A program made the position numbers and the translations under genes. A DNA stretch of 64,000 nt, from assembly GCA_965228475.1 (NCBI GenBank), contig OZ245817.1, forward strand, positions 640,001 to 704,000, given 5' to 3'. Positions 1 to 64,000 of the stretch are shown piece by piece. The notes below the pieces were generated by a model, which worked only from the letters and a program-made list of their open reading frames with translations, made no database searches and was not told the origin of the DNA. The stretch is from Myxococcota bacterium (GTDB lineage Bacteria > Myxococcota_A > UBA9160 > JAFDDA01). Within the stretch, counting starts at the first letter, position 1, and every line of letters begins with the position of its first letter.

Positions 1-975
1 TTCCGCCGGTGTCAGGTCGTAGAGGCCCGCCAGGACGTCGGGCTCGGCCCGGGGGCGCTCCGCGGGGTCCGTGATGAAGACGAGCGCGTGGACCGCGGCG
101 CTGCGCGGGTCGCTGAAGGCGACCCGCCGCCGCACCGGCGCGCACAGGAGCTGGTAGGCGGGCGCTCCCGAGGGCCGCGCGACCGCGACGGCCGGGACGT
201 CCGGGCTTCCGGCAATCGCCCGCGCGAGGGCCTCGCGGAGCCTCCGGGCCGCCGCCGGGTGGGCCGCCTGGAGCTCGCCGTGCTCCGTGCCGAGCCCGTC
301 GCCGGTGCGCAGGATCTCGTCGGCGCGCCGGTTGCTCGAGACCACGTTGCCGAGGGCGCCAACGAGCAGCAGGCCCGCCTCGGTCCGGTCGAGCGCGTCG
401 AGGAACGCCTCGCGGTCTTCCTCGGTGCGCTTGAGCAGCGCGAGGGTCCGGGCGGCGCGGATGATGTGCCGGTCGAAGATCTCGATCAGGCGCATGTGCC
501 GCGGCGTGAAGTCGCCCGAGCGCGCCGTCGGGTAGAAGGCCGTCCCGCCCGCCGGGCCCCGGGCATCGCCGAAGTGGAAGCTCCCGACCGCGCCCACACG
601 GAGCCCCTGCGGGCGCATCCACTCTTCGTAGAAGCCGGTGCGCTGCACGACGGCGTCGCTCACGTGGTGGCGCGTGTCGATCAGCTTGCCCGGGTTCTCG
701 AGGGCGATGTGGGGGTAGGGGTTCTGGGGGACCCAGTAGTCGGGCCGGGCCAGGTAGTCGGCGGCGAAGGATTCGTCGAAGCCCGCACCCACGTGGATCG
801 GCTGGGGTGCCGTGACGTCGTCGTTGCCGGCGGCGACGGCCACCCCAGCACCGTCGAGCGCCTCGGACACGCCTTCGAGGGCCACCGGCCAGCACTCGGC
901 GTCGGTCGCCGCAGCGTGGATTCCGTCGATCAGCGTGAGGACGCGAGCCTCGTCGAGTCGCTCCGTCTGGGCCAC
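1..975 (-). CDS. LuxR-family HTH transcriptional regulator with PAS-like region (3' end runs off the window)
   Basis: Not in the ORF track because it has no stop in the window. Manual minus-strand translation from GTG 975 gives MAQTERLDEARVLTLIDGIHAAATDAECWPVALE...VFITDPAERPRAEPDVLAGLYDLTPAE; LTPAE begins a LuxR HTH. The + ORF 88-1092 is its antisense shadow. Confidence 0.85.
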   Translation of the reverse strand, partial: MAQTERLDEARVLTLIDGIHAAATDAECWPVALEGVSEALDGAGVAVAAGNDDVTAPQPIHVGAGFDESFAADYLARPDYWVPQNPYPHIALENPGKLIDTRHHVSDAVVQRTGFYEEWMRPQGLRVGAVGSFHFGDARGPAGGTAFYPTARSGDFTPRHMRLIEIFDRHIIRAARTLALLKRTEEDREAFLDALDRTEAGLLLVGALGNVVSSNRRADEILRTGDGLGTEHGELQAAHPAAARRLREALARAIAGSPDVPAVAVARPSGAPAYQLLCAPVRRRVAFSDPRSAAVHALVFITDPAERPRAEPDVLAGLYDLTPAE

Positions 976-1036
976 GCACCAGACGTAGAGCAGCGGGCGG
1001 GAGCCCGACTACTCCCATCTGGGGGGAGAGCCCCGG

Positions 1037-1837
1037 CTAGTCGCCCTTGGATGCCCGCAGGGGGCGGAAGTCCGGTTCGCGTTTTTCGATGAAGGCCGCG
1101 ATCGCCTCGCGGTTCTCGGGGGAGCCGGCCTGCTCCATCATGGCGGCGTCCTCCACCTGGAAGGCGCGCTGGATGGCGTCGCCGTGGGCGGCGAGCAGGG
1201 TCCGCTTCGTGGCCTGGAGCGCCGAGACCGGCCAGCGGGCCATCTCGCGGGCCTTGCCGAGGGTGGCCTCGAGCAGCGCGTCGTCCGGAAGCGCGCGGGC
1301 GGCGATCCCGGTCTCGACGGCGCGCGCGGCGTCGATCCACTCCGCCGTGTAGAAAAGCTCCGCCGCGCGCTGGTTTCCGATCACGCGCGCGAGCAGGTAG
1401 CTGCTGGCGCCTTCCGGGACGAGCCCGAGGGAAACGAAGGGCAGGCGCAGGCGCACGCTCTCGCCGACGTAGACGACGTCGCAGTGGAAGAGGAAGGTCG
1501 CCCCGATCCCGACGCCGACCCCCTTGGCCGCGGCCAGCAGCGGCTTGTCGAAGGCGGCCAGGGCCTCCATGCAGCCGAAGTAGCCGCTGGGCTTGCCGTC
1601 GGCCCGGGGTTCGCCCGGGGAGCCGAAGGCCGAGAGGTCCTGCCCGGCGGAGAAGTCGCCGCCGGCGCCCGTCACGACCACCACGGCGGTGCGCGGATCC
1701 TCGCGCGCCTCGCGCAGCGCGTCGGCGAGGCCGTCCCACTGGGGGTCGTTGAAGGCGTTCTTGCGGCGGGGGCGGTTCAGGGTCAGGAGGAGGACGCCCT
1801 CCTCGTCGAGTTCCTTCAGAATCGGCGCGTCGCTCAT
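1037..1837 (-). CDS. Enoyl-CoA hydratase/isomerase family protein
   Basis: Crotonase motifs LTLNRPRRKNAF, FSAGQDL, GVGIGATF, LGLVPEGASS, EAIAAFIEKREPDF. Confidence 0.93.
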   Translation of the reverse strand: MSDAPILKELDEEGVLLLTLNRPRRKNAFNDPQWDGLADALREAREDPRTAVVVVTGAGGDFSAGQDLSAFGSPGEPRADGKPSGYFGCMEALAAFDKPLLAAAKGVGVGIGATFLFHCDVVYVGESVRLRLPFVSLGLVPEGASSYLLARVIGNQRAAELFYTAEWIDAARAVETGIAARALPDDALLEATLGKAREMARWPVSALQATKRTLLAAHGDAIQRAFQVEDAAMMEQAGSPENREAIAAFIEKREPDFRPLRASKGD

Positions 1838-2023
1838 GGGCGTGTGGTCTCCTCGGGAACCCGTTCCGGCGCGAGCTTAGCGGCGCACGGGGCCGGCGCC
1901 GCCGCCGGTGCGGCCCCGTGATCCCTTACATCAATGATTTCAATGGCTTATGAAACCGATCTGCGGATCAATCGCCGGTCCGCCCGTGGAACCCGATTTC
2001 GAGGGACTCTGTAACCCCCTGAT

Positions 2024-2071
2024 ACACAACCACTTGTGCCTGTCCGGTCAAGGAGCCCCCACATTTTGTGG
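2024..2071 (+). promoter_or_regulatory. Tandem NrdR boxes upstream of nrdJ
   Basis: ACACAACCACTTGTGC (2024-2039) and CCCCCACATTTTGTGG (2056-2071) resemble the consensus acaCwAtATaTwGtgt. They start 32 bp apart, the typical NrdR spacing, in front of an RNR gene. Confidence 0.75.
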
Positions 2072-2079
2072 AAAATTCG

Positions 2080-2108
2080 TTGACGGCTCCCGGGCACCGG
2101 AGTAAACC
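2080..2108 (+). promoter_or_regulatory. Putative sigma70 promoter of nrdJ
   Basis: TTGACG (2080-2085), 17 nt, TAAACC (2103-2108), next to the NrdR boxes. Confidence 0.55.
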
Positions 2109-2316
2109 CATTCTCGGGATGCGACAGTCCTGAAGAGGCCTGGGGGGGTTCTTAGGCGGTCTCTTCAAGGACGGCGAGCTGGGAAGGGATGGAGGACCCG
2201 ACCCGGTTCGGGGGCGCCGGATGGTTCTTTTCGGCGCCTCTCGCACCCCCCTTTTTGGCAAGGAGCCAATATCGCCGGCTTCACCGGCGTCAAACAGCAC
2301 CGTGGTCGGCCGCAGG

Positions 2317-2353
2317 GCGCAAGCTCAAAGCGCAAAGCGCAAAGCTCAAAGCG
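2317..2353 (+). repeat. Heptamer tandem repeat GCKCAAA in the nrdJ leader
   Basis: gcgcaa-gctcaaa-gcgcaaa-gcgcaaa-gctcaaa-gcg. Confidence 0.85.
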
Positions 2354-2477
2354 GCATGGGAGATTCGGCAACAGGCGCTTTCGCAATCGAGAGCGCACCG
2401 GCACAGGCGTCGCTGCAGAACGACCACGGGCGCGACCAACGGATCAGCAAGAGCGAGAATCAGCGGGGGATTTCAGC

Positions 2478-5249
<2,772 letters not shown>

Positions 5250-5272
5250 ACGCAGCGCACAGCCGAGGTTCC

Positions 5273-5361
5273 GGTCTCTTCACGGGGGTGAGAGACCACG
5301 GCACGCGGGGTCTCGAGTCCTTGTTACCGTTGGGGGGAACGGAGGGCTCGATGCCCCGCGT
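5273..5361 (+). terminator. Two stem-loops after nrdJ (terminator or mRNA stabiliser)
   Basis: GGTCTCT..CAC/GTG..AGAGACC (5273-5297) and ACGCGGGG..TCGAGTCC/GGGCTCGA..CCCCGCGT (5303-5361); no strong U-tract. Confidence 0.45.
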
Positions 5362-5391
5362 TCCTGTTTGGCCCCCGCTGCAAGGGATTCG

Positions 5392-5706
5392 ATGAAGCCC
5401 CGTCACCTCGCATGCCTCGTTCTGCTCCCGTTGGCGGCCGCCTGCTCCTCGGGTGAGGTGCCTCCGGCCGAGGGAGGGGAGGCCCCGCCGAGCTACGTCG
5501 AGTGCGTCGTGCCCCGCCCCCAGGTCTGCCAGAAGACCTACCTTCCGGTCTGTGGGCTGCGGGACACCGGCGTCCGCTGCGTGACGACGCCGTGCCCGTC
5601 GTGGGAGACGAAGACCTACGCCAACGCGTGCGACGCCTGCGCGGACCCGGCCGTCTACGGCTGGAGGCCCGGCGAGTGCGAGACCGAGGGCGTGGTCGAG
5701 GGCTGA
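5392..5706 (+). CDS. Small Cys-rich Kazal-like lipoprotein
   Basis: Lipobox AAAC; C..PQVC.K.YLPVCG...TYANACDAC...GEC Kazal-type pattern with CVTTPC insert. Confidence 0.75.
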   Translation: MKPRHLACLVLLPLAAACSSGEVPPAEGGEAPPSYVECVVPRPQVCQKTYLPVCGLRDTGVRCVTTPCPSWETKTYANACDACADPAVYGWRPGECETEGVVEG

Positions 5707-5775
5707 GACCCCCGCTGCCCCATTCTGGGCCCTCGGGCGCTCAAACCCTCCGGCCGTCGGACCGAAAAGGACCCC

Positions 5776-7482
5776 ATGAGACGGCTTCTTCTCCTCACTT
5801 TCTGCGTGGCGCTGGGCTTCGGCTGCAGCCCCACCCCCCGAGACCAACTCGACCGCATGGGCGTGCCCTTTTCGGTGAAGGCGATGATGTCCGCGGCCGA
5901 GGCCGGGGATCGTCACGTCGTGGGCCTGCTGCTCGAAGCCGGCATGACGCCGAACGGGACGGATGCCCGGCGGCGAACCGTGCTCGCGGCGGCCGCGGCC
6001 GGCGGCTCGCCCGAGGTGCTGGAGATGCTGCTCGCGGCCGGGGCCGACCCGAGCCGGGCCGACGAGGACGCGCGCACGCCCCTGATGGAGGCCGTCTCGG
6101 CGGGCCACGCCGAGGCCACCCGGGTGCTCCTGCGCGGCGGCGCGAACCCGCGCGCCGTCCGGGCCGACGGCATGACCGTCCTCATGCAGGCCGCCGTCCA
6201 TGGAAACCTCGAGGTGCTCGACGAACTCCTGCTGCGCGGACTCGAACTCGACGAGCGCGACCCCTTCGGGCGCACCGCCCTGCATCACGCCACCGCCGGG
6301 GGACATTCCGGTGTCGTCGGCCGACTGCTCGAGGAAGGCGCCTCGCCGAGCCTCCGCACGCGCGGAACCGGGGAGTTCGCTCTCGGGCTCGCCGCTGCCG
6401 CCGGCGACGCGAAGTCGCTGGCCCTGCTCGCCGCCGCCGGGGCCGACCTCGAACGCCGCGACTTCGAGAGCGAGGCGACCGCGCTGTGGATGGCTTCGGC
6501 CGCAGGCCACGCCGAAGCCGTCGCCGTGCTGCTCGAGAGTGGGGCCGACCCGACCGCGACGGATCGCAACGACGACCCGCCGCTGGTGGCCGCCGCGCGC
6601 GCCGGTCACACCGAGGCCATGGCGAGGCTGCTCGCCCACGGCGTCGACCCCGACGCGCCGGGCCAGCGCAGCGTCACCCCGCTCATGTTCGCGGCCGCGG
6701 AGGGGCACCTCGAAGCGGTGAGCCTCCTGCTCGAGAGCGGCGCGGACCCGTCCGTCGCCACCGAGGGCCGCTACTCCGCGCTCCGCGCTGCCCGCCGCGA
6801 GGGCCACGACGAGATCGCGATCAAGCTCGAAGCGGCCATCGAGCAGCGTCGGCGCGGGATCCCGGGCGCCCGTCGCTGGGCGCGCTTCGGCCGCTACGCC
6901 GACGCGTACCACACGCCGCCCGGGTGGAGCGCGATCGACCCGCTCACCAGCGATGCGCCGCTCGCCGAGGACTACTCGCTCCTCGGCGTCGACCCGGCCG
7001 AGGGCCTGCAGACGCGTCGCGCCCTGCTCGCCAGCGAGACCGGAGGGAGCCAGATCCTGCTCGTGCGCGGCGCCCGCGACGAATGGTCGGGCCGCCTCGC
7101 CGAAGGGGCCCGGCGGGCCGGACGCCGCGAGGTGCGGGGCGAGGGCCTGCGGACCGCGGACGGCGTCCCGATCGAGCTGCTCGCCCTCGAGCGTTCGGCG
7201 GCGGCGGGGGAGCCGGCCCGGCGCCACCTCCTGGCCATCATGGAGCTCCCGGACGAGGTGCTGATCGTGGACGCCGGCGGCCCTTCGGAGCGCTTCGACG
7301 CCACGCTGGTGGAAGACTTCCTGACCTCGCTGCGGGTCGAGCGCGGCGGCGACACCCTTCGCGCGGTGCGCGTCGATCCCGCGGAGCGTTCCGAGAGCGC
7401 TTCGCCGATCCCGCTTGCGACCGAGGCGGGTGCGCCCGCGGCCGAAGCGAGCCCGCCCGCGGCCCCCGCGGCGGTGCCGTGA
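5776..7482 (+). CDS. Ankyrin-repeat lipoprotein with an unrecognised C-terminal domain
   Basis: Lipobox-like LGFGC; about 9-10 repeats of the G.TPL..AA..GH...V..LL..GAD type. Confidence 0.9.
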   Translation: MRRLLLLTFCVALGFGCSPTPRDQLDRMGVPFSVKAMMSAAEAGDRHVVGLLLEAGMTPNGTDARRRTVLAAAAAGGSPEVLEMLLAAGADPSRADEDARTPLMEAVSAGHAEATRVLLRGGANPRAVRADGMTVLMQAAVHGNLEVLDELLLRGLELDERDPFGRTALHHATAGGHSGVVGRLLEEGASPSLRTRGTGEFALGLAAAAGDAKSLALLAAAGADLERRDFESEATALWMASAAGHAEAVAVLLESGADPTATDRNDDPPLVAAARAGHTEAMARLLAHGVDPDAPGQRSVTPLMFAAAEGHLEAVSLLLESGADPSVATEGRYSALRAARREGHDEIAIKLEAAIEQRRRGIPGARRWARFGRYADAYHTPPGWSAIDPLTSDAPLAEDYSLLGVDPAEGLQTRRALLASETGGSQILLVRGARDEWSGRLAEGARRAGRREVRGEGLRTADGVPIELLALERSAAAGEPARRHLLAIMELPDEVLIVDAGGPSERFDATLVEDFLTSLRVERGGDTLRAVRVDPAERSESASPIPLATEAGAPAAEASPPAAPAAVP

Positions 7483-7838
7483 GCCCGCCGGGCCTGCTCG
7501 AGATCGCCTTCGCGCTCTGCGCGGGAACCCTGCTCCTGATGATCGCTCCGGGCTTCTGGCTCTATCGCGGCGTGCTGAAGGACCTGCGCGAGAGGCACCC
7601 CGCGGCCTGGGCGGAGCTCGGCAGCCCGACGGTCGTCTACTACTCGTCCCAGGAGGCCCGGCGCGCGCTCGGCCGCTTTCTCTCGGGCGAAGAGGCGGTG
7701 GCCGCCCTCGGCGACGCCGAGTTCTCGCGGAGCGTCCGCCGCTACCAGGGCTACCTGCGCGTCTACGGCGCGGTCTTCGTCGGGCTGTGGATCTTGTTCG
7801 CGGCGATCGTCGCGAGCCGCCTGCTCGCCTCGCACTAG
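7479..7838 (+). CDS. Small two-TM membrane protein (UspB-like)
   Basis: GTG overlaps the ankyrin stop (GTGA); two hydrophobic helices flank LRERHPAAWAELGSP. Confidence 0.7.
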   Translation: MSPPGLLEIAFALCAGTLLLMIAPGFWLYRGVLKDLRERHPAAWAELGSPTVVYYSSQEARRALGRFLSGEEAVAALGDAEFSRSVRRYQGYLRVYGAVFVGLWILFAAIVASRLLASH

Positions 7839-7874
7839 AACGCCGCTCGGGCTCGGGCTCGGGCTCGAGCTGGG

Positions 7875-9032
7875 CTAGGCCTGCTCGACGATCTCCGAGA
7901 CCACGATCGCCGTGCCGTCGCCGTCTTCGGCGGCCGTCACCGGGGACCGGCTCATGAAGCGCGCGATCTGCTCACGGCCCTCTTCGCCGAGGTCCGCGAA
8001 GATCAGCACGAGGAACGCACCGTCCTCGCGGGCGACCGTGGCGTTCAGCATCAGCGGCGGCACGCCGTCCTCGCCGTAGAGCGCGAGCTTGAGCTCCGCG
8101 CCGACCTCGAGGCTCTCGTCGCGCATCACGCGCATGCCGCCCGAGGAGAGATCCTGTCCCATCAGGATGCGGCTCGAGCCGTCGCCCTTCACCAGGACGG
8201 GCTTGGCGTAGCGTCGGCGCGGCGACTGGCGGCGGTCGTTCTCGGCGTCGCGGCCCGGCTGGGTGGTCTCGTTCGCCTCGGGCTCGGACCGCGGGCGCTC
8301 GGGCGCCGCGGTGCGCGGCGCATCCTTCCAGGGTGCGGGCCCGGTGCCGTGCTGGGCGACCAGCTTCTTCACCTCGGACATCGCACCGCGCGACAGCGCT
8401 TCGAACTGGACCGCGACCTCGTGCCCCCGGGCGGCATCCTCGACCGCCGCAGCCGCGCTGCGTGCGACCCGCCCCTTGAGCTTCACCGCTCGCCCGCCCG
8501 TGAGTTCCGCCGGCAGGGTGAGGGAGAGGCGAGCGTCCGTCTTCACGAGCTGGTCGAGCTGGAGCCGGCAGCCGGTCGCCGAGAGCTCGAGCAGCATCGC
8601 ATCGCGCGCGAACCCGAGCCGCGCCCGGACGCGCACGGGGGCGCCGATGCTCACGCGCGGAACCCGGCGCTTCTCCGGGCCGCGGTACCACGCGTGCAGG
8701 AGCAGGAGGCGCAGCGCGCCCGGGTGGACCGGGCGGCGCAGCAGGAAGTCGACGCGGGCCTGGGTCAGCCGCTTCGAGAGCGTGCGCGAGAAGCCGTCGC
8801 AGACGGCGATGTGGGAGGCGCCGTCCGCCACCCCGCGCGACGAGCGGAGTTCGAGAACGCGCTGCGGCGTCGCGACCACGACCCGCCACGGCCCGCCGTC
8901 CGAGGCCGAGCTCGGCGCGTGGGCGCGCTCCTCGTAGGGAATGCCGAGGTCGTCGAGCTGATTGCAGACGTCCGCCAGCTCCTGACGGTGCAGAACCAGA
9001 ACGCGGCCTTTTTCGGGGGAAGCTTGCGACAC
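7875..9032 (-). CDS. Tandem PilZ-domain protein
   Basis: Two RxxxR / (D/E)xSxxG pairs: EKRRVPR...ELSATG and DRRQSPR...DLSSGG; N-terminal receiver-like segment. Confidence 0.85.
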   Translation of the reverse strand: MSQASPEKGRVLVLHRQELADVCNQLDDLGIPYEERAHAPSSASDGGPWRVVVATPQRVLELRSSRGVADGASHIAVCDGFSRTLSKRLTQARVDFLLRRPVHPGALRLLLLHAWYRGPEKRRVPRVSIGAPVRVRARLGFARDAMLLELSATGCRLQLDQLVKTDARLSLTLPAELTGGRAVKLKGRVARSAAAAVEDAARGHEVAVQFEALSRGAMSEVKKLVAQHGTGPAPWKDAPRTAAPERPRSEPEANETTQPGRDAENDRRQSPRRRYAKPVLVKGDGSSRILMGQDLSSGGMRVMRDESLEVGAELKLALYGEDGVPPLMLNATVAREDGAFLVLIFADLGEEGREQIARFMSRSPVTAAEDGDGTAIVVSEIVEQA

Positions 9033-9193
9033 GGACGACCTCGCAAGTTTGATCGGCGCACACCGGCGAGGGCTGGAGGAAGATGTGATTCAACCCACGC
9101 GAACGGGGCCGAAAGCGCAGCGCACCGGCAACGGCTGGGCAGGCGTCCGGCGGCCGGGCGGCGGCTGCGAGGGGAGGGGAGGCGGGCGCCGGC

Positions 9194-9547
9194 CTAGAGC
9201 GTCCAGCCCGGGCCCGCGACGTGGGCGACGAGCAGGTTCAGCAGGGAGAGGAGCAGCGCGCCGAACAGGGCCGGAAGGAACCCGTGGATCCGGAAGCCCG
9301 GGACGAGGGCGGCCGCGAGTTTCAACATCAGCGCGTTCACCACGATCAGGAAGAGCCCGAGCGTGAGGATCGTGATCGGCAGGGAGAGGATCACGAGCAC
9401 CGGGCGCACGAAGCCGTTGGCCAAGCCGAGGACCAGGGCGCCGAGCAGCGCGCCCACGGGGCCGTCCACCTCGATGCCGCGGATCGCGTAGGCGACGACG
9501 AGGAGAAGCGCCGCCGAGACGATCAGGTGTGCGAGGAATTCGGTCAC
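9194..9547 (-). CDS. YvlD / phage-holin-4 family 4-TM membrane protein
   Basis: VRPVLVILSLPITILTLGLFLIVVNALML signature. Confidence 0.88.
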   Translation of the reverse strand: MTEFLAHLIVSAALLLVVAYAIRGIEVDGPVGALLGALVLGLANGFVRPVLVILSLPITILTLGLFLIVVNALMLKLAAALVPGFRIHGFLPALFGALLLSLLNLLVAHVAGPGWTL

Positions 9548-9559
9548 GGGCTCGGGCCG

Positions 9560-10021
9560 CTAGTAGGTCCAGCGCCCGTTGCGGAAGCTGAAGATCTCGG
9601 AGACCGGGACGGTCCGGGTCACGGTGCACTGCTGCGAGCCGTCGCGCAGGCACGTGTAGGTGTTCTCCGTGTAGCGGAGGATGCCGATGTAGGGCGCCTT
9701 CGCCTCGCCGGTGGGCTTCACCTGGGTCTCGAAGTCGTCGCCGTAGCCGTCGAAGCGGATCACGACCTCGTCGGCCATGCTGTAGACCGGCGCGGCGCTC
9801 CGGTTGCGCGCCTCGTTCTTCTCGAGGTCGGCCATCCAGCCGCGCGCGTGCTTCTGGAAGGCGGCGCGGGCGTGGTTGAGCTCGCTCTCGACGGCGAAGC
9901 CCTGCTTGCCCCCGACGTCATCGGCGCCGGCCGCAGCCGGGCCGAGCAGGAGGGCCGAGACCCCGAGCGTGAGGAGCGTGCGCCCGAGGGTGAGGAGCGT
10001 TCGAAAACTGCGCTGAGCCAT
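9560..10021 (-). CDS. Hypothetical secreted protein
   Basis: ATG 10021 with GGGAG RBS; signal peptide; C-terminal PYIGILRYTE...EIFSFRNGRWTY. Confidence 0.7.
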   Translation of the reverse strand: MAQRSFRTLLTLGRTLLTLGVSALLLGPAAAGADDVGGKQGFAVESELNHARAAFQKHARGWMADLEKNEARNRSAAPVYSMADEVVIRFDGYGDDFETQVKPTGEAKAPYIGILRYTENTYTCLRDGSQQCTVTRTVPVSEIFSFRNGRWTY

Positions 10022-10133
10022 GTCGTTCTCCCTAGGGGGGCTTTCCATGGGACGCCTCAAGATAGCCGTTTCTTCATCCGCGCGGAGCGGCGGTTCGGCT
10101 AGACTGCCGCCGCCGTTCGCTGGGGGGTCCGTC

Positions 10134-10946
10134 GTGACCGAAGCCGGGCCCGATGCATTCGTCGCCGATCTTCTGCCGGCGGTCCAGGAGGCCGCCGCCC
10201 GCGCGCGCGCACTCGAGGGCCACGTCGCGAACCATCCCAAGGCCGGGGAAGCGAGCGACGTGAAGGCGGCGCTCACCGAAGCGGATACCGCCGTCCAGGA
10301 AGCCCTCCTCGGCGCCCTTCTGCCGCGCTTCGCCGACGTCGAGCTCGAGGCCGAAGAGGACACCCCGAGCGTGAGGCGGTTCTCGGGCGCGCGCGCCGCC
10401 CGGGTCGTGCTCGATCCCATCGACGGCACGCTCCGCTCCTACCTGGCCGGCGAGGGCCCCTACGCCGTGATGATCGGCCTCGACCTGGAGGACCGCTTCG
10501 TCGGGTCGCTGGTGGGGCTGCCCCGGGAAGGCCACCTCTTCTACGCGACCGCCGGGGGCGGAGCCTTTCACGTGACGGGCGAGTCGGGCCCGGTCGCCGC
10601 TCGGCTCGAGGACGACGGGAAGGACGTGCTCGTCTCCTACGCGCTACCGGCGCCGGTCGAGGCCGCCCTGCGTGAGCGCGGCTACCGGCCGCGCGGCGCC
10701 TGCGGAGGGGCCATCGCCGTGGCGCCGCTCCTGCCGGGCGTGGTCGGAGGCCTGCGCATCCCGACGCCGCCCCCGGTGAGCCCGCGTGGGCGGATCGGCC
10801 TGCTGGTCGCGCGGGAGGCGGGGGCTCGGGTCGGCCTCGCCGAGGGTCCGGCGCCGAGCCGGCTGTCCGAGCCCATGCCCCACGTCGCCGTCGCGGCGAC
10901 GGACGCCGTGCTCGCGGATCTTCAGGCCGCTCTCGCGGCGGCCTGA
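10134..10946 (+). CDS. Inositol monophosphatase family protein
   Basis: TEADTAVQE, AEED, LDPIDGT metal-binding motifs. Confidence 0.85.
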   Translation: MTEAGPDAFVADLLPAVQEAAARARALEGHVANHPKAGEASDVKAALTEADTAVQEALLGALLPRFADVELEAEEDTPSVRRFSGARAARVVLDPIDGTLRSYLAGEGPYAVMIGLDLEDRFVGSLVGLPREGHLFYATAGGGAFHVTGESGPVAARLEDDGKDVLVSYALPAPVEAALRERGYRPRGACGGAIAVAPLLPGVVGGLRIPTPPPVSPRGRIGLLVAREAGARVGLAEGPAPSRLSEPMPHVAVAATDAVLADLQAALAAA

Positions 10947-10976
10947 ACTCCGCCCGCCGCCCGGGCGGCCCCTGGC

Positions 10977-12680
10977 CTACATCCGATCGTAGGACGGGCC
11001 CTCGCCGCCTTCCGGCGGCGTCCAGGTGATGACCTGGTAGGGGTCGGCGATGTCGCACGTCTTGCAGTGGACGCAGTTCTCGTGGTGGATCACGAGCTTC
11101 CGCTCCCCCGGGTTGTCGACGTCGTCGACCATCTCGTAGACCGCCGCGGGGCAGAAGCTCTCGCAGGGGTTGCCGTACTCCTCGGCGCACTGGGTCTTGC
11201 AGAGGTTCGTGTCGGCAACGACCAGGTGCGAGGGCTGGTCCGGCTCGTGGACGGCCCCGCTGTACTGCACCAGGTGCTCCTTGCTGAACGTGGTCTTCCC
11301 GTCGAACTCCATCGTTTCCTTGGTGCGCTTGCCGGCCGGAAGCTCCGAGAGCTTCTTCATGTGCCGGTGGCCCGCCTTGAACTTGATGTTGTCGATGAGA
11401 CCGCGGCCGCCCGTGATCATGCGGACCGGCTGGTTCAGGAAGAAGAACAGCATGCCGATCTCCCACGACCCGTGGAAGTTGCGCACGGCGTAGTGCTCGT
11501 CGTAGGCCCAGCTCTGGCGGTAGCGCTCGGTGTAGCCGCCGAGGGTCTTCGTGGTGAAGTCCTGCTGGGCGAGGGCGTCGACGATCGTGTCCGCGGCCAT
11601 CATCCCGGACTTCATCGCCATGTGGATGCCCGAGAGGTACTCGGCGTTGCAGAAGCCCGCCGAGTCGCCGACGAGCAGCGCGCCGTCGGTGTAGAGCTTC
11701 GGCTGGGAGTAGAGGCCGCCGACCGGGATCGTCTTCGCGCCGTACTTCACGAGCTCCGCGCCCTCGAGGATGTCCTGCATGAAGGCGTGGGTCTTGAACT
11801 TCTGCATCGCGAGATGCGGGTCGTTGAAGGGGCTGTCGCTGTCGAGCATCGGGACGTAGCCGATCGAGATGAGATCGTCGCCGAGATCGTAGAGCCACAT
11901 GCCCGAGACCGGGTTGAAGTAGTTCGGCCAACCCATGCCGTGGATGACGCGCCCGGGCTGATGCTTCTCGGGCTTGATCTTCCAGATCTCCTTGATGCCG
12001 GTCTCGTAGACCTGCGGGTTCATCCCCTGGAGCTGCTTGTCCTGGATGAGCTGCTTCGAGAGCGTGCCGCGCACGCCTTCGCCGAGCACGGTGACCTTGG
12101 CGAAGATGTCCATGCCGGGCTGGAAGGTGCCCTTGGGGTTGCCCTCGCGGTCGATGCCCATGTCGCCGGTTCGCACGCCCACGACGCGGCCGTTCTCGTA
12201 GAGAATCTTGTCGCCGGCGAAGCCCGGGTAGATCTCGACGCCCGCGGCCTCGCACTTCTCGGCGAGCCACTTGGCGACGCGGTTCAGCGACACGACGTAG
12301 TACCCGTTCTTGTAGAACTGGGGCGGCGTGGCGAAGCTCGGGGCGGCCAGCGAGAGCGCCTTCGTCAGGAAGAAGCGCAGGATCGACTTCTTCACCTTGT
12401 GCTCGATCGGGAAGCCCTGCTCCTCGTGATCGGGGATGAGCTCCTTGATCGCCTTCGGGTTCATCACCGCGCCCGAGAGCATGTGGTCGCCCACCTCGGC
12501 GCCCTTCTCGATGACGAGGACGGTCGGCGGCTCGATCGGCACGCCGCCCTCCTTGGCGATCTGCTCGTTGCGCTCTTCGACGCCCTGCATGAGGCGCAGC
12601 GCGGAAGCCAGGGTGGCCGGGCCGGCGCCGACGAACAGGACGTCGACCTCCATGCTCTCGCGTTCGATTTCCTGGCTCAT
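10977..12680 (-). CDS. Electron transfer flavoprotein-ubiquinone oxidoreductase
   Basis: VGAGPA FAD motif, EKGAEVGDHMLSGA, GIHMAMKSG, C-terminal FeS motifs FCPAAVYE and CVHCKTCDI. Confidence 0.95.
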   Translation of the reverse strand: MSQEIERESMEVDVLFVGAGPATLASALRLMQGVEERNEQIAKEGGVPIEPPTVLVIEKGAEVGDHMLSGAVMNPKAIKELIPDHEEQGFPIEHKVKKSILRFFLTKALSLAAPSFATPPQFYKNGYYVVSLNRVAKWLAEKCEAAGVEIYPGFAGDKILYENGRVVGVRTGDMGIDREGNPKGTFQPGMDIFAKVTVLGEGVRGTLSKQLIQDKQLQGMNPQVYETGIKEIWKIKPEKHQPGRVIHGMGWPNYFNPVSGMWLYDLGDDLISIGYVPMLDSDSPFNDPHLAMQKFKTHAFMQDILEGAELVKYGAKTIPVGGLYSQPKLYTDGALLVGDSAGFCNAEYLSGIHMAMKSGMMAADTIVDALAQQDFTTKTLGGYTERYRQSWAYDEHYAVRNFHGSWEIGMLFFFLNQPVRMITGGRGLIDNIKFKAGHRHMKKLSELPAGKRTKETMEFDGKTTFSKEHLVQYSGAVHEPDQPSHLVVADTNLCKTQCAEEYGNPCESFCPAAVYEMVDDVDNPGERKLVIHHENCVHCKTCDIADPYQVITWTPPEGGEGPSYDRM

Positions 12681-12749
12681 GGGGTGTCCTCCGGGGCGTT
12701 CTGGCGGGTGGATCCGAAGGGCCGCTTCGCGGCCGACCGGTCGCCTTGC

Positions 12750-12777
12750 AGGTTAGGTGAATGACGCGTCGGGTCAA
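12750..12777 (-). promoter_or_regulatory. Putative sigma70 promoter of ETF-QO with overlapping TGAC-N7-GTCA palindrome
   Basis: Minus strand TTGACC, 16 nt, TAACCT; TGAC (12762-12765) ... GTCA (12773-12776). Confidence 0.55.
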
Positions 12778-12850
12778 GCGAGTGGGTCTTGCAATGGTCC
12801 CGTCGCAAAAGGGGAAATTGGATCCGTGGCGCGCGCCCGGCAAGGTGCGC

Positions 12851-14263
12851 TCAGCCGTCGCTCGGGACCACCAGGGTGTCCCGGAAACCGACGAACAGGG
12901 CGAGCCCCAGGAGGGTCAGCAGGCCGGCGATGAAGAAGGGCGAGCCCAGGGCGAACTCGTCCGCGGTGAGGCCGCCGACCGTCGCTCCCGCGGGCAGCCA
13001 GCCGAGTAGCCAGCCACCGATGCTGCCCATCGCGAAGCCGCTCCACAGCGGGCCGACGATCCGGCCGGTGGTGGCCATGGATTGGCTCTGACCGAGGAGT
13101 TCGCCTGCGTCGTCCTCGCCGCAGGCCTTCGAGTAGAGGCTCGCGAGCGCCGGGAAGGCCAGGCCGTTGCCCACGGCGACGAAGGGGGCGAGCACGTAGA
13201 TCGCGGCGAGCGAAGGCATCCAGGGCATGGCCGCGAGGCCGAGGCCCATTACGAGCAGGCCCGCGACCACGAGGTTCGTCTCCCCGAACCGGTCCGAGAG
13301 CCGGCCGAGCGCGATCCCCTGGGTGACCGCGATCCAGAGCCCGATCCACATGAAGACCTGGCCGGCGGCCCACTCCTCGGCGCCGAAACGTTTGAAGAGG
13401 AACAGGGTGAACATCGCCTCGATGGCAGCGAAGGCCGTGAAGAGATGGAAGAACAGGTAGAGGTAGATGCCGATCCGGCGGTCGTGAACCATCGAGAGGA
13501 GGCGCAGCGGCGTCGGGATGAGGAGGCGCAGGATCTCGCCGAGGTTCCAGCGCCCGCCGTCCCCGGGGCGAGACTCCGGCAGGATGAAGATCGCCGCGAT
13601 CATGTTCACGAAGGAGGCGAGCATCACGACGGCGAAGGGCAGCCGCGGGCCGACCATCTCGAAGAAACCCTGCAGGAGGGGAGGGAGGCCCGTCGAGGAT
13701 TCGCCGAGCTCGCGGCCGACGGCGCCGAGCATCCCGCCGAGGGCCGGGCCGATCACGAAGCCGATGCCGAGCGCGGCGCCGAGCATGCCCATGCCGCGGG
13801 CGCGCCGTTCGGGCGGGGTCAGGTCGGTCACCATCGCCTGGGCGGTGCCGAGGCTCGCGGCGAAGAAGCCGGCGAGGAAGCGCGAGAGGTAGATCTCGAA
13901 GAGCGAATCCCCGACCACGAGGATCGCGTAGGCGACGGTCGTGCCCGCGAGGGAGCCGAGGATGGCGGGCCGTCGCCCGAGCCGGTCCGAGGCCCAGCCC
14001 CACATCGGAAGGAACAGGAGCTGGGTCAGGGCGTAGGTCGAGACGATCAGGCCGACGTCGAACGGTGTCGCGCCGAGCCGGTCCGCGAACAGCGGGAGCA
14101 CCGGGACGAGCACGCTGAACCCCGCGAAGTCGATCAGCATCGTCACGAAGAGGATCGGCATCGCCCACCGCTCGCGGCGGGAACGCGCGTCGTCGTCGAG
14201 CGGCGGAGGCGTCGCTTCGGGGCCGTTCTCGTCGTGCTGCGGAGGCTCGGCAGGCGGGTTCAT
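12851..14263 (-). CDS. MFS transporter (TetA/DHA1-like)
   Basis: Motif A WGWASDRLGRRP, motif C GFVIGPALGG, about 12 TM helices; start codon uncertain. Confidence 0.9.
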   Translation of the reverse strand: MNPPAEPPQHDENGPEATPPPLDDDARSRRERWAMPILFVTMLIDFAGFSVLVPVLPLFADRLGATPFDVGLIVSTYALTQLLFLPMWGWASDRLGRRPAILGSLAGTTVAYAILVVGDSLFEIYLSRFLAGFFAASLGTAQAMVTDLTPPERRARGMGMLGAALGIGFVIGPALGGMLGAVGRELGESSTGLPPLLQGFFEMVGPRLPFAVVMLASFVNMIAAIFILPESRPGDGGRWNLGEILRLLIPTPLRLLSMVHDRRIGIYLYLFFHLFTAFAAIEAMFTLFLFKRFGAEEWAAGQVFMWIGLWIAVTQGIALGRLSDRFGETNLVVAGLLVMGLGLAAMPWMPSLAAIYVLAPFVAVGNGLAFPALASLYSKACGEDDAGELLGQSQSMATTGRIVGPLWSGFAMGSIGGWLLGWLPAGATVGGLTADEFALGSPFFIAGLLTLLGLALFVGFRDTLVVPSDG

Positions 14264-14322
14264 GGGGGCGCCGGAGCGTAGCACGGCGGCCATTCGTTCC
14301 GGTGGGCCGCTATGATGCAACG

Positions 14323-15267
14323 ATGGGCATCGAAGGCTCGGGCCTGGTCGACATCGCGCGCGAGTTCCTGCTCGCCTACCGCCGCACCCGTGAGGTCGCG
14401 GCCCTCCACCGCTCGGGCGAACTGAGCTTCGACGTCGTCGAAGGCTGGGTGGGCGACGACGACTCGAGCGCGCTCTTCCGGCTGAAGGAACGCTGCCACG
14501 GCCTGATTCGCTACGAGGACGAAGCCGACGGCGGCGTCGAACGCGCCGGGCTCCTCGATCTCACCGTGGGCGCGCTCTTCCACGAGGCCATGTGTTTCCG
14601 GGAGAACTTCTATCAGAGCGAGGTCTACGGGCCGCGGGTGCGGCGCCTGCGCGGAGCGACCGAAGAAGAGACCGAGCTGATCCGCGAGTTCGATCGCATC
14701 CTCGCCGGGGTCTCCGACCGCCTCGACGAAGCCCTCGAGGAGACCGAGGCCCTGCTCGCGCAGACGCGCCGCCAGTTCAAGGGCCTCCTGCGCGCCCACG
14801 CCGACGACGGGCTGGTGGCCCGCCTGCTCGTCGAGAACGCCGGCTACGTGGCGCTGGTCTTCGAGGGCGGCCTCGACGTCCTGTTCGAAGAAATCCATGG
14901 CGGCGCCGCCGAAGGCTACGCCCTGGCCGCGCGCTCCTACCTGGATAGCGGCCATTTCTCCGAAGCAGCGGTCGGCCTCCGGGAGGCCCGTGCGCGTGGC
15001 GGAGAACAGACGGTCTGGCTCCGGCTCGGCGCCTACGCGGCCGCCATGGAAGCCTACCGCGACGGTCTCTACGTGGAAGCGGTGTCGGCCCTCTCGCGTT
15101 GGATCGATCAGGATCCGCCCGCGGACGAGAGGCCCTACGCGGCGCTCGCCGTCGATGCCCTCGCGCATCTCTCGAAGCTCGTGGAGCCCGAAGAAGAAGC
15201 GCAGGTGCTTCCGGCGGCCGAAGCGCTGGTGGGTCGGCTCACGGAGTTCGCCGCCGAGGGCGCCTAG
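14323..15267 (+). CDS. Hypothetical alpha-helical protein
   Basis: Host-like codon usage; LFRLKERCH...LLDLTVGALFHEAMCFRENFYQ; TPR-like C-terminus; TATGAT 6 nt before ATG. Confidence 0.75.
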   Translation: MGIEGSGLVDIAREFLLAYRRTREVAALHRSGELSFDVVEGWVGDDDSSALFRLKERCHGLIRYEDEADGGVERAGLLDLTVGALFHEAMCFRENFYQSEVYGPRVRRLRGATEEETELIREFDRILAGVSDRLDEALEETEALLAQTRRQFKGLLRAHADDGLVARLLVENAGYVALVFEGGLDVLFEEIHGGAAEGYALAARSYLDSGHFSEAAVGLREARARGGEQTVWLRLGAYAAAMEAYRDGLYVEAVSALSRWIDQDPPADERPYAALAVDALAHLSKLVEPEEEAQVLPAAEALVGRLTEFAAEGA

Positions 15268-15285
15268 CGGGAGCGCGTTCGGGCG

Positions 15286-15942
15286 CTACTCGGAGGAAGC
15301 GTCACCCGGCGTGTCGTCGTCGCGATCGACCAGCACCCCGTTCCTCACGAGATTCGCCGTCTCCTTGCGACGCCAGGCGACCTGGCTCGCGGTGAAGAGA
15401 TCGTCGACGCCGAGCACGGCGGCGCCGAAGTCGCGCGACGCGTAGTGGAAGAACAGACCGCCGAACATGCTCATGAAGAAGTGCCGGGCCGAGTGGTTTC
15501 GGAACACGCCGGCATCGGCGCCTTCCCGATAGAACTTCAGGATGGGCGTGATCGTCCCGTTGATCAGCGGCCGGGCCTCCTCGAAGTCGAAGGGCGAGCG
15601 GTCCACGAACATGCGGAAGAGGATCTTCGAGTAGTTCGGCCGCTCGGCGAGCAGGTCGTTCATCGCGCCGAGCAGGTAGTCGAGGCGCTCCTCGTGGGTT
15701 CCCGGCCGTTCGAGCCCGCCGATGATCGTGTCCCGCAGGGCCTCGAGCATCGTCAGCAGGACCGAGTTGTAGAGCGCCGCCTTGCTCGGATAGTAGTAGT
15801 AGAGCGCCGTCTTCTGGACGCCGACCTGCTCGGCGATGGCCTGCAGGTGCGCGCCGGAGTAGCCGTAGGTCGCGAACTCGGTCTCCGAGATCTCGAGGAT
15901 CTTGTTCCTCGTGTCGGCGCTGCGGGTTCGTTTCTCGCTCAA
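15286..15942 (-). CDS. TetR/AcrR family transcriptional regulator
   Basis: HTH GYSGAHLQAIAEQVGVQKTALYYYYPSK; TTG start overlaps the lgt stop. Confidence 0.9.
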   Translation of the reverse strand: MSEKRTRSADTRNKILEISETEFATYGYSGAHLQAIAEQVGVQKTALYYYYPSKAALYNSVLLTMLEALRDTIIGGLERPGTHEERLDYLLGAMNDLLAERPNYSKILFRMFVDRSPFDFEEARPLINGTITPILKFYREGADAGVFRNHSARHFFMSMFGGLFFHYASRDFGAAVLGVDDLFTASQVAWRRKETANLVRNGVLVDRDDDTPGDASSE

Positions 15943-16715
15943 GAGGCGGCCTCGGCTGGCGGATCCCCCAGGAGCGGGGAGGAGTACGGGTTCTTCCGAT
16001 AGTGCACCCAGAGGGCACCGCCCGACAAGAGCAGGGCGATGGCGATCACCTGGGGCTCGGTCAGGGGGCCGAGGATCGGCTCGTTCACGCGCCAGTGCTC
16101 GATCACGAGCCGCCCGGCACCGTTCCACATCATGTACTCGGCCCAGAGCGAGGGCGACTTCTTGCGCCGGCGCCACAGGACGGAGGCGCCGATGAAGAGC
16201 CAGACCATCTCGTAGAGCATGGTCGGGTGGACGGTGTCGAGCGTCGGCGGAGCGCCCTGCGGGAACGCCATGCCCCACGGAACGTCGGTCACCTTGCCGT
16301 AGTCGTCGCCGACGAGGAAGCAGCCGATCCGCCCGAGGGCCTGGCCCCAGAGCAGCACGACCGCGCAGCAATCCGTGAAGACCTTGAGCGGCACCTTGTG
16401 GATGACGCAGCCGAGCCAACCGAAGAGGAAGCCGCCGATCAGCCCGCCGTAGAAGGTGATGCCATCGCGCGAGAGCATCAGCGGCCAGAAGTCGAGGTCC
16501 TGACGGATGGAGACGTCCACGGCGAAGTAGAGCTTCGAGCCGAAGATGCCGCCGAACATCAGGTAGAGCAGGAAGACCGAGGAGAGCTCGCCGTCGAGCC
16601 CTTCCTCTTCCATGCGCTTCTGGCAGATCCAGGTTCCCGTGAGGAACGCGATGGCCAGCATCACGCCGAAGGAGCTGATCGGTGCGCCGAAGACTTCGAA
16701 GACGGTGGGGTACAT
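15939..16715 (-). CDS. lgt: Prolipoprotein diacylglyceryl transferase
   Basis: MYPTVF, GITFYGGLIGG, QALGRIGCFLVGDDYG, HPTMLYE. Confidence 0.93.
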   Translation of the reverse strand: MYPTVFEVFGAPISSFGVMLAIAFLTGTWICQKRMEEEGLDGELSSVFLLYLMFGGIFGSKLYFAVDVSIRQDLDFWPLMLSRDGITFYGGLIGGFLFGWLGCVIHKVPLKVFTDCCAVVLLWGQALGRIGCFLVGDDYGKVTDVPWGMAFPQGAPPTLDTVHPTMLYEMVWLFIGASVLWRRRKKSPSLWAEYMMWNGAGRLVIEHWRVNEPILGPLTEPQVIAIALLLSGGALWVHYRKNPYSSPLLGDPPAEAAS

Positions 16716-16802
16716 GGCGGCGCCGACACTACCGCCCCCCGCCGGGCCCAACAAGCGCGGGACCCTGGTCCGTGGGTGACTTCGCCCGGCTCGTCCCGGC
16801 CG

Positions 16803-18326
16803 CTACTCGAGGGGGAGCGTCAGGTGGAAGGCGGCGCCCTGGCCCGGGTTGCCCTCGACCCAGACCCGCCCGCCCTGGCTCTGCACGATCTTCTTCACGA
16901 TCGCCAGGCCGATGCCGGTCCCTCGGCGGCCGTCGGCGCGGGGGCCCGCGCTCTGGAAGAGCTCGAAGATGCGCTCGCGCTGGTCGACCTCGACCCCGCG
17001 GCCGTTGTCGCGCACCACGATGTGGTGCTCGCCGGGTTCTTCGAAGACGTCGATCCGGATCTCGGGCGAATCGACCGGGCCCATGTAGTCGAGGGCGTTG
17101 CCGATCAGGTTCGAGAACACCTGGTAGAGCCGCGTGCGGTCGCACACGACCACCGGCGGCTCCGCCGGCAGGGTGAGCCGGGCGCCCTGGCTCTCGAGGC
17201 GCGGCTTGAGCTCCGCCTGGAGCTGGTGCAGGACGTCGTTCACGTTGACGTGGACGTTGTACTGCTGGGTGCTCTCGATCCGGGAGAGCTCGAGGAGATC
17301 GTTGATCAACGTCTCCATCGTGTGGCCGGCCTTCTCGATGCGGTCGAGGAAGTGGCGCGCGGTCTCGTCGAAGCCCTCGCCGTACTCCTGCCGCAGCAGG
17401 CGCGAGAAACCGAGCAGCGAAACGAGCGGCGAGCGCAGATCGTGGGTGACGTTCTGGACGTAGTGCTCGAGCTCGCTGTTCTTGCGGCGGAGCTCGGCCT
17501 CCTTGCGCCCCAGCTCCTCGCGAATGCGGTGTTCTTCGGTCTGGTCGTGCAGGACCACGACGCTCCCGGACACCGACCCGTCGCCGAGGCGGAGTTCGCT
17601 GGCCGACACCACGACGTGACGGGCCGAGCCGTCCGCGTGCCGGAGCTCGGTTTCGTGCCCCCGTGCTTCGGGCGGGCCGACGATCGCGGCGGCGAGCCGT
17701 TCCGGGCTCGCGGCGAGCATGCCGACGGGCTTCTCGAGGAGTTCGTCGGACGAGAACCCGAGCAGCCGCCCGATGGCGGGGTTCACGTAGGTGATGAAGC
17801 CGCGCCGGTCGCAGGCGAGCACCGGCGCCGGTGAACTCGCGAGGACGCCCGAAAGGAAGGCCGCCGTTTCGCGCTGCTCGCGCGTGCGGTCTTCGCGCTC
17901 GGCCACCGGGCGAACGATTCCGACGAGGACGCCGTCGGCCTCCGCATCTCGAGCTTCCGCGTCGCGCGTCGGCAGCTTGACCGCGTCGATCTCGACCGGG
18001 ACGACGGCGCCCTGGCAATCGAGCAGGTCGGCCAGCGCGGCATGGACGGCGCCGTCGCGCGCGAAGCGCTGGCGGATCTCTTCGAGCTGTTCGGGATGGG
18101 CGAAGTACTCGCGCGTCGGGCGCGCGGCGCGCCAGCCGGCCTCGTCCTCAACTCCCGTTTGAGAGGCGCCGACCCCGCGCAAGGCACCCAGCCCGTCGCT
18201 GATCCAGATCAAGCGCCCCTCGCCATCGGCGGCGAAGACCGCCCGGTGGAGCTTCGCCAGGCCTTCCAGAACGGAGAGCGCGGAGAGATCTTTCAGCGAG
18301 GACAGGACGTTGGGGCCTTCGAGCAT
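16803..18326 (-). CDS. PAS-domain sensor histidine kinase (cytoplasmic)
   Basis: H-box VTHDLRSPL, N-box NLIGNA, DNGRG, GTGIGLAIVKKIV; two PAS-like regions; no adjacent response regulator. Confidence 0.93.
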   Translation of the reverse strand: MLEGPNVLSSLKDLSALSVLEGLAKLHRAVFAADGEGRLIWISDGLGALRGVGASQTGVEDEAGWRAARPTREYFAHPEQLEEIRQRFARDGAVHAALADLLDCQGAVVPVEIDAVKLPTRDAEARDAEADGVLVGIVRPVAEREDRTREQRETAAFLSGVLASSPAPVLACDRRGFITYVNPAIGRLLGFSSDELLEKPVGMLAASPERLAAAIVGPPEARGHETELRHADGSARHVVVSASELRLGDGSVSGSVVVLHDQTEEHRIREELGRKEAELRRKNSELEHYVQNVTHDLRSPLVSLLGFSRLLRQEYGEGFDETARHFLDRIEKAGHTMETLINDLLELSRIESTQQYNVHVNVNDVLHQLQAELKPRLESQGARLTLPAEPPVVVCDRTRLYQVFSNLIGNALDYMGPVDSPEIRIDVFEEPGEHHIVVRDNGRGVEVDQRERIFELFQSAGPRADGRRGTGIGLAIVKKIVQSQGGRVWVEGNPGQGAAFHLTLPLE

Positions 18327-18673
18327 CTTCTTCCGAGAACTCCTGATTCCGGCCGGAGGGGCATGCTATCAGACCCCCAATTCGGGGGTCAAAGGGTCGC
18401 TCGAGGCGTGCCGGAAGCTTCACGGCGCTGCTTCTTCGTGAGGGTGAACTGCCCGCGGGTTGCACGGAAACGTCGTTCGGCAGGGGCCGGGAGCTTTCGG
18501 CGGCGGGGCCCTCTCCCCGCTTGCGAGCTGCCGGTCCCGGCGACTAACCTGCGCCCCAACCGAACTTCACTGGCAGCACCGACGCAGGCACGCCCTTTTC
18601 CCCCGGGGGTGCATCACCTCCCCGGCCGTTCCCACCACTCACGGTCGAGCCGCGTCGCGCTCCAGGAGATCGT

Positions 18674-19219
18674 ATGAGTCGCTGGCATCTCGTGTTCGTG
18701 GCCCTCTGGGCCCTGGGCCTGACGATGAGAGGGCCCGTTCTGGAGCCGACCCCCGCCGTTTCCGCGGGGGCCGAGAGCGCCGCCGTGGCGCCGCTCGATG
18801 CCGAGGGCGTCGCCCGGATCATGGGCGAGTGGAACCCGGGCCTCTCCCCGGTGGAGCGCGAGCGCATCGGCGATGCCGTCATGCGCTGCAACGAGCAGCA
18901 CGGCCTCGACCCGACCCTGGTGACCGGCCTCATCTGGGTGGAGAGCCGCGGGCGGCCCTGGGCGCGCAGCAACAAGGGCGCGCTCGGCCTGATGCAGGTG
19001 ATGCCGTACATGTCCGGGCCCATGGGCCTGGCCGGCAACTCCACCACGATCGAATCGAACGTCGCCGCCGGCTGCCGGATCCTCGCCGAGAACATCGAGC
19101 GCCTCGGCCTCGAGGACGGGGTCTCGGCGTACTTCTGGGGCGGCAACATCCGCAACGCGAACTACCTGAACAAGGTGATGAGCGCGCGCCAGCGGATCCT
19201 CGACGAGGTCTCGTCCTAG
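18674..19219 (+). CDS. Lytic transglycosylase (SLT domain)
   Basis: LIWVESRG, SNKGALGLMQVMP, NVAAG, NYLNKV. Confidence 0.9.
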   Translation: MSRWHLVFVALWALGLTMRGPVLEPTPAVSAGAESAAVAPLDAEGVARIMGEWNPGLSPVERERIGDAVMRCNEQHGLDPTLVTGLIWVESRGRPWARSNKGALGLMQVMPYMSGPMGLAGNSTTIESNVAAGCRILAENIERLGLEDGVSAYFWGGNIRNANYLNKVMSARQRILDEVSS

Positions 19220-19243
19220 CGGGACGAGGTCTCGTCCTAGCGG
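19202..19243 (+). repeat. Perfect 21-bp tandem duplication of the SLT gene end
   Basis: GACGAGGTCTCGTCCTAGCGG x2 (19202-19222, 19223-19243). Confidence 0.9.
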
Positions 19244-19296
19244 GCCTTCCGCCTCCGGCGTAGCGCGACGCGAACCGCGTCGGTTAGCCTCGCCCC

Positions 19297-20148
19297 GTGT
19301 CCCAGCAAGCCGTGAAGCGCCGCGAGTCCCATCTCGAAGGAGCGGGGGGCGTGCGCCTGCACCGCCGTTCCTGGCGGCCGGAGGCCCCGCGCGCCGCTCT
19401 CCTCCTGGTCCACGGCTACGCCGAGCACTCGGCCCGCTACGACCACGTCGGCCACTGGTTCGCCGAGCGCGGCTTCGCCGTCCACGGTTACGACCACCGC
19501 GGCCACGGGCGCTCGGACGGCCCGGTCTGCCACGTCGACCGCTTCGACGAGTTCCTCGACGATCTCGCCCGCATGCTCGCCGCCGTCCGCGAAGAGGAGC
19601 CGGGCCGCCCGATCTTCCTCGTCGCCCACAGCATGGGCGGGCTCATCGCGAGCGCCTTCCTGCGGGAGCGCCAGCCGGACGTCGCCGGTGCGGTCCTCTC
19701 GGGGCCGGCCCTCGGGTTGAGCGACGAGATGCCGACCTGGCGCAAGGTCATCGTGAAGTTCCTCCGCCGCGTGACGCCGAAGCTCGCCCTGCCGAGCGGG
19801 CTCCCCGTCGACGGGATCTCTCGGGATCCGGAGGTCGTGCGGCGCTACCAGGCCGACCCGCTCGTGCACTCTACGATGACGAGCTCCTTCGCGGTCGAGA
19901 TGGTGGCCGCCGTCGAGCGCACCGGCGCCGGGGGCGCGGACGTGCGCGTCCCGGTCCTGCTCCTCCACGGCGAGGCGGATCGACTCTGTCCGGTGGACGC
20001 GAGCCGCACCTTCGCCGCCGCGCTCGTGACCGAGGGCTCGGAGATCAAGACCTACCCCGAGCTCTACCACGAGATCTTCAACGAGCCCGAGCAGGAGGCC
20101 GTGTTCGCCGACGCCCTGGCCTGGCTCGAGAAACGTCTCGCCGGATGA
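19297..20148 (+). CDS. Alpha/beta hydrolase (lysophospholipase / monoacylglycerol lipase family)
   Basis: HGYAEHSARY, DHRGHGRS, AHSMGG, HGEAD, YHEIFNE. Confidence 0.92.
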   Translation: MSQQAVKRRESHLEGAGGVRLHRRSWRPEAPRAALLLVHGYAEHSARYDHVGHWFAERGFAVHGYDHRGHGRSDGPVCHVDRFDEFLDDLARMLAAVREEEPGRPIFLVAHSMGGLIASAFLRERQPDVAGAVLSGPALGLSDEMPTWRKVIVKFLRRVTPKLALPSGLPVDGISRDPEVVRRYQADPLVHSTMTSSFAVEMVAAVERTGAGGADVRVPVLLLHGEADRLCPVDASRTFAAALVTEGSEIKTYPELYHEIFNEPEQEAVFADALAWLEKRLAG

Positions 20149-20636
20149 GCCAGCGACTCACCCATCTCGATGAAGAAGGCCGCGCCCGCATGGTCGACGT
20201 CGGCGACAAGCCGGTCACCGCGCGCGAGTGCGTCGCCGACGGCCGCGTGCACATGGCGGCCGAGACCCTCGACGCCATCCGCGAGGGCCGGATCCTCAAG
20301 GGGGACGTCTTCGCCACGGCCCGGCTCGGCGCCATCCAGGCCGCCAAGCGGACCCACGAGTGGATCCCGCTTGCGCACCCGCTGCCGCTCGATTTCCTCG
20401 ACGTCGAGCTCACGCCCGAGCCCGACGCGCCCGGCGGCCCGGCGGTGCGGATCGAGGCGACGGCGCGCGTGGCGGCCCGCACGGGGGTGGAAATGGAGGC
20501 CATGGTGGCGGTCTCCGCCGCGGGGCTCATCATCTACGACATGTGCAAGGCCATCGACCGCGGGATGACGATCGACGCCGTGGGGCTCCTCCGGAAACGC
20601 GGCGGCAAGAGCGGGAATTGGCAAAGGTCCGGATAA
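20145..20636 (+). CDS. moaC: Cyclic pyranopterin monophosphate synthase
   Basis: LTHLDEEGRARMVDV, TGVEMEA, IYDMCKAIDR, GGKSG. Confidence 0.95.
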   Translation: MSQRLTHLDEEGRARMVDVGDKPVTARECVADGRVHMAAETLDAIREGRILKGDVFATARLGAIQAAKRTHEWIPLAHPLPLDFLDVELTPEPDAPGGPAVRIEATARVAARTGVEMEAMVAVSAAGLIIYDMCKAIDRGMTIDAVGLLRKRGGKSGNWQRSG

Positions 20637-20649
20637 GCTCGGCCTTTTC

Positions 20650-20677
20650 CGAACTCCTGGCGGGGAGCCGGTGTCCG
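20650..20677 (+). promoter_or_regulatory. Putative autoregulatory ECF promoter
   Basis: CGAACT, 17 nt, GTCCG, ending 7 nt before the ECF sigma ATG; fits the general ECF GAAC...GTC pattern. Confidence 0.5.
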
Positions 20678-20684
20678 TAGGGGG

Positions 20685-21371
20685 ATGAGCGGTAGCGTGG
20701 GGCAGGAAATCGTGGAGCGAGGCCCGGTTCGCCAATCCGGCGTGCGCGGCGTGGACCGAAATGAGGATCCGGACCGCGAGCTGGTCGCTCGCTGGCACGC
20801 GGGCGATCTGAACGCCTTCGAATCCCTGGTGCGGCGCTATCAGGACCGGGTCTACGGCCTGCTCTACCGCATGCTCGGGAGCGCGGCCGACGCCGAAGAC
20901 GCCTCCCAGGAGACCTTCCTGAACCTCCATCGCCACGGGCATCGCTTCCGCGGCGACGCCCGCTTCTCGACCTTCGTCTACCGCGTGGCGGCCAACACCG
21001 CGCTGAACCGCCGCCGCTCCCTCGGCCGCTCGCGCACGCGCGTCGAGCGGCTCGCCGAGCACCAGGCGACGGGGCACGACCTCCCGCAGGCGCCGCCCGC
21101 GCCGGACCAGGCCACCTTCGGCCGCGAGCTCCGCGAACGCGTGCACGCCGCCCTCGGCGAGCTCCCCGAGAAGCTGCGCATGCCCCTCGTCCTGTTCGAC
21201 ATCGAGGGGCTGCCCTACGCCGAAGTTTCCGAGGTGCTCGGCCTGGCCGAAGGCACCGTCAAATCGAGAATCCACCGAGCCAGGCTTGCGCTCCGGGACC
21301 GGCTGGCGCCGGACCTGGAAGCGCTCCGAGGGGAGAGTGCTGAATCGCTCGGTGCGGAGAGAACGCGATGA
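20685..21371 (+). CDS. ECF RNA polymerase sigma factor
   Basis: DAEDASQETF, FRGDARFSTFVYRVAAN (region 2), GTVKSRIHRAR (region 4). Confidence 0.93.
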   Translation: MSGSVGQEIVERGPVRQSGVRGVDRNEDPDRELVARWHAGDLNAFESLVRRYQDRVYGLLYRMLGSAADAEDASQETFLNLHRHGHRFRGDARFSTFVYRVAANTALNRRRSLGRSRTRVERLAEHQATGHDLPQAPPAPDQATFGRELRERVHAALGELPEKLRMPLVLFDIEGLPYAEVSEVLGLAEGTVKSRIHRARLALRDRLAPDLEALRGESAESLGAERTR

Positions 21372-22318
21372 ACCATCAAGAAGTGCGGAAGCGGATGGGC
21401 GAGTACCTGCAAGGGGACTTGACCTTGAGCCAGCGCGCATTGTTCGACGCCCACCTCGACGGCTGCGAAGCCTGTTCCGGCGAGTTACGGGGCCTGCGCG
21501 ACACCGTCGGGCTGTTACGCGAACTGCCCGGCCCGGAAGTGCCGCCGCACCTGGCGAACCGCGTGATCGCGCGGATCCAGGACGGGGAGGGCCGCGAGCG
21601 CTGGTGGGACGGCCTGGCCGCCTTCTGGGACACGATCGACCCGGCCCGCTACCTGCCGCCGCTCGCCGGGGCGGCCCTGACGACCGCCGTGGTGATCGTC
21701 GGCGTGCGCGACCTCGGCTGGGAGATCCCCGGGCTGTCGGCGCCGGAGCCGACGGGGGCGGAGGTGGCCTCGGTGTTACGGGCCGACGAGGCCGCGCGTT
21801 CGGACGCGGGACGTTCCGACGCGGCTGCCGTGCGGCGGTTCGCCCAGGCACCCGCGGCGGCGGCGCCGGCCGAGCGCCGGCTCGCGCCGGACCGCTCGCC
21901 CAACACGGTGGTGAGCCTGCCGAGCGAGTCGGGCCGGGTCCGGGTCGAGCCCAACCGGGTCCGCGTCGAACCGAACCGGGTGCGAGTCGAGTTCGGCGAC
22001 GCCCCGCTGCGCTTGATCCAGCGCCCGCTCGGCGCCTCGGCCGCCGACGGCCCCGGCGTCGCCTCCCTGGCCGAGGCCTTGTCGCCGGACGATCATCTCG
22101 CCCTGGCGCTCGAGGCCCCGGTCGGCTTCCTGGAGCGGTTCCACGCGGTGGCGCCGGACGGCCGGGACGCCTGGCTCCAGGCGGTGGTCGACCGCGCGCG
22201 GGAGCGCGGGCAGGCGGCCGAAGTTGCCGCCGCGCTGCGCGCGACCGGCGGCGACGAGGCCCACGCCGTGGCCATCCACTTCGAGGCGGCGGCCCAGGCG
22301 GCAGCGCGCGAGCGGTAG
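21368..22318 (+). CDS. Zinc-finger (zf-HC2) anti-sigma factor
   Basis: HLDGCEAC (HxxxCxxC), one TM helix, overlaps the sigma gene stop. Confidence 0.85.
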   Translation: MNHQEVRKRMGEYLQGDLTLSQRALFDAHLDGCEACSGELRGLRDTVGLLRELPGPEVPPHLANRVIARIQDGEGRERWWDGLAAFWDTIDPARYLPPLAGAALTTAVVIVGVRDLGWEIPGLSAPEPTGAEVASVLRADEAARSDAGRSDAAAVRRFAQAPAAAAPAERRLAPDRSPNTVVSLPSESGRVRVEPNRVRVEPNRVRVEFGDAPLRLIQRPLGASAADGPGVASLAEALSPDDHLALALEAPVGFLERFHAVAPDGRDAWLQAVVDRARERGQAAEVAAALRATGGDEAHAVAIHFEAAAQAAARER

Positions 22319-22364
22319 CGGATCCGTCCGGGCCCGCAGCCGTCGTGATATCCTGCGCCCGCCC

Positions 22365-23600
22365 ATGAAGCGCCCCACGAATTCCGTTCTCGCGGCTCTC
22401 GGGTTCGCCCTCGCCGCCTGCGTCGTCTCCGCCGCCGCGGGCCTCGCCGGGCGTGCGGCCGCGGGCGGCGAAGTCGTCCACCTGATGCCCGAGGACAAGG
22501 CCTCCTGGAGCCCCGGGCGCATGTTCGCCTTCCTGCGGCCGGGCCATAACTACGGCGAGCGCACCATCCAGATCGAGACGACCCCCTCGGATGCCGTCCT
22601 CGATCTCTACTACGTGCGCGCGGGCTTCCAGAAGCGCTACGAGCAGGCCGAAGCGCCGGCCACCGTGGTGCTTCCTCGCCGGGTCGAGGCCACCGGCCGC
22701 GACACCGTGACGATTCGCGCCTCGGCCGAGGGCTACAAGGCACGCGAGGTCACCCTGCGCGTGCGGGGGTCCGAGGACGAACTCCTGCTCGAGCTCGATC
22801 CGCTCGCGAACGTCCTGTACTCCGTCGAGCACAGCTACTTCGGCGGGCGCGGCTCGCTCTCGTTCCTGACGAAGGAAGCGCCCCAGGTCCGCATGCAGAA
22901 GGGCAAGCGCTCCTTCCAGGTCGCCCTCCACGAGACCGCGCGCGGCGAGACCCTCGAACGGGACTTCGGCCAGGTGAAGAGCCCGCTCGTCGGCGCCATG
23001 GCGAGCCAGCAGGCGGGCGACGACCTGATGGTGCGCGTCGCCTTCGCGAAGGAGAGCGACCCGAGCGCCTACGAGCTGCGCTCCCGGCAGAGCCACGACC
23101 CGATCTCCGACCAGTACCGCTACACGGTCGACTTCGTGCCCGCCGACGGCGGCGCCGAGGCGATCGAGCGGGCCAAGGGCGCCCTCGACCGCATCTCGCG
23201 CAAGGACGTCGGCGCGTGTGCCCTGGTGTTCGACGAGACCCTGCGCGGCGCGCTCGAGCCCGCGTCCCTCGCCCGCGCGCTCACGCCGCGCGGTGCCTTC
23301 ACGGACCGCTTCCTGCGCGCCGCCATGAAGCGGCTCGGCCAGCTCGACGACGCCGGGCGCGTCCGTATGATCGACGGCTCGGAGTACGCGACGCACAACC
23401 CGCTCGAGCTCTCGGCGGCGATGAGCCAGGCGTCCCAGGCCCGCGGCTTCCTCGCGGTGCTGCGCGCCTTCGTGGCTGGCCTCGAGCCCGAGGGGCAGCG
23501 CGCGACGTCCCTGCGCAGCCTCGTGGCCCCGGACCTCGGCGCGGCGGAGTTCGCTGCGCTCGTCGAGGCCGCGGAAGCGAAGGAAGCCGCCTGCCGCTAG
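22365..23600 (+). CDS. Hypothetical secreted protein (PEGA-like N-terminal region)
   Basis: Signal peptide; IETTPSDAVL...IRASAEGY resembles PEGA; host-like codon usage. Confidence 0.65.
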   Translation: MKRPTNSVLAALGFALAACVVSAAAGLAGRAAAGGEVVHLMPEDKASWSPGRMFAFLRPGHNYGERTIQIETTPSDAVLDLYYVRAGFQKRYEQAEAPATVVLPRRVEATGRDTVTIRASAEGYKAREVTLRVRGSEDELLLELDPLANVLYSVEHSYFGGRGSLSFLTKEAPQVRMQKGKRSFQVALHETARGETLERDFGQVKSPLVGAMASQQAGDDLMVRVAFAKESDPSAYELRSRQSHDPISDQYRYTVDFVPADGGAEAIERAKGALDRISRKDVGACALVFDETLRGALEPASLARALTPRGAFTDRFLRAAMKRLGQLDDAGRVRMIDGSEYATHNPLELSAAMSQASQARGFLAVLRAFVAGLEPEGQRATSLRSLVAPDLGAAEFAALVEAAEAKEAACR

Positions 23601-23751
23601 CGCGCCGCAGCGACGGGCTAGGGCGCCGTGGCAACGGGCCCTCGAAGCGAACGCCGCGTCACGCTCGCGACCGAAAGGTGCGAACCCGCGCGTCGCGCCG
23701 AAGCCCACGGCGCTAGACTCCCCGGACCCTGCCGGTCCCGGCGGAGTCTCC

Positions 23752-24459
23752 ATGGAAAAGCCCGCCCTCGACGGCCCTCGCGAACGGCTGCAACGCGTCG
23801 GCGTCGAGGCCCTCTCGGACGCCGAGCTCGTCGCGCTGCTCCTGCGCACGGGCGCCGGGGGCACCGGAGCGCTCGCCGCCGCCGGCACGCTGCTCGCCGC
23901 CCGCGGAGGCCTGCGAGGGCTCCTCGCCCGCAATCTGCGCGAGCTGCAGAGCCAGCCGGGTCTCGGGCCCGCCAAGGCCGCGAGCATCGTCGCCGCCCTC
24001 GAGATCGGCCGCCGCGTGGCGACGCGGCGCCTCGAGCCCGGCACGAGCATCACCGGTCCGGCCGACGTCTTCCGCCACTTCCATCCGCGCCTGCGCGACG
24101 CCTCGCGCGAGCGCTTCCTCACGCTCCACCTCGACGGGCGGCACCGCGTGCTCGGGGAGGCAGAGGTCTCGCGCGGAACCCTGACGGCGAGCCTCGTCCA
24201 CCCGCGCGAGGTCTTCCGCCCGGCCCTGCGCGCGGGAGCCGCGGCCCTGATCGTCGTCCACAACCATCCGAGCGGGGACCCGACGCCGAGCCTCGAGGAC
24301 CACCGCGTCACCCAGCGCCTGTGCGAGGCCGGCGAGCTGCTCGGCATCCCGCTCCTCGACCACGTGGTCGTGGCCGAACGGGGCTACCGCAGCCTGAAGG
24401 ACGCGGCTGGCCAGAGCGAGTCAGGCCGGCCGGAGGTGCGAGCTAGGGAGAACCCCTGA
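23752..24459 (+). CDS. radC: RadC/JAB-domain protein
   Basis: PRERL, LSDAELVALLLRTG, VHPREVF, HNHPSGDPTPS.ED, LLDHVVV. Confidence 0.95.
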   Translation: MEKPALDGPRERLQRVGVEALSDAELVALLLRTGAGGTGALAAAGTLLAARGGLRGLLARNLRELQSQPGLGPAKAASIVAALEIGRRVATRRLEPGTSITGPADVFRHFHPRLRDASRERFLTLHLDGRHRVLGEAEVSRGTLTASLVHPREVFRPALRAGAAALIVVHNHPSGDPTPSLEDHRVTQRLCEAGELLGIPLLDHVVVAERGYRSLKDAAGQSESGRPEVRARENP

Positions 24460-24507
24460 GGTGGCGAGAAACTAAGGAGCACCCCGGGTCCGGTCGATCA
24501 GGACGTC

Positions 24508-24864
24508 ATGGACGACGGAGTCACGAGCCAGGGGGCCGAACGCCGCAAGGCACCGCGGACGGCCGCGGTGATCCCGGTGGACTACTCCACCGTGGACGAG
24601 TTCTTCTCCGAGTTCACGACGAACATCAACGAAGGCGGAATGTTCGTCGGCACCGAGAACCCGCACGAGATCGATACGGTCGTCACCCTGCGCTTCCAGC
24701 TGCCGGGCGCCGCCGAGCCGTGCGAGGTGCAGGGCCGCGTGGTCTGGATCCGCGAGCAGGCGGACGAAGAGGGCCCGCGCGGCATGGGCATCGAGTTCGA
24801 GCAGCTCGACGCCACGGCGAACTCGCGCATCAACGAGCTCGTCCGGTCTCTCCGAACGATCTGA
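24508..24864 (+). CDS. PilZ-like protein, myxobacterial TIGR02266 type
   Basis: ERRKAPR, FTTNINEGGMFV, GRVVW, PRGMGIEF. Confidence 0.85.
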   Translation: MDDGVTSQGAERRKAPRTAAVIPVDYSTVDEFFSEFTTNINEGGMFVGTENPHEIDTVVTLRFQLPGAAEPCEVQGRVVWIREQADEEGPRGMGIEFEQLDATANSRINELVRSLRTI

Positions 24865-24883
24865 TCCCGAGGGCGGGATTTCC

Positions 24884-25297
<414 letters not shown>

Positions 25298-25596
25298 GGG
25301 GAGTCTCCATCCATTCGTTGGGGTCGAACGATGATCCCGCCGGCCCGGTGTGAAGTCAATGCGCCCACCGGCCTGGGGACCAACGAATAACTTCGTTTCG
25401 GGAACGCGAGCGCACGCATCCGACCGTCGGGAGAAACGACGTTCTCCGTCGCTGGCGCTCCCCGTCCGGCGCGCCGCGGGTGGTTGCGTTCAAACGGCGG
25501 ATCACTACTCTCAAGGCTTGGACGTATTGCGTCCCCATGGGGGGTGGGACGTGACTCCGATGCAGATCTACACGAACGCGTTGCCGGGCCTTCGCC

Positions 25597-28080
25597 GTGG
25601 CTAAGGCCGCCGCCGCGCGTCGACGTCGAAGCGCAGCGTCCGCCGAGAGCGACGGGCCGTCGCTCGGGGTGTGGGCGGAGGTCAGTGGCGTCGGCCTGAT
25701 CCTGCTCGCCATGCTGGCGGCGCTCGCCCTCTCGACCTACCAGCCGAACGACCCGCTCTTCATGCTCGGCGAGGTCGAGAACCGCGCGGGCGTGGTCGGC
25801 GCCCACATCGCGGCGCTCCTGCAGCGTGGCTTCGGCTGGGGCTCGCTCGTCCTCGTGGCGGGGGTCGGCGTGGTCGGCGTCCGGCTGCTGCTCGGGCGCG
25901 GCGTGGCCGGCGTCGCGAGCCGGACCTGGGTGGGGACGGCGCTCGCGGTCGTGGCCCTGGCGGCCCTGCCGCCGCTGGTCGAGGTCGTGCGCCCTGGGCT
26001 CGTGCCCCACGCCGACGGCGGAAGCGTCGGCACCTGGCTCGCCGCCGGCGAGCGGACTCTCTTCAGCGTCTGGGGTGCGCTCCTCCTGAACGGCGTGCTG
26101 CTGTTCGTCGGCCTGCTCTGCCTGCTCGGCATCGCGACCGGCTCGGCCGTCGAGGTCGTGGCGAAGGGGGTGGGCTGGCTCGGGGCCGGGCTCGGCATGC
26201 TGGCCGCGAGCCTGTGGGCCGGCGTCCTGGCCACGGGCGGCGTGCTCGCCGAGGGCTGGCGCGGGTTCCGGGCAGGCGTTCAGGAGCTTGCGGCGGCCCT
26301 TCGCCGTGGCGTCCAGGCCGGGGTGGTCTGGCGGGCGCGCCGGGCCCGCAAGGCCGAGCTCGCTCCGGCCGCCGGGCCGGCGCTCGAGGACGCCGAGTTC
26401 GAGGCGGGCGCCATCGACGTCGGCGCGGACCCGGCCAAGCTCGCGGTGCCGAAGGCCAAGCCGGCGCCGGTCGGCCGCCCGAAGGCCCCCGGCGAGCTCG
26501 AGATCGTCGACCACGACGCCGAGCGCGAATCGAAGAAGAAGCCCGAGCAGGAAGCCTTCACCTTCGCCGACCGCCCGACCAACCGGCCGTGGGTGGCGCC
26601 CGAGATCGACCTCTTCCACCCGCCGCCGTCCTCGCGGCGCAAGATCGATCCCGAGAGCCTGACGATGAACGCCAGGATCCTCGAGAAGAAGCTCTCGGAC
26701 TTCGGCGTCTCCGGCAGCGTGCTCAAGGTGCACCCGGGCCCGGTCATCACGATGTACGAGTTCGAGCCGGCGTCCGGCGTGAAGGTCGGCAAGATCGTCG
26801 GGCTCTCGGACGATCTCGCCCTGGCGCTGCGCGCGCTCTCGGTGCGGATCATCGCGCCGCTGCCCGGCAAGAGCGTGGTCGGCATCGAGGTCTCGAACGC
26901 CGAGCGCGAGACCGTCTACCTGCGGGAGCTGCTCGAGAGCGAAGGCTTCCGCAACGCGGCCGGCCGGCTCACCCTGGCCCTCGGCAAGGACATCTTTGGC
27001 AACCCCGTCGAGGCGAACCTCGCCCGGATGCCGCACCTGCTCGTCGCGGGCGCCACGGGCACGGGCAAGAGCGTCTTCCTGAACTCGCTGCTCTGCTCGC
27101 TCCTCTTCCGCACTTCGCCGGACGACCTGAAGCTCCTCTTGATCGACCCGAAGCTCCTCGAACTCTCGATCTACGAAGGCATCCCCCACCTGATCGCCGA
27201 CGTGGTGACGAACCCGAAGCGGGCGGCGGGCGCGCTCGCGGGCATCGTCCAGAAGATGATCGAGCGCTACGAGATGATGGCCGCGATCGGCGTGCGCAGC
27301 ATCGACCAGTTCAACGAGCGCTCGGCCGAGGCGATCGCCGCCGGCGAGACCCACTTCAAGCTGAAGAAGAAGCCCGGCGAGGAAGAGCCGCGCGAAGCGG
27401 AGTGGACGCACCTGCCGTACATCGTGGTCGTCGTCGACGAGCTCGCGGACCTCATGGTCGTGTGCGCGCGCGACGTCGAGGAGGCGCTGCAGCGGCTCGC
27501 GCAGATGGCGCGTGCGGCCGGCATCCACCTCGTGCTCGCCACCCAGCGCCCGAGCGTCGACGTCCTCACCGGCGTGATCAAGGCGAACTTCCCGGCACGC
27601 ATCAGCTTCCAGGTCTCCTCGCGGACGGACTCGCGCACCATCCTCGACCAGAACGGCGCGGACAACCTGCTCGGCAACGGTGACATGCTGTTCCTGCCGC
27701 CGGGGACGTCGAAGCTCCAGCGCGTGCACGGCGCCTTCGTCACCGAGAAGGAGGTGACGGCGCTCGTCGAGTCCCTGCGCGAACAGGGCGCGCCCGAGTT
27801 CGACGAGACGATCATCCGCATGAAGGAAGAGAGCGAGGCCGGCACGCTCGGCGGCGGCGGCGAGGAGGGCGCGAGCGACGGCGACGAGCTCTACGACCGC
27901 GGCGTTGCCATCGTCACCGAGACGCGCAACGCCTCGATCTCGTATCTCCAGCGCCGGCTCAAGATCGGTTACAACCGCGCGGCGCGGATGATCGAGGAGA
28001 TGGAGGAGCAGGGCGTCGTCGGGCCGAACGAGGGCACGAAGGGCCGCCAGGTGCTCGTCCAGGGGATCCCGGCGGAGTGA
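25597..28080 (+). CDS. ftsK: DNA translocase FtsK
   Basis: N-terminal TM region, PHLLVAGATGTGKS, DELADLM, LATQRPSVDV, gamma domain LQRRLKIGYNRAAR. Confidence 0.96.
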   Translation: MAKAAAARRRRSAASAESDGPSLGVWAEVSGVGLILLAMLAALALSTYQPNDPLFMLGEVENRAGVVGAHIAALLQRGFGWGSLVLVAGVGVVGVRLLLGRGVAGVASRTWVGTALAVVALAALPPLVEVVRPGLVPHADGGSVGTWLAAGERTLFSVWGALLLNGVLLFVGLLCLLGIATGSAVEVVAKGVGWLGAGLGMLAASLWAGVLATGGVLAEGWRGFRAGVQELAAALRRGVQAGVVWRARRARKAELAPAAGPALEDAEFEAGAIDVGADPAKLAVPKAKPAPVGRPKAPGELEIVDHDAERESKKKPEQEAFTFADRPTNRPWVAPEIDLFHPPPSSRRKIDPESLTMNARILEKKLSDFGVSGSVLKVHPGPVITMYEFEPASGVKVGKIVGLSDDLALALRALSVRIIAPLPGKSVVGIEVSNAERETVYLRELLESEGFRNAAGRLTLALGKDIFGNPVEANLARMPHLLVAGATGTGKSVFLNSLLCSLLFRTSPDDLKLLLIDPKLLELSIYEGIPHLIADVVTNPKRAAGALAGIVQKMIERYEMMAAIGVRSIDQFNERSAEAIAAGETHFKLKKKPGEEEPREAEWTHLPYIVVVVDELADLMVVCARDVEEALQRLAQMARAAGIHLVLATQRPSVDVLTGVIKANFPARISFQVSSRTDSRTILDQNGADNLLGNGDMLFLPPGTSKLQRVHGAFVTEKEVTALVESLREQGAPEFDETIIRMKEESEAGTLGGGGEEGASDGDELYDRGVAIVTETRNASISYLQRRLKIGYNRAARMIEEMEEQGVVGPNEGTKGRQVLVQGIPAE

Positions 28081-28178
28081 ACACCGCGCGAAGGCCGAGT
28101 GAAACGCGCGAATCCCCGGCCGAAGCCGGCGGATCCCCGGGGTCGAATCCTTTCCCGGGCCCGGGCGTCCAACAGTTG

Positions 28179-29003
28179 ATGCGCAATTTCAAGACGACTC
28201 TCCTGCTGGCCGTCTTCGCCCTGGCGGTGCCGACCGTCGTGGCGGACGGCGTCGACGACGCCGGAGCCTTCGAGGTGCCGGCCGAGGCGCCCGCCGCCGA
28301 TCCGATCGTCGAAGCTCCCGCGGCCGACCTGCCGGTGGCGGAGGAACCCGAGGCGGACGCTCCCCTCGAGACGGCTGCGGCGCAGCCGCCCGCCGAGACC
28401 GACTGCGCCGCGGACACGGCCCGGCAGGTCCAGGCCTACTACGAGTCCGTGAAGGATCTGCGTGCGGCCTTCCGCCAGACGCGTCAGAGCGCCGGCGGTG
28501 CCGAGCCCGCGCGCGAAGGCACCGTGGTGCTCGCGAAGCCCGGGCGCATGCGCTGGGCCTACGAGAAGCCCGAACCGAGCCTGCTCGTGACCGACGGCCG
28601 GGTGCTCTGGATGTACGACCCGCTGCTCGAGGAGGCCCAGCGCCTGCCCGACGCCGGCGGCGTCATGTCGGGCGCCGCGGTGGAGTTCCTGATGGGGCAG
28701 GGCGACCTGCTGGCGAGCTTCGAGGTCTCCGTCGACGATTGCGGGGCGAAGCCGCGGGTCCTGCGCATGCTGCCCCGCAAGGACGCGGGCTACGAGCGGC
28801 TCGCCCTCGAGGTCGACCCGGCCGACGGCCGCGTCGAGTCGAGCACCGTGACCGATCTCTTCGGCAACCGGACGCGCGTGGTCTTCGAAGGCGTCCGGAC
28901 GAACACCGGGCCCGAGGCCGCGCTCTTCCGGTTCTCGCCTCCGGAGGGCGTCGAGGTCTTCGATCTGACGGTGCCCTCGGGCGCCCAGGGGACGGCTCCG
29001 TGA
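28179..29003 (+). CDS. lolA: Outer-membrane lipoprotein carrier LolA
   Basis: KPGRMRWAY, LLVTDGRVLWMYDP, FRFSPPEGVEV; follows ftsK; acidic N-terminal linker. Confidence 0.88.
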   Translation: MRNFKTTLLLAVFALAVPTVVADGVDDAGAFEVPAEAPAADPIVEAPAADLPVAEEPEADAPLETAAAQPPAETDCAADTARQVQAYYESVKDLRAAFRQTRQSAGGAEPAREGTVVLAKPGRMRWAYEKPEPSLLVTDGRVLWMYDPLLEEAQRLPDAGGVMSGAAVEFLMGQGDLLASFEVSVDDCGAKPRVLRMLPRKDAGYERLALEVDPADGRVESSTVTDLFGNRTRVVFEGVRTNTGPEAALFRFSPPEGVEVFDLTVPSGAQGTAP

Positions 29004-29414
29004 GCACCGGGCAGGCGATCCTGGCGGCGTGGGCCCGGCCGGGCTCCGGCTTCGCGAGGACCTCTCTCCTACGCAGAATGCCGCGTACCGGCTCCGCAAA
29101 AGCCGGGAATCTTCCCATTGAAGGCAAGCGGCTACCGAAGCTTCCCACGCCCCCGCGAATGCTGCTCCGGGCTGCCGCCCAGGGCGGCATCTCGCGCTCC
29201 GGCCACCCGTTTTCCGACGCGCCCGTCAGGCCTCCAGCGCCCTGCTGCACCCACGCCTCACGAGGCGGCACCCGGCCGGCAAGCTTCACGCAATGGCCAC
29301 GCGACCTCGCCCCGCCTCGCGGACACAACCCCAAGCGGAGTGGCGCACGGGGCCGTCACGAAGGAAGTCGAGGCCGGCCGCCCGCTTCGGCCTCGAGCTG
29401 CCTGGCCGTGATGG

Positions 29415-29449
29415 TTGACACCGTTGCGTGCTGGGGTAGCTTGCCCCAG
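29415..29449 (+). promoter_or_regulatory. Putative sigma70 promoter of the proteasome locus with overlapping inverted repeat
   Basis: Perfect TTGACA (29415-29420), 16 nt, TAGCTT (29437-29442); CTGGGG...CCCCAG (29431-29449) brackets the -10. Confidence 0.6.
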
Positions 29450-29799
29450 AGTTCCAAAACGGCCATGAATTCCGCTACTTGTGAGGGCATGACGCACGTG
29501 GAGGTGCCCCGGGGAAACGCTTCGGCGAGGACCCCCGGCGGCGGACGGCCCTCCCCGGGCAGCCCTGCGGACGCTCGGAGCTCCTTTCCCTCCCCTGGCC
29601 CCCGCGGCGCGCGCCTCGGCCGGAACGGCGACCGCTTCGTTGGTGTCATCCCAGAGGCAGAAGCCCCGCACTTGCGGGTCGTTGCCTCCGGGACGGTGCT
29701 GGCTGGCGCGAGTTCGTTGCGCGGCACGCGCTTTGCACTGTGTCCGGTGAAGAAGGTCCCCCGCAACGGCCAGCGAACTGCGAGTGAGGAGAGGGCGAC

Positions 29800-31683
29800 A
29801 TGAGCGAGCACGACTCCGAGAATGGACGCAGAGGTTTCGTCCGCGACGTGATGCGACGCATCACGCCGGCCAACCCGCGCGGAGAGGATTCTCCGGCGGA
29901 GGGCGGCGCGGAAGAAATCCAGGACGTGGAAGACGCGCGCTTCGCCGGCGCTGCGGGTTCGCGCCGCGACTACGCTCAAGAGGCCGATGACCTTCGGGAC
30001 GCCATGCGCTTCTTCGGCAGCGACTCCGCCGAATTCCGACGCCGCCTCGACCGCCTGATGGCCGAGTTCGAAGCGCTGCGACGCCGCTACGAGCTCGCGC
30101 GCGATCAGCACACGGACGCCGAGCGCCAGAACGAGAAGCTCGTCGCCACGCTGCAGGAAGCGAAGCAGCAGATCGAGCTGCTCAAGGAAGAGGTCGACAA
30201 GCTGTGCGCACCGCCGAACAGCTACGGCGTCTTCCAGCGCGCGAACAAGGACGGCACGGCCGAGATCGTCGTCGACGGCAAGGCCATGCGCGTCAACGTG
30301 CACCCGAACCTCGATCCGCACCAGATCCTGGAAGGCCAGCTCTGCGTGCTGAACGAAGCCTTCAACATCGTGGAGCCCGCGGGCTATACCCAGCGCGGCG
30401 AGATCTCGACGATCTCGGAGCTCCTGGGCGACGGCCGCGCCGTCGTGCTCGGCCACACCGACGACGAGCGCGTCGTCACCCTGGCCGACCCGCTGCGCCA
30501 CGAGAAGCTGAAGGTCGGCGACAACCTGCTCGTCGATCCGCGCACCCAGTACGCCTTCGAGAAGATGCCGAAGTCGGCCGTCGAAGAGGTGGTGCTGGAA
30601 GAAGTGCCGGACGTGACCTACGAGCGCATCGGTGGGCTCGAGGAGCAGATCGAGGTCCTGCGCGACTCCGTCGAGCTGCCCTACACGCACCCCGAGGTGT
30701 TCGCCGAGCACCAGCTCTCGCCGCCGAAGGGCATCCTGCTCTACGGGCCTCCCGGCTGCGGCAAGACGCTGATCGCCAAGGCGGTCGCCAACAGCCTCGC
30801 CAAGAGCATCGAGGCCCGCACGGGCCGTGCCACGCCGGCGTACTTCTTGAACGTGAAGGGGCCCGAGCTCCTGAACAAGTACGTGGGTGAGACCGAGCAC
30901 AAGATCCGCGAGGTCTTCAAGAAGGCGCGGGAGAAGGCGAGCGAAGAGGTCCCGGTGGTGATCTTCTTCGACGAGATGGACTCGCTGTTCCGCATGCGCG
31001 GCTCGGGCGTCTCCTCGGACATGGAGGCCACGGTGGTGGCGCAGTTCCTGTCCGAGATCGACGGCGTCGAGTCCCTGAAGAACGTGATCGTGATCGGTGC
31101 CTCGAACCGTCAGGACCTGATCGACCCGGCCGTGCTGCGGCCTGGCCGGCTCGACCTGAAGGTCAAGGTGCAGCGGCCCGACGCCGAGGCGGCGCGCTCG
31201 ATCTTCCAGAAGTACCTCACGGCGGACCTGCCCTTCCACGCGGAAGCGCAGGAACAGTACGGGAGCGACGCCCAGAAGATCGTCGATGGCGTGATCAACG
31301 AGACCGTCGATCGCATGTACAGCACCGAGGAGGAGAACAAGTTCCTCGAGGTGACGTACGCCAAGGGCGAGCGCGAGATCTTCTACTTCAAGGACTTCTC
31401 GAGCGGCGCGATGATCGAGAACATCGTGGCCCGCGCGAAGAAGATGGCCGTGAAGCGGATGATCGATCACGAGGAACGCGGCATCAAAGCCGAGGACCTG
31501 ATCGAGGCCGTCAACGCGGAGTTCAAGGAGAACGAAGATCTCCCGAACACCACGAACCCGGACGACTGGGCCCGCATCTCGGGCAAGAAGGGCGAGCGCA
31601 TCATCAACGTCCGCACGATGATGACCGGCATCAGCCGCAAGGAGCGCTCGATCGAGAACGTGAGTTCGGGTCAGTATCTCTAG
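29800..31683 (+). CDS. arc: Proteasome-associated AAA ATPase (ARC/Mpa)
   Basis: Coiled coil then PPNSYG, LEEVPDVTY..IGGL, Walker A GPPGCGKT, NVKGPELLNKYVGETE, ENEDLPNTTNPDDWARISGKKGERI, C-terminal GQYL. Confidence 0.96.
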   Translation: MSEHDSENGRRGFVRDVMRRITPANPRGEDSPAEGGAEEIQDVEDARFAGAAGSRRDYAQEADDLRDAMRFFGSDSAEFRRRLDRLMAEFEALRRRYELARDQHTDAERQNEKLVATLQEAKQQIELLKEEVDKLCAPPNSYGVFQRANKDGTAEIVVDGKAMRVNVHPNLDPHQILEGQLCVLNEAFNIVEPAGYTQRGEISTISELLGDGRAVVLGHTDDERVVTLADPLRHEKLKVGDNLLVDPRTQYAFEKMPKSAVEEVVLEEVPDVTYERIGGLEEQIEVLRDSVELPYTHPEVFAEHQLSPPKGILLYGPPGCGKTLIAKAVANSLAKSIEARTGRATPAYFLNVKGPELLNKYVGETEHKIREVFKKAREKASEEVPVVIFFDEMDSLFRMRGSGVSSDMEATVVAQFLSEIDGVESLKNVIVIGASNRQDLIDPAVLRPGRLDLKVKVQRPDAEAARSIFQKYLTADLPFHAEAQEQYGSDAQKIVDGVINETVDRMYSTEEENKFLEVTYAKGEREIFYFKDFSSGAMIENIVARAKKMAVKRMIDHEERGIKAEDLIEAVNAEFKENEDLPNTTNPDDWARISGKKGERIINVRTMMTGISRKERSIENVSSGQYL

Positions 31684-31697
31684 CACGGCGTTTCGAA

Positions 31698-31736
31698 CGC
31701 ACCGGAAGACCGTGATGCACACGATCTTCCGGTGCG
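31698..31736 (+). other. Intergenic stem-loop between arc and dop
   Basis: CGCACCGGAAGA / TCTTCCGGTGCG, 12-bp perfect stem, no U-tract. Confidence 0.6.
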
Positions 31737-31837
31737 GCGCCGGCCGCCTCGGATGCGGCCTTGGGAAAAGGCACTATCCTCAAGGTCCGCGTTTCTCGAC
31801 GGTTTTCGGGCGACTGGCGCGGACGCACGGGGGTTGA

Positions 31838-33325
31838 ATGGCCATTCCGAAGGTCATGGGTACGGAGATCGAGTTCGGCATCACGGTCCAGAACGACCGC
31901 GATTTCGACCCCATCTCGAGCTGCGTCCTACTCGTCAACGCCTACCGCGAAGAGCACGACGCGAAGATCCTCTGGGACTACGACCAGGAGAACCCGCTCG
32001 CGGACGCGCGCGGCTTCCAGGTCGAGGGCGAGAAGTACACGCCCAACCAGCAGGAGAACATCGCGCGCAACAAGACCCTGGTGAACGGGGCGCGCTACTA
32101 CGTCGACCACGCCCACCCCGAGTACTCCTGCCCGGAGGTGACGAACCCGCGCGACCTCGTCGTGCACGAGAAGGCCGGCGACATCGTCGTCGAGCGCAGC
32201 CGCAAGGAAGCGAACGCCCTGCTGCCCGAGGGCACGCAGATGCTGCTCCACAAGAACAACAGCGACGGCAAGGGCAACAGCTACGGCTCGCACGAGAACT
32301 ACCTGATGGACCGTCGCACGTCCTTCAAGCAGATCGTCGAGCACCTGATGCCGTTCTTCGTGACGCGCCAGGTCTACACGGGAGCCGGCAAGGTCGGCAG
32401 CGAGAACCGCGCCCACCCCTGCGACTACCAGCTCGCCCAGCGCTCGGACTTCTTCGAGACCGAGGTGGCCCTCGACACGATGGTCAAGCGACCCATCATC
32501 AACACGCGCGACGAGCCCCACGCGGACCGCGAGAAGTACCGCCGCCTGCACGTGATCGTGGGCGACGCGAACATGCTCGAACCGACGATCTTCCTGCGCC
32601 AGGGCGCGACGGCGCTCGTGCTCTCGATGATCGAGGACGGCAAGGTGAAGCCCTCCTTCGCGCTGCGGGATCCGGTGCGCGCGATCAAGGACGTCTCCCA
32701 CGACGTGGACCTCGGCCACGAGGTCCAGCTCGAGAACGGCAAGAAGTTCACGGCCATCCAGCTCCAGCGCGAATACTGCGACCTCGCGACGAGCTACGTC
32801 GCCCAGGCGAGCGACCTGCACCCGAGCTACAAGGACGTCGTCGAGATGTGGCAGCGCGTGCTCGAGACCCTCGAGCGCGACCCGATGGAGCTGGCCGACG
32901 AGATCGATTGGGTGGCGAAGAAGGCCCTCATCGAGAACTTCATGGAGCGCAAGGGCCTCGACTGGAGCTCGCCGCGCGTGCGGCTCCTCGACCTGCAGTT
33001 CCACGACCTGCGCCGGGAGAAGGGCCTCTACTACCTCCTCGAGCGTCAGGGCCGCGTCAAGCGCATCACCACGGACGAGGAGATCGAGGCCGCCGTCACC
33101 GAGCCGCCCGAGGACACGCGCGCCTACTTCCGGGGCCAGTGCCTGAAGCGCTACTCGGGCGAGGTGTTCGGCGTGAACTGGGACTCGCTTTCCTTCGGGA
33201 TCGGCGACGAGCCCATCAAGCGCATCCTGATGGCGGAACCGCTGAAGGGAACCAAGGCTCACGTCGATGAGCTGTTGAACCAGTCGAAGGACGCGGCCTC
33301 GCTGGTGAAGGCACTGCGCGCCTAG
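31838..33325 (+). CDS. dop: Pup deamidase/depupylase Dop
   Basis: GTEIEFG, Dop-loop WDYDQENPLADARGF, NGARYYVDHAHPEYS, KNNSDGKGNSYGSHENY, NTRDEPHAD, RRLHVIVGD, PPEDTRAYFRG. Confidence 0.93.
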   Translation: MAIPKVMGTEIEFGITVQNDRDFDPISSCVLLVNAYREEHDAKILWDYDQENPLADARGFQVEGEKYTPNQQENIARNKTLVNGARYYVDHAHPEYSCPEVTNPRDLVVHEKAGDIVVERSRKEANALLPEGTQMLLHKNNSDGKGNSYGSHENYLMDRRTSFKQIVEHLMPFFVTRQVYTGAGKVGSENRAHPCDYQLAQRSDFFETEVALDTMVKRPIINTRDEPHADREKYRRLHVIVGDANMLEPTIFLRQGATALVLSMIEDGKVKPSFALRDPVRAIKDVSHDVDLGHEVQLENGKKFTAIQLQREYCDLATSYVAQASDLHPSYKDVVEMWQRVLETLERDPMELADEIDWVAKKALIENFMERKGLDWSSPRVRLLDLQFHDLRREKGLYYLLERQGRVKRITTDEEIEAAVTEPPEDTRAYFRGQCLKRYSGEVFGVNWDSLSFGIGDEPIKRILMAEPLKGTKAHVDELLNQSKDAASLVKALRA

Positions 33326-33382
33326 CGGCAGGACGACGCGAGCGAACGGATTTCGAGCCCCGGCTCGGGAAGAGAGAGAACG

Positions 33383-33583
33383 ATGGCACAAGAGCAAAAG
33401 CACAAGGGTGGCGGTGGTTCCGGCGACGATTCGTCGGGCAAGGACTCCGGCGGTCAGAAACTCGCCAAGAAGGGCGAGGAGCTGAAGGAAGAGATGGACG
33501 CGCTCGTCGACGAGATCGACGAGGTCCTGGAAGAAAACGCCGAGGAGTTCGTGAAGAACTACGTCCAGCGCGGCGGCGAATAG
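33383..33583 (+). CDS. pup: Prokaryotic ubiquitin-like protein Pup
   Basis: 66 aa; MAQEQK start, disordered Gly/Ser N-terminus, DEIDEVLEENAEEFVKNYVQRGGE C-terminus. Confidence 0.95.
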   Translation: MAQEQKHKGGGGSGDDSSGKDSGGQKLAKKGEELKEEMDALVDEIDEVLEENAEEFVKNYVQRGGE

Positions 33584-33654
33584 ACAGCCAAGACGGGGTT
33601 GGCCGGTCTTGGCCGGCGCCATTCAGGTCTTGTAGAACGGATTCGGGGGGGATC

Positions 33655-34452
33655 GTGTTCTTTCGCAACGGCTACTCTGGTTTCCGGAGCGGCTACCAAG
33701 GTTCCAGTTTCTTCGATCTGGTCAACAGTGAAGCGCCGGCCCTCGCGCCGGACTTCGCGACGCTCGCGCGCGGGCTCCAGCTCGAGGACGTGCCCCACGG
33801 CACCACCGTCTGCTCCTTCAAGTTCGAAGGCGGCGTCGTCATGGCCGGCGACCGGCTCGCCACGGCCGGCATGCGCGTCGCTTCCCGCGAGGTGCAGAAG
33901 GTCTTCCCGACCGACACGCATTCGATGATCGCCATCGCCGGCGCCGCGGGCCCGGCCATCGAAATGGCGCGCCTGCTCTCGATCGAGCTCGAGCACTACG
34001 AGAAGATCGAAGGCGAGCGCCTGGAGCTCGACGGCAAGGCCAACAAGCTCTCCCAGATGATCCGCCAGAACCTGCCGGCCGCGATGCAGGGCCTCGCGGT
34101 CGTGCCGCTGTTCGCGGGCTACGACCTGCGGCGCCGCGTCGGGCGCCTGTGGAACTTCGACATCACGGGCGGCCGCTACGAAGAGGGTGAGTTCGAGTCC
34201 TCGGGCTCGGGCGGCCTCTACGCCGCGGAGTACATCAAGAAGGAGTGGCGCCAGGGCATGGACGCGCCCGCGGCCCTCGACCTCGCCGTTGCCGCGATCA
34301 GCGCGGCCGCCGACGAGGACCGGGCCACCGGCGGCGTCGATCTCGGCCGCGGGATCTTCCCGATCGTGAACGTCTGCACCGAAGCCGGCATCGTGCGCGC
34401 GACCGACGAAGAGGTCCGCGCCAGCTACGACCGCGTTCGAGGAGCCAACTAG
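33655..34452 (+). CDS. prcB: 20S proteasome beta subunit
   Basis: Propeptide then PHG/TT catalytic Thr, AGDR, ELEHYEKIEG, GKANKL, GSG, D.ATGG. Confidence 0.95.
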   Translation: MFFRNGYSGFRSGYQGSSFFDLVNSEAPALAPDFATLARGLQLEDVPHGTTVCSFKFEGGVVMAGDRLATAGMRVASREVQKVFPTDTHSMIAIAGAAGPAIEMARLLSIELEHYEKIEGERLELDGKANKLSQMIRQNLPAAMQGLAVVPLFAGYDLRRRVGRLWNFDITGGRYEEGEFESSGSGGLYAAEYIKKEWRQGMDAPAALDLAVAAISAAADEDRATGGVDLGRGIFPIVNVCTEAGIVRATDEEVRASYDRVRGAN

Positions 34453-34454
34453 CG

Positions 34455-35153
34455 ATGTCGATGCCCTTCTACGTTTCGCCCGAACAGCTCATGCAGGACA
34501 AGGCCGAGTACGCCCGCAAGGGCATCTCGCGCGGCAAGTCCATCGTGACGCTCGAGTACGAAGGCGGGATCCTTCTGGTGGCCGAGAACCCCTCGACGAG
34601 CCTCTCGAAGATCGGCGAGATCTACGACCGCGTGGCCTTCGCCGGCGTCGGCAAGTTCAGCGAGTTCGATCAGCTCCGGAAGGTCGGCGTGCGCTACGCG
34701 GACACCCGCGGCTACGCCTACAGCCGGGACGACGTGCGCGGCAAGGCCCTGGCGAACGCCTACTCCCAGGTGATCGGCGAGACCTTCACGCGCGAGATGA
34801 AGCCCCTCGAGGTGGAGATCGTGGTCGCCGAGTGCGGAGACCCGCGCTTCGCCGGCCACGAGGAGGACGCCCTCTACCGCGTGCGCTTCGACGGCAGCAT
34901 CACGGACGAGCAGAACTTCTGCGTGATCGGCGGCAACGCCGAGCCGCTCGAGAGCCACCTGCAGTCCCGGTACGAGAAGGGCGCCTCGCTCGCCGACGCC
35001 CTGCGGCTCGGCCGCGACGCCCTCGGCCGCGCCGAGAACGGCGATCCGGACCTCGGCGCACCGAACCTCGAGGTCTGCGTGCTCGAGCGCCAGCGCGAGG
35101 GCCGCAAGTTCCGGCGCCTCGAGAGCAGCGAGATCTCCACGCTCCTCGGCTAG
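34455..35153 (+). CDS. prcA: 20S proteasome alpha subunit
   Basis: MSMPFYVSPEQLMQDKAEYARKGISRGKS, KIGEIYDRVAFAGVGK, KPLEVEI, LEVCVLER. Confidence 0.95.
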   Translation: MSMPFYVSPEQLMQDKAEYARKGISRGKSIVTLEYEGGILLVAENPSTSLSKIGEIYDRVAFAGVGKFSEFDQLRKVGVRYADTRGYAYSRDDVRGKALANAYSQVIGETFTREMKPLEVEIVVAECGDPRFAGHEEDALYRVRFDGSITDEQNFCVIGGNAEPLESHLQSRYEKGASLADALRLGRDALGRAENGDPDLGAPNLEVCVLERQREGRKFRRLESSEISTLLG

Positions 35154-35187
35154 GGAGGGAAGCCCGGGCCCCCGCGGGGCGCTCGGC

Positions 35188-35215
35188 AAAAGGTCTGCGC
35201 CCGGGCTGCCGATAC
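35188..35215 (+). promoter_or_regulatory. Sigma28-like promoter upstream of pafA
   Basis: AAAAG, 15 nt, GCCGATAC; same architecture recurs at seven other genes in the window. Confidence 0.55.
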
Positions 35216-35257
35216 CGGAAGGGCTATGGTGCCCTTCCAGGGCCGGGTGGGAGTCTC

Positions 35258-36664
35258 GTGCAGAAGCGCATCTTCGGGGTCGAGACGGAATACGGGATCA
35301 TCTTCACGCCGGAAGGGCGGAAGACGCTGCCCGTCGAAAAGGCGATCCGCTTCCTCTTCGAGAAGCTGATCACCACCGAGCATTTCCTCAACGTCTTCCT
35401 CGAGAACGGCGCCCGCTTCTACCAGGACACGGGCTGCCACCCCGAGTACGCGACGCCCGAGTGCGCCTCGCCGCGCCAGCTCATCGTCTACGACAAGGCC
35501 GGCGAGCGGATCCTCGAAGATCTCCAGGACTACGCCGAGGAGAAGATCCGCGAAGAGCGCATCGCGGGCCGCCTCAGCATCTTCAAGAACAACACCGACT
35601 TCGTCGGGAACAGCTACGGCTGCCACGAGAACTACCTCGTCGATCGCGACGTGGACTTCTACTACCTGGCCGAGCAGCTGATCCCGTTCCTCGTGACGCG
35701 CCAGATCTACAGCGGCGCCGGCAAGGTCTTCCAGACCCAGGACGGCATCCACTACTGCATCAGCCAGCGCGCGCAGCACATCTACCAGAAGATCTCGGGC
35801 ACCACGACGAACGACCGCTCGATCATCAACACGCGCGACGAGCCCCACGCGGACCGCGAGAAGTACCGCCGGCTGCACGTGATCGTGGGCGACTCGAACA
35901 TGAGCGAGTACACGAACTTCCTGAAGGTCGCGGCCTGCACCGTCGTGCTCCAGATGATCGAGGACAACTACATCCAGAACGACTTCACCCTGCGCAACCC
36001 GGTGAAGGCGATCAAGGACATCTCCTACGACACGACGTGCAAGCGCAAGCTCCGCCTCGACAACGGGCGCGAGTACTCGCCGATCGAGATCCAGCGTGAG
36101 TACTGCGAGCTCGCGCAGAAGTACATCGAGCACTACCCGGTCTCCGACGAGCTGAAGGAAGGCGTGCGCATGTGGCAGCACGCCCTCGACGCCCTCGACA
36201 CCGACCCGAACCAGCTCGCCGACAAGATCGACTGGGTGATCAAGCGGCGCCTGATCGAGAGCTACCTCGACAAGCGCGGCACGAGCTGGAACGACCCGCG
36301 GGTCTTCATGCTCGACCTCCAGTACCACGACATCCGGCTGAACCGCGGGCTCTACTACCTGCTCGAGCGCCAGGGTGCCGTCGAGCGCGTGCTCACCGAC
36401 GAAGAGGTGATCAAGGCGAAGACCGAGCCGCCCCCGGACACGCGGGCGAAGATGCGCGGCGAGTTCATCAAGCTGGCCCGGCAGAACGCCATCCAGTACG
36501 ACCTCGACTGGTCGAACATCCGCCTCGGCAACCTCCTGAACGTCCGGGTGATCTGCAACAACCCCTTCGAGACGGACACCGAGAAGGTCGCGGAGCTCGT
36601 GCGGACGATCCAGAAGACGAATCTCCGCAAGACCTCCCTCTCCAAGCTCGTCATTCAGAGTTAG
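35258..36664 (+). CDS. pafA: Pup-protein ligase PafA
   Basis: KRIFGVETEYG, NVFLENGARFYQDTGCHPEYATPEC, GNSYGCHENY, NTRDEPHAD, GDSNMSE, LDLQYHDI, PPPDTRAKMRG; no Dop-loop. Confidence 0.94.
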   Translation: MQKRIFGVETEYGIIFTPEGRKTLPVEKAIRFLFEKLITTEHFLNVFLENGARFYQDTGCHPEYATPECASPRQLIVYDKAGERILEDLQDYAEEKIREERIAGRLSIFKNNTDFVGNSYGCHENYLVDRDVDFYYLAEQLIPFLVTRQIYSGAGKVFQTQDGIHYCISQRAQHIYQKISGTTTNDRSIINTRDEPHADREKYRRLHVIVGDSNMSEYTNFLKVAACTVVLQMIEDNYIQNDFTLRNPVKAIKDISYDTTCKRKLRLDNGREYSPIEIQREYCELAQKYIEHYPVSDELKEGVRMWQHALDALDTDPNQLADKIDWVIKRRLIESYLDKRGTSWNDPRVFMLDLQYHDIRLNRGLYYLLERQGAVERVLTDEEVIKAKTEPPPDTRAKMRGEFIKLARQNAIQYDLDWSNIRLGNLLNVRVICNNPFETDTEKVAELVRTIQKTNLRKTSLSKLVIQS

Positions 36665-36708
36665 CTCGGACCTCTCCGGCAGGGACTCCTCGGCGCTATG
36701 GTCCGCCC

Positions 36709-38994
36709 GTGGTGGCGGAGGAGCGATCGGAGCCAGCCAGGGACCCCACGGTAGGTCGGTGGGCCGTGGCCGCCTTCGTCTTCCTCACGGCCCTGATCGT
36801 CCGCGCCGTGCGGCATCCGCTGGTGTTCACGCCGTCCGGTGTGGACTTCCCGTTTCTGGGAGATCTCTACTACCACGTCCGCCGGATCTGGTTCACGGCA
36901 GCGAACTTCCCCGAGATCCTCTCTCACGATCCCTACGTGAGCTTCCCGGACGGGGCTCAGATCGTCTGGCCCGGCGCCTTCGATGGGTTGATCGGGGCGT
37001 TGGCCTGGCTTCTGGTCGGGGGCGAGAGTCAGGCACGAGTCGAGGAAGTTGCGGTGTGGGTGCCACCCGTCCTGGGAGCCGTCACCGCCGCGGCCGCTTC
37101 GTGGATCGCACAGCCCCGATACGGACGCCCGGCAGCGCTTCTCGCCGGAGGAATCTTCGCCTTTCTCCCGGCGAGCTTCGTCTTCTCGCAGCTTGGCCAG
37201 TTGGATCACCACGTCGGGGTGGCCTTGCTTGCCGCGGGCCTGCTCGGAGCCGGACTCGCCGTGATGGAAAAGCCCGGCCGGTCTACGGCGGTGGCCCTGG
37301 GTGTGATGATGGCCGGGATCATCGGGCTGTGGCCCGGTGCGTTGCTCCACGTCCTGGTCGTGGAGGTCGGGCTGGCGGTCTGGACATTCGGTGCCGCCGA
37401 CGGGCGCTCGGCTGCTTCGAGGGCGGGTGTCCTCTCGGCGGCTCACGCCCTGGCGGCGCTGCTCCTCGCCCCCTTCTGCATTGGCCGTGTTTGGGAGGCT
37501 TTCGGCGCGTGGACGCCGTGGGCGCTCTCGAACTTCCAGCCCGTTTGGTTGGGAGCGGTCGCGGCGGCGCTCGCTGTCGCCGGGGCGGCTTTCCGTCGCA
37601 CCTCGGCCGGTCGAAGCCCGGTGGCTCGCATGACCTTCGCTGCGGCGCTGGCGGTCGTTGCCTCGTCCGTCTCGCTCGTCCTGATCGCTCCCCTGCAGGA
37701 TTCCCTCTCCGAGGCTTCGGGTTGGTTCGGACAGACGGAGGAGTTCCAGAGCCACGTCGCGGAGCTTCGACCTCTGCTCTACCCGAAGGGCCGGTTCGAA
37801 CTCCGCTCGGTGGTCACGGACTTCGGCCTGGCGGGCCTCTTCTTTCCGTTGGCCTGGCTCGCGCTGTTCGTAACCGGTTGGCGACACCGCCGATCTTCCG
37901 ACGGGCTCCTCCTCTGGTTCGCTGCAAGTTTCATGATTCTCACCTTGAACCAGCGTCGCTTCGAGAACACGCTCGCCGTACCCTACGCCCTGGTGTGGGG
38001 AGCGGTGCTCGGCGACCTTGCGCCCCGCGCGTGGCGCTCCCTGGCGGGCCATCGGCTCGCGAGAGGGCTCGTGGCCGCAGGGATGGTGCTGGGGCTCCTG
38101 CTCTCGGCCGGGTCGGTGGTGAACTACTACGTGCCGTTCCTCGGCCAGGCGCAGATGGCATCGGCGAGCTTCCCGCCACCGAGGAGCCCCGTCCGAACGC
38201 AGCAGCGCCTCTTCGAGCGTGCCGGGCGCTTTCTGGCCGCGAACTCTCCACCGACGCGGGGCTATCTCGACCCGAGCGTTCGGCCGGAGTACGGAGTGCT
38301 CTGCAACTGGGGCGTTGGCCACCTGCTTCGCTATCGCGCCGAGCGGCCAATGGTTCAAGACAACTTCGGCGTCTACGGAGGGCGCCGCACATTCGACCTC
38401 GCGTGGGCGTACTTCGCTGCGGAGGAAGAGAGCGAGGCCGTCGCCATCGCCCGTTCTCTCCGGGCTCGCTACGTCGTCGCCGATCCTCTCGGCGCCGGGT
38501 CCCGGAAGCCCTACGCGCCCCGGAGCCTGGCTCGCCGGCTGGCCCAGTTCTACGGGAGCGAGCACGACCTTCCCGGAGGTCGCGGGCGTGTCCCGGCCCT
38601 CGCGCACCACCGGCTGTTGTTCCACACGAGCGGGGACGACCGCGCCGAACTCGTCACGCAGCGCCGCGACCTCGCCGTTGCCGTCTTCGAGATCGTGGCC
38701 GGCGCTCGCATCGACGGTCTTGCCCGGCCGGCTTCGAACGTCGAGGTGAGCCTCCCGATCCGAACCGGCGAGGGCCGCCGCCATCGCTACCGGGTCACGA
38801 CCGTGGCCGACGGAAAGGGGCGTTGGTCCGTGACGGTTCCGTATCCGACGGACGTCTCATGGAGTCCGGACCTCGCGGGCGGAGCGAGCTACCGCGCACG
38901 TTCCGCGGAGCGTGAGGCTGCGTTCGAGGTGCCCGAAGCCGCGGTTCGCGGCGGTGACACGGTTCCCGGTCCGAACCTGGGCGCCGGCGAATGA
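36709..38994 (+). CDS. STT3/AglB-like oligosaccharyltransferase family membrane protein
   Basis: DLYYHVRRI, DPYVSFPDG, DHH, VAELRPL, RRF, many TM helices, EYGVLCNWGVGH at the WWDYG position, C-terminal beta domain. Confidence 0.8.
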   Translation: MVAEERSEPARDPTVGRWAVAAFVFLTALIVRAVRHPLVFTPSGVDFPFLGDLYYHVRRIWFTAANFPEILSHDPYVSFPDGAQIVWPGAFDGLIGALAWLLVGGESQARVEEVAVWVPPVLGAVTAAAASWIAQPRYGRPAALLAGGIFAFLPASFVFSQLGQLDHHVGVALLAAGLLGAGLAVMEKPGRSTAVALGVMMAGIIGLWPGALLHVLVVEVGLAVWTFGAADGRSAASRAGVLSAAHALAALLLAPFCIGRVWEAFGAWTPWALSNFQPVWLGAVAAALAVAGAAFRRTSAGRSPVARMTFAAALAVVASSVSLVLIAPLQDSLSEASGWFGQTEEFQSHVAELRPLLYPKGRFELRSVVTDFGLAGLFFPLAWLALFVTGWRHRRSSDGLLLWFAASFMILTLNQRRFENTLAVPYALVWGAVLGDLAPRAWRSLAGHRLARGLVAAGMVLGLLLSAGSVVNYYVPFLGQAQMASASFPPPRSPVRTQQRLFERAGRFLAANSPPTRGYLDPSVRPEYGVLCNWGVGHLLRYRAERPMVQDNFGVYGGRRTFDLAWAYFAAEEESEAVAIARSLRARYVVADPLGAGSRKPYAPRSLARRLAQFYGSEHDLPGGRGRVPALAHHRLLFHTSGDDRAELVTQRRDLAVAVFEIVAGARIDGLARPASNVEVSLPIRTGEGRRHRYRVTTVADGKGRWSVTVPYPTDVSWSPDLAGGASYRARSAEREAAFEVPEAAVRGGDTVPGPNLGAGE

Positions 38995-39063
38995 CGGCTC
39001 GCTCTCCACTCATTCGGAGCTAGACTCTCTCTCCATCGTCGATCCCCTTTGCACGGAGTTCCC

Positions 39064-39492
39064 ATGAGCGAGAGCACCCCCGAGACGAACGAATCCACCC
39101 GCAAGGCCCATCTCCAGTCCGTCCCCGCCAAGGAGTCGAGCGCGCCGGCGCCGGCCCAGAGCGGCCCCGTGCGGCAGTCCGGCGGCCACTTCACCGGCCT
39201 GCTGGCCCTGCTGCTGGCCGTGGCGGTGTTCGCCCTGCTGGCCCAGTTCTCCGCGAACCAGGGTCTCGAGGCCGAGAACGCCGAGCTGAAGACCCAGCTC
39301 GCCTCGACCCAGGCCGAGCTTGCGGCCAGCCAGGAGAACATGAGCACCGCGCGCGACGCGCTCGGCGGCCTGAAGGACGTGCTGGCCCGCGTCGAGGCGC
39401 TCCTGCTGCCGCCCGTCGCCGCCGAGGGCGGAGCCGAAGCGGCCCCCGAGGCTGTGAGCGCGGACACGCCCGAGGCGCTCCCGGCCGAGTAG
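39064..39492 (+). CDS. Small single-TM coiled-coil protein
   Basis: GGAG RBS, one TM helix followed by a heptad-rich helix. Confidence 0.7.
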   Translation: MSESTPETNESTRKAHLQSVPAKESSAPAPAQSGPVRQSGGHFTGLLALLLAVAVFALLAQFSANQGLEAENAELKTQLASTQAELAASQENMSTARDALGGLKDVLARVEALLLPPVAAEGGAEAAPEAVSADTPEALPAE

Positions 39493-39685
39493 CGCCGCCA
39501 AGAGCGAGGAATCGCGGGCCGGTCCGACGGGCCGGCCCGCTGACCCCGCGTCCGCTCCCACCCACACGCCCTTCACCCCAGGCCGATCCACTTTCGGCCA
39601 TGCGTGTGCTTTTTCCGCTCAGGGGCCTCCCGGGTAACGCCGATGAGACTCGGTAGAACACCTCCCCCCCAACGGAGGTCCTCCC

Positions 39686-40723
39686 GTGGTCTTTGGTCCC
39701 ATCGCCGCATTCCTGTCCGACGATCTCGCAATCGATCTCGGAACCGCCAACACGCTCGTCTACTCCCGGGGCAAGGGCATGATCTGCTCGGAGCCGTCGG
39801 TGGTGGCGGTGGCGCACGACGGACGCAGCCGCGTCGAACGCGTGCTGGCCGTCGGCCACGAAGCGAAGGAGATGGTCGGCCGCACCCCGGGCGGCGTCCG
39901 CGCGATTCGCCCGATCAAGGACGGCGTGATCGCCGACTTCGAGATCGCCGAGGCGATGCTCCGCTACTTCATCCAGCGCGCGCACAACCGCAGCAAGCTG
40001 GTCCGCCCGCGCATCGTCATCTGCGTGCCGCCCTGCATCACCAGCGTCGAGAAGCGCGCGGTGCGGGAATCGGCGCTCTCGGCCGGTGCGCGCGAAGTCT
40101 TCCTGATCGAGGAGCCCATGGCCGCGGCCATCGGTGCGGGCCTCGACGTCACCGCGCCGACGGGCAACATGGTCGTCGACATCGGCGGTGGCACGACCGA
40201 CGTGGCCGTGATCTCGCTCTCGGGCATCGTCACCTCGCGCAGCGTCCGCTGCGGCGGCGACAAGATGGACGAGGCGATCATCAACTACGTCAAGCGCAAG
40301 TACAACATGCTGATCGGCGAGCGCACCGCCGAGCGCGTGAAGATGACCGTCGGCACGGCTTCGACCCACACGAAGACGAGCACGATGGAGATCAAGGGCC
40401 GCGACCTCGTGGCCGGAATTCCGAAGACGGTGATCACGAGCAGCGACGAGATCCGTGAAGCGCTGCTCGAGCCGATCAACGCGATCGTCGAGACGGTCCA
40501 CCTGACGCTCGAGCGCACGCCGCCCGAGCTCGCGGCGGACATCGTCGACCGGGGCATCATGCTCGTCGGCGGCGGTTCGATGCTGATGGACCTGGATCAC
40601 CTGCTCCGCGAGGAGACGAAGCTGCCGATCCTGCGCAGCGAGGATCCGTTCACGGCGGTGGCGACGGGGGCCAGCACGGCGCTCGAGAACATGTCGCTGC
40701 TGCGGGACGTCTGCTTGGACTGA
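39686..40723 (+). CDS. mreB: Rod shape-determining actin homolog MreB (no adjacent mreCD)
   Basis: IDLGTANT, RPIKDGVIADF, IEEPMAAAIGAG, VDIGGGTT, TPPELAADI. Confidence 0.93.
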   Translation: MVFGPIAAFLSDDLAIDLGTANTLVYSRGKGMICSEPSVVAVAHDGRSRVERVLAVGHEAKEMVGRTPGGVRAIRPIKDGVIADFEIAEAMLRYFIQRAHNRSKLVRPRIVICVPPCITSVEKRAVRESALSAGAREVFLIEEPMAAAIGAGLDVTAPTGNMVVDIGGGTTDVAVISLSGIVTSRSVRCGGDKMDEAIINYVKRKYNMLIGERTAERVKMTVGTASTHTKTSTMEIKGRDLVAGIPKTVITSSDEIREALLEPINAIVETVHLTLERTPPELAADIVDRGIMLVGGGSMLMDLDHLLREETKLPILRSEDPFTAVATGASTALENMSLLRDVCLD

Positions 40724-40756
40724 GTTCTTTGCCCGGGCCTTGGGGCGTTGTCTCTG

Positions 40757-40902
40757 GGCCGGGGGATGGGGTGTTCGGCTCCGTGGGTGTGGCCGCGTTG
40801 GCTTCTACTCACGCTCGTAGAGCGCCCTGCGTTTCGTCGACTCCGGTCCGTTTTCAGGCAATAGATCACCACCCACTGCGCCGAACACCCCATCCCCCGG
40901 CC
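40757..40902 (+). repeat. 146-bp hairpin element, copy 1
   Basis: 23-bp perfect terminal inverted repeat GGCCGGGGGATGGGGTGTTCGGC (40757-40779 / 40880-40902). Confidence 0.85.
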
Positions 40903-40984
40903 AAGTTGCGCGGGTGGCTCCGGGGTTGCTCGGGGTCTCGCGTTGCCGGACCGCGAGCATGCTAGTGAGCCACCGAGTGAGTCA

Positions 40985-41131
40985 GGCGGGGGAAGGGTAT
41001 TTCGCAGCAGGCGGCTGGTGATCTCTTGCAACGACGGCGTTTCGCACCGCCGAGCCCACTCGAACGTCCAGAGAAGCCCCGAAGCCCCCAGGCGGCCACA
41101 GCCGCCGGAGGCGAAATACCCTTCCCCCGCC
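40985..41131 (-). repeat. 147-bp hairpin element, copy 2 (inverted homolog of copy 1)
   Basis: 21-bp perfect terminal inverted repeat GGCGGGGGAAGGGTATTTCGC (40985-41005 / 41111-41131); shares TGTGGCCGC and GCAAnAGATCACCA with copy 1. Confidence 0.85.
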
Positions 41132-41151
41132 GTCCTCGTACCTCCTCTGCC

Positions 41152-41790
41152 TCAGGCCGCCCGAAGCCAAAGCCACGCATGGCTCAAGCTCGGGGTCAGC
41201 CGGAGCTGCGCGCCCCGGATCCGGCGCCGGTTCGGCCCGTCGCTGCGCTCCGCCAGCCCTTCGAGCCAGAGCGTCGCTTCCTCCTTCCGCCCCGAGCGCG
41301 CGAGCAGGCCCGCGAGATCGATCACGACCTCGGGCTCCCAGGGCGCGTAGGTGAGCGCTTCGCGAAGCAGGTAGACCGCCGCTGGGCGCTGGGCCCGGCG
41401 GCGCTGGTGTTTCCGTCCGCGCAGGAGTGCCTTCACCGCGGCCTTGGGCCGCCCCAGGCGGCGTTCGACGCGGGCGATGGCGAGCCAGGCGTCCATCTTG
41501 TCCGGGAGCCGCTCGGCGGCGTCGCGGAAGACGTCGAGGGCTTCGGCGTACTCGCCGGCGCGCTCGTGGCCGCGGGCGACCGCCCGGAAGGAGAGCCAGG
41601 CCTCGAAGGGCTGGCGGTCTTCGGCGAGGAGCGGCCCGAGCTCGCGGTGGACGTCGACGTTTCCGGGCTCGGCGACGAGCACCCGGCGGTAGAGCGCAAT
41701 CGCCCGCCGGCGCCGCCCGCGCCCGGCTTCCCGTGCTGCGGCGGCCAGCGCCTCGCGCCGGTCGTAGCGTTCGCGACGAAACCACCCCAT
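41152..41790 (-). CDS. TPR-repeat protein
   Basis: AIALYRRVLVAEPGN, EALDVFRDAAERLPD TPR-like helical repeats. Confidence 0.75.
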   Translation of the reverse strand: MGWFRRERYDRREALAAAAREAGRGRRRRAIALYRRVLVAEPGNVDVHRELGPLLAEDRQPFEAWLSFRAVARGHERAGEYAEALDVFRDAAERLPDKMDAWLAIARVERRLGRPKAAVKALLRGRKHQRRRAQRPAAVYLLREALTYAPWEPEVVIDLAGLLARSGRKEEATLWLEGLAERSDGPNRRRIRGAQLRLTPSLSHAWLWLRAA

Positions 41791-41839
41791 CCCCGAGACG
41801 ATCGGCCCGCCGGGCCGCAGCCTCGGTGCTCGGGATCAC

Positions 41840-42463
41840 CTACTCCGGGGAGAGCGCCGCCAGGGCGAGCTGCATGGCGATCTGGAGGTCGCCCGAGACG
41901 TCGAGCTGGCCGCTCATGAAGGCGTTCTGGGGGTCGAGGCGGCCCGCGCGGAGGTCGTCGTAGATCGCCGGGCCGACCTTGATCTCCATGTCCGGCCTCT
42001 CGGGTACCGGCGTCTCGCCGAAGTGCACGCGGAAGGCAAAGCCCTCGTCGCCGGTGACCTCGAAGCCGATGCAGCCGCCGACGCCGCGCACGTTTTCGAG
42101 CCGCGAGCGCGTGAGCTTGAAATCGCCGGCGAAGCCCGCGAGGCCGCCGAGCAGGCCGAGGGCGGAGTCGCCGGCCTCGGAGGCGATCCGCTCGAAGGCG
42201 CGGCGGTCCTGCAGCACCGTCATGAGCAGGGGCTCCGAGGGAGCGTCGCCCGCGGCCATGGCGCCGTCGGTGACGTTCAGGAAGAACGTGCCGCCGGAAT
42301 CCCCGTCGACGTCGACCCGCAGCGTCGCGGACACGCCGCGCATTCCCTCGAGCACCTTCGCGGCTTCGTCGTCGCCCGCGGCGGCGGCCTCCTGCTCGGC
42401 CAGGGTCTCGTTCCACTGGGCGGGGACGGTCTTGGTATAGAACGTGCGCGGGTCGAGGCTCAC
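41840..42463 (-). CDS. SCP2 sterol/lipid-binding domain protein
   Basis: GRLDPQNAFMSGQLDVSGDLQIAMQL SCP2 signature; GTG start with GAGG RBS. Confidence 0.82.
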   Translation of the reverse strand: MSLDPRTFYTKTVPAQWNETLAEQEAAAAGDDEAAKVLEGMRGVSATLRVDVDGDSGGTFFLNVTDGAMAAGDAPSEPLLMTVLQDRRAFERIASEAGDSALGLLGGLAGFAGDFKLTRSRLENVRGVGGCIGFEVTGDEGFAFRVHFGETPVPERPDMEIKVGPAIYDDLRAGRLDPQNAFMSGQLDVSGDLQIAMQLALAALSPE

Positions 42464-42471
42464 GGCTTCCT

Positions 42472-43497
42472 CTACTTGGACGGGGACTTCTTGCGCCGCC
42501 CGCGGCGCTGGAAGCGATCGACGTTGCGGTCGTGCTCGGCGTAGGACTTCGAGAACACGTGCGTGCCGTCGTTGCGGGAGACGAAGAAAAGGTAGGAGGA
42601 CTTCGCCGGCGCGACCACCGCGCGCAGGGCCTCGGCGCCGGGGTTCGCGATCGGGCCCGGCGGGAGCCCCGCAATCTTGTAGGTGTTGTACGGGTTCTCG
42701 CCGTTCTCGAGATCGCGGCGGCGCAGGTTGCCGTCGAAGTTCGGGATGCCGTAGATCGTGGTCGGGTCCGACTCGAGCCGCATGCCGCGCTCGAGCCGGT
42801 TGTGGAAGACCGACGCGATGAGCGGGCGCTCGACCGCGGCGCCGGTCTCCTTCTCGACGATGGAGGCGAGCGTCACGACTTCGCGCATGGAGAGGTCGCG
42901 GGCCTTGGCGGCGTCGGCGACTTCGCGCCAGGTATCGAGGAAGTGCTCGATCAGGACGCCGACGACGGCGTCCGTCGGCATGCCGCGCGGGAAGCGGTAG
43001 GTCTCCGGGTAGAGGTATCCCTCGAGGCCGGGGCCCTCGACGCCGAAGCGCTCGGCGCTCTCCGGCGCCTCCACCACGGCGAGGAAGGCGGCCGCCTGCG
43101 CGACCCCGGCGGCCTCCATGCGCGCCGCGATCTCGCGCGCCGTCAGGCCCTCGGGGATCGCGACTTCGTAGGTCTTGACGCGGCCCTCGACGAGCACCGC
43201 GAGGATCTCCTCGGCACCCTGCGAAGGCGCCAGGGCGTACTCGCCGACCTGGAGCTTCCCGGCCTCCTCCCGCCAGCGGGCGAGCCACTCGAAGGCGCGC
43301 GCGTCGCGGATCACGCCGCGGGCGGCGAGCGTGGCCGCCACGTTCTTCAGCGTCGCGCCGCGCGCGACTTCGAAATCCACCGTTTCCTCGCTCGCGGACG
43401 CCGGTTCGAGCGCTCCGCGGAACCACGAGAGGCCGGCCAGCGCCGCGCCGCCCGCGAGACCCGCGAGCAGGACCAGAGCGAGGAGCACGCGCTTCAC
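42472..43497 (-). CDS. mltG: Endolytic transglycosylase MltG
   Basis: IPEG, LEGYLYPETY, LASIVEKE, NPYNTYKIAGLPPGPIANPG. Confidence 0.95.
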   Translation of the reverse strand: MKRVLLALVLLAGLAGGAALAGLSWFRGALEPASASEETVDFEVARGATLKNVAATLAARGVIRDARAFEWLARWREEAGKLQVGEYALAPSQGAEEILAVLVEGRVKTYEVAIPEGLTAREIAARMEAAGVAQAAAFLAVVEAPESAERFGVEGPGLEGYLYPETYRFPRGMPTDAVVGVLIEHFLDTWREVADAAKARDLSMREVVTLASIVEKETGAAVERPLIASVFHNRLERGMRLESDPTTIYGIPNFDGNLRRRDLENGENPYNTYKIAGLPPGPIANPGAEALRAVVAPAKSSYLFFVSRNDGTHVFSKSYAEHDRNVDRFQRRGRRKKSPSK

Positions 43498-43940
43498 GCC
43501 GACCGCTCCTCCGCGCGCACGGGCCGCTTCGCCTTGCGGCGCTCGAGGTGGGCGCGCAGCAGGATCGAGGCGGCCACCGCGTCGATCACGGCGCGCTGTT
43601 TCTTCCCCTTCCGGCCGGATTCCCGCAGGGCGCGCTCGGCTTCCACCGTCGTGAGCCGCTCGTCGAGGGTCGCGATCGGGAGGCCCGTGTTTTCGCCGAG
43701 AACCTTGGCGAACCGGCGCGCCCGCTCGGAGTCGTCGCCGCGCCGGCCGTCCATGTGCAGGGGCAGGCCCACCACGATCTCGCCGACCTCGTGGGTCTTC
43801 ACCAGCTCCGCGACGGCCGCCGCGTCGCGCACGTCCCCGCTGCGCTCGAGGGTGGTGAGCGGGGAGGCGATCACGCCGTCGGGGTCCGAGAGGGCCACAC
43901 CGATGCGGCGGCTGCCGAGGTCGATGCCGAGCACGCGCAT
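43494..43940 (-). CDS. ruvX: RuvX/YqgF nuclease
   Basis: LGIDLGSRRIGVALSD, VVGLP, DERLTT, IDAVAASIL. Confidence 0.95.
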   Translation of the reverse strand: MRVLGIDLGSRRIGVALSDPDGVIASPLTTLERSGDVRDAAAVAELVKTHEVGEIVVGLPLHMDGRRGDDSERARRFAKVLGENTGLPIATLDERLTTVEAERALRESGRKGKKQRAVIDAVAASILLRAHLERRKAKRPVRAEERSA

Positions 43941-43965
43941 GGGGCGAGACTAACGGAGTGGCGGT

Positions 43966-45603
43966 TCAGGAGCCCGCTTCGGGGCCGCCTTCGGGCGCGC
44001 CGCTCATGGCGCGGCGTGCGGCGACGGCGAGGCTCATGTCTTCGCCCGAGGCGACCTCGACGAGCGCCTCCCGGGCCGGTTCGCCGGGGAGCCGGCCGAG
44101 GGCAGCCACGGCCTGGAGCTTCAGCTCCTGGAGTTCCTGCCTTCGGAAGAAGCTCCGCTTGCGCAGGATGCGGCGGAGTTCGGGCACGGACTCTTCGCGG
44201 CCGAGCCGGCCGAGGGAGCGGATCACGGCGGTCGCCAGGCCGATGCGCCGCGCGCGGCGGGCGTCGCGCAGGGTGTCGGTGAGGGCGGTGGCCGCTTCCG
44301 CGCGGCCGGTGACGCCGAGGCAGTAGGCGCAGAGCGCCGCCACGTCTTCGCGGGAGCTCTCGAGGCCGTGGGTCAGCGCCGTCAGGGCCTTCTCGTTGCC
44401 GACGCGGGCCAGGGCGCGGGCCGCTTCCGAGCGCACGCCTTCGTCGCGGTGGTCGAGCAGGCGCGTGAGGGTGGGGACGGCGCGTTCGTCGCGGATCTCG
44501 CCGGCGATGCGCGCCGCGATGCGGGCCCGCTCCTCGGAGCTTCCCTCCATCGCGCGGCGGAGCGCCGGGGTCGCCGCGCGCCCGAGGGCGATGGTGATGC
44601 CGAGCAGCTCTTCGCGCTTCTGGCCGTCGTGCTGGACGTCGATCGCCGAAAGCAGGGCCGTGGCCACGTCGCCCGCGAGCTGGAGCAGGATCTCGGTGGC
44701 GCGGTGGTTCTCCTCGGCGTCGGCGCTGGTGGCGCGCGCGATCAGATCCGCCAGGCGCTTGCCGGTACAGATCTCGACGAGGGCCTCTCGAGCCTGCTTG
44801 CGCTGGGCCTCGCTCCGGTCGCCGCGTGCGCTGGCGTGGCGGGCGAGGGTGCGGAGGGTCTCGTCGGCGTGGCGCGTGGCGTCCGAAGCTTCCGGGGCGT
44901 CGGGCTCGGCATCGGGCCCCGCGTCGGCCTCGCGGGCGCGGTTCGCGGCATTCAGCTCGGCGACGACGGCCGTCAGGGCCTCCCCGTAGCGCTCGTCGTC
45001 CCGAGCGAGGCGCAGCCGCTCGAGGGCCGTGACCTCTCCTTCGAGGGCTTCGGCGGCGGGTTCGTGTGCCGGCGCCGCATCGTCTTCCTTCGCCTCGGGG
45101 TCGGCACCGATGGCGTCGCCGGCGGGCAGCGCGATCCCCACGCCGCGCTCGGGCAGGAAGCTCGCGGCCCCGCCGTGTTCGGCGACGGAGGCGGGGTCGC
45201 TCACGAGCAGCGAGACCAGCGCGCCGTAGGTCGGGGCATCGAGGCCGGGCTCGAAGCCGAGGCGGGGCAGTCCGCGTTCGCGCATGCGCCGGCCGAGCTC
45301 TTCGAGGCGGCCGCGTCCGAGGGGCGGGCCGTCGGCGGCCGCCCGCACGCCGGACTCGGCGGCGTGGAGTTCGAGGGCGCCATTGCGGTCGAGGTCCGTT
45401 CGCCAGGCGCGCCAGGCGCGGTCGACGGAGGGCGCCCGCCCGCCCGCGCCGCGCGTCTGGAAATCCTGCTCCCGCACCGCGCGCAGCAGCTCGACGCAAA
45501 GCGCCACGACATCATTGGGAGTGCGGGTCTGGCCCACGGTTCGATCGCGCTCCACGGCTGGGGCTCTCAAGGAGTCAGGAGAGTAGGAAGGTGGCAAATC
45601 CAC
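43966..45603 (-). CDS. HEAT-repeat protein
   Basis: Repeats such as AVPTLTRLLDHRDEGVRSEAARAL in the C-terminal half. Confidence 0.8.
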   Translation of the reverse strand: MDLPPSYSPDSLRAPAVERDRTVGQTRTPNDVVALCVELLRAVREQDFQTRGAGGRAPSVDRAWRAWRTDLDRNGALELHAAESGVRAAADGPPLGRGRLEELGRRMRERGLPRLGFEPGLDAPTYGALVSLLVSDPASVAEHGGAASFLPERGVGIALPAGDAIGADPEAKEDDAAPAHEPAAEALEGEVTALERLRLARDDERYGEALTAVVAELNAANRAREADAGPDAEPDAPEASDATRHADETLRTLARHASARGDRSEAQRKQAREALVEICTGKRLADLIARATSADAEENHRATEILLQLAGDVATALLSAIDVQHDGQKREELLGITIALGRAATPALRRAMEGSSEERARIAARIAGEIRDERAVPTLTRLLDHRDEGVRSEAARALARVGNEKALTALTHGLESSREDVAALCAYCLGVTGRAEAATALTDTLRDARRARRIGLATAVIRSLGRLGREESVPELRRILRKRSFFRRQELQELKLQAVAALGRLPGEPAREALVEVASGEDMSLAVAARRAMSGAPEGGPEAGS

Positions 45604-45835
45604 CCCGAAACACCCCTGTGCGATCGGTCAGGCAGGGAGAAAGCTGTAACCCGGCCTGGTTTCGCCCTTGACGCCGGGCGCAGCCGACGGCTATCAAAAT
45701 GGGGTCGTCCGGCCTCAATCCCTCCCTCCCCAGAGGCTGCACAGGCGACACCTCTGCGGTCCCGGGTGACAGCGTCATCGAACCGTCGGCTTGCCATCGC
45801 TGCGATTCCAAGAAGCCTCGGCCTGGAGTGTCCGA

Positions 45836-46318
45836 ATGAGGCCGCTGGCCCTCATTCTGGCAACCGTCGGCGTCGGCTATCTGCCGGGCGCCCCGGGCAC
45901 GTACGGGGCCCTCGTGGCGGTGGGCCTCGGCTGGGCGGCGCTGGCCGCCGGGATCTCCTGGCCCCTCTACCTGCTGGCCACTCTCGCGGTCTCCGCGGCC
46001 GGGGTCTGGGCCGCCACGGAGGCCTGCCGGGCCTGGGGCACCCACGACGACGGGCGCGTGGTGATCGACGAGGTCGCCGGCCAGCTCCTGGCGTTCCTCC
46101 CGCTCTTCTTGTTGCCGAAAAGCAGCAATTTTTTTCCGGCCCTCGTGACCGGATTCGTCCTGTTCAGGCTGTTTGATATCGCCAAGCCGGGCCCGGTGCG
46201 CTGGGCCGAGCGCCGCTTCCCGGACGGGGTGGGCGTCATGGCGGACGACCTGGTCGCCGGGCTGCTGGCGGCGGCGCTGCTCGGGGTGGGGATGGTCGCG
46301 TGGGGAGGGTCTTCATGA
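45836..46318 (+). CDS. pgpA: Phosphatidylglycerophosphatase A
   Basis: APGTYG, HDDGRVVIDEVAG, FRLFDIAKP, GVMADDLVAG. Confidence 0.94.
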   Translation: MRPLALILATVGVGYLPGAPGTYGALVAVGLGWAALAAGISWPLYLLATLAVSAAGVWAATEACRAWGTHDDGRVVIDEVAGQLLAFLPLFLLPKSSNFFPALVTGFVLFRLFDIAKPGPVRWAERRFPDGVGVMADDLVAGLLAAALLGVGMVAWGGSS

Positions 46319-46381
46319 GGGGAACGGTCGCTTGAGCGCAGAAGTGGGCATGAGGGGAACAGTCGTTTGAGCGCAGAAGTG
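46314..46381 (+). repeat. Tandem duplication (35-bp period) of the cinA translation-initiation region
   Basis: CATGAGGGGAACgGTCGcTTGAGCGCAGAAGTG (46314-46346) and CATGAGGGGAACaGTCGtTTGAGCGCAGAAGTG (46349-46381). Confidence 0.9.
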
Positions 46382-47647
46382 CTGACCATCGGGGACGAGC
46401 TGCTGCGCGGCGAGATCGTCGATTCGAACAAGTCGTTCCTCTCGGACCGGCTGCTCTCCCTCGACATCGAGACCCGCTTCCACGGCTCCGTGCGCGACGA
46501 CCCGGAGGACATGACGGATGCCTTCCGGCGCGCCGCCGAGCGCAGCGAGATCGTGCTGGTCTCCGGCGGGCTCGGGCCCACCCGCGACGACCTCACCATC
46601 GAGATCCTCGCCCGGACCTTCGGGCGCGAGCTCGTGCTCGACGAAGCCTCCCTCGAGGCCATCCGCGCCTTCTTCGCGCGCTTCGGCCGCACCATGGCGA
46701 AGAACAACGAGAAGCAGGCCTGGCTGCCCGAGGGCGCCGAGGCCCTGCCGAACCCGGTCGGTACGGCGCCGGGCACCCACCTGCGCGTCGAGGGGACGTC
46801 CTTCTTCTGCATGCCGGGGATCCCGCGCGAGCTCCACTTGATGATGGACGAGCAGGTGCTGCCGCGCATCGCGGCCGGGCGCGAAGGCGGGCGCGTCGTG
46901 CGCTCCCGCTTCCTGCGCACCTTCGGCCTCGGCGAGTCGAACCTCGACGAGCTGCTCGCGGACATCGCCCAGGACGGCGACGTCACCCTCGGCTTCCGCA
47001 CCGCGTTCCCGGACAACCACCTGCGCCCGCTCACGCGCGGCGCGAGCGCCGAGGATGCCGACGCGAAGCTCGAGCGGGTCGTGGCGGTCGTGCGCGAGCG
47101 GCTCGGCGTGATGGTCTACGGCGAGGGCGACGAGACCCTCGAGGAGGTCGTCGGTGGCCTGCTCGCCCGCGCGGGGCAGACCGTCGCGGTGGCCGAGAGC
47201 TGCACGGGGGGGCTGCTCGCCGAGCGGCTCACGCGCGTGCCGGGCAGCTCGGGCTGGTTCCTCGGCGGCGTGGTCTCCTACGCGAACTCGGCCAAGGCGG
47301 GCCTGCTCGGCGTCCCCGAGGCGATGCTCGAAGCGCACGGTGCGGTCTCCGAGCCGGTGGCCCAGGCCATGGCGGAGGGCGTTCGCGAGCGGCTCGGTAC
47401 GGACTTCGGCGTCGCCACCACGGGCATCGCCGGGCCGGACGGCGGCAGCGAGGAGAAGCCCGTCGGCACCGTCTGGATCGCCGTGGCGGATGCTTCGGGC
47501 GCCGCCGCGGAGCGCTTCGTCTTCCCCTTCGACCGGGAGCGAAACCGCCAGGTCACGGCCCACGTCGCCCTCGACTGGGTGCGCCGCTCGCTGCTCGGCG
47601 AGCCGCTCGTGGCCCCGCGCTATCTGCGCACGGAAGGGGGCAACTAG
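46367..47647 (+). CDS. cinA: Competence/damage-inducible protein CinA (NMN deamidase domain)
   Basis: [41 protein letters not shown]. Confidence 0.94.
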
Positions 47648-48231
47648 TGGGTGACGTCCGTGCCTTCTTCGCCGTCGAGCTCGGCGCATCGCTCGACGAG
47701 GCGGCCCAGCGCGGCATCGAGACCCTGCGTGAGCGGGCGGGGGAGGGCGCCCGGGGCCTTCGCTTCGTGCGCACGGAGTCTCTGCACGTGACGCTGCGCT
47801 TCCTCGGCGACGTCTCCGTGGAGCGGCTCGGCGAGCTCGTCGCGGCGGTGCAGAAGGAACTCGCTTCGACGCCGGCGTTCCCGCTCTCGCTGGGCGGCCT
47901 GGTGGGCTTCCCGAACCCGCAGCGCCCCCGCGTACTGGCCTTCGAGGCGTTCCCGGCCAAGGCCCTCTCGCGCGCGGCGGCGGCGGTCGAGCGCGGCGTG
48001 GTCGCGGCGGGCCTCCCCGCCGAGGAGCGCCCCTTCCGGCCCCACCTCACGCTGGCGCGCGTGCGCGGCGGCGCGCCGTCGCTCGAGGGCATCGACGCCT
48101 CGGGCGCCGAGCCCTGTGAAGTCCGCGAGGTCGTCTTGCTGCAAAGCGAGCTCGGCCCCGAGGGCGCCCGGTACACCCCGCTCGAGCGATTGCCGCTCGG
48201 CGGACGCGATTCGAACGAACCCCGTCTCTAA
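47647..48231 (+). CDS. thpR: RNA 2',3'-cyclic phosphodiesterase
   Basis: Two HxT motifs ([16 protein letters not shown]); between cinA and recA. Confidence 0.92.
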
Positions 48232-48243
48232 AGGAGAATGATC

Positions 48244-49359
48244 ATGGCCAAGTCCAAGCACGCTGGAGCAGACCGAAGCAACGTCACGAACCTGAGCAAC
48301 AGCAACCCGGACATCCGCAAGAAAGCGATCGATCTGGCGGTGTCGACCATCGAGAAGCAGTTCGGCAAGGGCTCGATCCAGACCCTCGACGGCGACGGTG
48401 TGGACCGCGACGTCGATGCCATCTCGAGCGGCTCGCCGAGCCTCGACATCGCGCTCGGGATCGGCGGCTACCCGCGCGGGCGCGTGGTCGAGATCTACGG
48501 CCCGGAGTCGAGCGGCAAGACGACGCTGACGCTGCACGCGGTGGCGGAGTGCCAGAAGAAGGGCGGCGTGTGCGCCTTCGTGGATGCGGAGCACGCCCTC
48601 GACGTCGGCTACGCGCGCAAGCTCGGCGTGAACGTCGAAGACCTGCTGGTCTCCCAGCCGGACACCGGCGAGCAGGCCCTCGAGATCGCCGACGTGCTGC
48701 TGAAGAGCGGCGCCATCGATCTCGTCGTGATCGACTCGGTGGCGGCCCTCGTGCCGCGCGCGGAGATCGAGGGCGAGATGGGCGACACCCACGTCGGCCT
48801 GCAGGCGCGGCTCATGAGCCAGGCCCTGCGCAAGCTCACGGGCACGCTCGCGAAGTCGAACGCCACGATCATCTTCATCAACCAGATCCGCATGAAGATC
48901 GGTGTCATGTTCGGCAACCCGGAGACCACGAGCGGCGGCAACGCGCTCAAGTTCTACAGCTCCGTGCGGCTCGACGTGCGGCGCATCGGCGCGATCAAGG
49001 ACGGCGATGCCGTGGTCGGCAACCGGACGCGCGTGAAGGTGGTGAAGAACAAGGTGGCGCCGCCCTTCCGCCAGGCCGAGTTCGACATCCTCTACAACGA
49101 GGGCGTCTCGCTCGAGGGCGACCTGCTCGACCTCGCCGTCGAGGCCGACATCGTCGAGAAGAGCGGCTCCTGGTTCTCCTACGGCAGCGAGCGCATCGGC
49201 CAGGGCCGCGAGAACGCCCGCCGCTTCCTGAAGGAGAACCCGGACATCTCCGCCACCATCGCCGAGAAGGTCTTCGCCGAGAAGGGCCTGAAGCGCCTGG
49301 TGCCGGCGGTGGAGGAGGGCGCCAAGGACGACGCGGAGCCCGCCGCCGCCGAGGCTTGA
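48244..49359 (+). CDS. recA: Recombinase RecA
   Basis: [52 protein letters not shown] (alternative start 48238). Confidence 0.98.
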
Positions 49360-49535
49360 TGCCGGCCGGTCCGGGGGGCGCAGCGGCCGCTCCCCGGGCC
49401 GGATCGGTCAGTCTTGCTCGGTCAGAATTTCCGAAACGCCGGCGCCGCCTCGCTGCGGGCCGCCGAGTGCTCCCTTTCGAGCCATGGCACGGCCCTTGCT
49501 CTTCCCACGACACAACTTTGTGGGAGGAGTGAGAC

Positions 49536-49853
49536 ATGAAGTGGACCCAGTGGAGCGGATTGTTGGTGGCCGGGCTGTTCGTGCCCGCCACGGTGATCGC
49601 CTGCTCGCCGCAGGACACGCACGAGGAATCGAGCGCCGTCCTCGAGGCGCCGGCGACGACCCTGGCGGATGCCGCCGAGGCCGCCGAGAAGAAGGCCGAG
49701 GAAGCCGCCGACGCCATGGAAGCGGCCGGCGAGCGGATCGAGCAGGCCGCCGAAGAGGCCGGTGAGGCCATCGAAGGCGCGGCGGACGAGGCGGCCGAAG
49801 CCGCCAAGGACGCCATGGACGAGACGCCCGACGTGGCGGCCCCGGCCTCCTAG
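49536..49853 (+). CDS. Small acidic Ala/Glu-rich lipoprotein
   Basis: Strong GGAGG RBS, lipobox-like VIAC, repetitive EAA helical tail. Confidence 0.75.
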   Translation: MKWTQWSGLLVAGLFVPATVIACSPQDTHEESSAVLEAPATTLADAAEAAEKKAEEAADAMEAAGERIEQAAEEAGEAIEGAADEAAEAAKDAMDETPDVAAPAS

Positions 49854-49932
49854 CCGACGTCCCATCCTCCAGTGCCGACGGACACGACGCGTTCCCCAGA
49901 GCCGCGGTCCCGTCGGGGTGCCCCTGGAGGAC

Positions 49933-49976
49933 GGCGAGCGCGGCGCCGGGATGTCGCCGCGCTCGCCCCATCTTTT
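49933..49976 (+). terminator. Putative intrinsic terminator
   Basis: 13-bp stem GGCGAGCGCGGCG / CGCCGCGCTCGCC followed by CCATCTTTT. Confidence 0.55.
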
Positions 49977-50160
49977 CCGCCCGGCCCTAGGGGGTTCGCC
50001 CGAGGCGCGGGCGGAGACCGGCCTGATCCCGGGGCCCTCTCGCTGGAGCTGCCGCTCCGCGAGGCCCCCGGATCCGGTTCCCCTGACTCAAGAAACCGCG
50101 CCCATCGGTCGAAACGACCCGTGGAACCCTGGACTTCCGAGCTGGAGACGCAGGCGCGCG

Positions 50161-51351
50161 ATGGCTTTCGACCTGAACGAGATCTTGAAGGTCGCCCTGA
50201 AGGGCGGCGCGTCGGACATCCACCTGAAGGCGGGCCTGCCGCCCATGTTCCGCGTGGACGGCATGCTCGTCCCGCTGAAGAACGGCGAGCGGCTGCCGCC
50301 CGGCGAGATCGAGAAGTGCGCCCTCGGGCTGATGAACCCGGTGCAGCGCGCGCGCTTCGACGAGTTCCACGAAGCGGACCTGGCCTACGGCCTGCCCGGC
50401 GCCGGGCGCTTCCGCGTGAACGTCTTCCAGCAGCGCGGCAGCATCGGCATCGTCTTCCGCGTGATCCCCTTCAACATCCAATCGATCGAGAACCTGCACC
50501 TGCCGAAGGTGGTCGAGTCGATCTCGATGGAGAATCGCGGCCTCATCCTGGTGACGGGAACGACCGGTTCGGGCAAGTCGACGACGCTTGCTTCCATGAT
50601 CAATCACATCAACATGAACCGGACGTGTCACATCATCACGATCGAGGACCCGATCGAGTTCCTGATCAAGGACCGCCGCTCGATCGTGAACCAGCGCGAG
50701 ATCGGCGTCGACACGAACACCTTCGCCCACGCCCTGCGCGCCGCCCTGCGCCAGGACCCGGACGTGATCCTCGTCGGCGAGATGCGCGATTTCGAGACCA
50801 TCGAGACGGCCATCACCGCCGCCGAGACCGGCCACCTCGTCATGTCGACGCTGCACACGCTCGACGCGGTCGAGACGATCAACCGCATCATCTCCGTCTT
50901 CCCGCCGCATCAGCAGAAGCAGATCCGGCTGCAGCTCGCCTCGATCCTGAAGGCCGTGATCTCCCAGCGCCTCGTGCCCCGCGCCGACGGCAAGGGCCGC
51001 GTGCCCGCCCTCGAGGTGCTCGTCACCACCGCCCGCGTGCGCGAGTGCATCGGCGACAAGGACCGCACGAAGGAGCTGCACGACGCCATCGCCAAGGGCT
51101 TCACGACCTACGGCATGCAGAGCTTCGACCAGTCGCTCATGCACCTGGTGAAGCAGGACCTCGTCACCTACGAAGAGGCCCTCAAGCACGTCTCGAACCC
51201 CGACGACTTCGCGCTGCGCTTCCGCGGCATCTCCTCCACCTCCGACGGCAGCTGGGACGACTTCGACAAGGAAGCCGGCGAAGAGGAGAAGGCCGAGGAG
51301 AAGGCTCCCGAGGGCGGCGGCGGCGACGAGTTCGAGATCGATCGCTTCTGA
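50161..51351 (+). CDS. pilT: Type IV pilus retraction ATPase, PilT/PilU family
   Basis: ASDIHL, GRFRVN, GTTGSGKSTT, TIEDPIEF, LRQDPDVILVGEMRD, ETGHLVMSTLHT. Confidence 0.92.
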   Translation: MAFDLNEILKVALKGGASDIHLKAGLPPMFRVDGMLVPLKNGERLPPGEIEKCALGLMNPVQRARFDEFHEADLAYGLPGAGRFRVNVFQQRGSIGIVFRVIPFNIQSIENLHLPKVVESISMENRGLILVTGTTGSGKSTTLASMINHINMNRTCHIITIEDPIEFLIKDRRSIVNQREIGVDTNTFAHALRAALRQDPDVILVGEMRDFETIETAITAAETGHLVMSTLHTLDAVETINRIISVFPPHQQKQIRLQLASILKAVISQRLVPRADGKGRVPALEVLVTTARVRECIGDKDRTKELHDAIAKGFTTYGMQSFDQSLMHLVKQDLVTYEEALKHVSNPDDFALRFRGISSTSDGSWDDFDKEAGEEEKAEEKAPEGGGGDEFEIDRF

Positions 51352-51419
51352 GTCCGAGACCGTTCCGACGCCGATGCGCCGCTTCTAGCGAGCCCGCTCC
51401 CGGGCGCTACGCTCTCACC

Positions 51420-51803
51420 ATGTTCCGGATTCCGGTCATCGCAGCCGTCCTGTTCGCGACGCTTCCCGCAGCGATCTGCGAAGCGGCCTGCACGCCGCCG
51501 GAGCCCGTGGCCCACGTGGCCTCGCTGCCCTGCCACGGCGCCCCGCCGATGGCAGAGCCGGAGCCCGGGCCGAGCCCGGCGCCCTCCAGCCACGATGCTG
51601 ACTGTCCGAGCTGCGCCCTCGACCTCGTCGTTTCCGGTGGGCCCGCCGGAGCGTCTTCTGCCCAGGCGGTCGCCGCGCTGACCCTTTCCACGCCCCAGAG
51701 CGCATCGCATGCGCTCGGAGCCGCTCGCGCCGTTCGCCCGGAACGTCCACCGGACCGGCTCCACTCTCCCTACGCCCGAAGCAACGCACCCCTCCTCCTC
51801 TGA
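51420..51803 (+). CDS. Putative DUF2946-like Cys/His metal-binding exported protein
   Basis: Signal-like N-terminus, CEAAC, CHG, HDADCPSC, late ERPP; TACGCT 6 nt before ATG. Confidence 0.55.
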   Translation: MFRIPVIAAVLFATLPAAICEAACTPPEPVAHVASLPCHGAPPMAEPEPGPSPAPSSHDADCPSCALDLVVSGGPAGASSAQAVAALTLSTPQSASHALGAARAVRPERPPDRLHSPYARSNAPLLL

Positions 51804-51879
51804 TCGCGGCCACGTCCGCCGAGCGGCTCCAGTCGCAGGCACCCGTGCGCCGACTCCACCGATCCATGAGGAGACTCCC

Positions 51880-52449
51880 ATGTTCCGAACGCTTCTATTG
51901 GCGATCGCCCTGGCGGCGGTCCCGTTTGCATCGGCCGCGTCCGACGACGACGGTCACGACCACGCTTCACCTGCGACCCACGAAACCCCCGTCCACGCCG
52001 AAGCCGGCGAGGTGGTGGTGGCCGTGAAGGGCCTCGTCTGTTCCTTCTGCGCCGTTGGCCTCGGCAAGCGCCTCGGCGAGCTCCCGGAGCTCGACCGCTC
52101 GCGCCACAACAAGGGCCTGCTCGTCGACGTCGACGCAGGGCTCGTACGCTTCGCGCTGCTCGAGGGGCAGCCTGCGCCCTTCCGGGCGATTGCCCGCGGC
52201 GTGAAGCGCGCCGGCTACGAAGCAAAGCGCTTCCACCTGCTCGTGGAGGGAAGCGCGTCGGAAGGCGGCGGCTTCGAGAGCGTCGTGCCGCCCCAGCGGT
52301 TCGTGCTGGCCGCCGCGCCTCCGCAGCCGCAGCCAGGTTCGTCGCTGCAGCTGAGGGTCGAGGCGGCGGACGTGGCAGAGCTCGACGACGGCGCCCCGGT
52401 GCCGGCGACCCCCGAGCCCCGAGCGGCGGCCCCCGATGCGAGGCCGTAG
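51880..52449 (+). CDS. Periplasmic heavy-metal-associated (HMA) domain protein
   Basis: Signal peptide, His-rich DGHDH, GLVCSFC metal motif, VKRAGY. Confidence 0.8.
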   Translation: MFRTLLLAIALAAVPFASAASDDDGHDHASPATHETPVHAEAGEVVVAVKGLVCSFCAVGLGKRLGELPELDRSRHNKGLLVDVDAGLVRFALLEGQPAPFRAIARGVKRAGYEAKRFHLLVEGSASEGGGFESVVPPQRFVLAAAPPQPQPGSSLQLRVEAADVAELDDGAPVPATPEPRAAAPDARP

Positions 52450-53320
52450 CCGGGTCCTGCTCCGGAACCTCGTCGCGATCGCCGGGCTGCTCGCCGCCGC
52501 CGCCGCCCAGGCGCACCAGCCCGTGATGGACATGGCGCCGCGCTGGGAGGACGGGTTCGGCATCCAGGTGCGTCACGAGTATCGCACGAGCGACACCCTG
52601 CTCGACGGCGACGACGAGGTCTCGAACCCCCTCGACCGCGAGCGCACCATCCACACGACCTGGGTCGAAGCGGTCTACACCCTACAGCGGGAGGTTCGCT
52701 TCACCCTGAAGGTGCCGATCCTCGACCAGGAGCGGATCTCGAACGTCGGAGGGCAAGCGGTGCGAACGCGCGGCACGGGCCTCGGGGACGTGATCCTCGC
52801 GATGCCGCTCAAGAAGTACTGGAACCTCGAAGGCTGGACGGCGAACCTCGGCCTCACTCCGAGTGTTCGTCTGCCGACCGGCTCCACGGCGGATCGCTTC
52901 CCGACCGGCGACGGCAGCGTCGACGGCGCCCTGGGCCTGTCCTTCGCGGCCGAGTCCTTCCGGTACTACATGTTGGCCGACCTCTTCTACTGGAGGAACG
53001 GCCGCGGTGGCCGGGGCATCCACCGGGGCGATCAGCTCGGCTTCGACCTGAACCTGGGCCTCCACCCCTGGCATCGCAACGCCGACAACGCCGGGGTCTT
53101 CGTGATGCTCGACTTCGAGGCCCGCCGGGAAGCCCGCGGTCGAGACGACACGGCTTCCCGGCTCGGTGGCGAGCGCGTGAGCGCCGGGCCGATCCTGGTC
53201 GGCTACCGCGGCAACTGGATGGCCCGGGCCGAGGTGAAGTTCCAGGTCTGGGAGCGCGTCCGGGGTGTGCAGGTGAGCCACGGGACGCACTTCAACGTCG
53301 GGATCGGCGTGACGTTCTAG
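52436..53320 (+). CDS. Putative outer-membrane beta-barrel transporter
   Basis: Signal peptide then HQPVMDMAPRW, GLGD and LPTG motifs, alternating beta pattern, terminal GVTF. Confidence 0.7.
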   Translation: MRGRSRVLLRNLVAIAGLLAAAAAQAHQPVMDMAPRWEDGFGIQVRHEYRTSDTLLDGDDEVSNPLDRERTIHTTWVEAVYTLQREVRFTLKVPILDQERISNVGGQAVRTRGTGLGDVILAMPLKKYWNLEGWTANLGLTPSVRLPTGSTADRFPTGDGSVDGALGLSFAAESFRYYMLADLFYWRNGRGGRGIHRGDQLGFDLNLGLHPWHRNADNAGVFVMLDFEARREARGRDDTASRLGGERVSAGPILVGYRGNWMARAEVKFQVWERVRGVQVSHGTHFNVGIGVTF

Positions 53321-53429
53321 GTGCGGAGGCCGGCGGCTCCCGGGGCATGCCCTGGGCAGCCGCCGGCCGGTTCGTCTTGTATATTCGCACCCTTACGGGC
53401 CTGCACGGCCCCGTGGAGGTTCGAGCATC

Positions 53430-56066
53430 GTGAGCGGCCCGACGAGCGGCAAAGAGATCCGGGAGGCGTTCCTCGCCTACTTCGAGCGCAACGGCCACCG
53501 GCGCGTGGCGAGCTCGTCGCTCATCCCCCAGGCCGATCCGACCCTGCTGTTCACCAACGCGGGCATGGTCCAGTTCAAGCGCGTCTTCCTCGGCGAGGAG
53601 TCGCGCGACTACGCGCGCGCGACGACCTCCCAGAAGGTCATGCGCGTCTCCGGAAAGCACAACGATCTCGAGAACGTCGGGCGCACGCCGCGGCACCACA
53701 CTTTCTTCGAGATGCTCGGAAACTTCTCCTTCGGCGACTACTTCAAGCAGGAGGCGATCGACTTCGCCTGGGAGCTGGTGACGGAGGGGTTCGCGCTCGA
53801 TCCGGCCCGCCTGGCGGTGAGCGTCTTCGAGGAGGACGACGAGGCCTTCGACCTCTGGCGCAACCGCATCGGCCTGCCCGAAGAGAAGGTCTACCGGCTC
53901 GGTGCCGAGGAGAACTTCTGGTCGATGGGCGACACCGGCCCGTGTGGGCCCTGCACCGAGATCCACATGGACTTCGGCCGCCCGGCGAGCTGCACCAACG
54001 ACGCCTGCGACCCCTCCTGCGACTGCGGGCGCTGGCTCGAGTTCTGGAACCTCGTCTTCATGCAGTTCAACCGCGACGCGAGCGGGGAGAAGGCGCCGCT
54101 GCCGAAGCCCTCGGTGGATACCGGCCTCGGCCTCGAGCGCATCGCGCAGATCCTCCAGGGCGCCTCGACGAACTACGAGACGGACCTCTTCACGCCGATC
54201 CTCACCCGCATCCAGGACGTCGCGGGCAAGCGGCTCGGCGAAGACCCGGAGCTCGACGTCTCCATGCGCATCGTCGCGGACCACGCGCGGGCCTGCACCT
54301 TCCTGATCGGCGACGGCGTGCTGCCCTCGAACGAAGGCCGCGGCTACGTGCTGCGCCGCATCCTGCGCCGCGCGGCGCGCCAGGGCGCTGCCCTCGATCT
54401 CGACCGGCCGTTCCTCTACGAAGTCGCGGACACCGTCGTCGACGAGATGGAAGGCGCCTACCCGGACCTCTCCGAGCGCCGCGCCTACATCACCGGCCGC
54501 ATCCGCAGCGAGGAGGAGCGCTTCCTCGAGACCCTGTGGAAGGGGCTCTCGCTGCTCGAAGACGAGATCCAGGGGCTCGGCGGCGAGCGACAGCTGCCGG
54601 GCGAGGTGGTCTTCAAGCTCTACGACACCTACGGCTTCCCGCTCGACCTGACCGAGGACATCCTCTCGGGGAAGGGGCTCTCTCTCGACCGGGCCGGCTT
54701 CCAGGAGGCGATGGAGGCCCAGCGCGCCCGCGCGCGGGCGGCCTGGAAGGGCAGCGGCGACACGCGAATCGACGAAGTCTACGGCGAGCTCGCCGGCGAG
54801 TTCGCGACCGCCTTCCGCGGATACGAGACCCTCGACGCCGCCTCGACCGTGCGCGCGCTCGTGGTCGGCGGCGCCCGCGCGGAGCGCGCGGAAGCGGGCG
54901 GCGAAGTCTCGATCGTCGTCGACGAGACCCCCTTCTACGCCGAGAGCGGCGGCCAGGTCGGCGACCGCGGCACGCTCACGACGCCGGGCGGCCGTGTCGA
55001 GATCCAGGACACCCAGCGTCCGACGGGCGACCTCGTCGTGCACGTCGGCAAGGTCGTCGAGGGGAGCATCGCCGTCGGCGAGCTCGCCGAGCTCACCGTC
55101 GACGGCGAAGCGCGCGGCGCCACCGTGCGAAACCACTCGGGCACCCACATCCTGCACGCGGCCCTGCGCGCGGTGCTCGGCCCCCAGGCGATGCAGAAGG
55201 GCTCGCTCGTCTCCCCCGAGCGCCTGCGCTTCGACTTCACCCACGACCAGCCGCTCACCGAGACGGAGCTGCGCCAGATCGAAGACCTCGCCAACCGCTG
55301 GATCGAAGAGAACCACGCCGCCGAGGTGCGCTTCCTGAGCTACGACGAAGCGGTCCAGAGCGGTGCCATCGCCCTGTTCGAGGAGAAGTACGGCGACGTC
55401 GTGCGCGTCGTGTCCTTCGGGCCGTCGACGGAGCTCTGCGGCGGCACCCACGCCGGCGCGAGCGGCGACATCGGCTTCCTGAAGGTGTTCTCCGAGACGG
55501 GCATCGCCGCCGGCGTGCGCCGGATCGAGGCGGTGACGGGCCTCGGGGCCCTGGCCCACGTTCGCGGCCAGGAGGATCTCCTGCGCGAGACCGCGAGCTT
55601 CCTGCGCGCGCCCGTCGCGGAGATCCCGACGCGCGTCGAGAAGCTGCTCGAAGAAAAGCGCCAGCTCGAGCGCGAGCTCGAAGCCGTGCGCGCCGAGAGC
55701 CGGGGCGCCGCTTCGGGCGAACTCGTCGAGCAGGCCCGCGAACTCGCCGGCGTGAAGGTCCTGGCCACGCGCTTCGACGACGTCAACCCGAAGGAGCTGC
55801 GCAACCTCGTCGACGACCTGCGCGGCCGCCTCGGGTCCGGCATCGTGCTCGTCGCGGCGCCCTCGGGCGGCAAGGTCCCGATCGCCCTCGGCATCACCCA
55901 GGACCTCGTCGGCCGCTTCAAGGCGGGCGACCTGATCCGCGAGGTCGCCGGCGTGCTCGGCGGGAAGGGCGGGGGCCGGCCCGATTTCGCCCAGGCCGGC
56001 GGCACCGACGTCGCCAAGCTCGACGAGGCCTTCGAGCGCCTCTACGCCCTCGTCGAGGGCGCCTAG
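53430..56066 (+). CDS. alaS: Alanine--tRNA ligase
   Basis: DPTLLFTNAGM, HHTFFEMLGNFSFGDYFK, GPCGPC, NHSGTH, ELCGGTH, GGKGGG. Confidence 0.98.
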   Translation: MSGPTSGKEIREAFLAYFERNGHRRVASSSLIPQADPTLLFTNAGMVQFKRVFLGEESRDYARATTSQKVMRVSGKHNDLENVGRTPRHHTFFEMLGNFSFGDYFKQEAIDFAWELVTEGFALDPARLAVSVFEEDDEAFDLWRNRIGLPEEKVYRLGAEENFWSMGDTGPCGPCTEIHMDFGRPASCTNDACDPSCDCGRWLEFWNLVFMQFNRDASGEKAPLPKPSVDTGLGLERIAQILQGASTNYETDLFTPILTRIQDVAGKRLGEDPELDVSMRIVADHARACTFLIGDGVLPSNEGRGYVLRRILRRAARQGAALDLDRPFLYEVADTVVDEMEGAYPDLSERRAYITGRIRSEEERFLETLWKGLSLLEDEIQGLGGERQLPGEVVFKLYDTYGFPLDLTEDILSGKGLSLDRAGFQEAMEAQRARARAAWKGSGDTRIDEVYGELAGEFATAFRGYETLDAASTVRALVVGGARAERAEAGGEVSIVVDETPFYAESGGQVGDRGTLTTPGGRVEIQDTQRPTGDLVVHVGKVVEGSIAVGELAELTVDGEARGATVRNHSGTHILHAALRAVLGPQAMQKGSLVSPERLRFDFTHDQPLTETELRQIEDLANRWIEENHAAEVRFLSYDEAVQSGAIALFEEKYGDVVRVVSFGPSTELCGGTHAGASGDIGFLKVFSETGIAAGVRRIEAVTGLGALAHVRGQEDLLRETASFLRAPVAEIPTRVEKLLEEKRQLERELEAVRAESRGAASGELVEQARELAGVKVLATRFDDVNPKELRNLVDDLRGRLGSGIVLVAAPSGGKVPIALGITQDLVGRFKAGDLIREVAGVLGGKGGGRPDFAQAGGTDVAKLDEAFERLYALVEGA

Positions 56067-56070
56067 CGCG

Positions 56071-58050
<1,980 letters not shown>

Positions 58051-58077
58051 CGCGGGCGACGCGCCCGCGGCCCAGGC

Positions 58078-58581
58078 TCAGCGCGGCGGCGGCGCGGCGA
58101 CGTCGGCTCCGCCCGCCGCGCGGCGGGCTTCGTCGAGGGCGGCCAGGGCCTGGGAATCCGCGAAGACCGCGTGGTCGCGCCCCACGAGCGCGGTCCCGAG
58201 CCAGAGCAGGAGCCCCGCCACGAGCAGCCCCTCGGCCGTGCCGAGGATGCCCCCGCCGAGCCGGTCCGCCCAGCCGAGGCCCACCGCCCGCACGCCCTTG
58301 CGCAGCATGCGCCCGGCGAAGCCGACGCACACCATCACCGCCACGACCAGCAGGACGGCCGCGGTGACCTTCAGCGCGAAGGGACTCCAATCCAGGCTGA
58401 ACTCGAGGGCGAGGCGCTCGGCCAGCGGGTCCATGAAGACGCGGACGGCGATCACCGCGCCGGCCAGGGCCGCGATCGAGAAGGACTCCCGGATCAGGCC
58501 GAGGAACAGGCCGCGCAGGAGTGCGATGGCCAGCACCGCCACCACGACCACGTCCACCGCTGAAAGCCCGCTCTCGCTCAC
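58078..58581 (-). CDS. cvpA: CvpA family membrane protein
   Basis: RGLFLGLIRE, DRLGGGILG. Confidence 0.88.
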   Translation of the reverse strand: MSESGLSAVDVVVVAVLAIALLRGLFLGLIRESFSIAALAGAVIAVRVFMDPLAERLALEFSLDWSPFALKVTAAVLLVVAVMVCVGFAGRMLRKGVRAVGLGWADRLGGGILGTAEGLLVAGLLLWLGTALVGRDHAVFADSQALAALDEARRAAGGADVAAPPPR

Positions 58582-58654
58582 GGCAGCATTCTAGTAAACG
58601 GGGCCGCCGGATGTCCCGGCGGCCCCGTCGTAGGTTCGATGTGCGGTTTCGCGG

Positions 58655-59449
58655 CTAGTTCGCGGCGGGCACGAACTCCCGAGCCGCCTCGGCGAACTCG
58701 GTGCCGTCGTAGTTGTTCAGGATCACCTCGAAGATGCGCGTGGCCTCGCTGTCGAGGTTCATCTTCGAGTAGCAGGTGCCGAGCTTGTAGAGCGCCTGCC
58801 CGTCGAGCCCGAGGCCCGGGAAGTCGTTCAGCACCTTGCGGAAGCGGTCGGCCGCGGACTGGAACTCTTCGCGATCCATGTAGAAGTCGCCGACGCCCAT
58901 CTCGTGCTCGGCGAGCCGCATGCGCATCTCGCGCCAGAGAACCTCGGCCTCCTGGGCCTCCGGCGAGTACGGGTAACGCGCGAGCAGCTGCTCGAGGTGC
59001 TCGAGGGCGTTGTGCGTGTTCGTCTGGTCGCGGTTCGAGGCGAGAGCCTGGTGCTTGCGGCAGAGCGCCGAGCGCAGCACCGAGTAGGGGACTCGCTCGT
59101 GGGAGGGGTGGAGCTCCGCGAAGTCGCGGTAGTAGGAGAGCGCCTCTTCCCACTTGCCCTGGTCGTAGTAGGTGTCGGCGATCTTCAGCTCGGCGAGCAC
59201 CGCGTAGTCGCTGTAGGGGTAGTTGTCGACGATGGTCTGGAAGATCTCGATGGCCTGCTCGTGGTCGGCCTTCGGGATGACGCCGAGCATCTTGCCGTCT
59301 TCGAGGGCTTCGATGCCCTGGCGGTAGAGCACGTCGGCCGTGGGGACTTCCTGGAACTCCGCGGCGTTGTCGGCGCAGCCGGCCGAGAGGGTGAGCGCCA
59401 GCGTGGCTGCGGCAACCCGGAGGGCGGTTCGGAAATGCCCCTTTACCAT
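58655..59449 (-). CDS. bamD: Outer membrane protein assembly factor BamD
   Basis: Lipobox SAGC, YPYSDYA..AELKIAD, RDQT, LAEHEMGVGDFY. Confidence 0.9.
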   Translation of the reverse strand: MVKGHFRTALRVAAATLALTLSAGCADNAAEFQEVPTADVLYRQGIEALEDGKMLGVIPKADHEQAIEIFQTIVDNYPYSDYAVLAELKIADTYYDQGKWEEALSYYRDFAELHPSHERVPYSVLRSALCRKHQALASNRDQTNTHNALEHLEQLLARYPYSPEAQEAEVLWREMRMRLAEHEMGVGDFYMDREEFQSAADRFRKVLNDFPGLGLDGQALYKLGTCYSKMNLDSEATRIFEVILNNYDGTEFAEAAREFVPAAN

Positions 59450-59708
59450 GGTGTCTCCCTTCAGAAACGGCGCCCGCGGCGAGCGGGAACCCAAGCCCAC
59501 ATGAAAGACCACGAGGGCCTCGAAAGCAAGCGAAAACGCTATCGAAACGCCCGACTTGCCGCCAACTCTGCTACGTTCCGCGCAAGCTCCCGGGCGGCCT
59601 CCGCCCGACGTGCCAGGAACCGCCCGGCGCCGGCTCGAGCGGGCCCGATCCGGGTGGCCCTGACGGGTCCGGGCGCCGGACCAACGAAGAATCGAGGGGG
59701 ACTCTCGC

Positions 59709-59897
59709 ATGATCGACCGCCACATCCGCGACTTGAGGCTCGACCGCCGGCTGCTCGACCGCCGTGGGTGGATCTCCGCCCACGATCTCGAGGAGGCGCT
59801 CTCCTCGCTCCCCGACGTGGCGGACAAGGGCGAGCTGGTGACCGACGAGGAGGCGTCCGCCCGCCCGGCCTCGAGCGACCCCCTCGCCACGCTCTGA
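59709..59897 (+). CDS. Small hypothetical protein
   Basis: [39 protein letters not shown] helical pattern; host-like codons. Confidence 0.6.
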   Translation: MIDRHIRDLRLDRRLLDRRGWISAHDLEEALSSLPDVADKGELVTDEEASARPASSDPLATL

Positions 59898-59938
59898 GCG
59901 AGCGAGCTTTCTGACCCCAGGCACTGGAGGCACCCGCC

Positions 59939-60568
59939 GTGCTGAAGGCCAAGATCGGCAAGGCCGTCGACCCGGCGGTCCGCAAAGTCTTCCCCTTCCT
60001 GTTCAAGCGGCCCATCAACCCGAACCTGCTGACGGTCGTGGGGACGGTGATCTGCATGGCGTCGGCGGTGGCCTTCGCCTTCGACCCGTTCTGGGGCGCG
60101 GTCATCCTGTGCCTGGGCGGGCTGTTCGACCTCGTCGACGGCGTCGTGGCCCGGCACCACGGGACCGAGTCGAACTACGGCGCCTGGCTCGATTCCACCC
60201 TCGACCGCCTCGTCGACATGACGATCCTGCTCGGGCTGCTGATGTTCTACGCCCGGGCCGGAGAGCCCGGCCTCGTGCTGCTGGTCGGCTGGGTGCTCGT
60301 GGCGAGCGTGATGGTCTCTTACGCCAAGGCCCGCGCCGAGCGCTTCGTCGAGCGCTTCGAGGGCGGCATCATGGAGCGGGCCGAGCGCATGGGCCTCGTG
60401 GCCCTGGGCGCGCTCACGGGCTTCCTCCAGCCGCTCCTGTGGGTCGTGGCCATCGGGTCGACGATCACCGTCATCCAGCGCTTCGGCCTCGCCTACCGCC
60501 TGATGAACGCCCTCGAGAGGGGGCCGGAGGGCTCCGTCGGCGACCAGCCGACCACGAGCGTTTCCTGA
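59939..60568 (+). CDS. CDP-alcohol phosphatidyltransferase (PIP-synthase-like)
   Basis: PNLLT, DLVDGVVAR...GAWLDSTLDRLVD, SYAKARAE, GIMERAER. Confidence 0.88.
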   Translation: MLKAKIGKAVDPAVRKVFPFLFKRPINPNLLTVVGTVICMASAVAFAFDPFWGAVILCLGGLFDLVDGVVARHHGTESNYGAWLDSTLDRLVDMTILLGLLMFYARAGEPGLVLLVGWVLVASVMVSYAKARAERFVERFEGGIMERAERMGLVALGALTGFLQPLLWVVAIGSTITVIQRFGLAYRLMNALERGPEGSVGDQPTTSVS

Positions 60569-60576
60569 GGCGCGCG

Positions 60577-60849
60577 ATGGCCGACCCGACGCTGCCCAAG
60601 ATCGATTTCTCGACCTTCATCCTCTCGCTCTCGACCTCGGCGCTCTACCACCTCGGCCTGGCCGAGGATCCGGCGACCGGCGAGAAGGGCGAGACGGACC
60701 TGCCCCTCGCGAGCCAGGTGATCGACACCCTCTCCCTGCTCCAGGAGAAGACCCGAGGCAACCTCGATCCCGAGGAGGAGCGCCTGCTCACGAGCCTGCT
60801 CTACGACCTGCGCATGCGCTACGTCGAAGTGGGGCAGGCGAAGTCCTAG
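60577..60849 (+). CDS. DUF1844 family protein
   Basis: IDFSTFILSL, IDTLSLLQEKTRGNL..EE..LL..LLYDLRMRYV. Confidence 0.85.
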   Translation: MADPTLPKIDFSTFILSLSTSALYHLGLAEDPATGEKGETDLPLASQVIDTLSLLQEKTRGNLDPEEERLLTSLLYDLRMRYVEVGQAKS

Positions 60850-61790
60850 TGGGCACGCGCCGGCTCTTGGCACCCGCCAAGCTGAACCTCGGTCTGCGCA
60901 TCGTCGGCGTCCGGGCCGACGGCTACCACGAGCTCTCGAGCCTCTTCGTTCCGCTCGATCTGGCGGACGAGGTCACCGTCGAGGTGGCGCCCGCCGAGCG
61001 GGCCCGGGTGACGATCGAGGTCGAGGCGGCGGCCGGCGTCCCGGGGGACGTGCCCGCGGATTCGAGCAACCTCGCCGCCCGGGCCGCCCTGGCGTTCCTC
61101 GAGGCCGCGGGCCTCGCGGCCGCGGTCCACATCCGGCTCGAGAAGCGGATCCCGTCGCCCGGGGGCCTCGGGGGCGGGTCGAGCGACGCCGCGGCGGTTC
61201 TCCGGGCTCTGGCCGCCGAGTTCCCGGGAGCCCTGGCCGGGGAACGGCTGGAGAGCCTGGGCCTCGGCCTCGGGGCCGACGTGCCCTTCTTCCTGGGCCC
61301 CGGCGGCGAGGGGCCCGTGCCCGCCCGGGTCGAAGGCATCGGGGAGCGGGTCGCCCCGGCCCCCGGGGTCCCGAGCCTCGCCGCGGCCCTCGTCCACGCC
61401 GGCCCGCCGCTCGAAACCGCCCGCGTCTACGCGGAGTTCGACGCATCGGGGGCTTCGTTGACTGGCGAAAGGGCACCCACTACGATGCCGGCGCCCGCGG
61501 GCTGGCTCGCGGCGGACTGGCTCTCCACCTTGCTCGTGAACGATCTCGAGGCGCCCGCCACGCGGCTGGCTCCGGGAATCGCTCCGCTCCGGGAGGCCCT
61601 CGCCGCCGCCGGTGCTCGCGGGGTCGGGCTGAGCGGAAGCGGCCCGACGCTCTTCGGTATCTTCCCCGATGCGTCGTCCGCGTCGGAGGCGTTGTCGGGA
61701 GCGCGCTTGCGCGAAGAACTCGCCCGAACGGGAGCCGCGCAAGCCTTCACGGGCGTGGCCCGGACCGTCGCCTCGGGTGAGGCGCGGTAG
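60849..61790 (+). CDS. ispE: 4-diphosphocytidyl-2-C-methyl-D-erythritol kinase
   Basis: [42 protein letters not shown]. Confidence 0.95.
61458..61486 (+). promoter_or_regulatory. Sigma70 promoter inside ispE, probably for tRNA-Gln-prs-rplY-pth
   Basis: TTGACT, 17 nt, TACGAT, in a locally AT-richer patch of ispE. Confidence 0.65.
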
Positions 61791-61845
61791 GAAGCGGACG
61801 CGGCAGCGCACGGATTTCGGGCGTCGCCGAAGGGGCGACGCGCCT

Positions 61846-61920
<75 letters not shown>

Positions 61921-61936
61921 TCAGGAAGACCGAACG

Positions 61937-62875
61937 ATGCAGCAGCTCAAGCTCTTTGCCGGGAACTCGAACCCGGATCTCGCCCGCGCCATCGCGCGCG
62001 AGCTGGGCCAGGAGCTCGGCCACGCCGAAGTGACCCGCTTCAGCGACGGCGAGATCAGCGTCGAGATCGGCGACAACGTGCGCGGCATGGACTGCTTCGT
62101 CCTGCAGAGCACCTCGACGCCGGCCAACCGCCACCTGATGGAGCTGCTGATCATGACGGACGCGCTGCGCCGCGCGTCCGCCCGCCGCATCACCGCGGTG
62201 GTTCCCTACTACGGCTATTCGCGGCAGGATCGGAAGGTCTCGCCGCGCGCGCCCATCACCGCCAAGCTCGTTGCGGACCTCCTGACGGCGGCGGGCATCT
62301 CGCGCGTGCTGTGCCTCGACCTCCACGCGGGCCAGATCCAGGGCTTCTTCAACATCCCCGTCGACAACCTCTACGCGCGGCCGATCCTGCTCGACGCGAT
62401 CGGCCGGCGCTTCCCGCAGGACGTCACGATCGTCTCGCCGGATGCCGGCGGCGTGGAGCGCGCCCGCGCCTACGCGAAGCGGCTCGACGCCCCGCTGGCG
62501 ATCATCGACAAGCGGCGGGAGCGGGCGAACGTCTCCGAGGTCATGCACGTGATCGGCGAAGTCGGCGACCGCAACTGCGTGCTGGTCGACGACATGGTCG
62601 ACACCGCCGGCACCCTGGCCCAGGCGGCGACGGCCCTCTCGAAGGAAGGCGCGCGCTCCGTGGTCGCGGCCATCACCCACCCGGTGCTCTCGGGGCCGGC
62701 CATCAAGCGCCTCGACGAGTCGCCCCTCGAGAAGCTCATCACCACCGATTCGATCCCCCTTCGCGACGACGCGAAGGAGTCTCAGAAGATCGAGGTCGTC
62801 TCCACCGCCAAGCTGCTGGCGGAGTCGATCCGGCGCATCAACAACGAAGAGAGCGTGAGCTCGCTCTTCGCCTGA
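61937..62875 (+). CDS. prs: Ribose-phosphate pyrophosphokinase
   Basis: [43 protein letters not shown]. Confidence 0.97.
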
Positions 62876-62912
62876 TCTTTCGAGTCGGCCGAGCCGACCC
62901 CAGGAGAACACC

Positions 62913-63608
62913 GTGTCCGATACCACCATCGAAGTCGAAGCCCGCGAGGGCGTGGGCAAGGGCGTCGCCCGCAAGCTGCGCGCCGCCGGGAAGATCCCCG
63001 CCGTGTTCTACGGCGGCGGCCGGGAGGCCGTGCCGGTCTCCCTCGACCCCGCGCGCCTGCAGAAGGTGCTCCATGCCAGCGAGACCGGGCTGAACACGCT
63101 GCTCGACCTCGCGGGTTCGGGCAACGCCGCCGTCGACGGCAAGACCGCGATGGTGCGCGAGCTCCAGCGCGACCCGATCAAGGGCACCTTCATCCATGCG
63201 GACCTCTACGAAGTCGACCTCAGCCAGAAGATCGAGGTCGAGGTCCCGCTCCACGTGACGGGGAAGGCCATCGGCGTCGAGAACGGCGGCGTGCTCGACC
63301 AGGCGCTGCGCGAGCTCGAGATCAAGTGTCTGCCCCGGGCCATCCCGGACGAGATCTCGGTCGACGTGACGAGCCTCGACATGGGCGACAACCTCCACGT
63401 GCGCGACATCGAGCTGCCGGACGGCGTCGAGCTGATCTCCGACGGCGACCTCTCGGTCGTGTCGGTCGTCGCGCCGGTGAAGGAAGAGGACCTCGTCGCC
63501 GACACGGGCGAAGAGGCCGACGCCGCAGCCGCCGCGCCGGACGCGGAAGCCGAGGGCGATGCCCCGGCCGCCGCCGAGGGCGAGGGAGAGAAGAAGGACG
63601 GCGAGTAG
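62913..63608 (+). CDS. rplY: 50S ribosomal protein L25/Ctc
   Basis: GKGVARKLR.AGKIPAVFYG, HADL, GVENGG, acidic tail. Confidence 0.95.
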   Translation: MSDTTIEVEAREGVGKGVARKLRAAGKIPAVFYGGGREAVPVSLDPARLQKVLHASETGLNTLLDLAGSGNAAVDGKTAMVRELQRDPIKGTFIHADLYEVDLSQKIEVEVPLHVTGKAIGVENGGVLDQALRELEIKCLPRAIPDEISVDVTSLDMGDNLHVRDIELPDGVELISDGDLSVVSVVAPVKEEDLVADTGEEADAAAAAPDAEAEGDAPAAAEGEGEKKDGE

Positions 63609-63677
63609 CATCGCCCGCCCCGACGTTCGCGTGCCCACGCCGTCCGCCCCGGCTTCGTCGTGGCCCGAGCGCGCGCG

Positions 63678-64000
63678 ATGAAGGTGGTGGTCGGTCTCGG
63701 GAACCCCGGCGAGCGCTACGCCGCGACGCGCCACAACGCGGGTTTCTGGGTCCTCGACCGCCTCGCCGCGGCGCACGGCCTCGCCTTCGAGGCCCATGCG
63801 GACGCCCACGTCGCCCGTGGGCAGCTGCCCGACGGCTCCCCGTACGCCCTGGTCAAGCCCTGGACCTTCATGAACCGCTCCGGGGGGCCGGCGGCCGGCT
63901 GGTTCGAGGCGCTCGGGGCCGGGGACCCGGCGGTCGACCTGCTCGTCGTCTACGACGACCTCGATCTCCCGCCCGGCCAGCTACGGCTGCGCAAGAAGGG
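63678..64000 (+). CDS. pth: Peptidyl-tRNA hydrolase (partial, runs off the window)
   Basis: Manual translation MKVVVGLGNPGERYAATRHNAGF...KPWTFMNRSG...VVYDDLDLP. Confidence 0.95.
   Translation, partial: MKVVVGLGNPGERYAATRHNAGFWVLDRLAAAHGLAFEAHADAHVARGQLPDGSPYALVKPWTFMNRSGGPAAGWFEALGAGDPAVDLLVVYDDLDLPPGQLRLRKK

Follow-up and report, generated by a model that had tools for sequence, protein, structure and literature searches.

A complete Pup-proteasome locus maintained across a class of Myxococcota, with a Pup ligase of a separate diderm subfamily

How does a complete Pup-proteasome gene set come to stand in the chromosome of a Gram-negative bacterium, and is it likely to work there? Excerpts of PMC7947786 and PMC3511204 place the Pup-proteasome in Actinobacteria and Nitrospirae, with sporadic cases elsewhere, and diderm pupylation genes, including those of 'Proteobacteria' and Nitrospinae, are already in print (excerpts of PMC2588565 and PMC7947786). 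Our literature search found no paper describing the system in the lineage studied here, in agreement with a preliminary description of the same DNA, which had called it uncharacterised there. The window, that is the whole stretch analysed, comprises 64,000 nucleotides of contig OZ245817.1, and the locus and its neighbours lie in it as follows.

25597-28080, + strand: ftsK DNA translocase (Pfam FtsK domains), 5' of lolA in related loci
28077-29003, + strand: lolA lipoprotein chaperone, a diderm marker (TIGR00547, above cut-off)
29800-31683, + strand: arc/mpa proteasomal AAA+ ATPase (TIGR03689, 746 vs 505 bits; Pfam OB_N, OB_C and AAA)
31838-33325, + strand: dop deamidase/depupylase with Dop-loop (TIGR03688, 586 vs 492 bits)
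33383-33583, + strand: pup, 66 aa, C-terminal GGE (TIGR03687, 57.5 vs 41.45 bits; PF05639 above cut-off)
33655-34452, + strand: prcB 20S beta subunit, with propeptide and HG/TT processing site (TIGR03690, 279.5 vs 192 bits)
34455-35153, + strand: prcA 20S alpha subunit (TIGR03691, 312 vs 139 bits)
35258-36664, + strand: pafA Pup ligase, diderm subfamily (TIGR03686, 555.5 vs 551.3 bits)
36736-38994, + strand: STT3/AglB-like oligosaccharyltransferase (matched in 0/80 related loci; GC3 0.815)
39686-40723, + strand: mreB, conserved 3' neighbour (TIGR00904; inside the fetched DNA in 65/80 loci)

The genes arc, dop, pup, prcB, prcA and pafA are six intact, co-oriented ORFs on the + strand, all above the NCBIfam equivalog cut-offs, and the motifs that the preliminary description had named in them (GQYL, Dop-loop, PHG/TT and YVQ.GGE) are present. 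The start of pafA is at 35258 and not at the upstream GTG of a 610-codon ORF. ARC, in which Pfam recognised the OB domains, ends in GQYL, as in 61 of 64 loci, the other three having GQYV; this end fits the C-terminal docking motif GxYx of the ATPase (excerpt of PMC6466877). Dop carries the Dop-loop segment and the active-site His, and its best sequence match in the PDB is the Dop 4b0r (E 2.7e-153). Pup ends in YVQRGGE, and all 71 loci compared have either GGE (48) or GGQ (23) as C-terminal residues. PrcB carries PHG/TT, with mature Thr1 at residue 50 and Lys33 at residue 82 (counted by hand), and the G-TT site is kept in 69 of 73 loci. PafA with Pup and ARC with the 20S particle are textbook pairs. 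The locus is a real variant of the known tag-and-destroy system and not a new machine; since the machinery is already known, the advance lies in its range, evolution and regulation. Judged by these sequence features, Pup would be ligated to lysines and the conjugates degraded here, from genes that are probably expressed.

A diderm host of a Myxococcota-labelled lineage, as first proposed, is supported by lolA, YfiO and the titles of related loci. The BamD-type (YfiO) gene said to be near the system exists, at a distance of about 22 kb. The neighbours given at the time, ftsK-lolA directly 5' and mreB 3', were also found, except that the STT3/AglB-like gene and a 147-aa ORF stand before mreB; the former is a local insertion outside the Pup-proteasome system. 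lolA adjoins arc in 58/80 loci, and the remaining loci mostly end before lolA. Codon usage of the system genes is host-like, as described, because GC3 of the five large ones (0.91-0.97) matches that of ftsK (0.955) and mreB (0.93). No WYL gene follows pafA at the locus, consistent with the remark that pafBC is absent there; no pafB-pafC WYL pair was found in the genome, which has two single HTH-WYL genes elsewhere. An Rfam scan of 28000-40000 gave a single chance match below the gathering score, and in plasmid and phage collections two records and one record matched, respectively, none of them close.

Of the genomes sampled, PafA was matched in 55/57 from the class of the host against 0/243 from other Myxococcota classes, and Pup scored above the cut-off in 53/57 against 0/243. 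The Pup-proteasome is a near-universal core trait of the whole class, whose members are soil, sediment and marine diderms, and the sporadic occurrence assumed earlier does not hold. The six-gene order is complete in 66 of 80 related loci; the other 14 contain a 3' part of it in the correct order, and in one locus (L090) pafA is separated from prcA. Synteny of the system with host genes is maintained across the class, and the best cluster in the ESM Atlas is mostly Myxococcota. Across 34 loci the distances between hosts track those between operons (rho 0.78), and the operon tree repeats 13 of the 14 strong splits of the host tree, the remaining one being in conflict; with the conserved gene order, this sustains the view of an old, ameliorated system. 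The gene order, which is the actinobacterial one, and the GC of the system genes (0.60-0.69), slightly below that of the genome (0.705), might be read as signs of recent transfer out of Actinobacteria, of a mobile cassette or of a chimeric assembly. However, identity to Nonomuraea is just 48-57% for the five large genes, and zero-difference contigs span lolA-arc and pafA-mreB in runs from two studies, which settles the check for a chimera that had been advised. Class distribution, synteny, bridging contigs and the congruence of host and operon trees refute this explanation, and we give it practically no weight.

Other proteases encoded in the genome are ClpP, Lon (four matches) and an HslV-like one. 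The near-universal presence and strong conservation of the Pup-proteasome in the class argue for an important role beyond these proteases, which it would supplement and not replace. A gene for a PAC2-family assembly chaperone is present, unlinked to the system; this family exceeded the cut-off in 28/37 class genomes and in 0/163 others. A search for Bpa/PafE matched 0/5 genomes, with no control genome matched, so that it ran without a working positive control.

Four elements lie between lolA and arc.

29214-29228, + strand: conserved dyad GAC-N-GTC, candidate activator-binding site (28/51 upstream regions, shuffle mean 1.7, the pattern being defined post hoc from the same data)
29255-29271, + strand: second conserved element, candidate activator-binding site, about 27 bp 3' of the dyad (27/51 regions)
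29415-29442, + strand: predicted sigma-70-type promoter TTGACA-N16-TAnnnT, then an A/T-rich block (51/57 regions)
29722-29737, + strand: predicted sigma-54 (-24/-12) promoter site, 62 bp 5' of the arc start

The dyad is followed by the second element in 17/51 regions (shuffle mean 0.02). The spacer is 16 in 48 of the 51 sigma-70-type promoters, and the exact pattern occurs three times genome-wide, both strands counted. Scored against the -24/-12 consensus, the sigma-54 site reached at least 10/12 in 56/59 regions, against 107/2950 shuffles and 0/59 reverse strands. It has GG and GC at the -24/-12 spacing and a conserved position, and the genome carries RpoN and about 21 strong matches to sigma-54 activators. 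Both upstream elements occur together at 10 places in the genome, only this locus having a sigma-54 site of at least 10/12 within 900 bp. The PAC2 gene has no site of at least 10/12, its best being 8/12. An IHF-type site 3' of the sigma-70 promoter (at most two mismatches) was found in 24/51 regions and 406/1530 shuffles. No conserved small ORF was found in the lolA-arc gap, where the best peptide is common to seven other loci and overlaps the promoter.

The RNA runs X17 and X18 contained 8% and 5% of the words; we rejected them as evidence of transcription, since their contigs are short, come from relatives, are mostly less than 95% alike and span ftsK and mreB too. That such runs gave nothing closer would suit a silent or decaying relic, but PafA and Dop matches among related genomes have no internal stops, conservation is very strong and the promoters are conserved. 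Frameshift-like splits in four loci (L028, L030, L044 and L093) mostly strike host genes as well and look like sequencing error. We regard a relic as very improbable. Our own reading, with a probability of roughly 0.85, is a working Pup-proteasome that this class of Myxococcota would have gained at its stem, or alone retained, and would since have inherited as a core locus.

In its details the ligase departs from the actinobacterial one. PafA has 468 aa and aligns to 4b0t without an insert. E9, E11, D57, E63, H123, R171, T183, T184 and R193 are identical in 78/78 full-length loci, and R130, R193 and R204, which substrate recognition requires in M. smegmatis PafA (excerpt of PMC10465538), are invariant in a 60-row alignment. 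Gly59 stands at the site where Dop has His, the catalytic Asp is present and the Dop-loop is absent. At 22 PafA-specific positions, taken from Table 1 of PMC7947786 (excerpt), PafA keeps 8 and departs from actinobacterial PafA at 14, the controls Nonomuraea and Ilumatobacteraceae keeping 21 and 19; Pro67 is one Dop-like discriminating position, where the Nonomuraea control also has Pro. The margin over the family cut-off is just 4 bits. A structure search gave 4bjr PafA as the best match of the model (TM 0.90) and split PafA from Dop narrowly (TM 0.90-0.91 vs 0.86-0.88). PafA represents a separate diderm subfamily that retains the catalytic and substrate-binding residues, and the label 'actinobacterial-type' fits gene content and order but not the ligase. 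As a naturally occurring variant at odds with 14 of the 22 supposedly PafA-defining positions but with its catalytic core retained, it tests what controls ligase or hydrolase activity and substrate choice, and it may be useful as an alternative enzyme for pupylation-based proximity labelling.

The alpha-loop of PafA, unlike the actinobacterial version, is identical in 79/80 loci, with one conservative change in the remaining locus. The C-terminal tail is likewise kept in 79/80 loci, although residues 457-468 are modelled at pLDDT below 50. Identity is 84-96% for PafA and 75-87% for RecA in the same 40 genomes, and PafA is more conserved than MreB in 61/61 loci. As the alpha-loop reportedly mediates target interaction (excerpt of PMC7947786), loop and fixed tail might confine PafA to a few essential targets or impose dependence on a partner, and pupylation would then act as a regulatory switch controlled by sigma-54 and not as bulk recycling. 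We find this rather doubtful, since the general substrate-binding arginines are retained, strong conservation equally fits an enzyme of many substrates, and no gene is conserved directly beside pafA as a possible partner across related loci. It is compatible with an inherited, working Pup-proteasome, the difference being the range of substrates.

In the PafA tree the class falls in one clade (100/99) with Nitrospinota, Entotheonella and Moduliflexus, outside the sampled Actinobacteria, and identity to these three is 61-65% in the alignment. AU tests rejected joining the class, or the diderm clade, to actinobacterial rows (p 0.0017, 5e-93 and 0.0003); the rows comprised just two named actinobacterial sequences, and neither deep-branching Actinobacteria nor any named Nitrospirota were among them. 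P0092 and P0097 (PafA start, Dop end) had distorted earlier trees and were excluded from the final tree and the AU tests. Under thin actinobacterial sampling, PafA did not branch within Actinobacteria in the tree or the AU tests. With PafA placed in a diderm subfamily of its own, the data lend no support to a direct donor among Actinobacteria. The tree comparison called for earlier was run for PafA against Actinobacteria; no named Leptospirillum or Nitrospira PafA was among the homologues returned by our searches.

The single clade, the AU tests and the shared alpha-loop type and basic, hydrophobic C-terminal extension would also suit deep vertical descent, in which a common ancestor of the class, Nitrospinota, Tectomicrobia and Moduliflexota had the system, other Myxococcota lost it and no old transfers took place. 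We consider this a real possibility, though a less probable one: it requires loss in every other sampled class (0/243), branching among the diderm groups is poorly supported, the AU tests had the sampling given above, and a Tectomicrobia-labelled homologue (P0173) fell outside the clade in an earlier tree. A further reading, which we think distinctly unlikely, holds that the class with Nitrospinota, Entotheonella and Moduliflexota forms a second major branch of pupylation, sister to the actinobacterial one and not descended from it, that a different substrate-docking loop and the fixed tail limit its ligase to few essential targets, and that a sigma-54 enhancer switches it on in the class. If true, Gram-negative bacteria would have a ubiquitin-like proteolysis set off by signals, and the origin of bacterial pupylation would again be in question.

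Compared with the actinobacterial system (Mpa, Dop, Pup, PrcB, PrcA and PafA of M. tuberculosis and M. smegmatis), the inherited locus described here has the identical six genes in the identical order. It shares catalytic residues, Dop-loop and fold with C. glutamicum PafA (4b0t/4bjr) and A. cellulolyticus Dop (4b0r), and also the GxYx docking tail and the GGE/GGQ tag. It differs in its diderm host, the sigma-54 site, the absence of a pafBC pair, the added C-terminal tail and 8/22 positions of PafA, and a compact operon where Nonomuraea has multi-kb gaps. PafAs of Nitrospinota, Candidatus Entotheonella (Tectomicrobia) and Candidatus Moduliflexus, known by database annotation and compared as proteins only, have the same alpha-loop type and, like PafA here, few of the defining positions (7-9 of 22); the C-terminal extension is common to them, with a tail sequence that varies by lineage. 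The UBact system of diderm, Gram-negative bacteria, like the present one, pairs a small acidic tag with genes for a ligase, an ATPase and a proteasome. The tag here, in contrast, exceeds the cut-offs of both Pup models, and Pup was the sole tag match above cut-off when Pfam was scanned to E 1, from a library in which a UBact model is possibly absent. The Leptospirillum/Nitrospirota locus is, as here, a complete diderm system with conserved gene order, and is reported as likely Acidimicrobiales-derived (excerpts of PMC3511204 and PMC7947786); unlike that report, an origin of this type was rejected for the present class by the AU test with two named actinobacterial rows. The Pup ligase homologue of the deltaproteobacterium Plesiocystis, like that of Rhodopirellula, stands without proteasome genes and has a four-helix membrane insert (PMC2588565), whereas PafA here has no insert and adjoins prcBA.

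All six genes of the Pup-proteasome locus are real and intact: every one scores above the cut-off curated in NCBIfam for its family. A PAC2-family gene, unlinked to the locus, is included in the list below.

Genes of the Pup-proteasome locus (window coordinates) and the PAC2-family gene
29800-31683, plus strand: arc, proteasome ATPase, over cut-off
31838-33325, plus strand: dop, over cut-off
33383-33583, plus strand: pup, over cut-off
33655-34452, plus strand: prcB, beta subunit, over cut-off
34455-35153, plus strand: prcA, alpha subunit, over cut-off
35258-36664, plus strand: pafA, Pup ligase, narrowly over cut-off (555.5 against 551.3 bits)
G000:C1:3411951-3412607; L107 ~1438-2370, minus strand: PAC2-family gene, unlinked, presence tracks the class

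The motifs named in the preliminary description were found in the translations of the six genes, and its flanks were recovered, with ftsK and lolA upstream of arc and mreB downstream of pafA. A YfiO/BamD-type gene is present too, but about 22 kb further on rather than near. Codon usage is host-like as described, the GC3 of the locus agreeing with that of the host. Between pafA and mreB are an STT3/AglB-like gene and a 147-aa ORF. The former, an oligosaccharyltransferase gene (window 36736-38994, plus strand) of lower GC3 (0.815), gave a match in none of the 80 related loci and is a local insertion.

The host genome is a single contig of 5.0 Mb (96% complete) with one copy each of Dop and PafA; it also retains ClpP and an HslV-like gene and has four matches to Lon. 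No pafBC follows pafA, as had been noted, and no pafBC pair was found in the host genome, where two single WYL regulators are located elsewhere. A PAC2-family protein was proposed as a proteasome assembly chaperone (PMC2588565); the unlinked PAC2-family gene occurred in 28 of 37 class genomes versus, over cut-off, 0 of 163 others. A search for Bpa matched 0 of 5 genomes and likewise none of its control genomes.

The titles of the 80 best related loci mostly name Myxococcota or Deltaproteobacteria. Loci with minority labels (e.g. Spirochaetales, Geobacter) have unchanged gene order and a PafA identity of 81-91%. Isolates UBA6930, SZUA-336 and STL-MYXA1, which we take to belong to class UBA9160 in GTDB, are among the 80, and we infer Vahlivitia/UBA9160 as the class of the host genome. 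The name Vahlivitia comes from a preprint (10.64898/2026.07.10.737566) whose main text has zero occurrences of "proteasom" or "pupyl".

PafA was matched in 39 of 40 relatives at 84-96% identity, the one without a match being a 73% complete genome. In a phylum-wide sample of 300 genomes, PafA was found at E 1e-30 in 55 of 57 same-class genomes and in 0 of 243 from other classes; the Pup family was present in 53 of the 57, and over cut-off in 0 of 243 elsewhere in the phylum. The six genes are complete and ordered in 66 of 80 loci. The remaining 14 have the ordered 3' part, 13 of them stopping at a contig edge. lolA adjoins arc in 58 of the 80, and in 65 the retrieved DNA includes mreB. Where all eight test genes were present (34 loci), distances of host genes (MreB, FtsK, MltG) and operon correlated with a rho of 0.78; of 14 host splits with strong support, the operon tree shared 13 and conflicted with one. 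The lolA-arc and pafA-mreB junctions were bridged by difference-free contigs from sequencing runs X2 and X4, which belong to two studies, one of which may hold the source sample. A chimeric assembly or a recently acquired cassette is excluded because of this class-wide presence, conserved order, shared splits, bridging contigs and host-like GC3. One uncultured class of Myxococcota has the Pup-proteasome system as a core trait.

Several loci showed variant layouts. In L090 (6927-8330), the sole detached case among 80 loci, pafA has 6.9 kb upstream without prcA. The prcA-pafA gap is 1.0-1.9 kb in L021, L025 and L043, which suggests inserted genes. An unverified record catalogued under phages, L104 (4759-9377), has arc-dop-pup-pafA without proteasome genes and is probably bacterial DNA.

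The window ligase is a distinct form of PafA. Its residues are numbered as in M. smegmatis PafA, according to a gap-free alignment to C. glutamicum 4b0t and the published offsets. All 78 full-length loci share the catalytic and nucleotide-binding residues as well as T183, T184 and R193, and R130, R193 and R204, to which substrate recognition was tied (PMC10465538), are invariant in a 60-row alignment. At the 22 positions used to tell PafA from Dop (PMC7947786), only 8 have the PafA residue, compared with 21 in Nonomuraea and 19 in an Ilumatobacteraceae protein, and the residues that replace it do not vary across the 78 loci. Of 80 loci, 79 have the same alpha-loop, and 79 retain a C-terminal tail that extends past the actinobacterial end, a low-confidence region of the predicted structure. 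Conservation of PafA exceeds that of MreB in every one of 61 loci compared (median 88% versus 81%) and also that of RecA (identity 75-87%). The best structural match of the model was PafA-Pup 4bjr (TM 0.90-0.91), with Dop a close second (0.86-0.88).

The closest named PafAs outside the class, at 61-65% identity, are from Nitrospinota, Entotheonellia, Candidatus Entotheonella, Candidatus Moduliflexus and one Limnocylindrales-labelled source; Nonomuraea and Ilumatobacteraceae are at 50% and 48%. A Dop-rooted tree of 22 rows placed the class and the named diderm PafAs together in one clade (100/99), without resolved branching inside it, and the actinobacterial rows outside. One Tectomicrobia-labelled homologue falls outside the clade. 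AU tests on 13 rows, with groups defined after sight of earlier trees, rejected the three topologies that joined actinobacterial rows to the class or to the diderm clade (p 0.0017, 5e-93 and 0.0003). Tree and tests contained few named actinobacterial and zero named Nitrospirota rows, two chimeric rows having been dropped. The label "actinobacterial-type" holds for the gene set and order but not for the ligase. The diderm clade as a whole may descend from an ancient actinobacterial source. Entotheonella-type PafA (proteins P0110, P0379, P0382 and relatives) is 90-100% conserved across 120 database clusters.

The locus has its own promoter architecture. A predicted sigma-54 -24/-12 site scoring at least 10/12 was found in 56 of 59 lolA-arc regions, mostly 40-160 bases 5' of arc; shuffled sequences reached that score in 107 of 2950 cases and reverse strands in 0 of 59. 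One RpoN is encoded in the host genome, along with about 21 strong matches to sigma-54 activators. A predicted sigma-70-type promoter, with TTGACA and a TAnnnT box separated by 16 or 17 bases, lies about 250-850 bases farther upstream in 51 of 57 regions. Still further upstream, 17 of 51 regions have both of two conserved elements whose patterns were chosen after inspection (mean of 0.02 in shuffles); these are candidate activator sites. In most loci a conserved A/T-rich block (window ~29445-29490) directly follows the sigma-70 box; IHF-like sites with no more than 2 mismatches occurred after that box in 24 of 51 regions and in 406 of 1530 shuffles.

Genes, residues and promoter sites were established directly. 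Judged from sequence, PafA would most likely join Pup, via its terminal glutamate, to lysines of target proteins; Dop would most likely mature the GGQ form of Pup and recycle Pup; and ARC would most likely pass tagged proteins to the PrcAB core by its GQYL tail, a docking motif given in PMC6466877. We put the probability that these proteins are expressed, form the complex and act in this way at about 0.85. The main functional rival, pupylation of a narrower, regulatory substrate range, appears unlikely. Pup ends in GGE in 48 and in GGQ in 23 of 71 loci, and the ending switches within the class; the window and L021, the locus nearest to it, already differ in it.

Some class members have a second, very divergent cassette (L121 4946-9457, minus strand; L122 963-7397, plus strand; L120 2477-5768, plus strand). 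It comprises a JAB-domain gene (PF14464 in L122), an ARC-like ATPase, a Dop-like gene, a small ORF ending in GGQ or GGE without a Pfam Pup match, and a PafA-like gene; in L120 just the Dop-like gene, the small ORF and the PafA-like gene are present. No proteasome subunits were found in the retrieved DNA around these cassettes.

As the preliminary description supposed, the locus appears uncharacterised in this lineage: it was not described in the largely open-access, main-text literature searched on pupylation or the Pup-proteasome in Myxococcota, deltaproteobacteria and metagenome-assembled genomes, on the Entotheonella proteasome and on sigma54 with pupylation. A term search of PMC12288473 returned no passage on diderm hosts. 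A Leptospirillum system was described (PMC3511204), and sporadic pupylation homologues were reported in NC10, Nitrospinae and Proteobacteria, with transfer from Actinobacteria proposed (PMC7947786). The deltaproteobacterium Plesiocystis was reported to have Pup without proteasome genes (PMC2588565). By layout alone, the Plesiocystis type in that paper is resembled by the single PafA/Dop homologues of L123 (4007-5935, plus strand) and L124 (4168-5943, minus strand), of 590-640 aa with an insert of ~130 residues. The window locus is a true Pup-proteasome system with a divergent, diderm-type ligase in an uncultured Myxococcota class.
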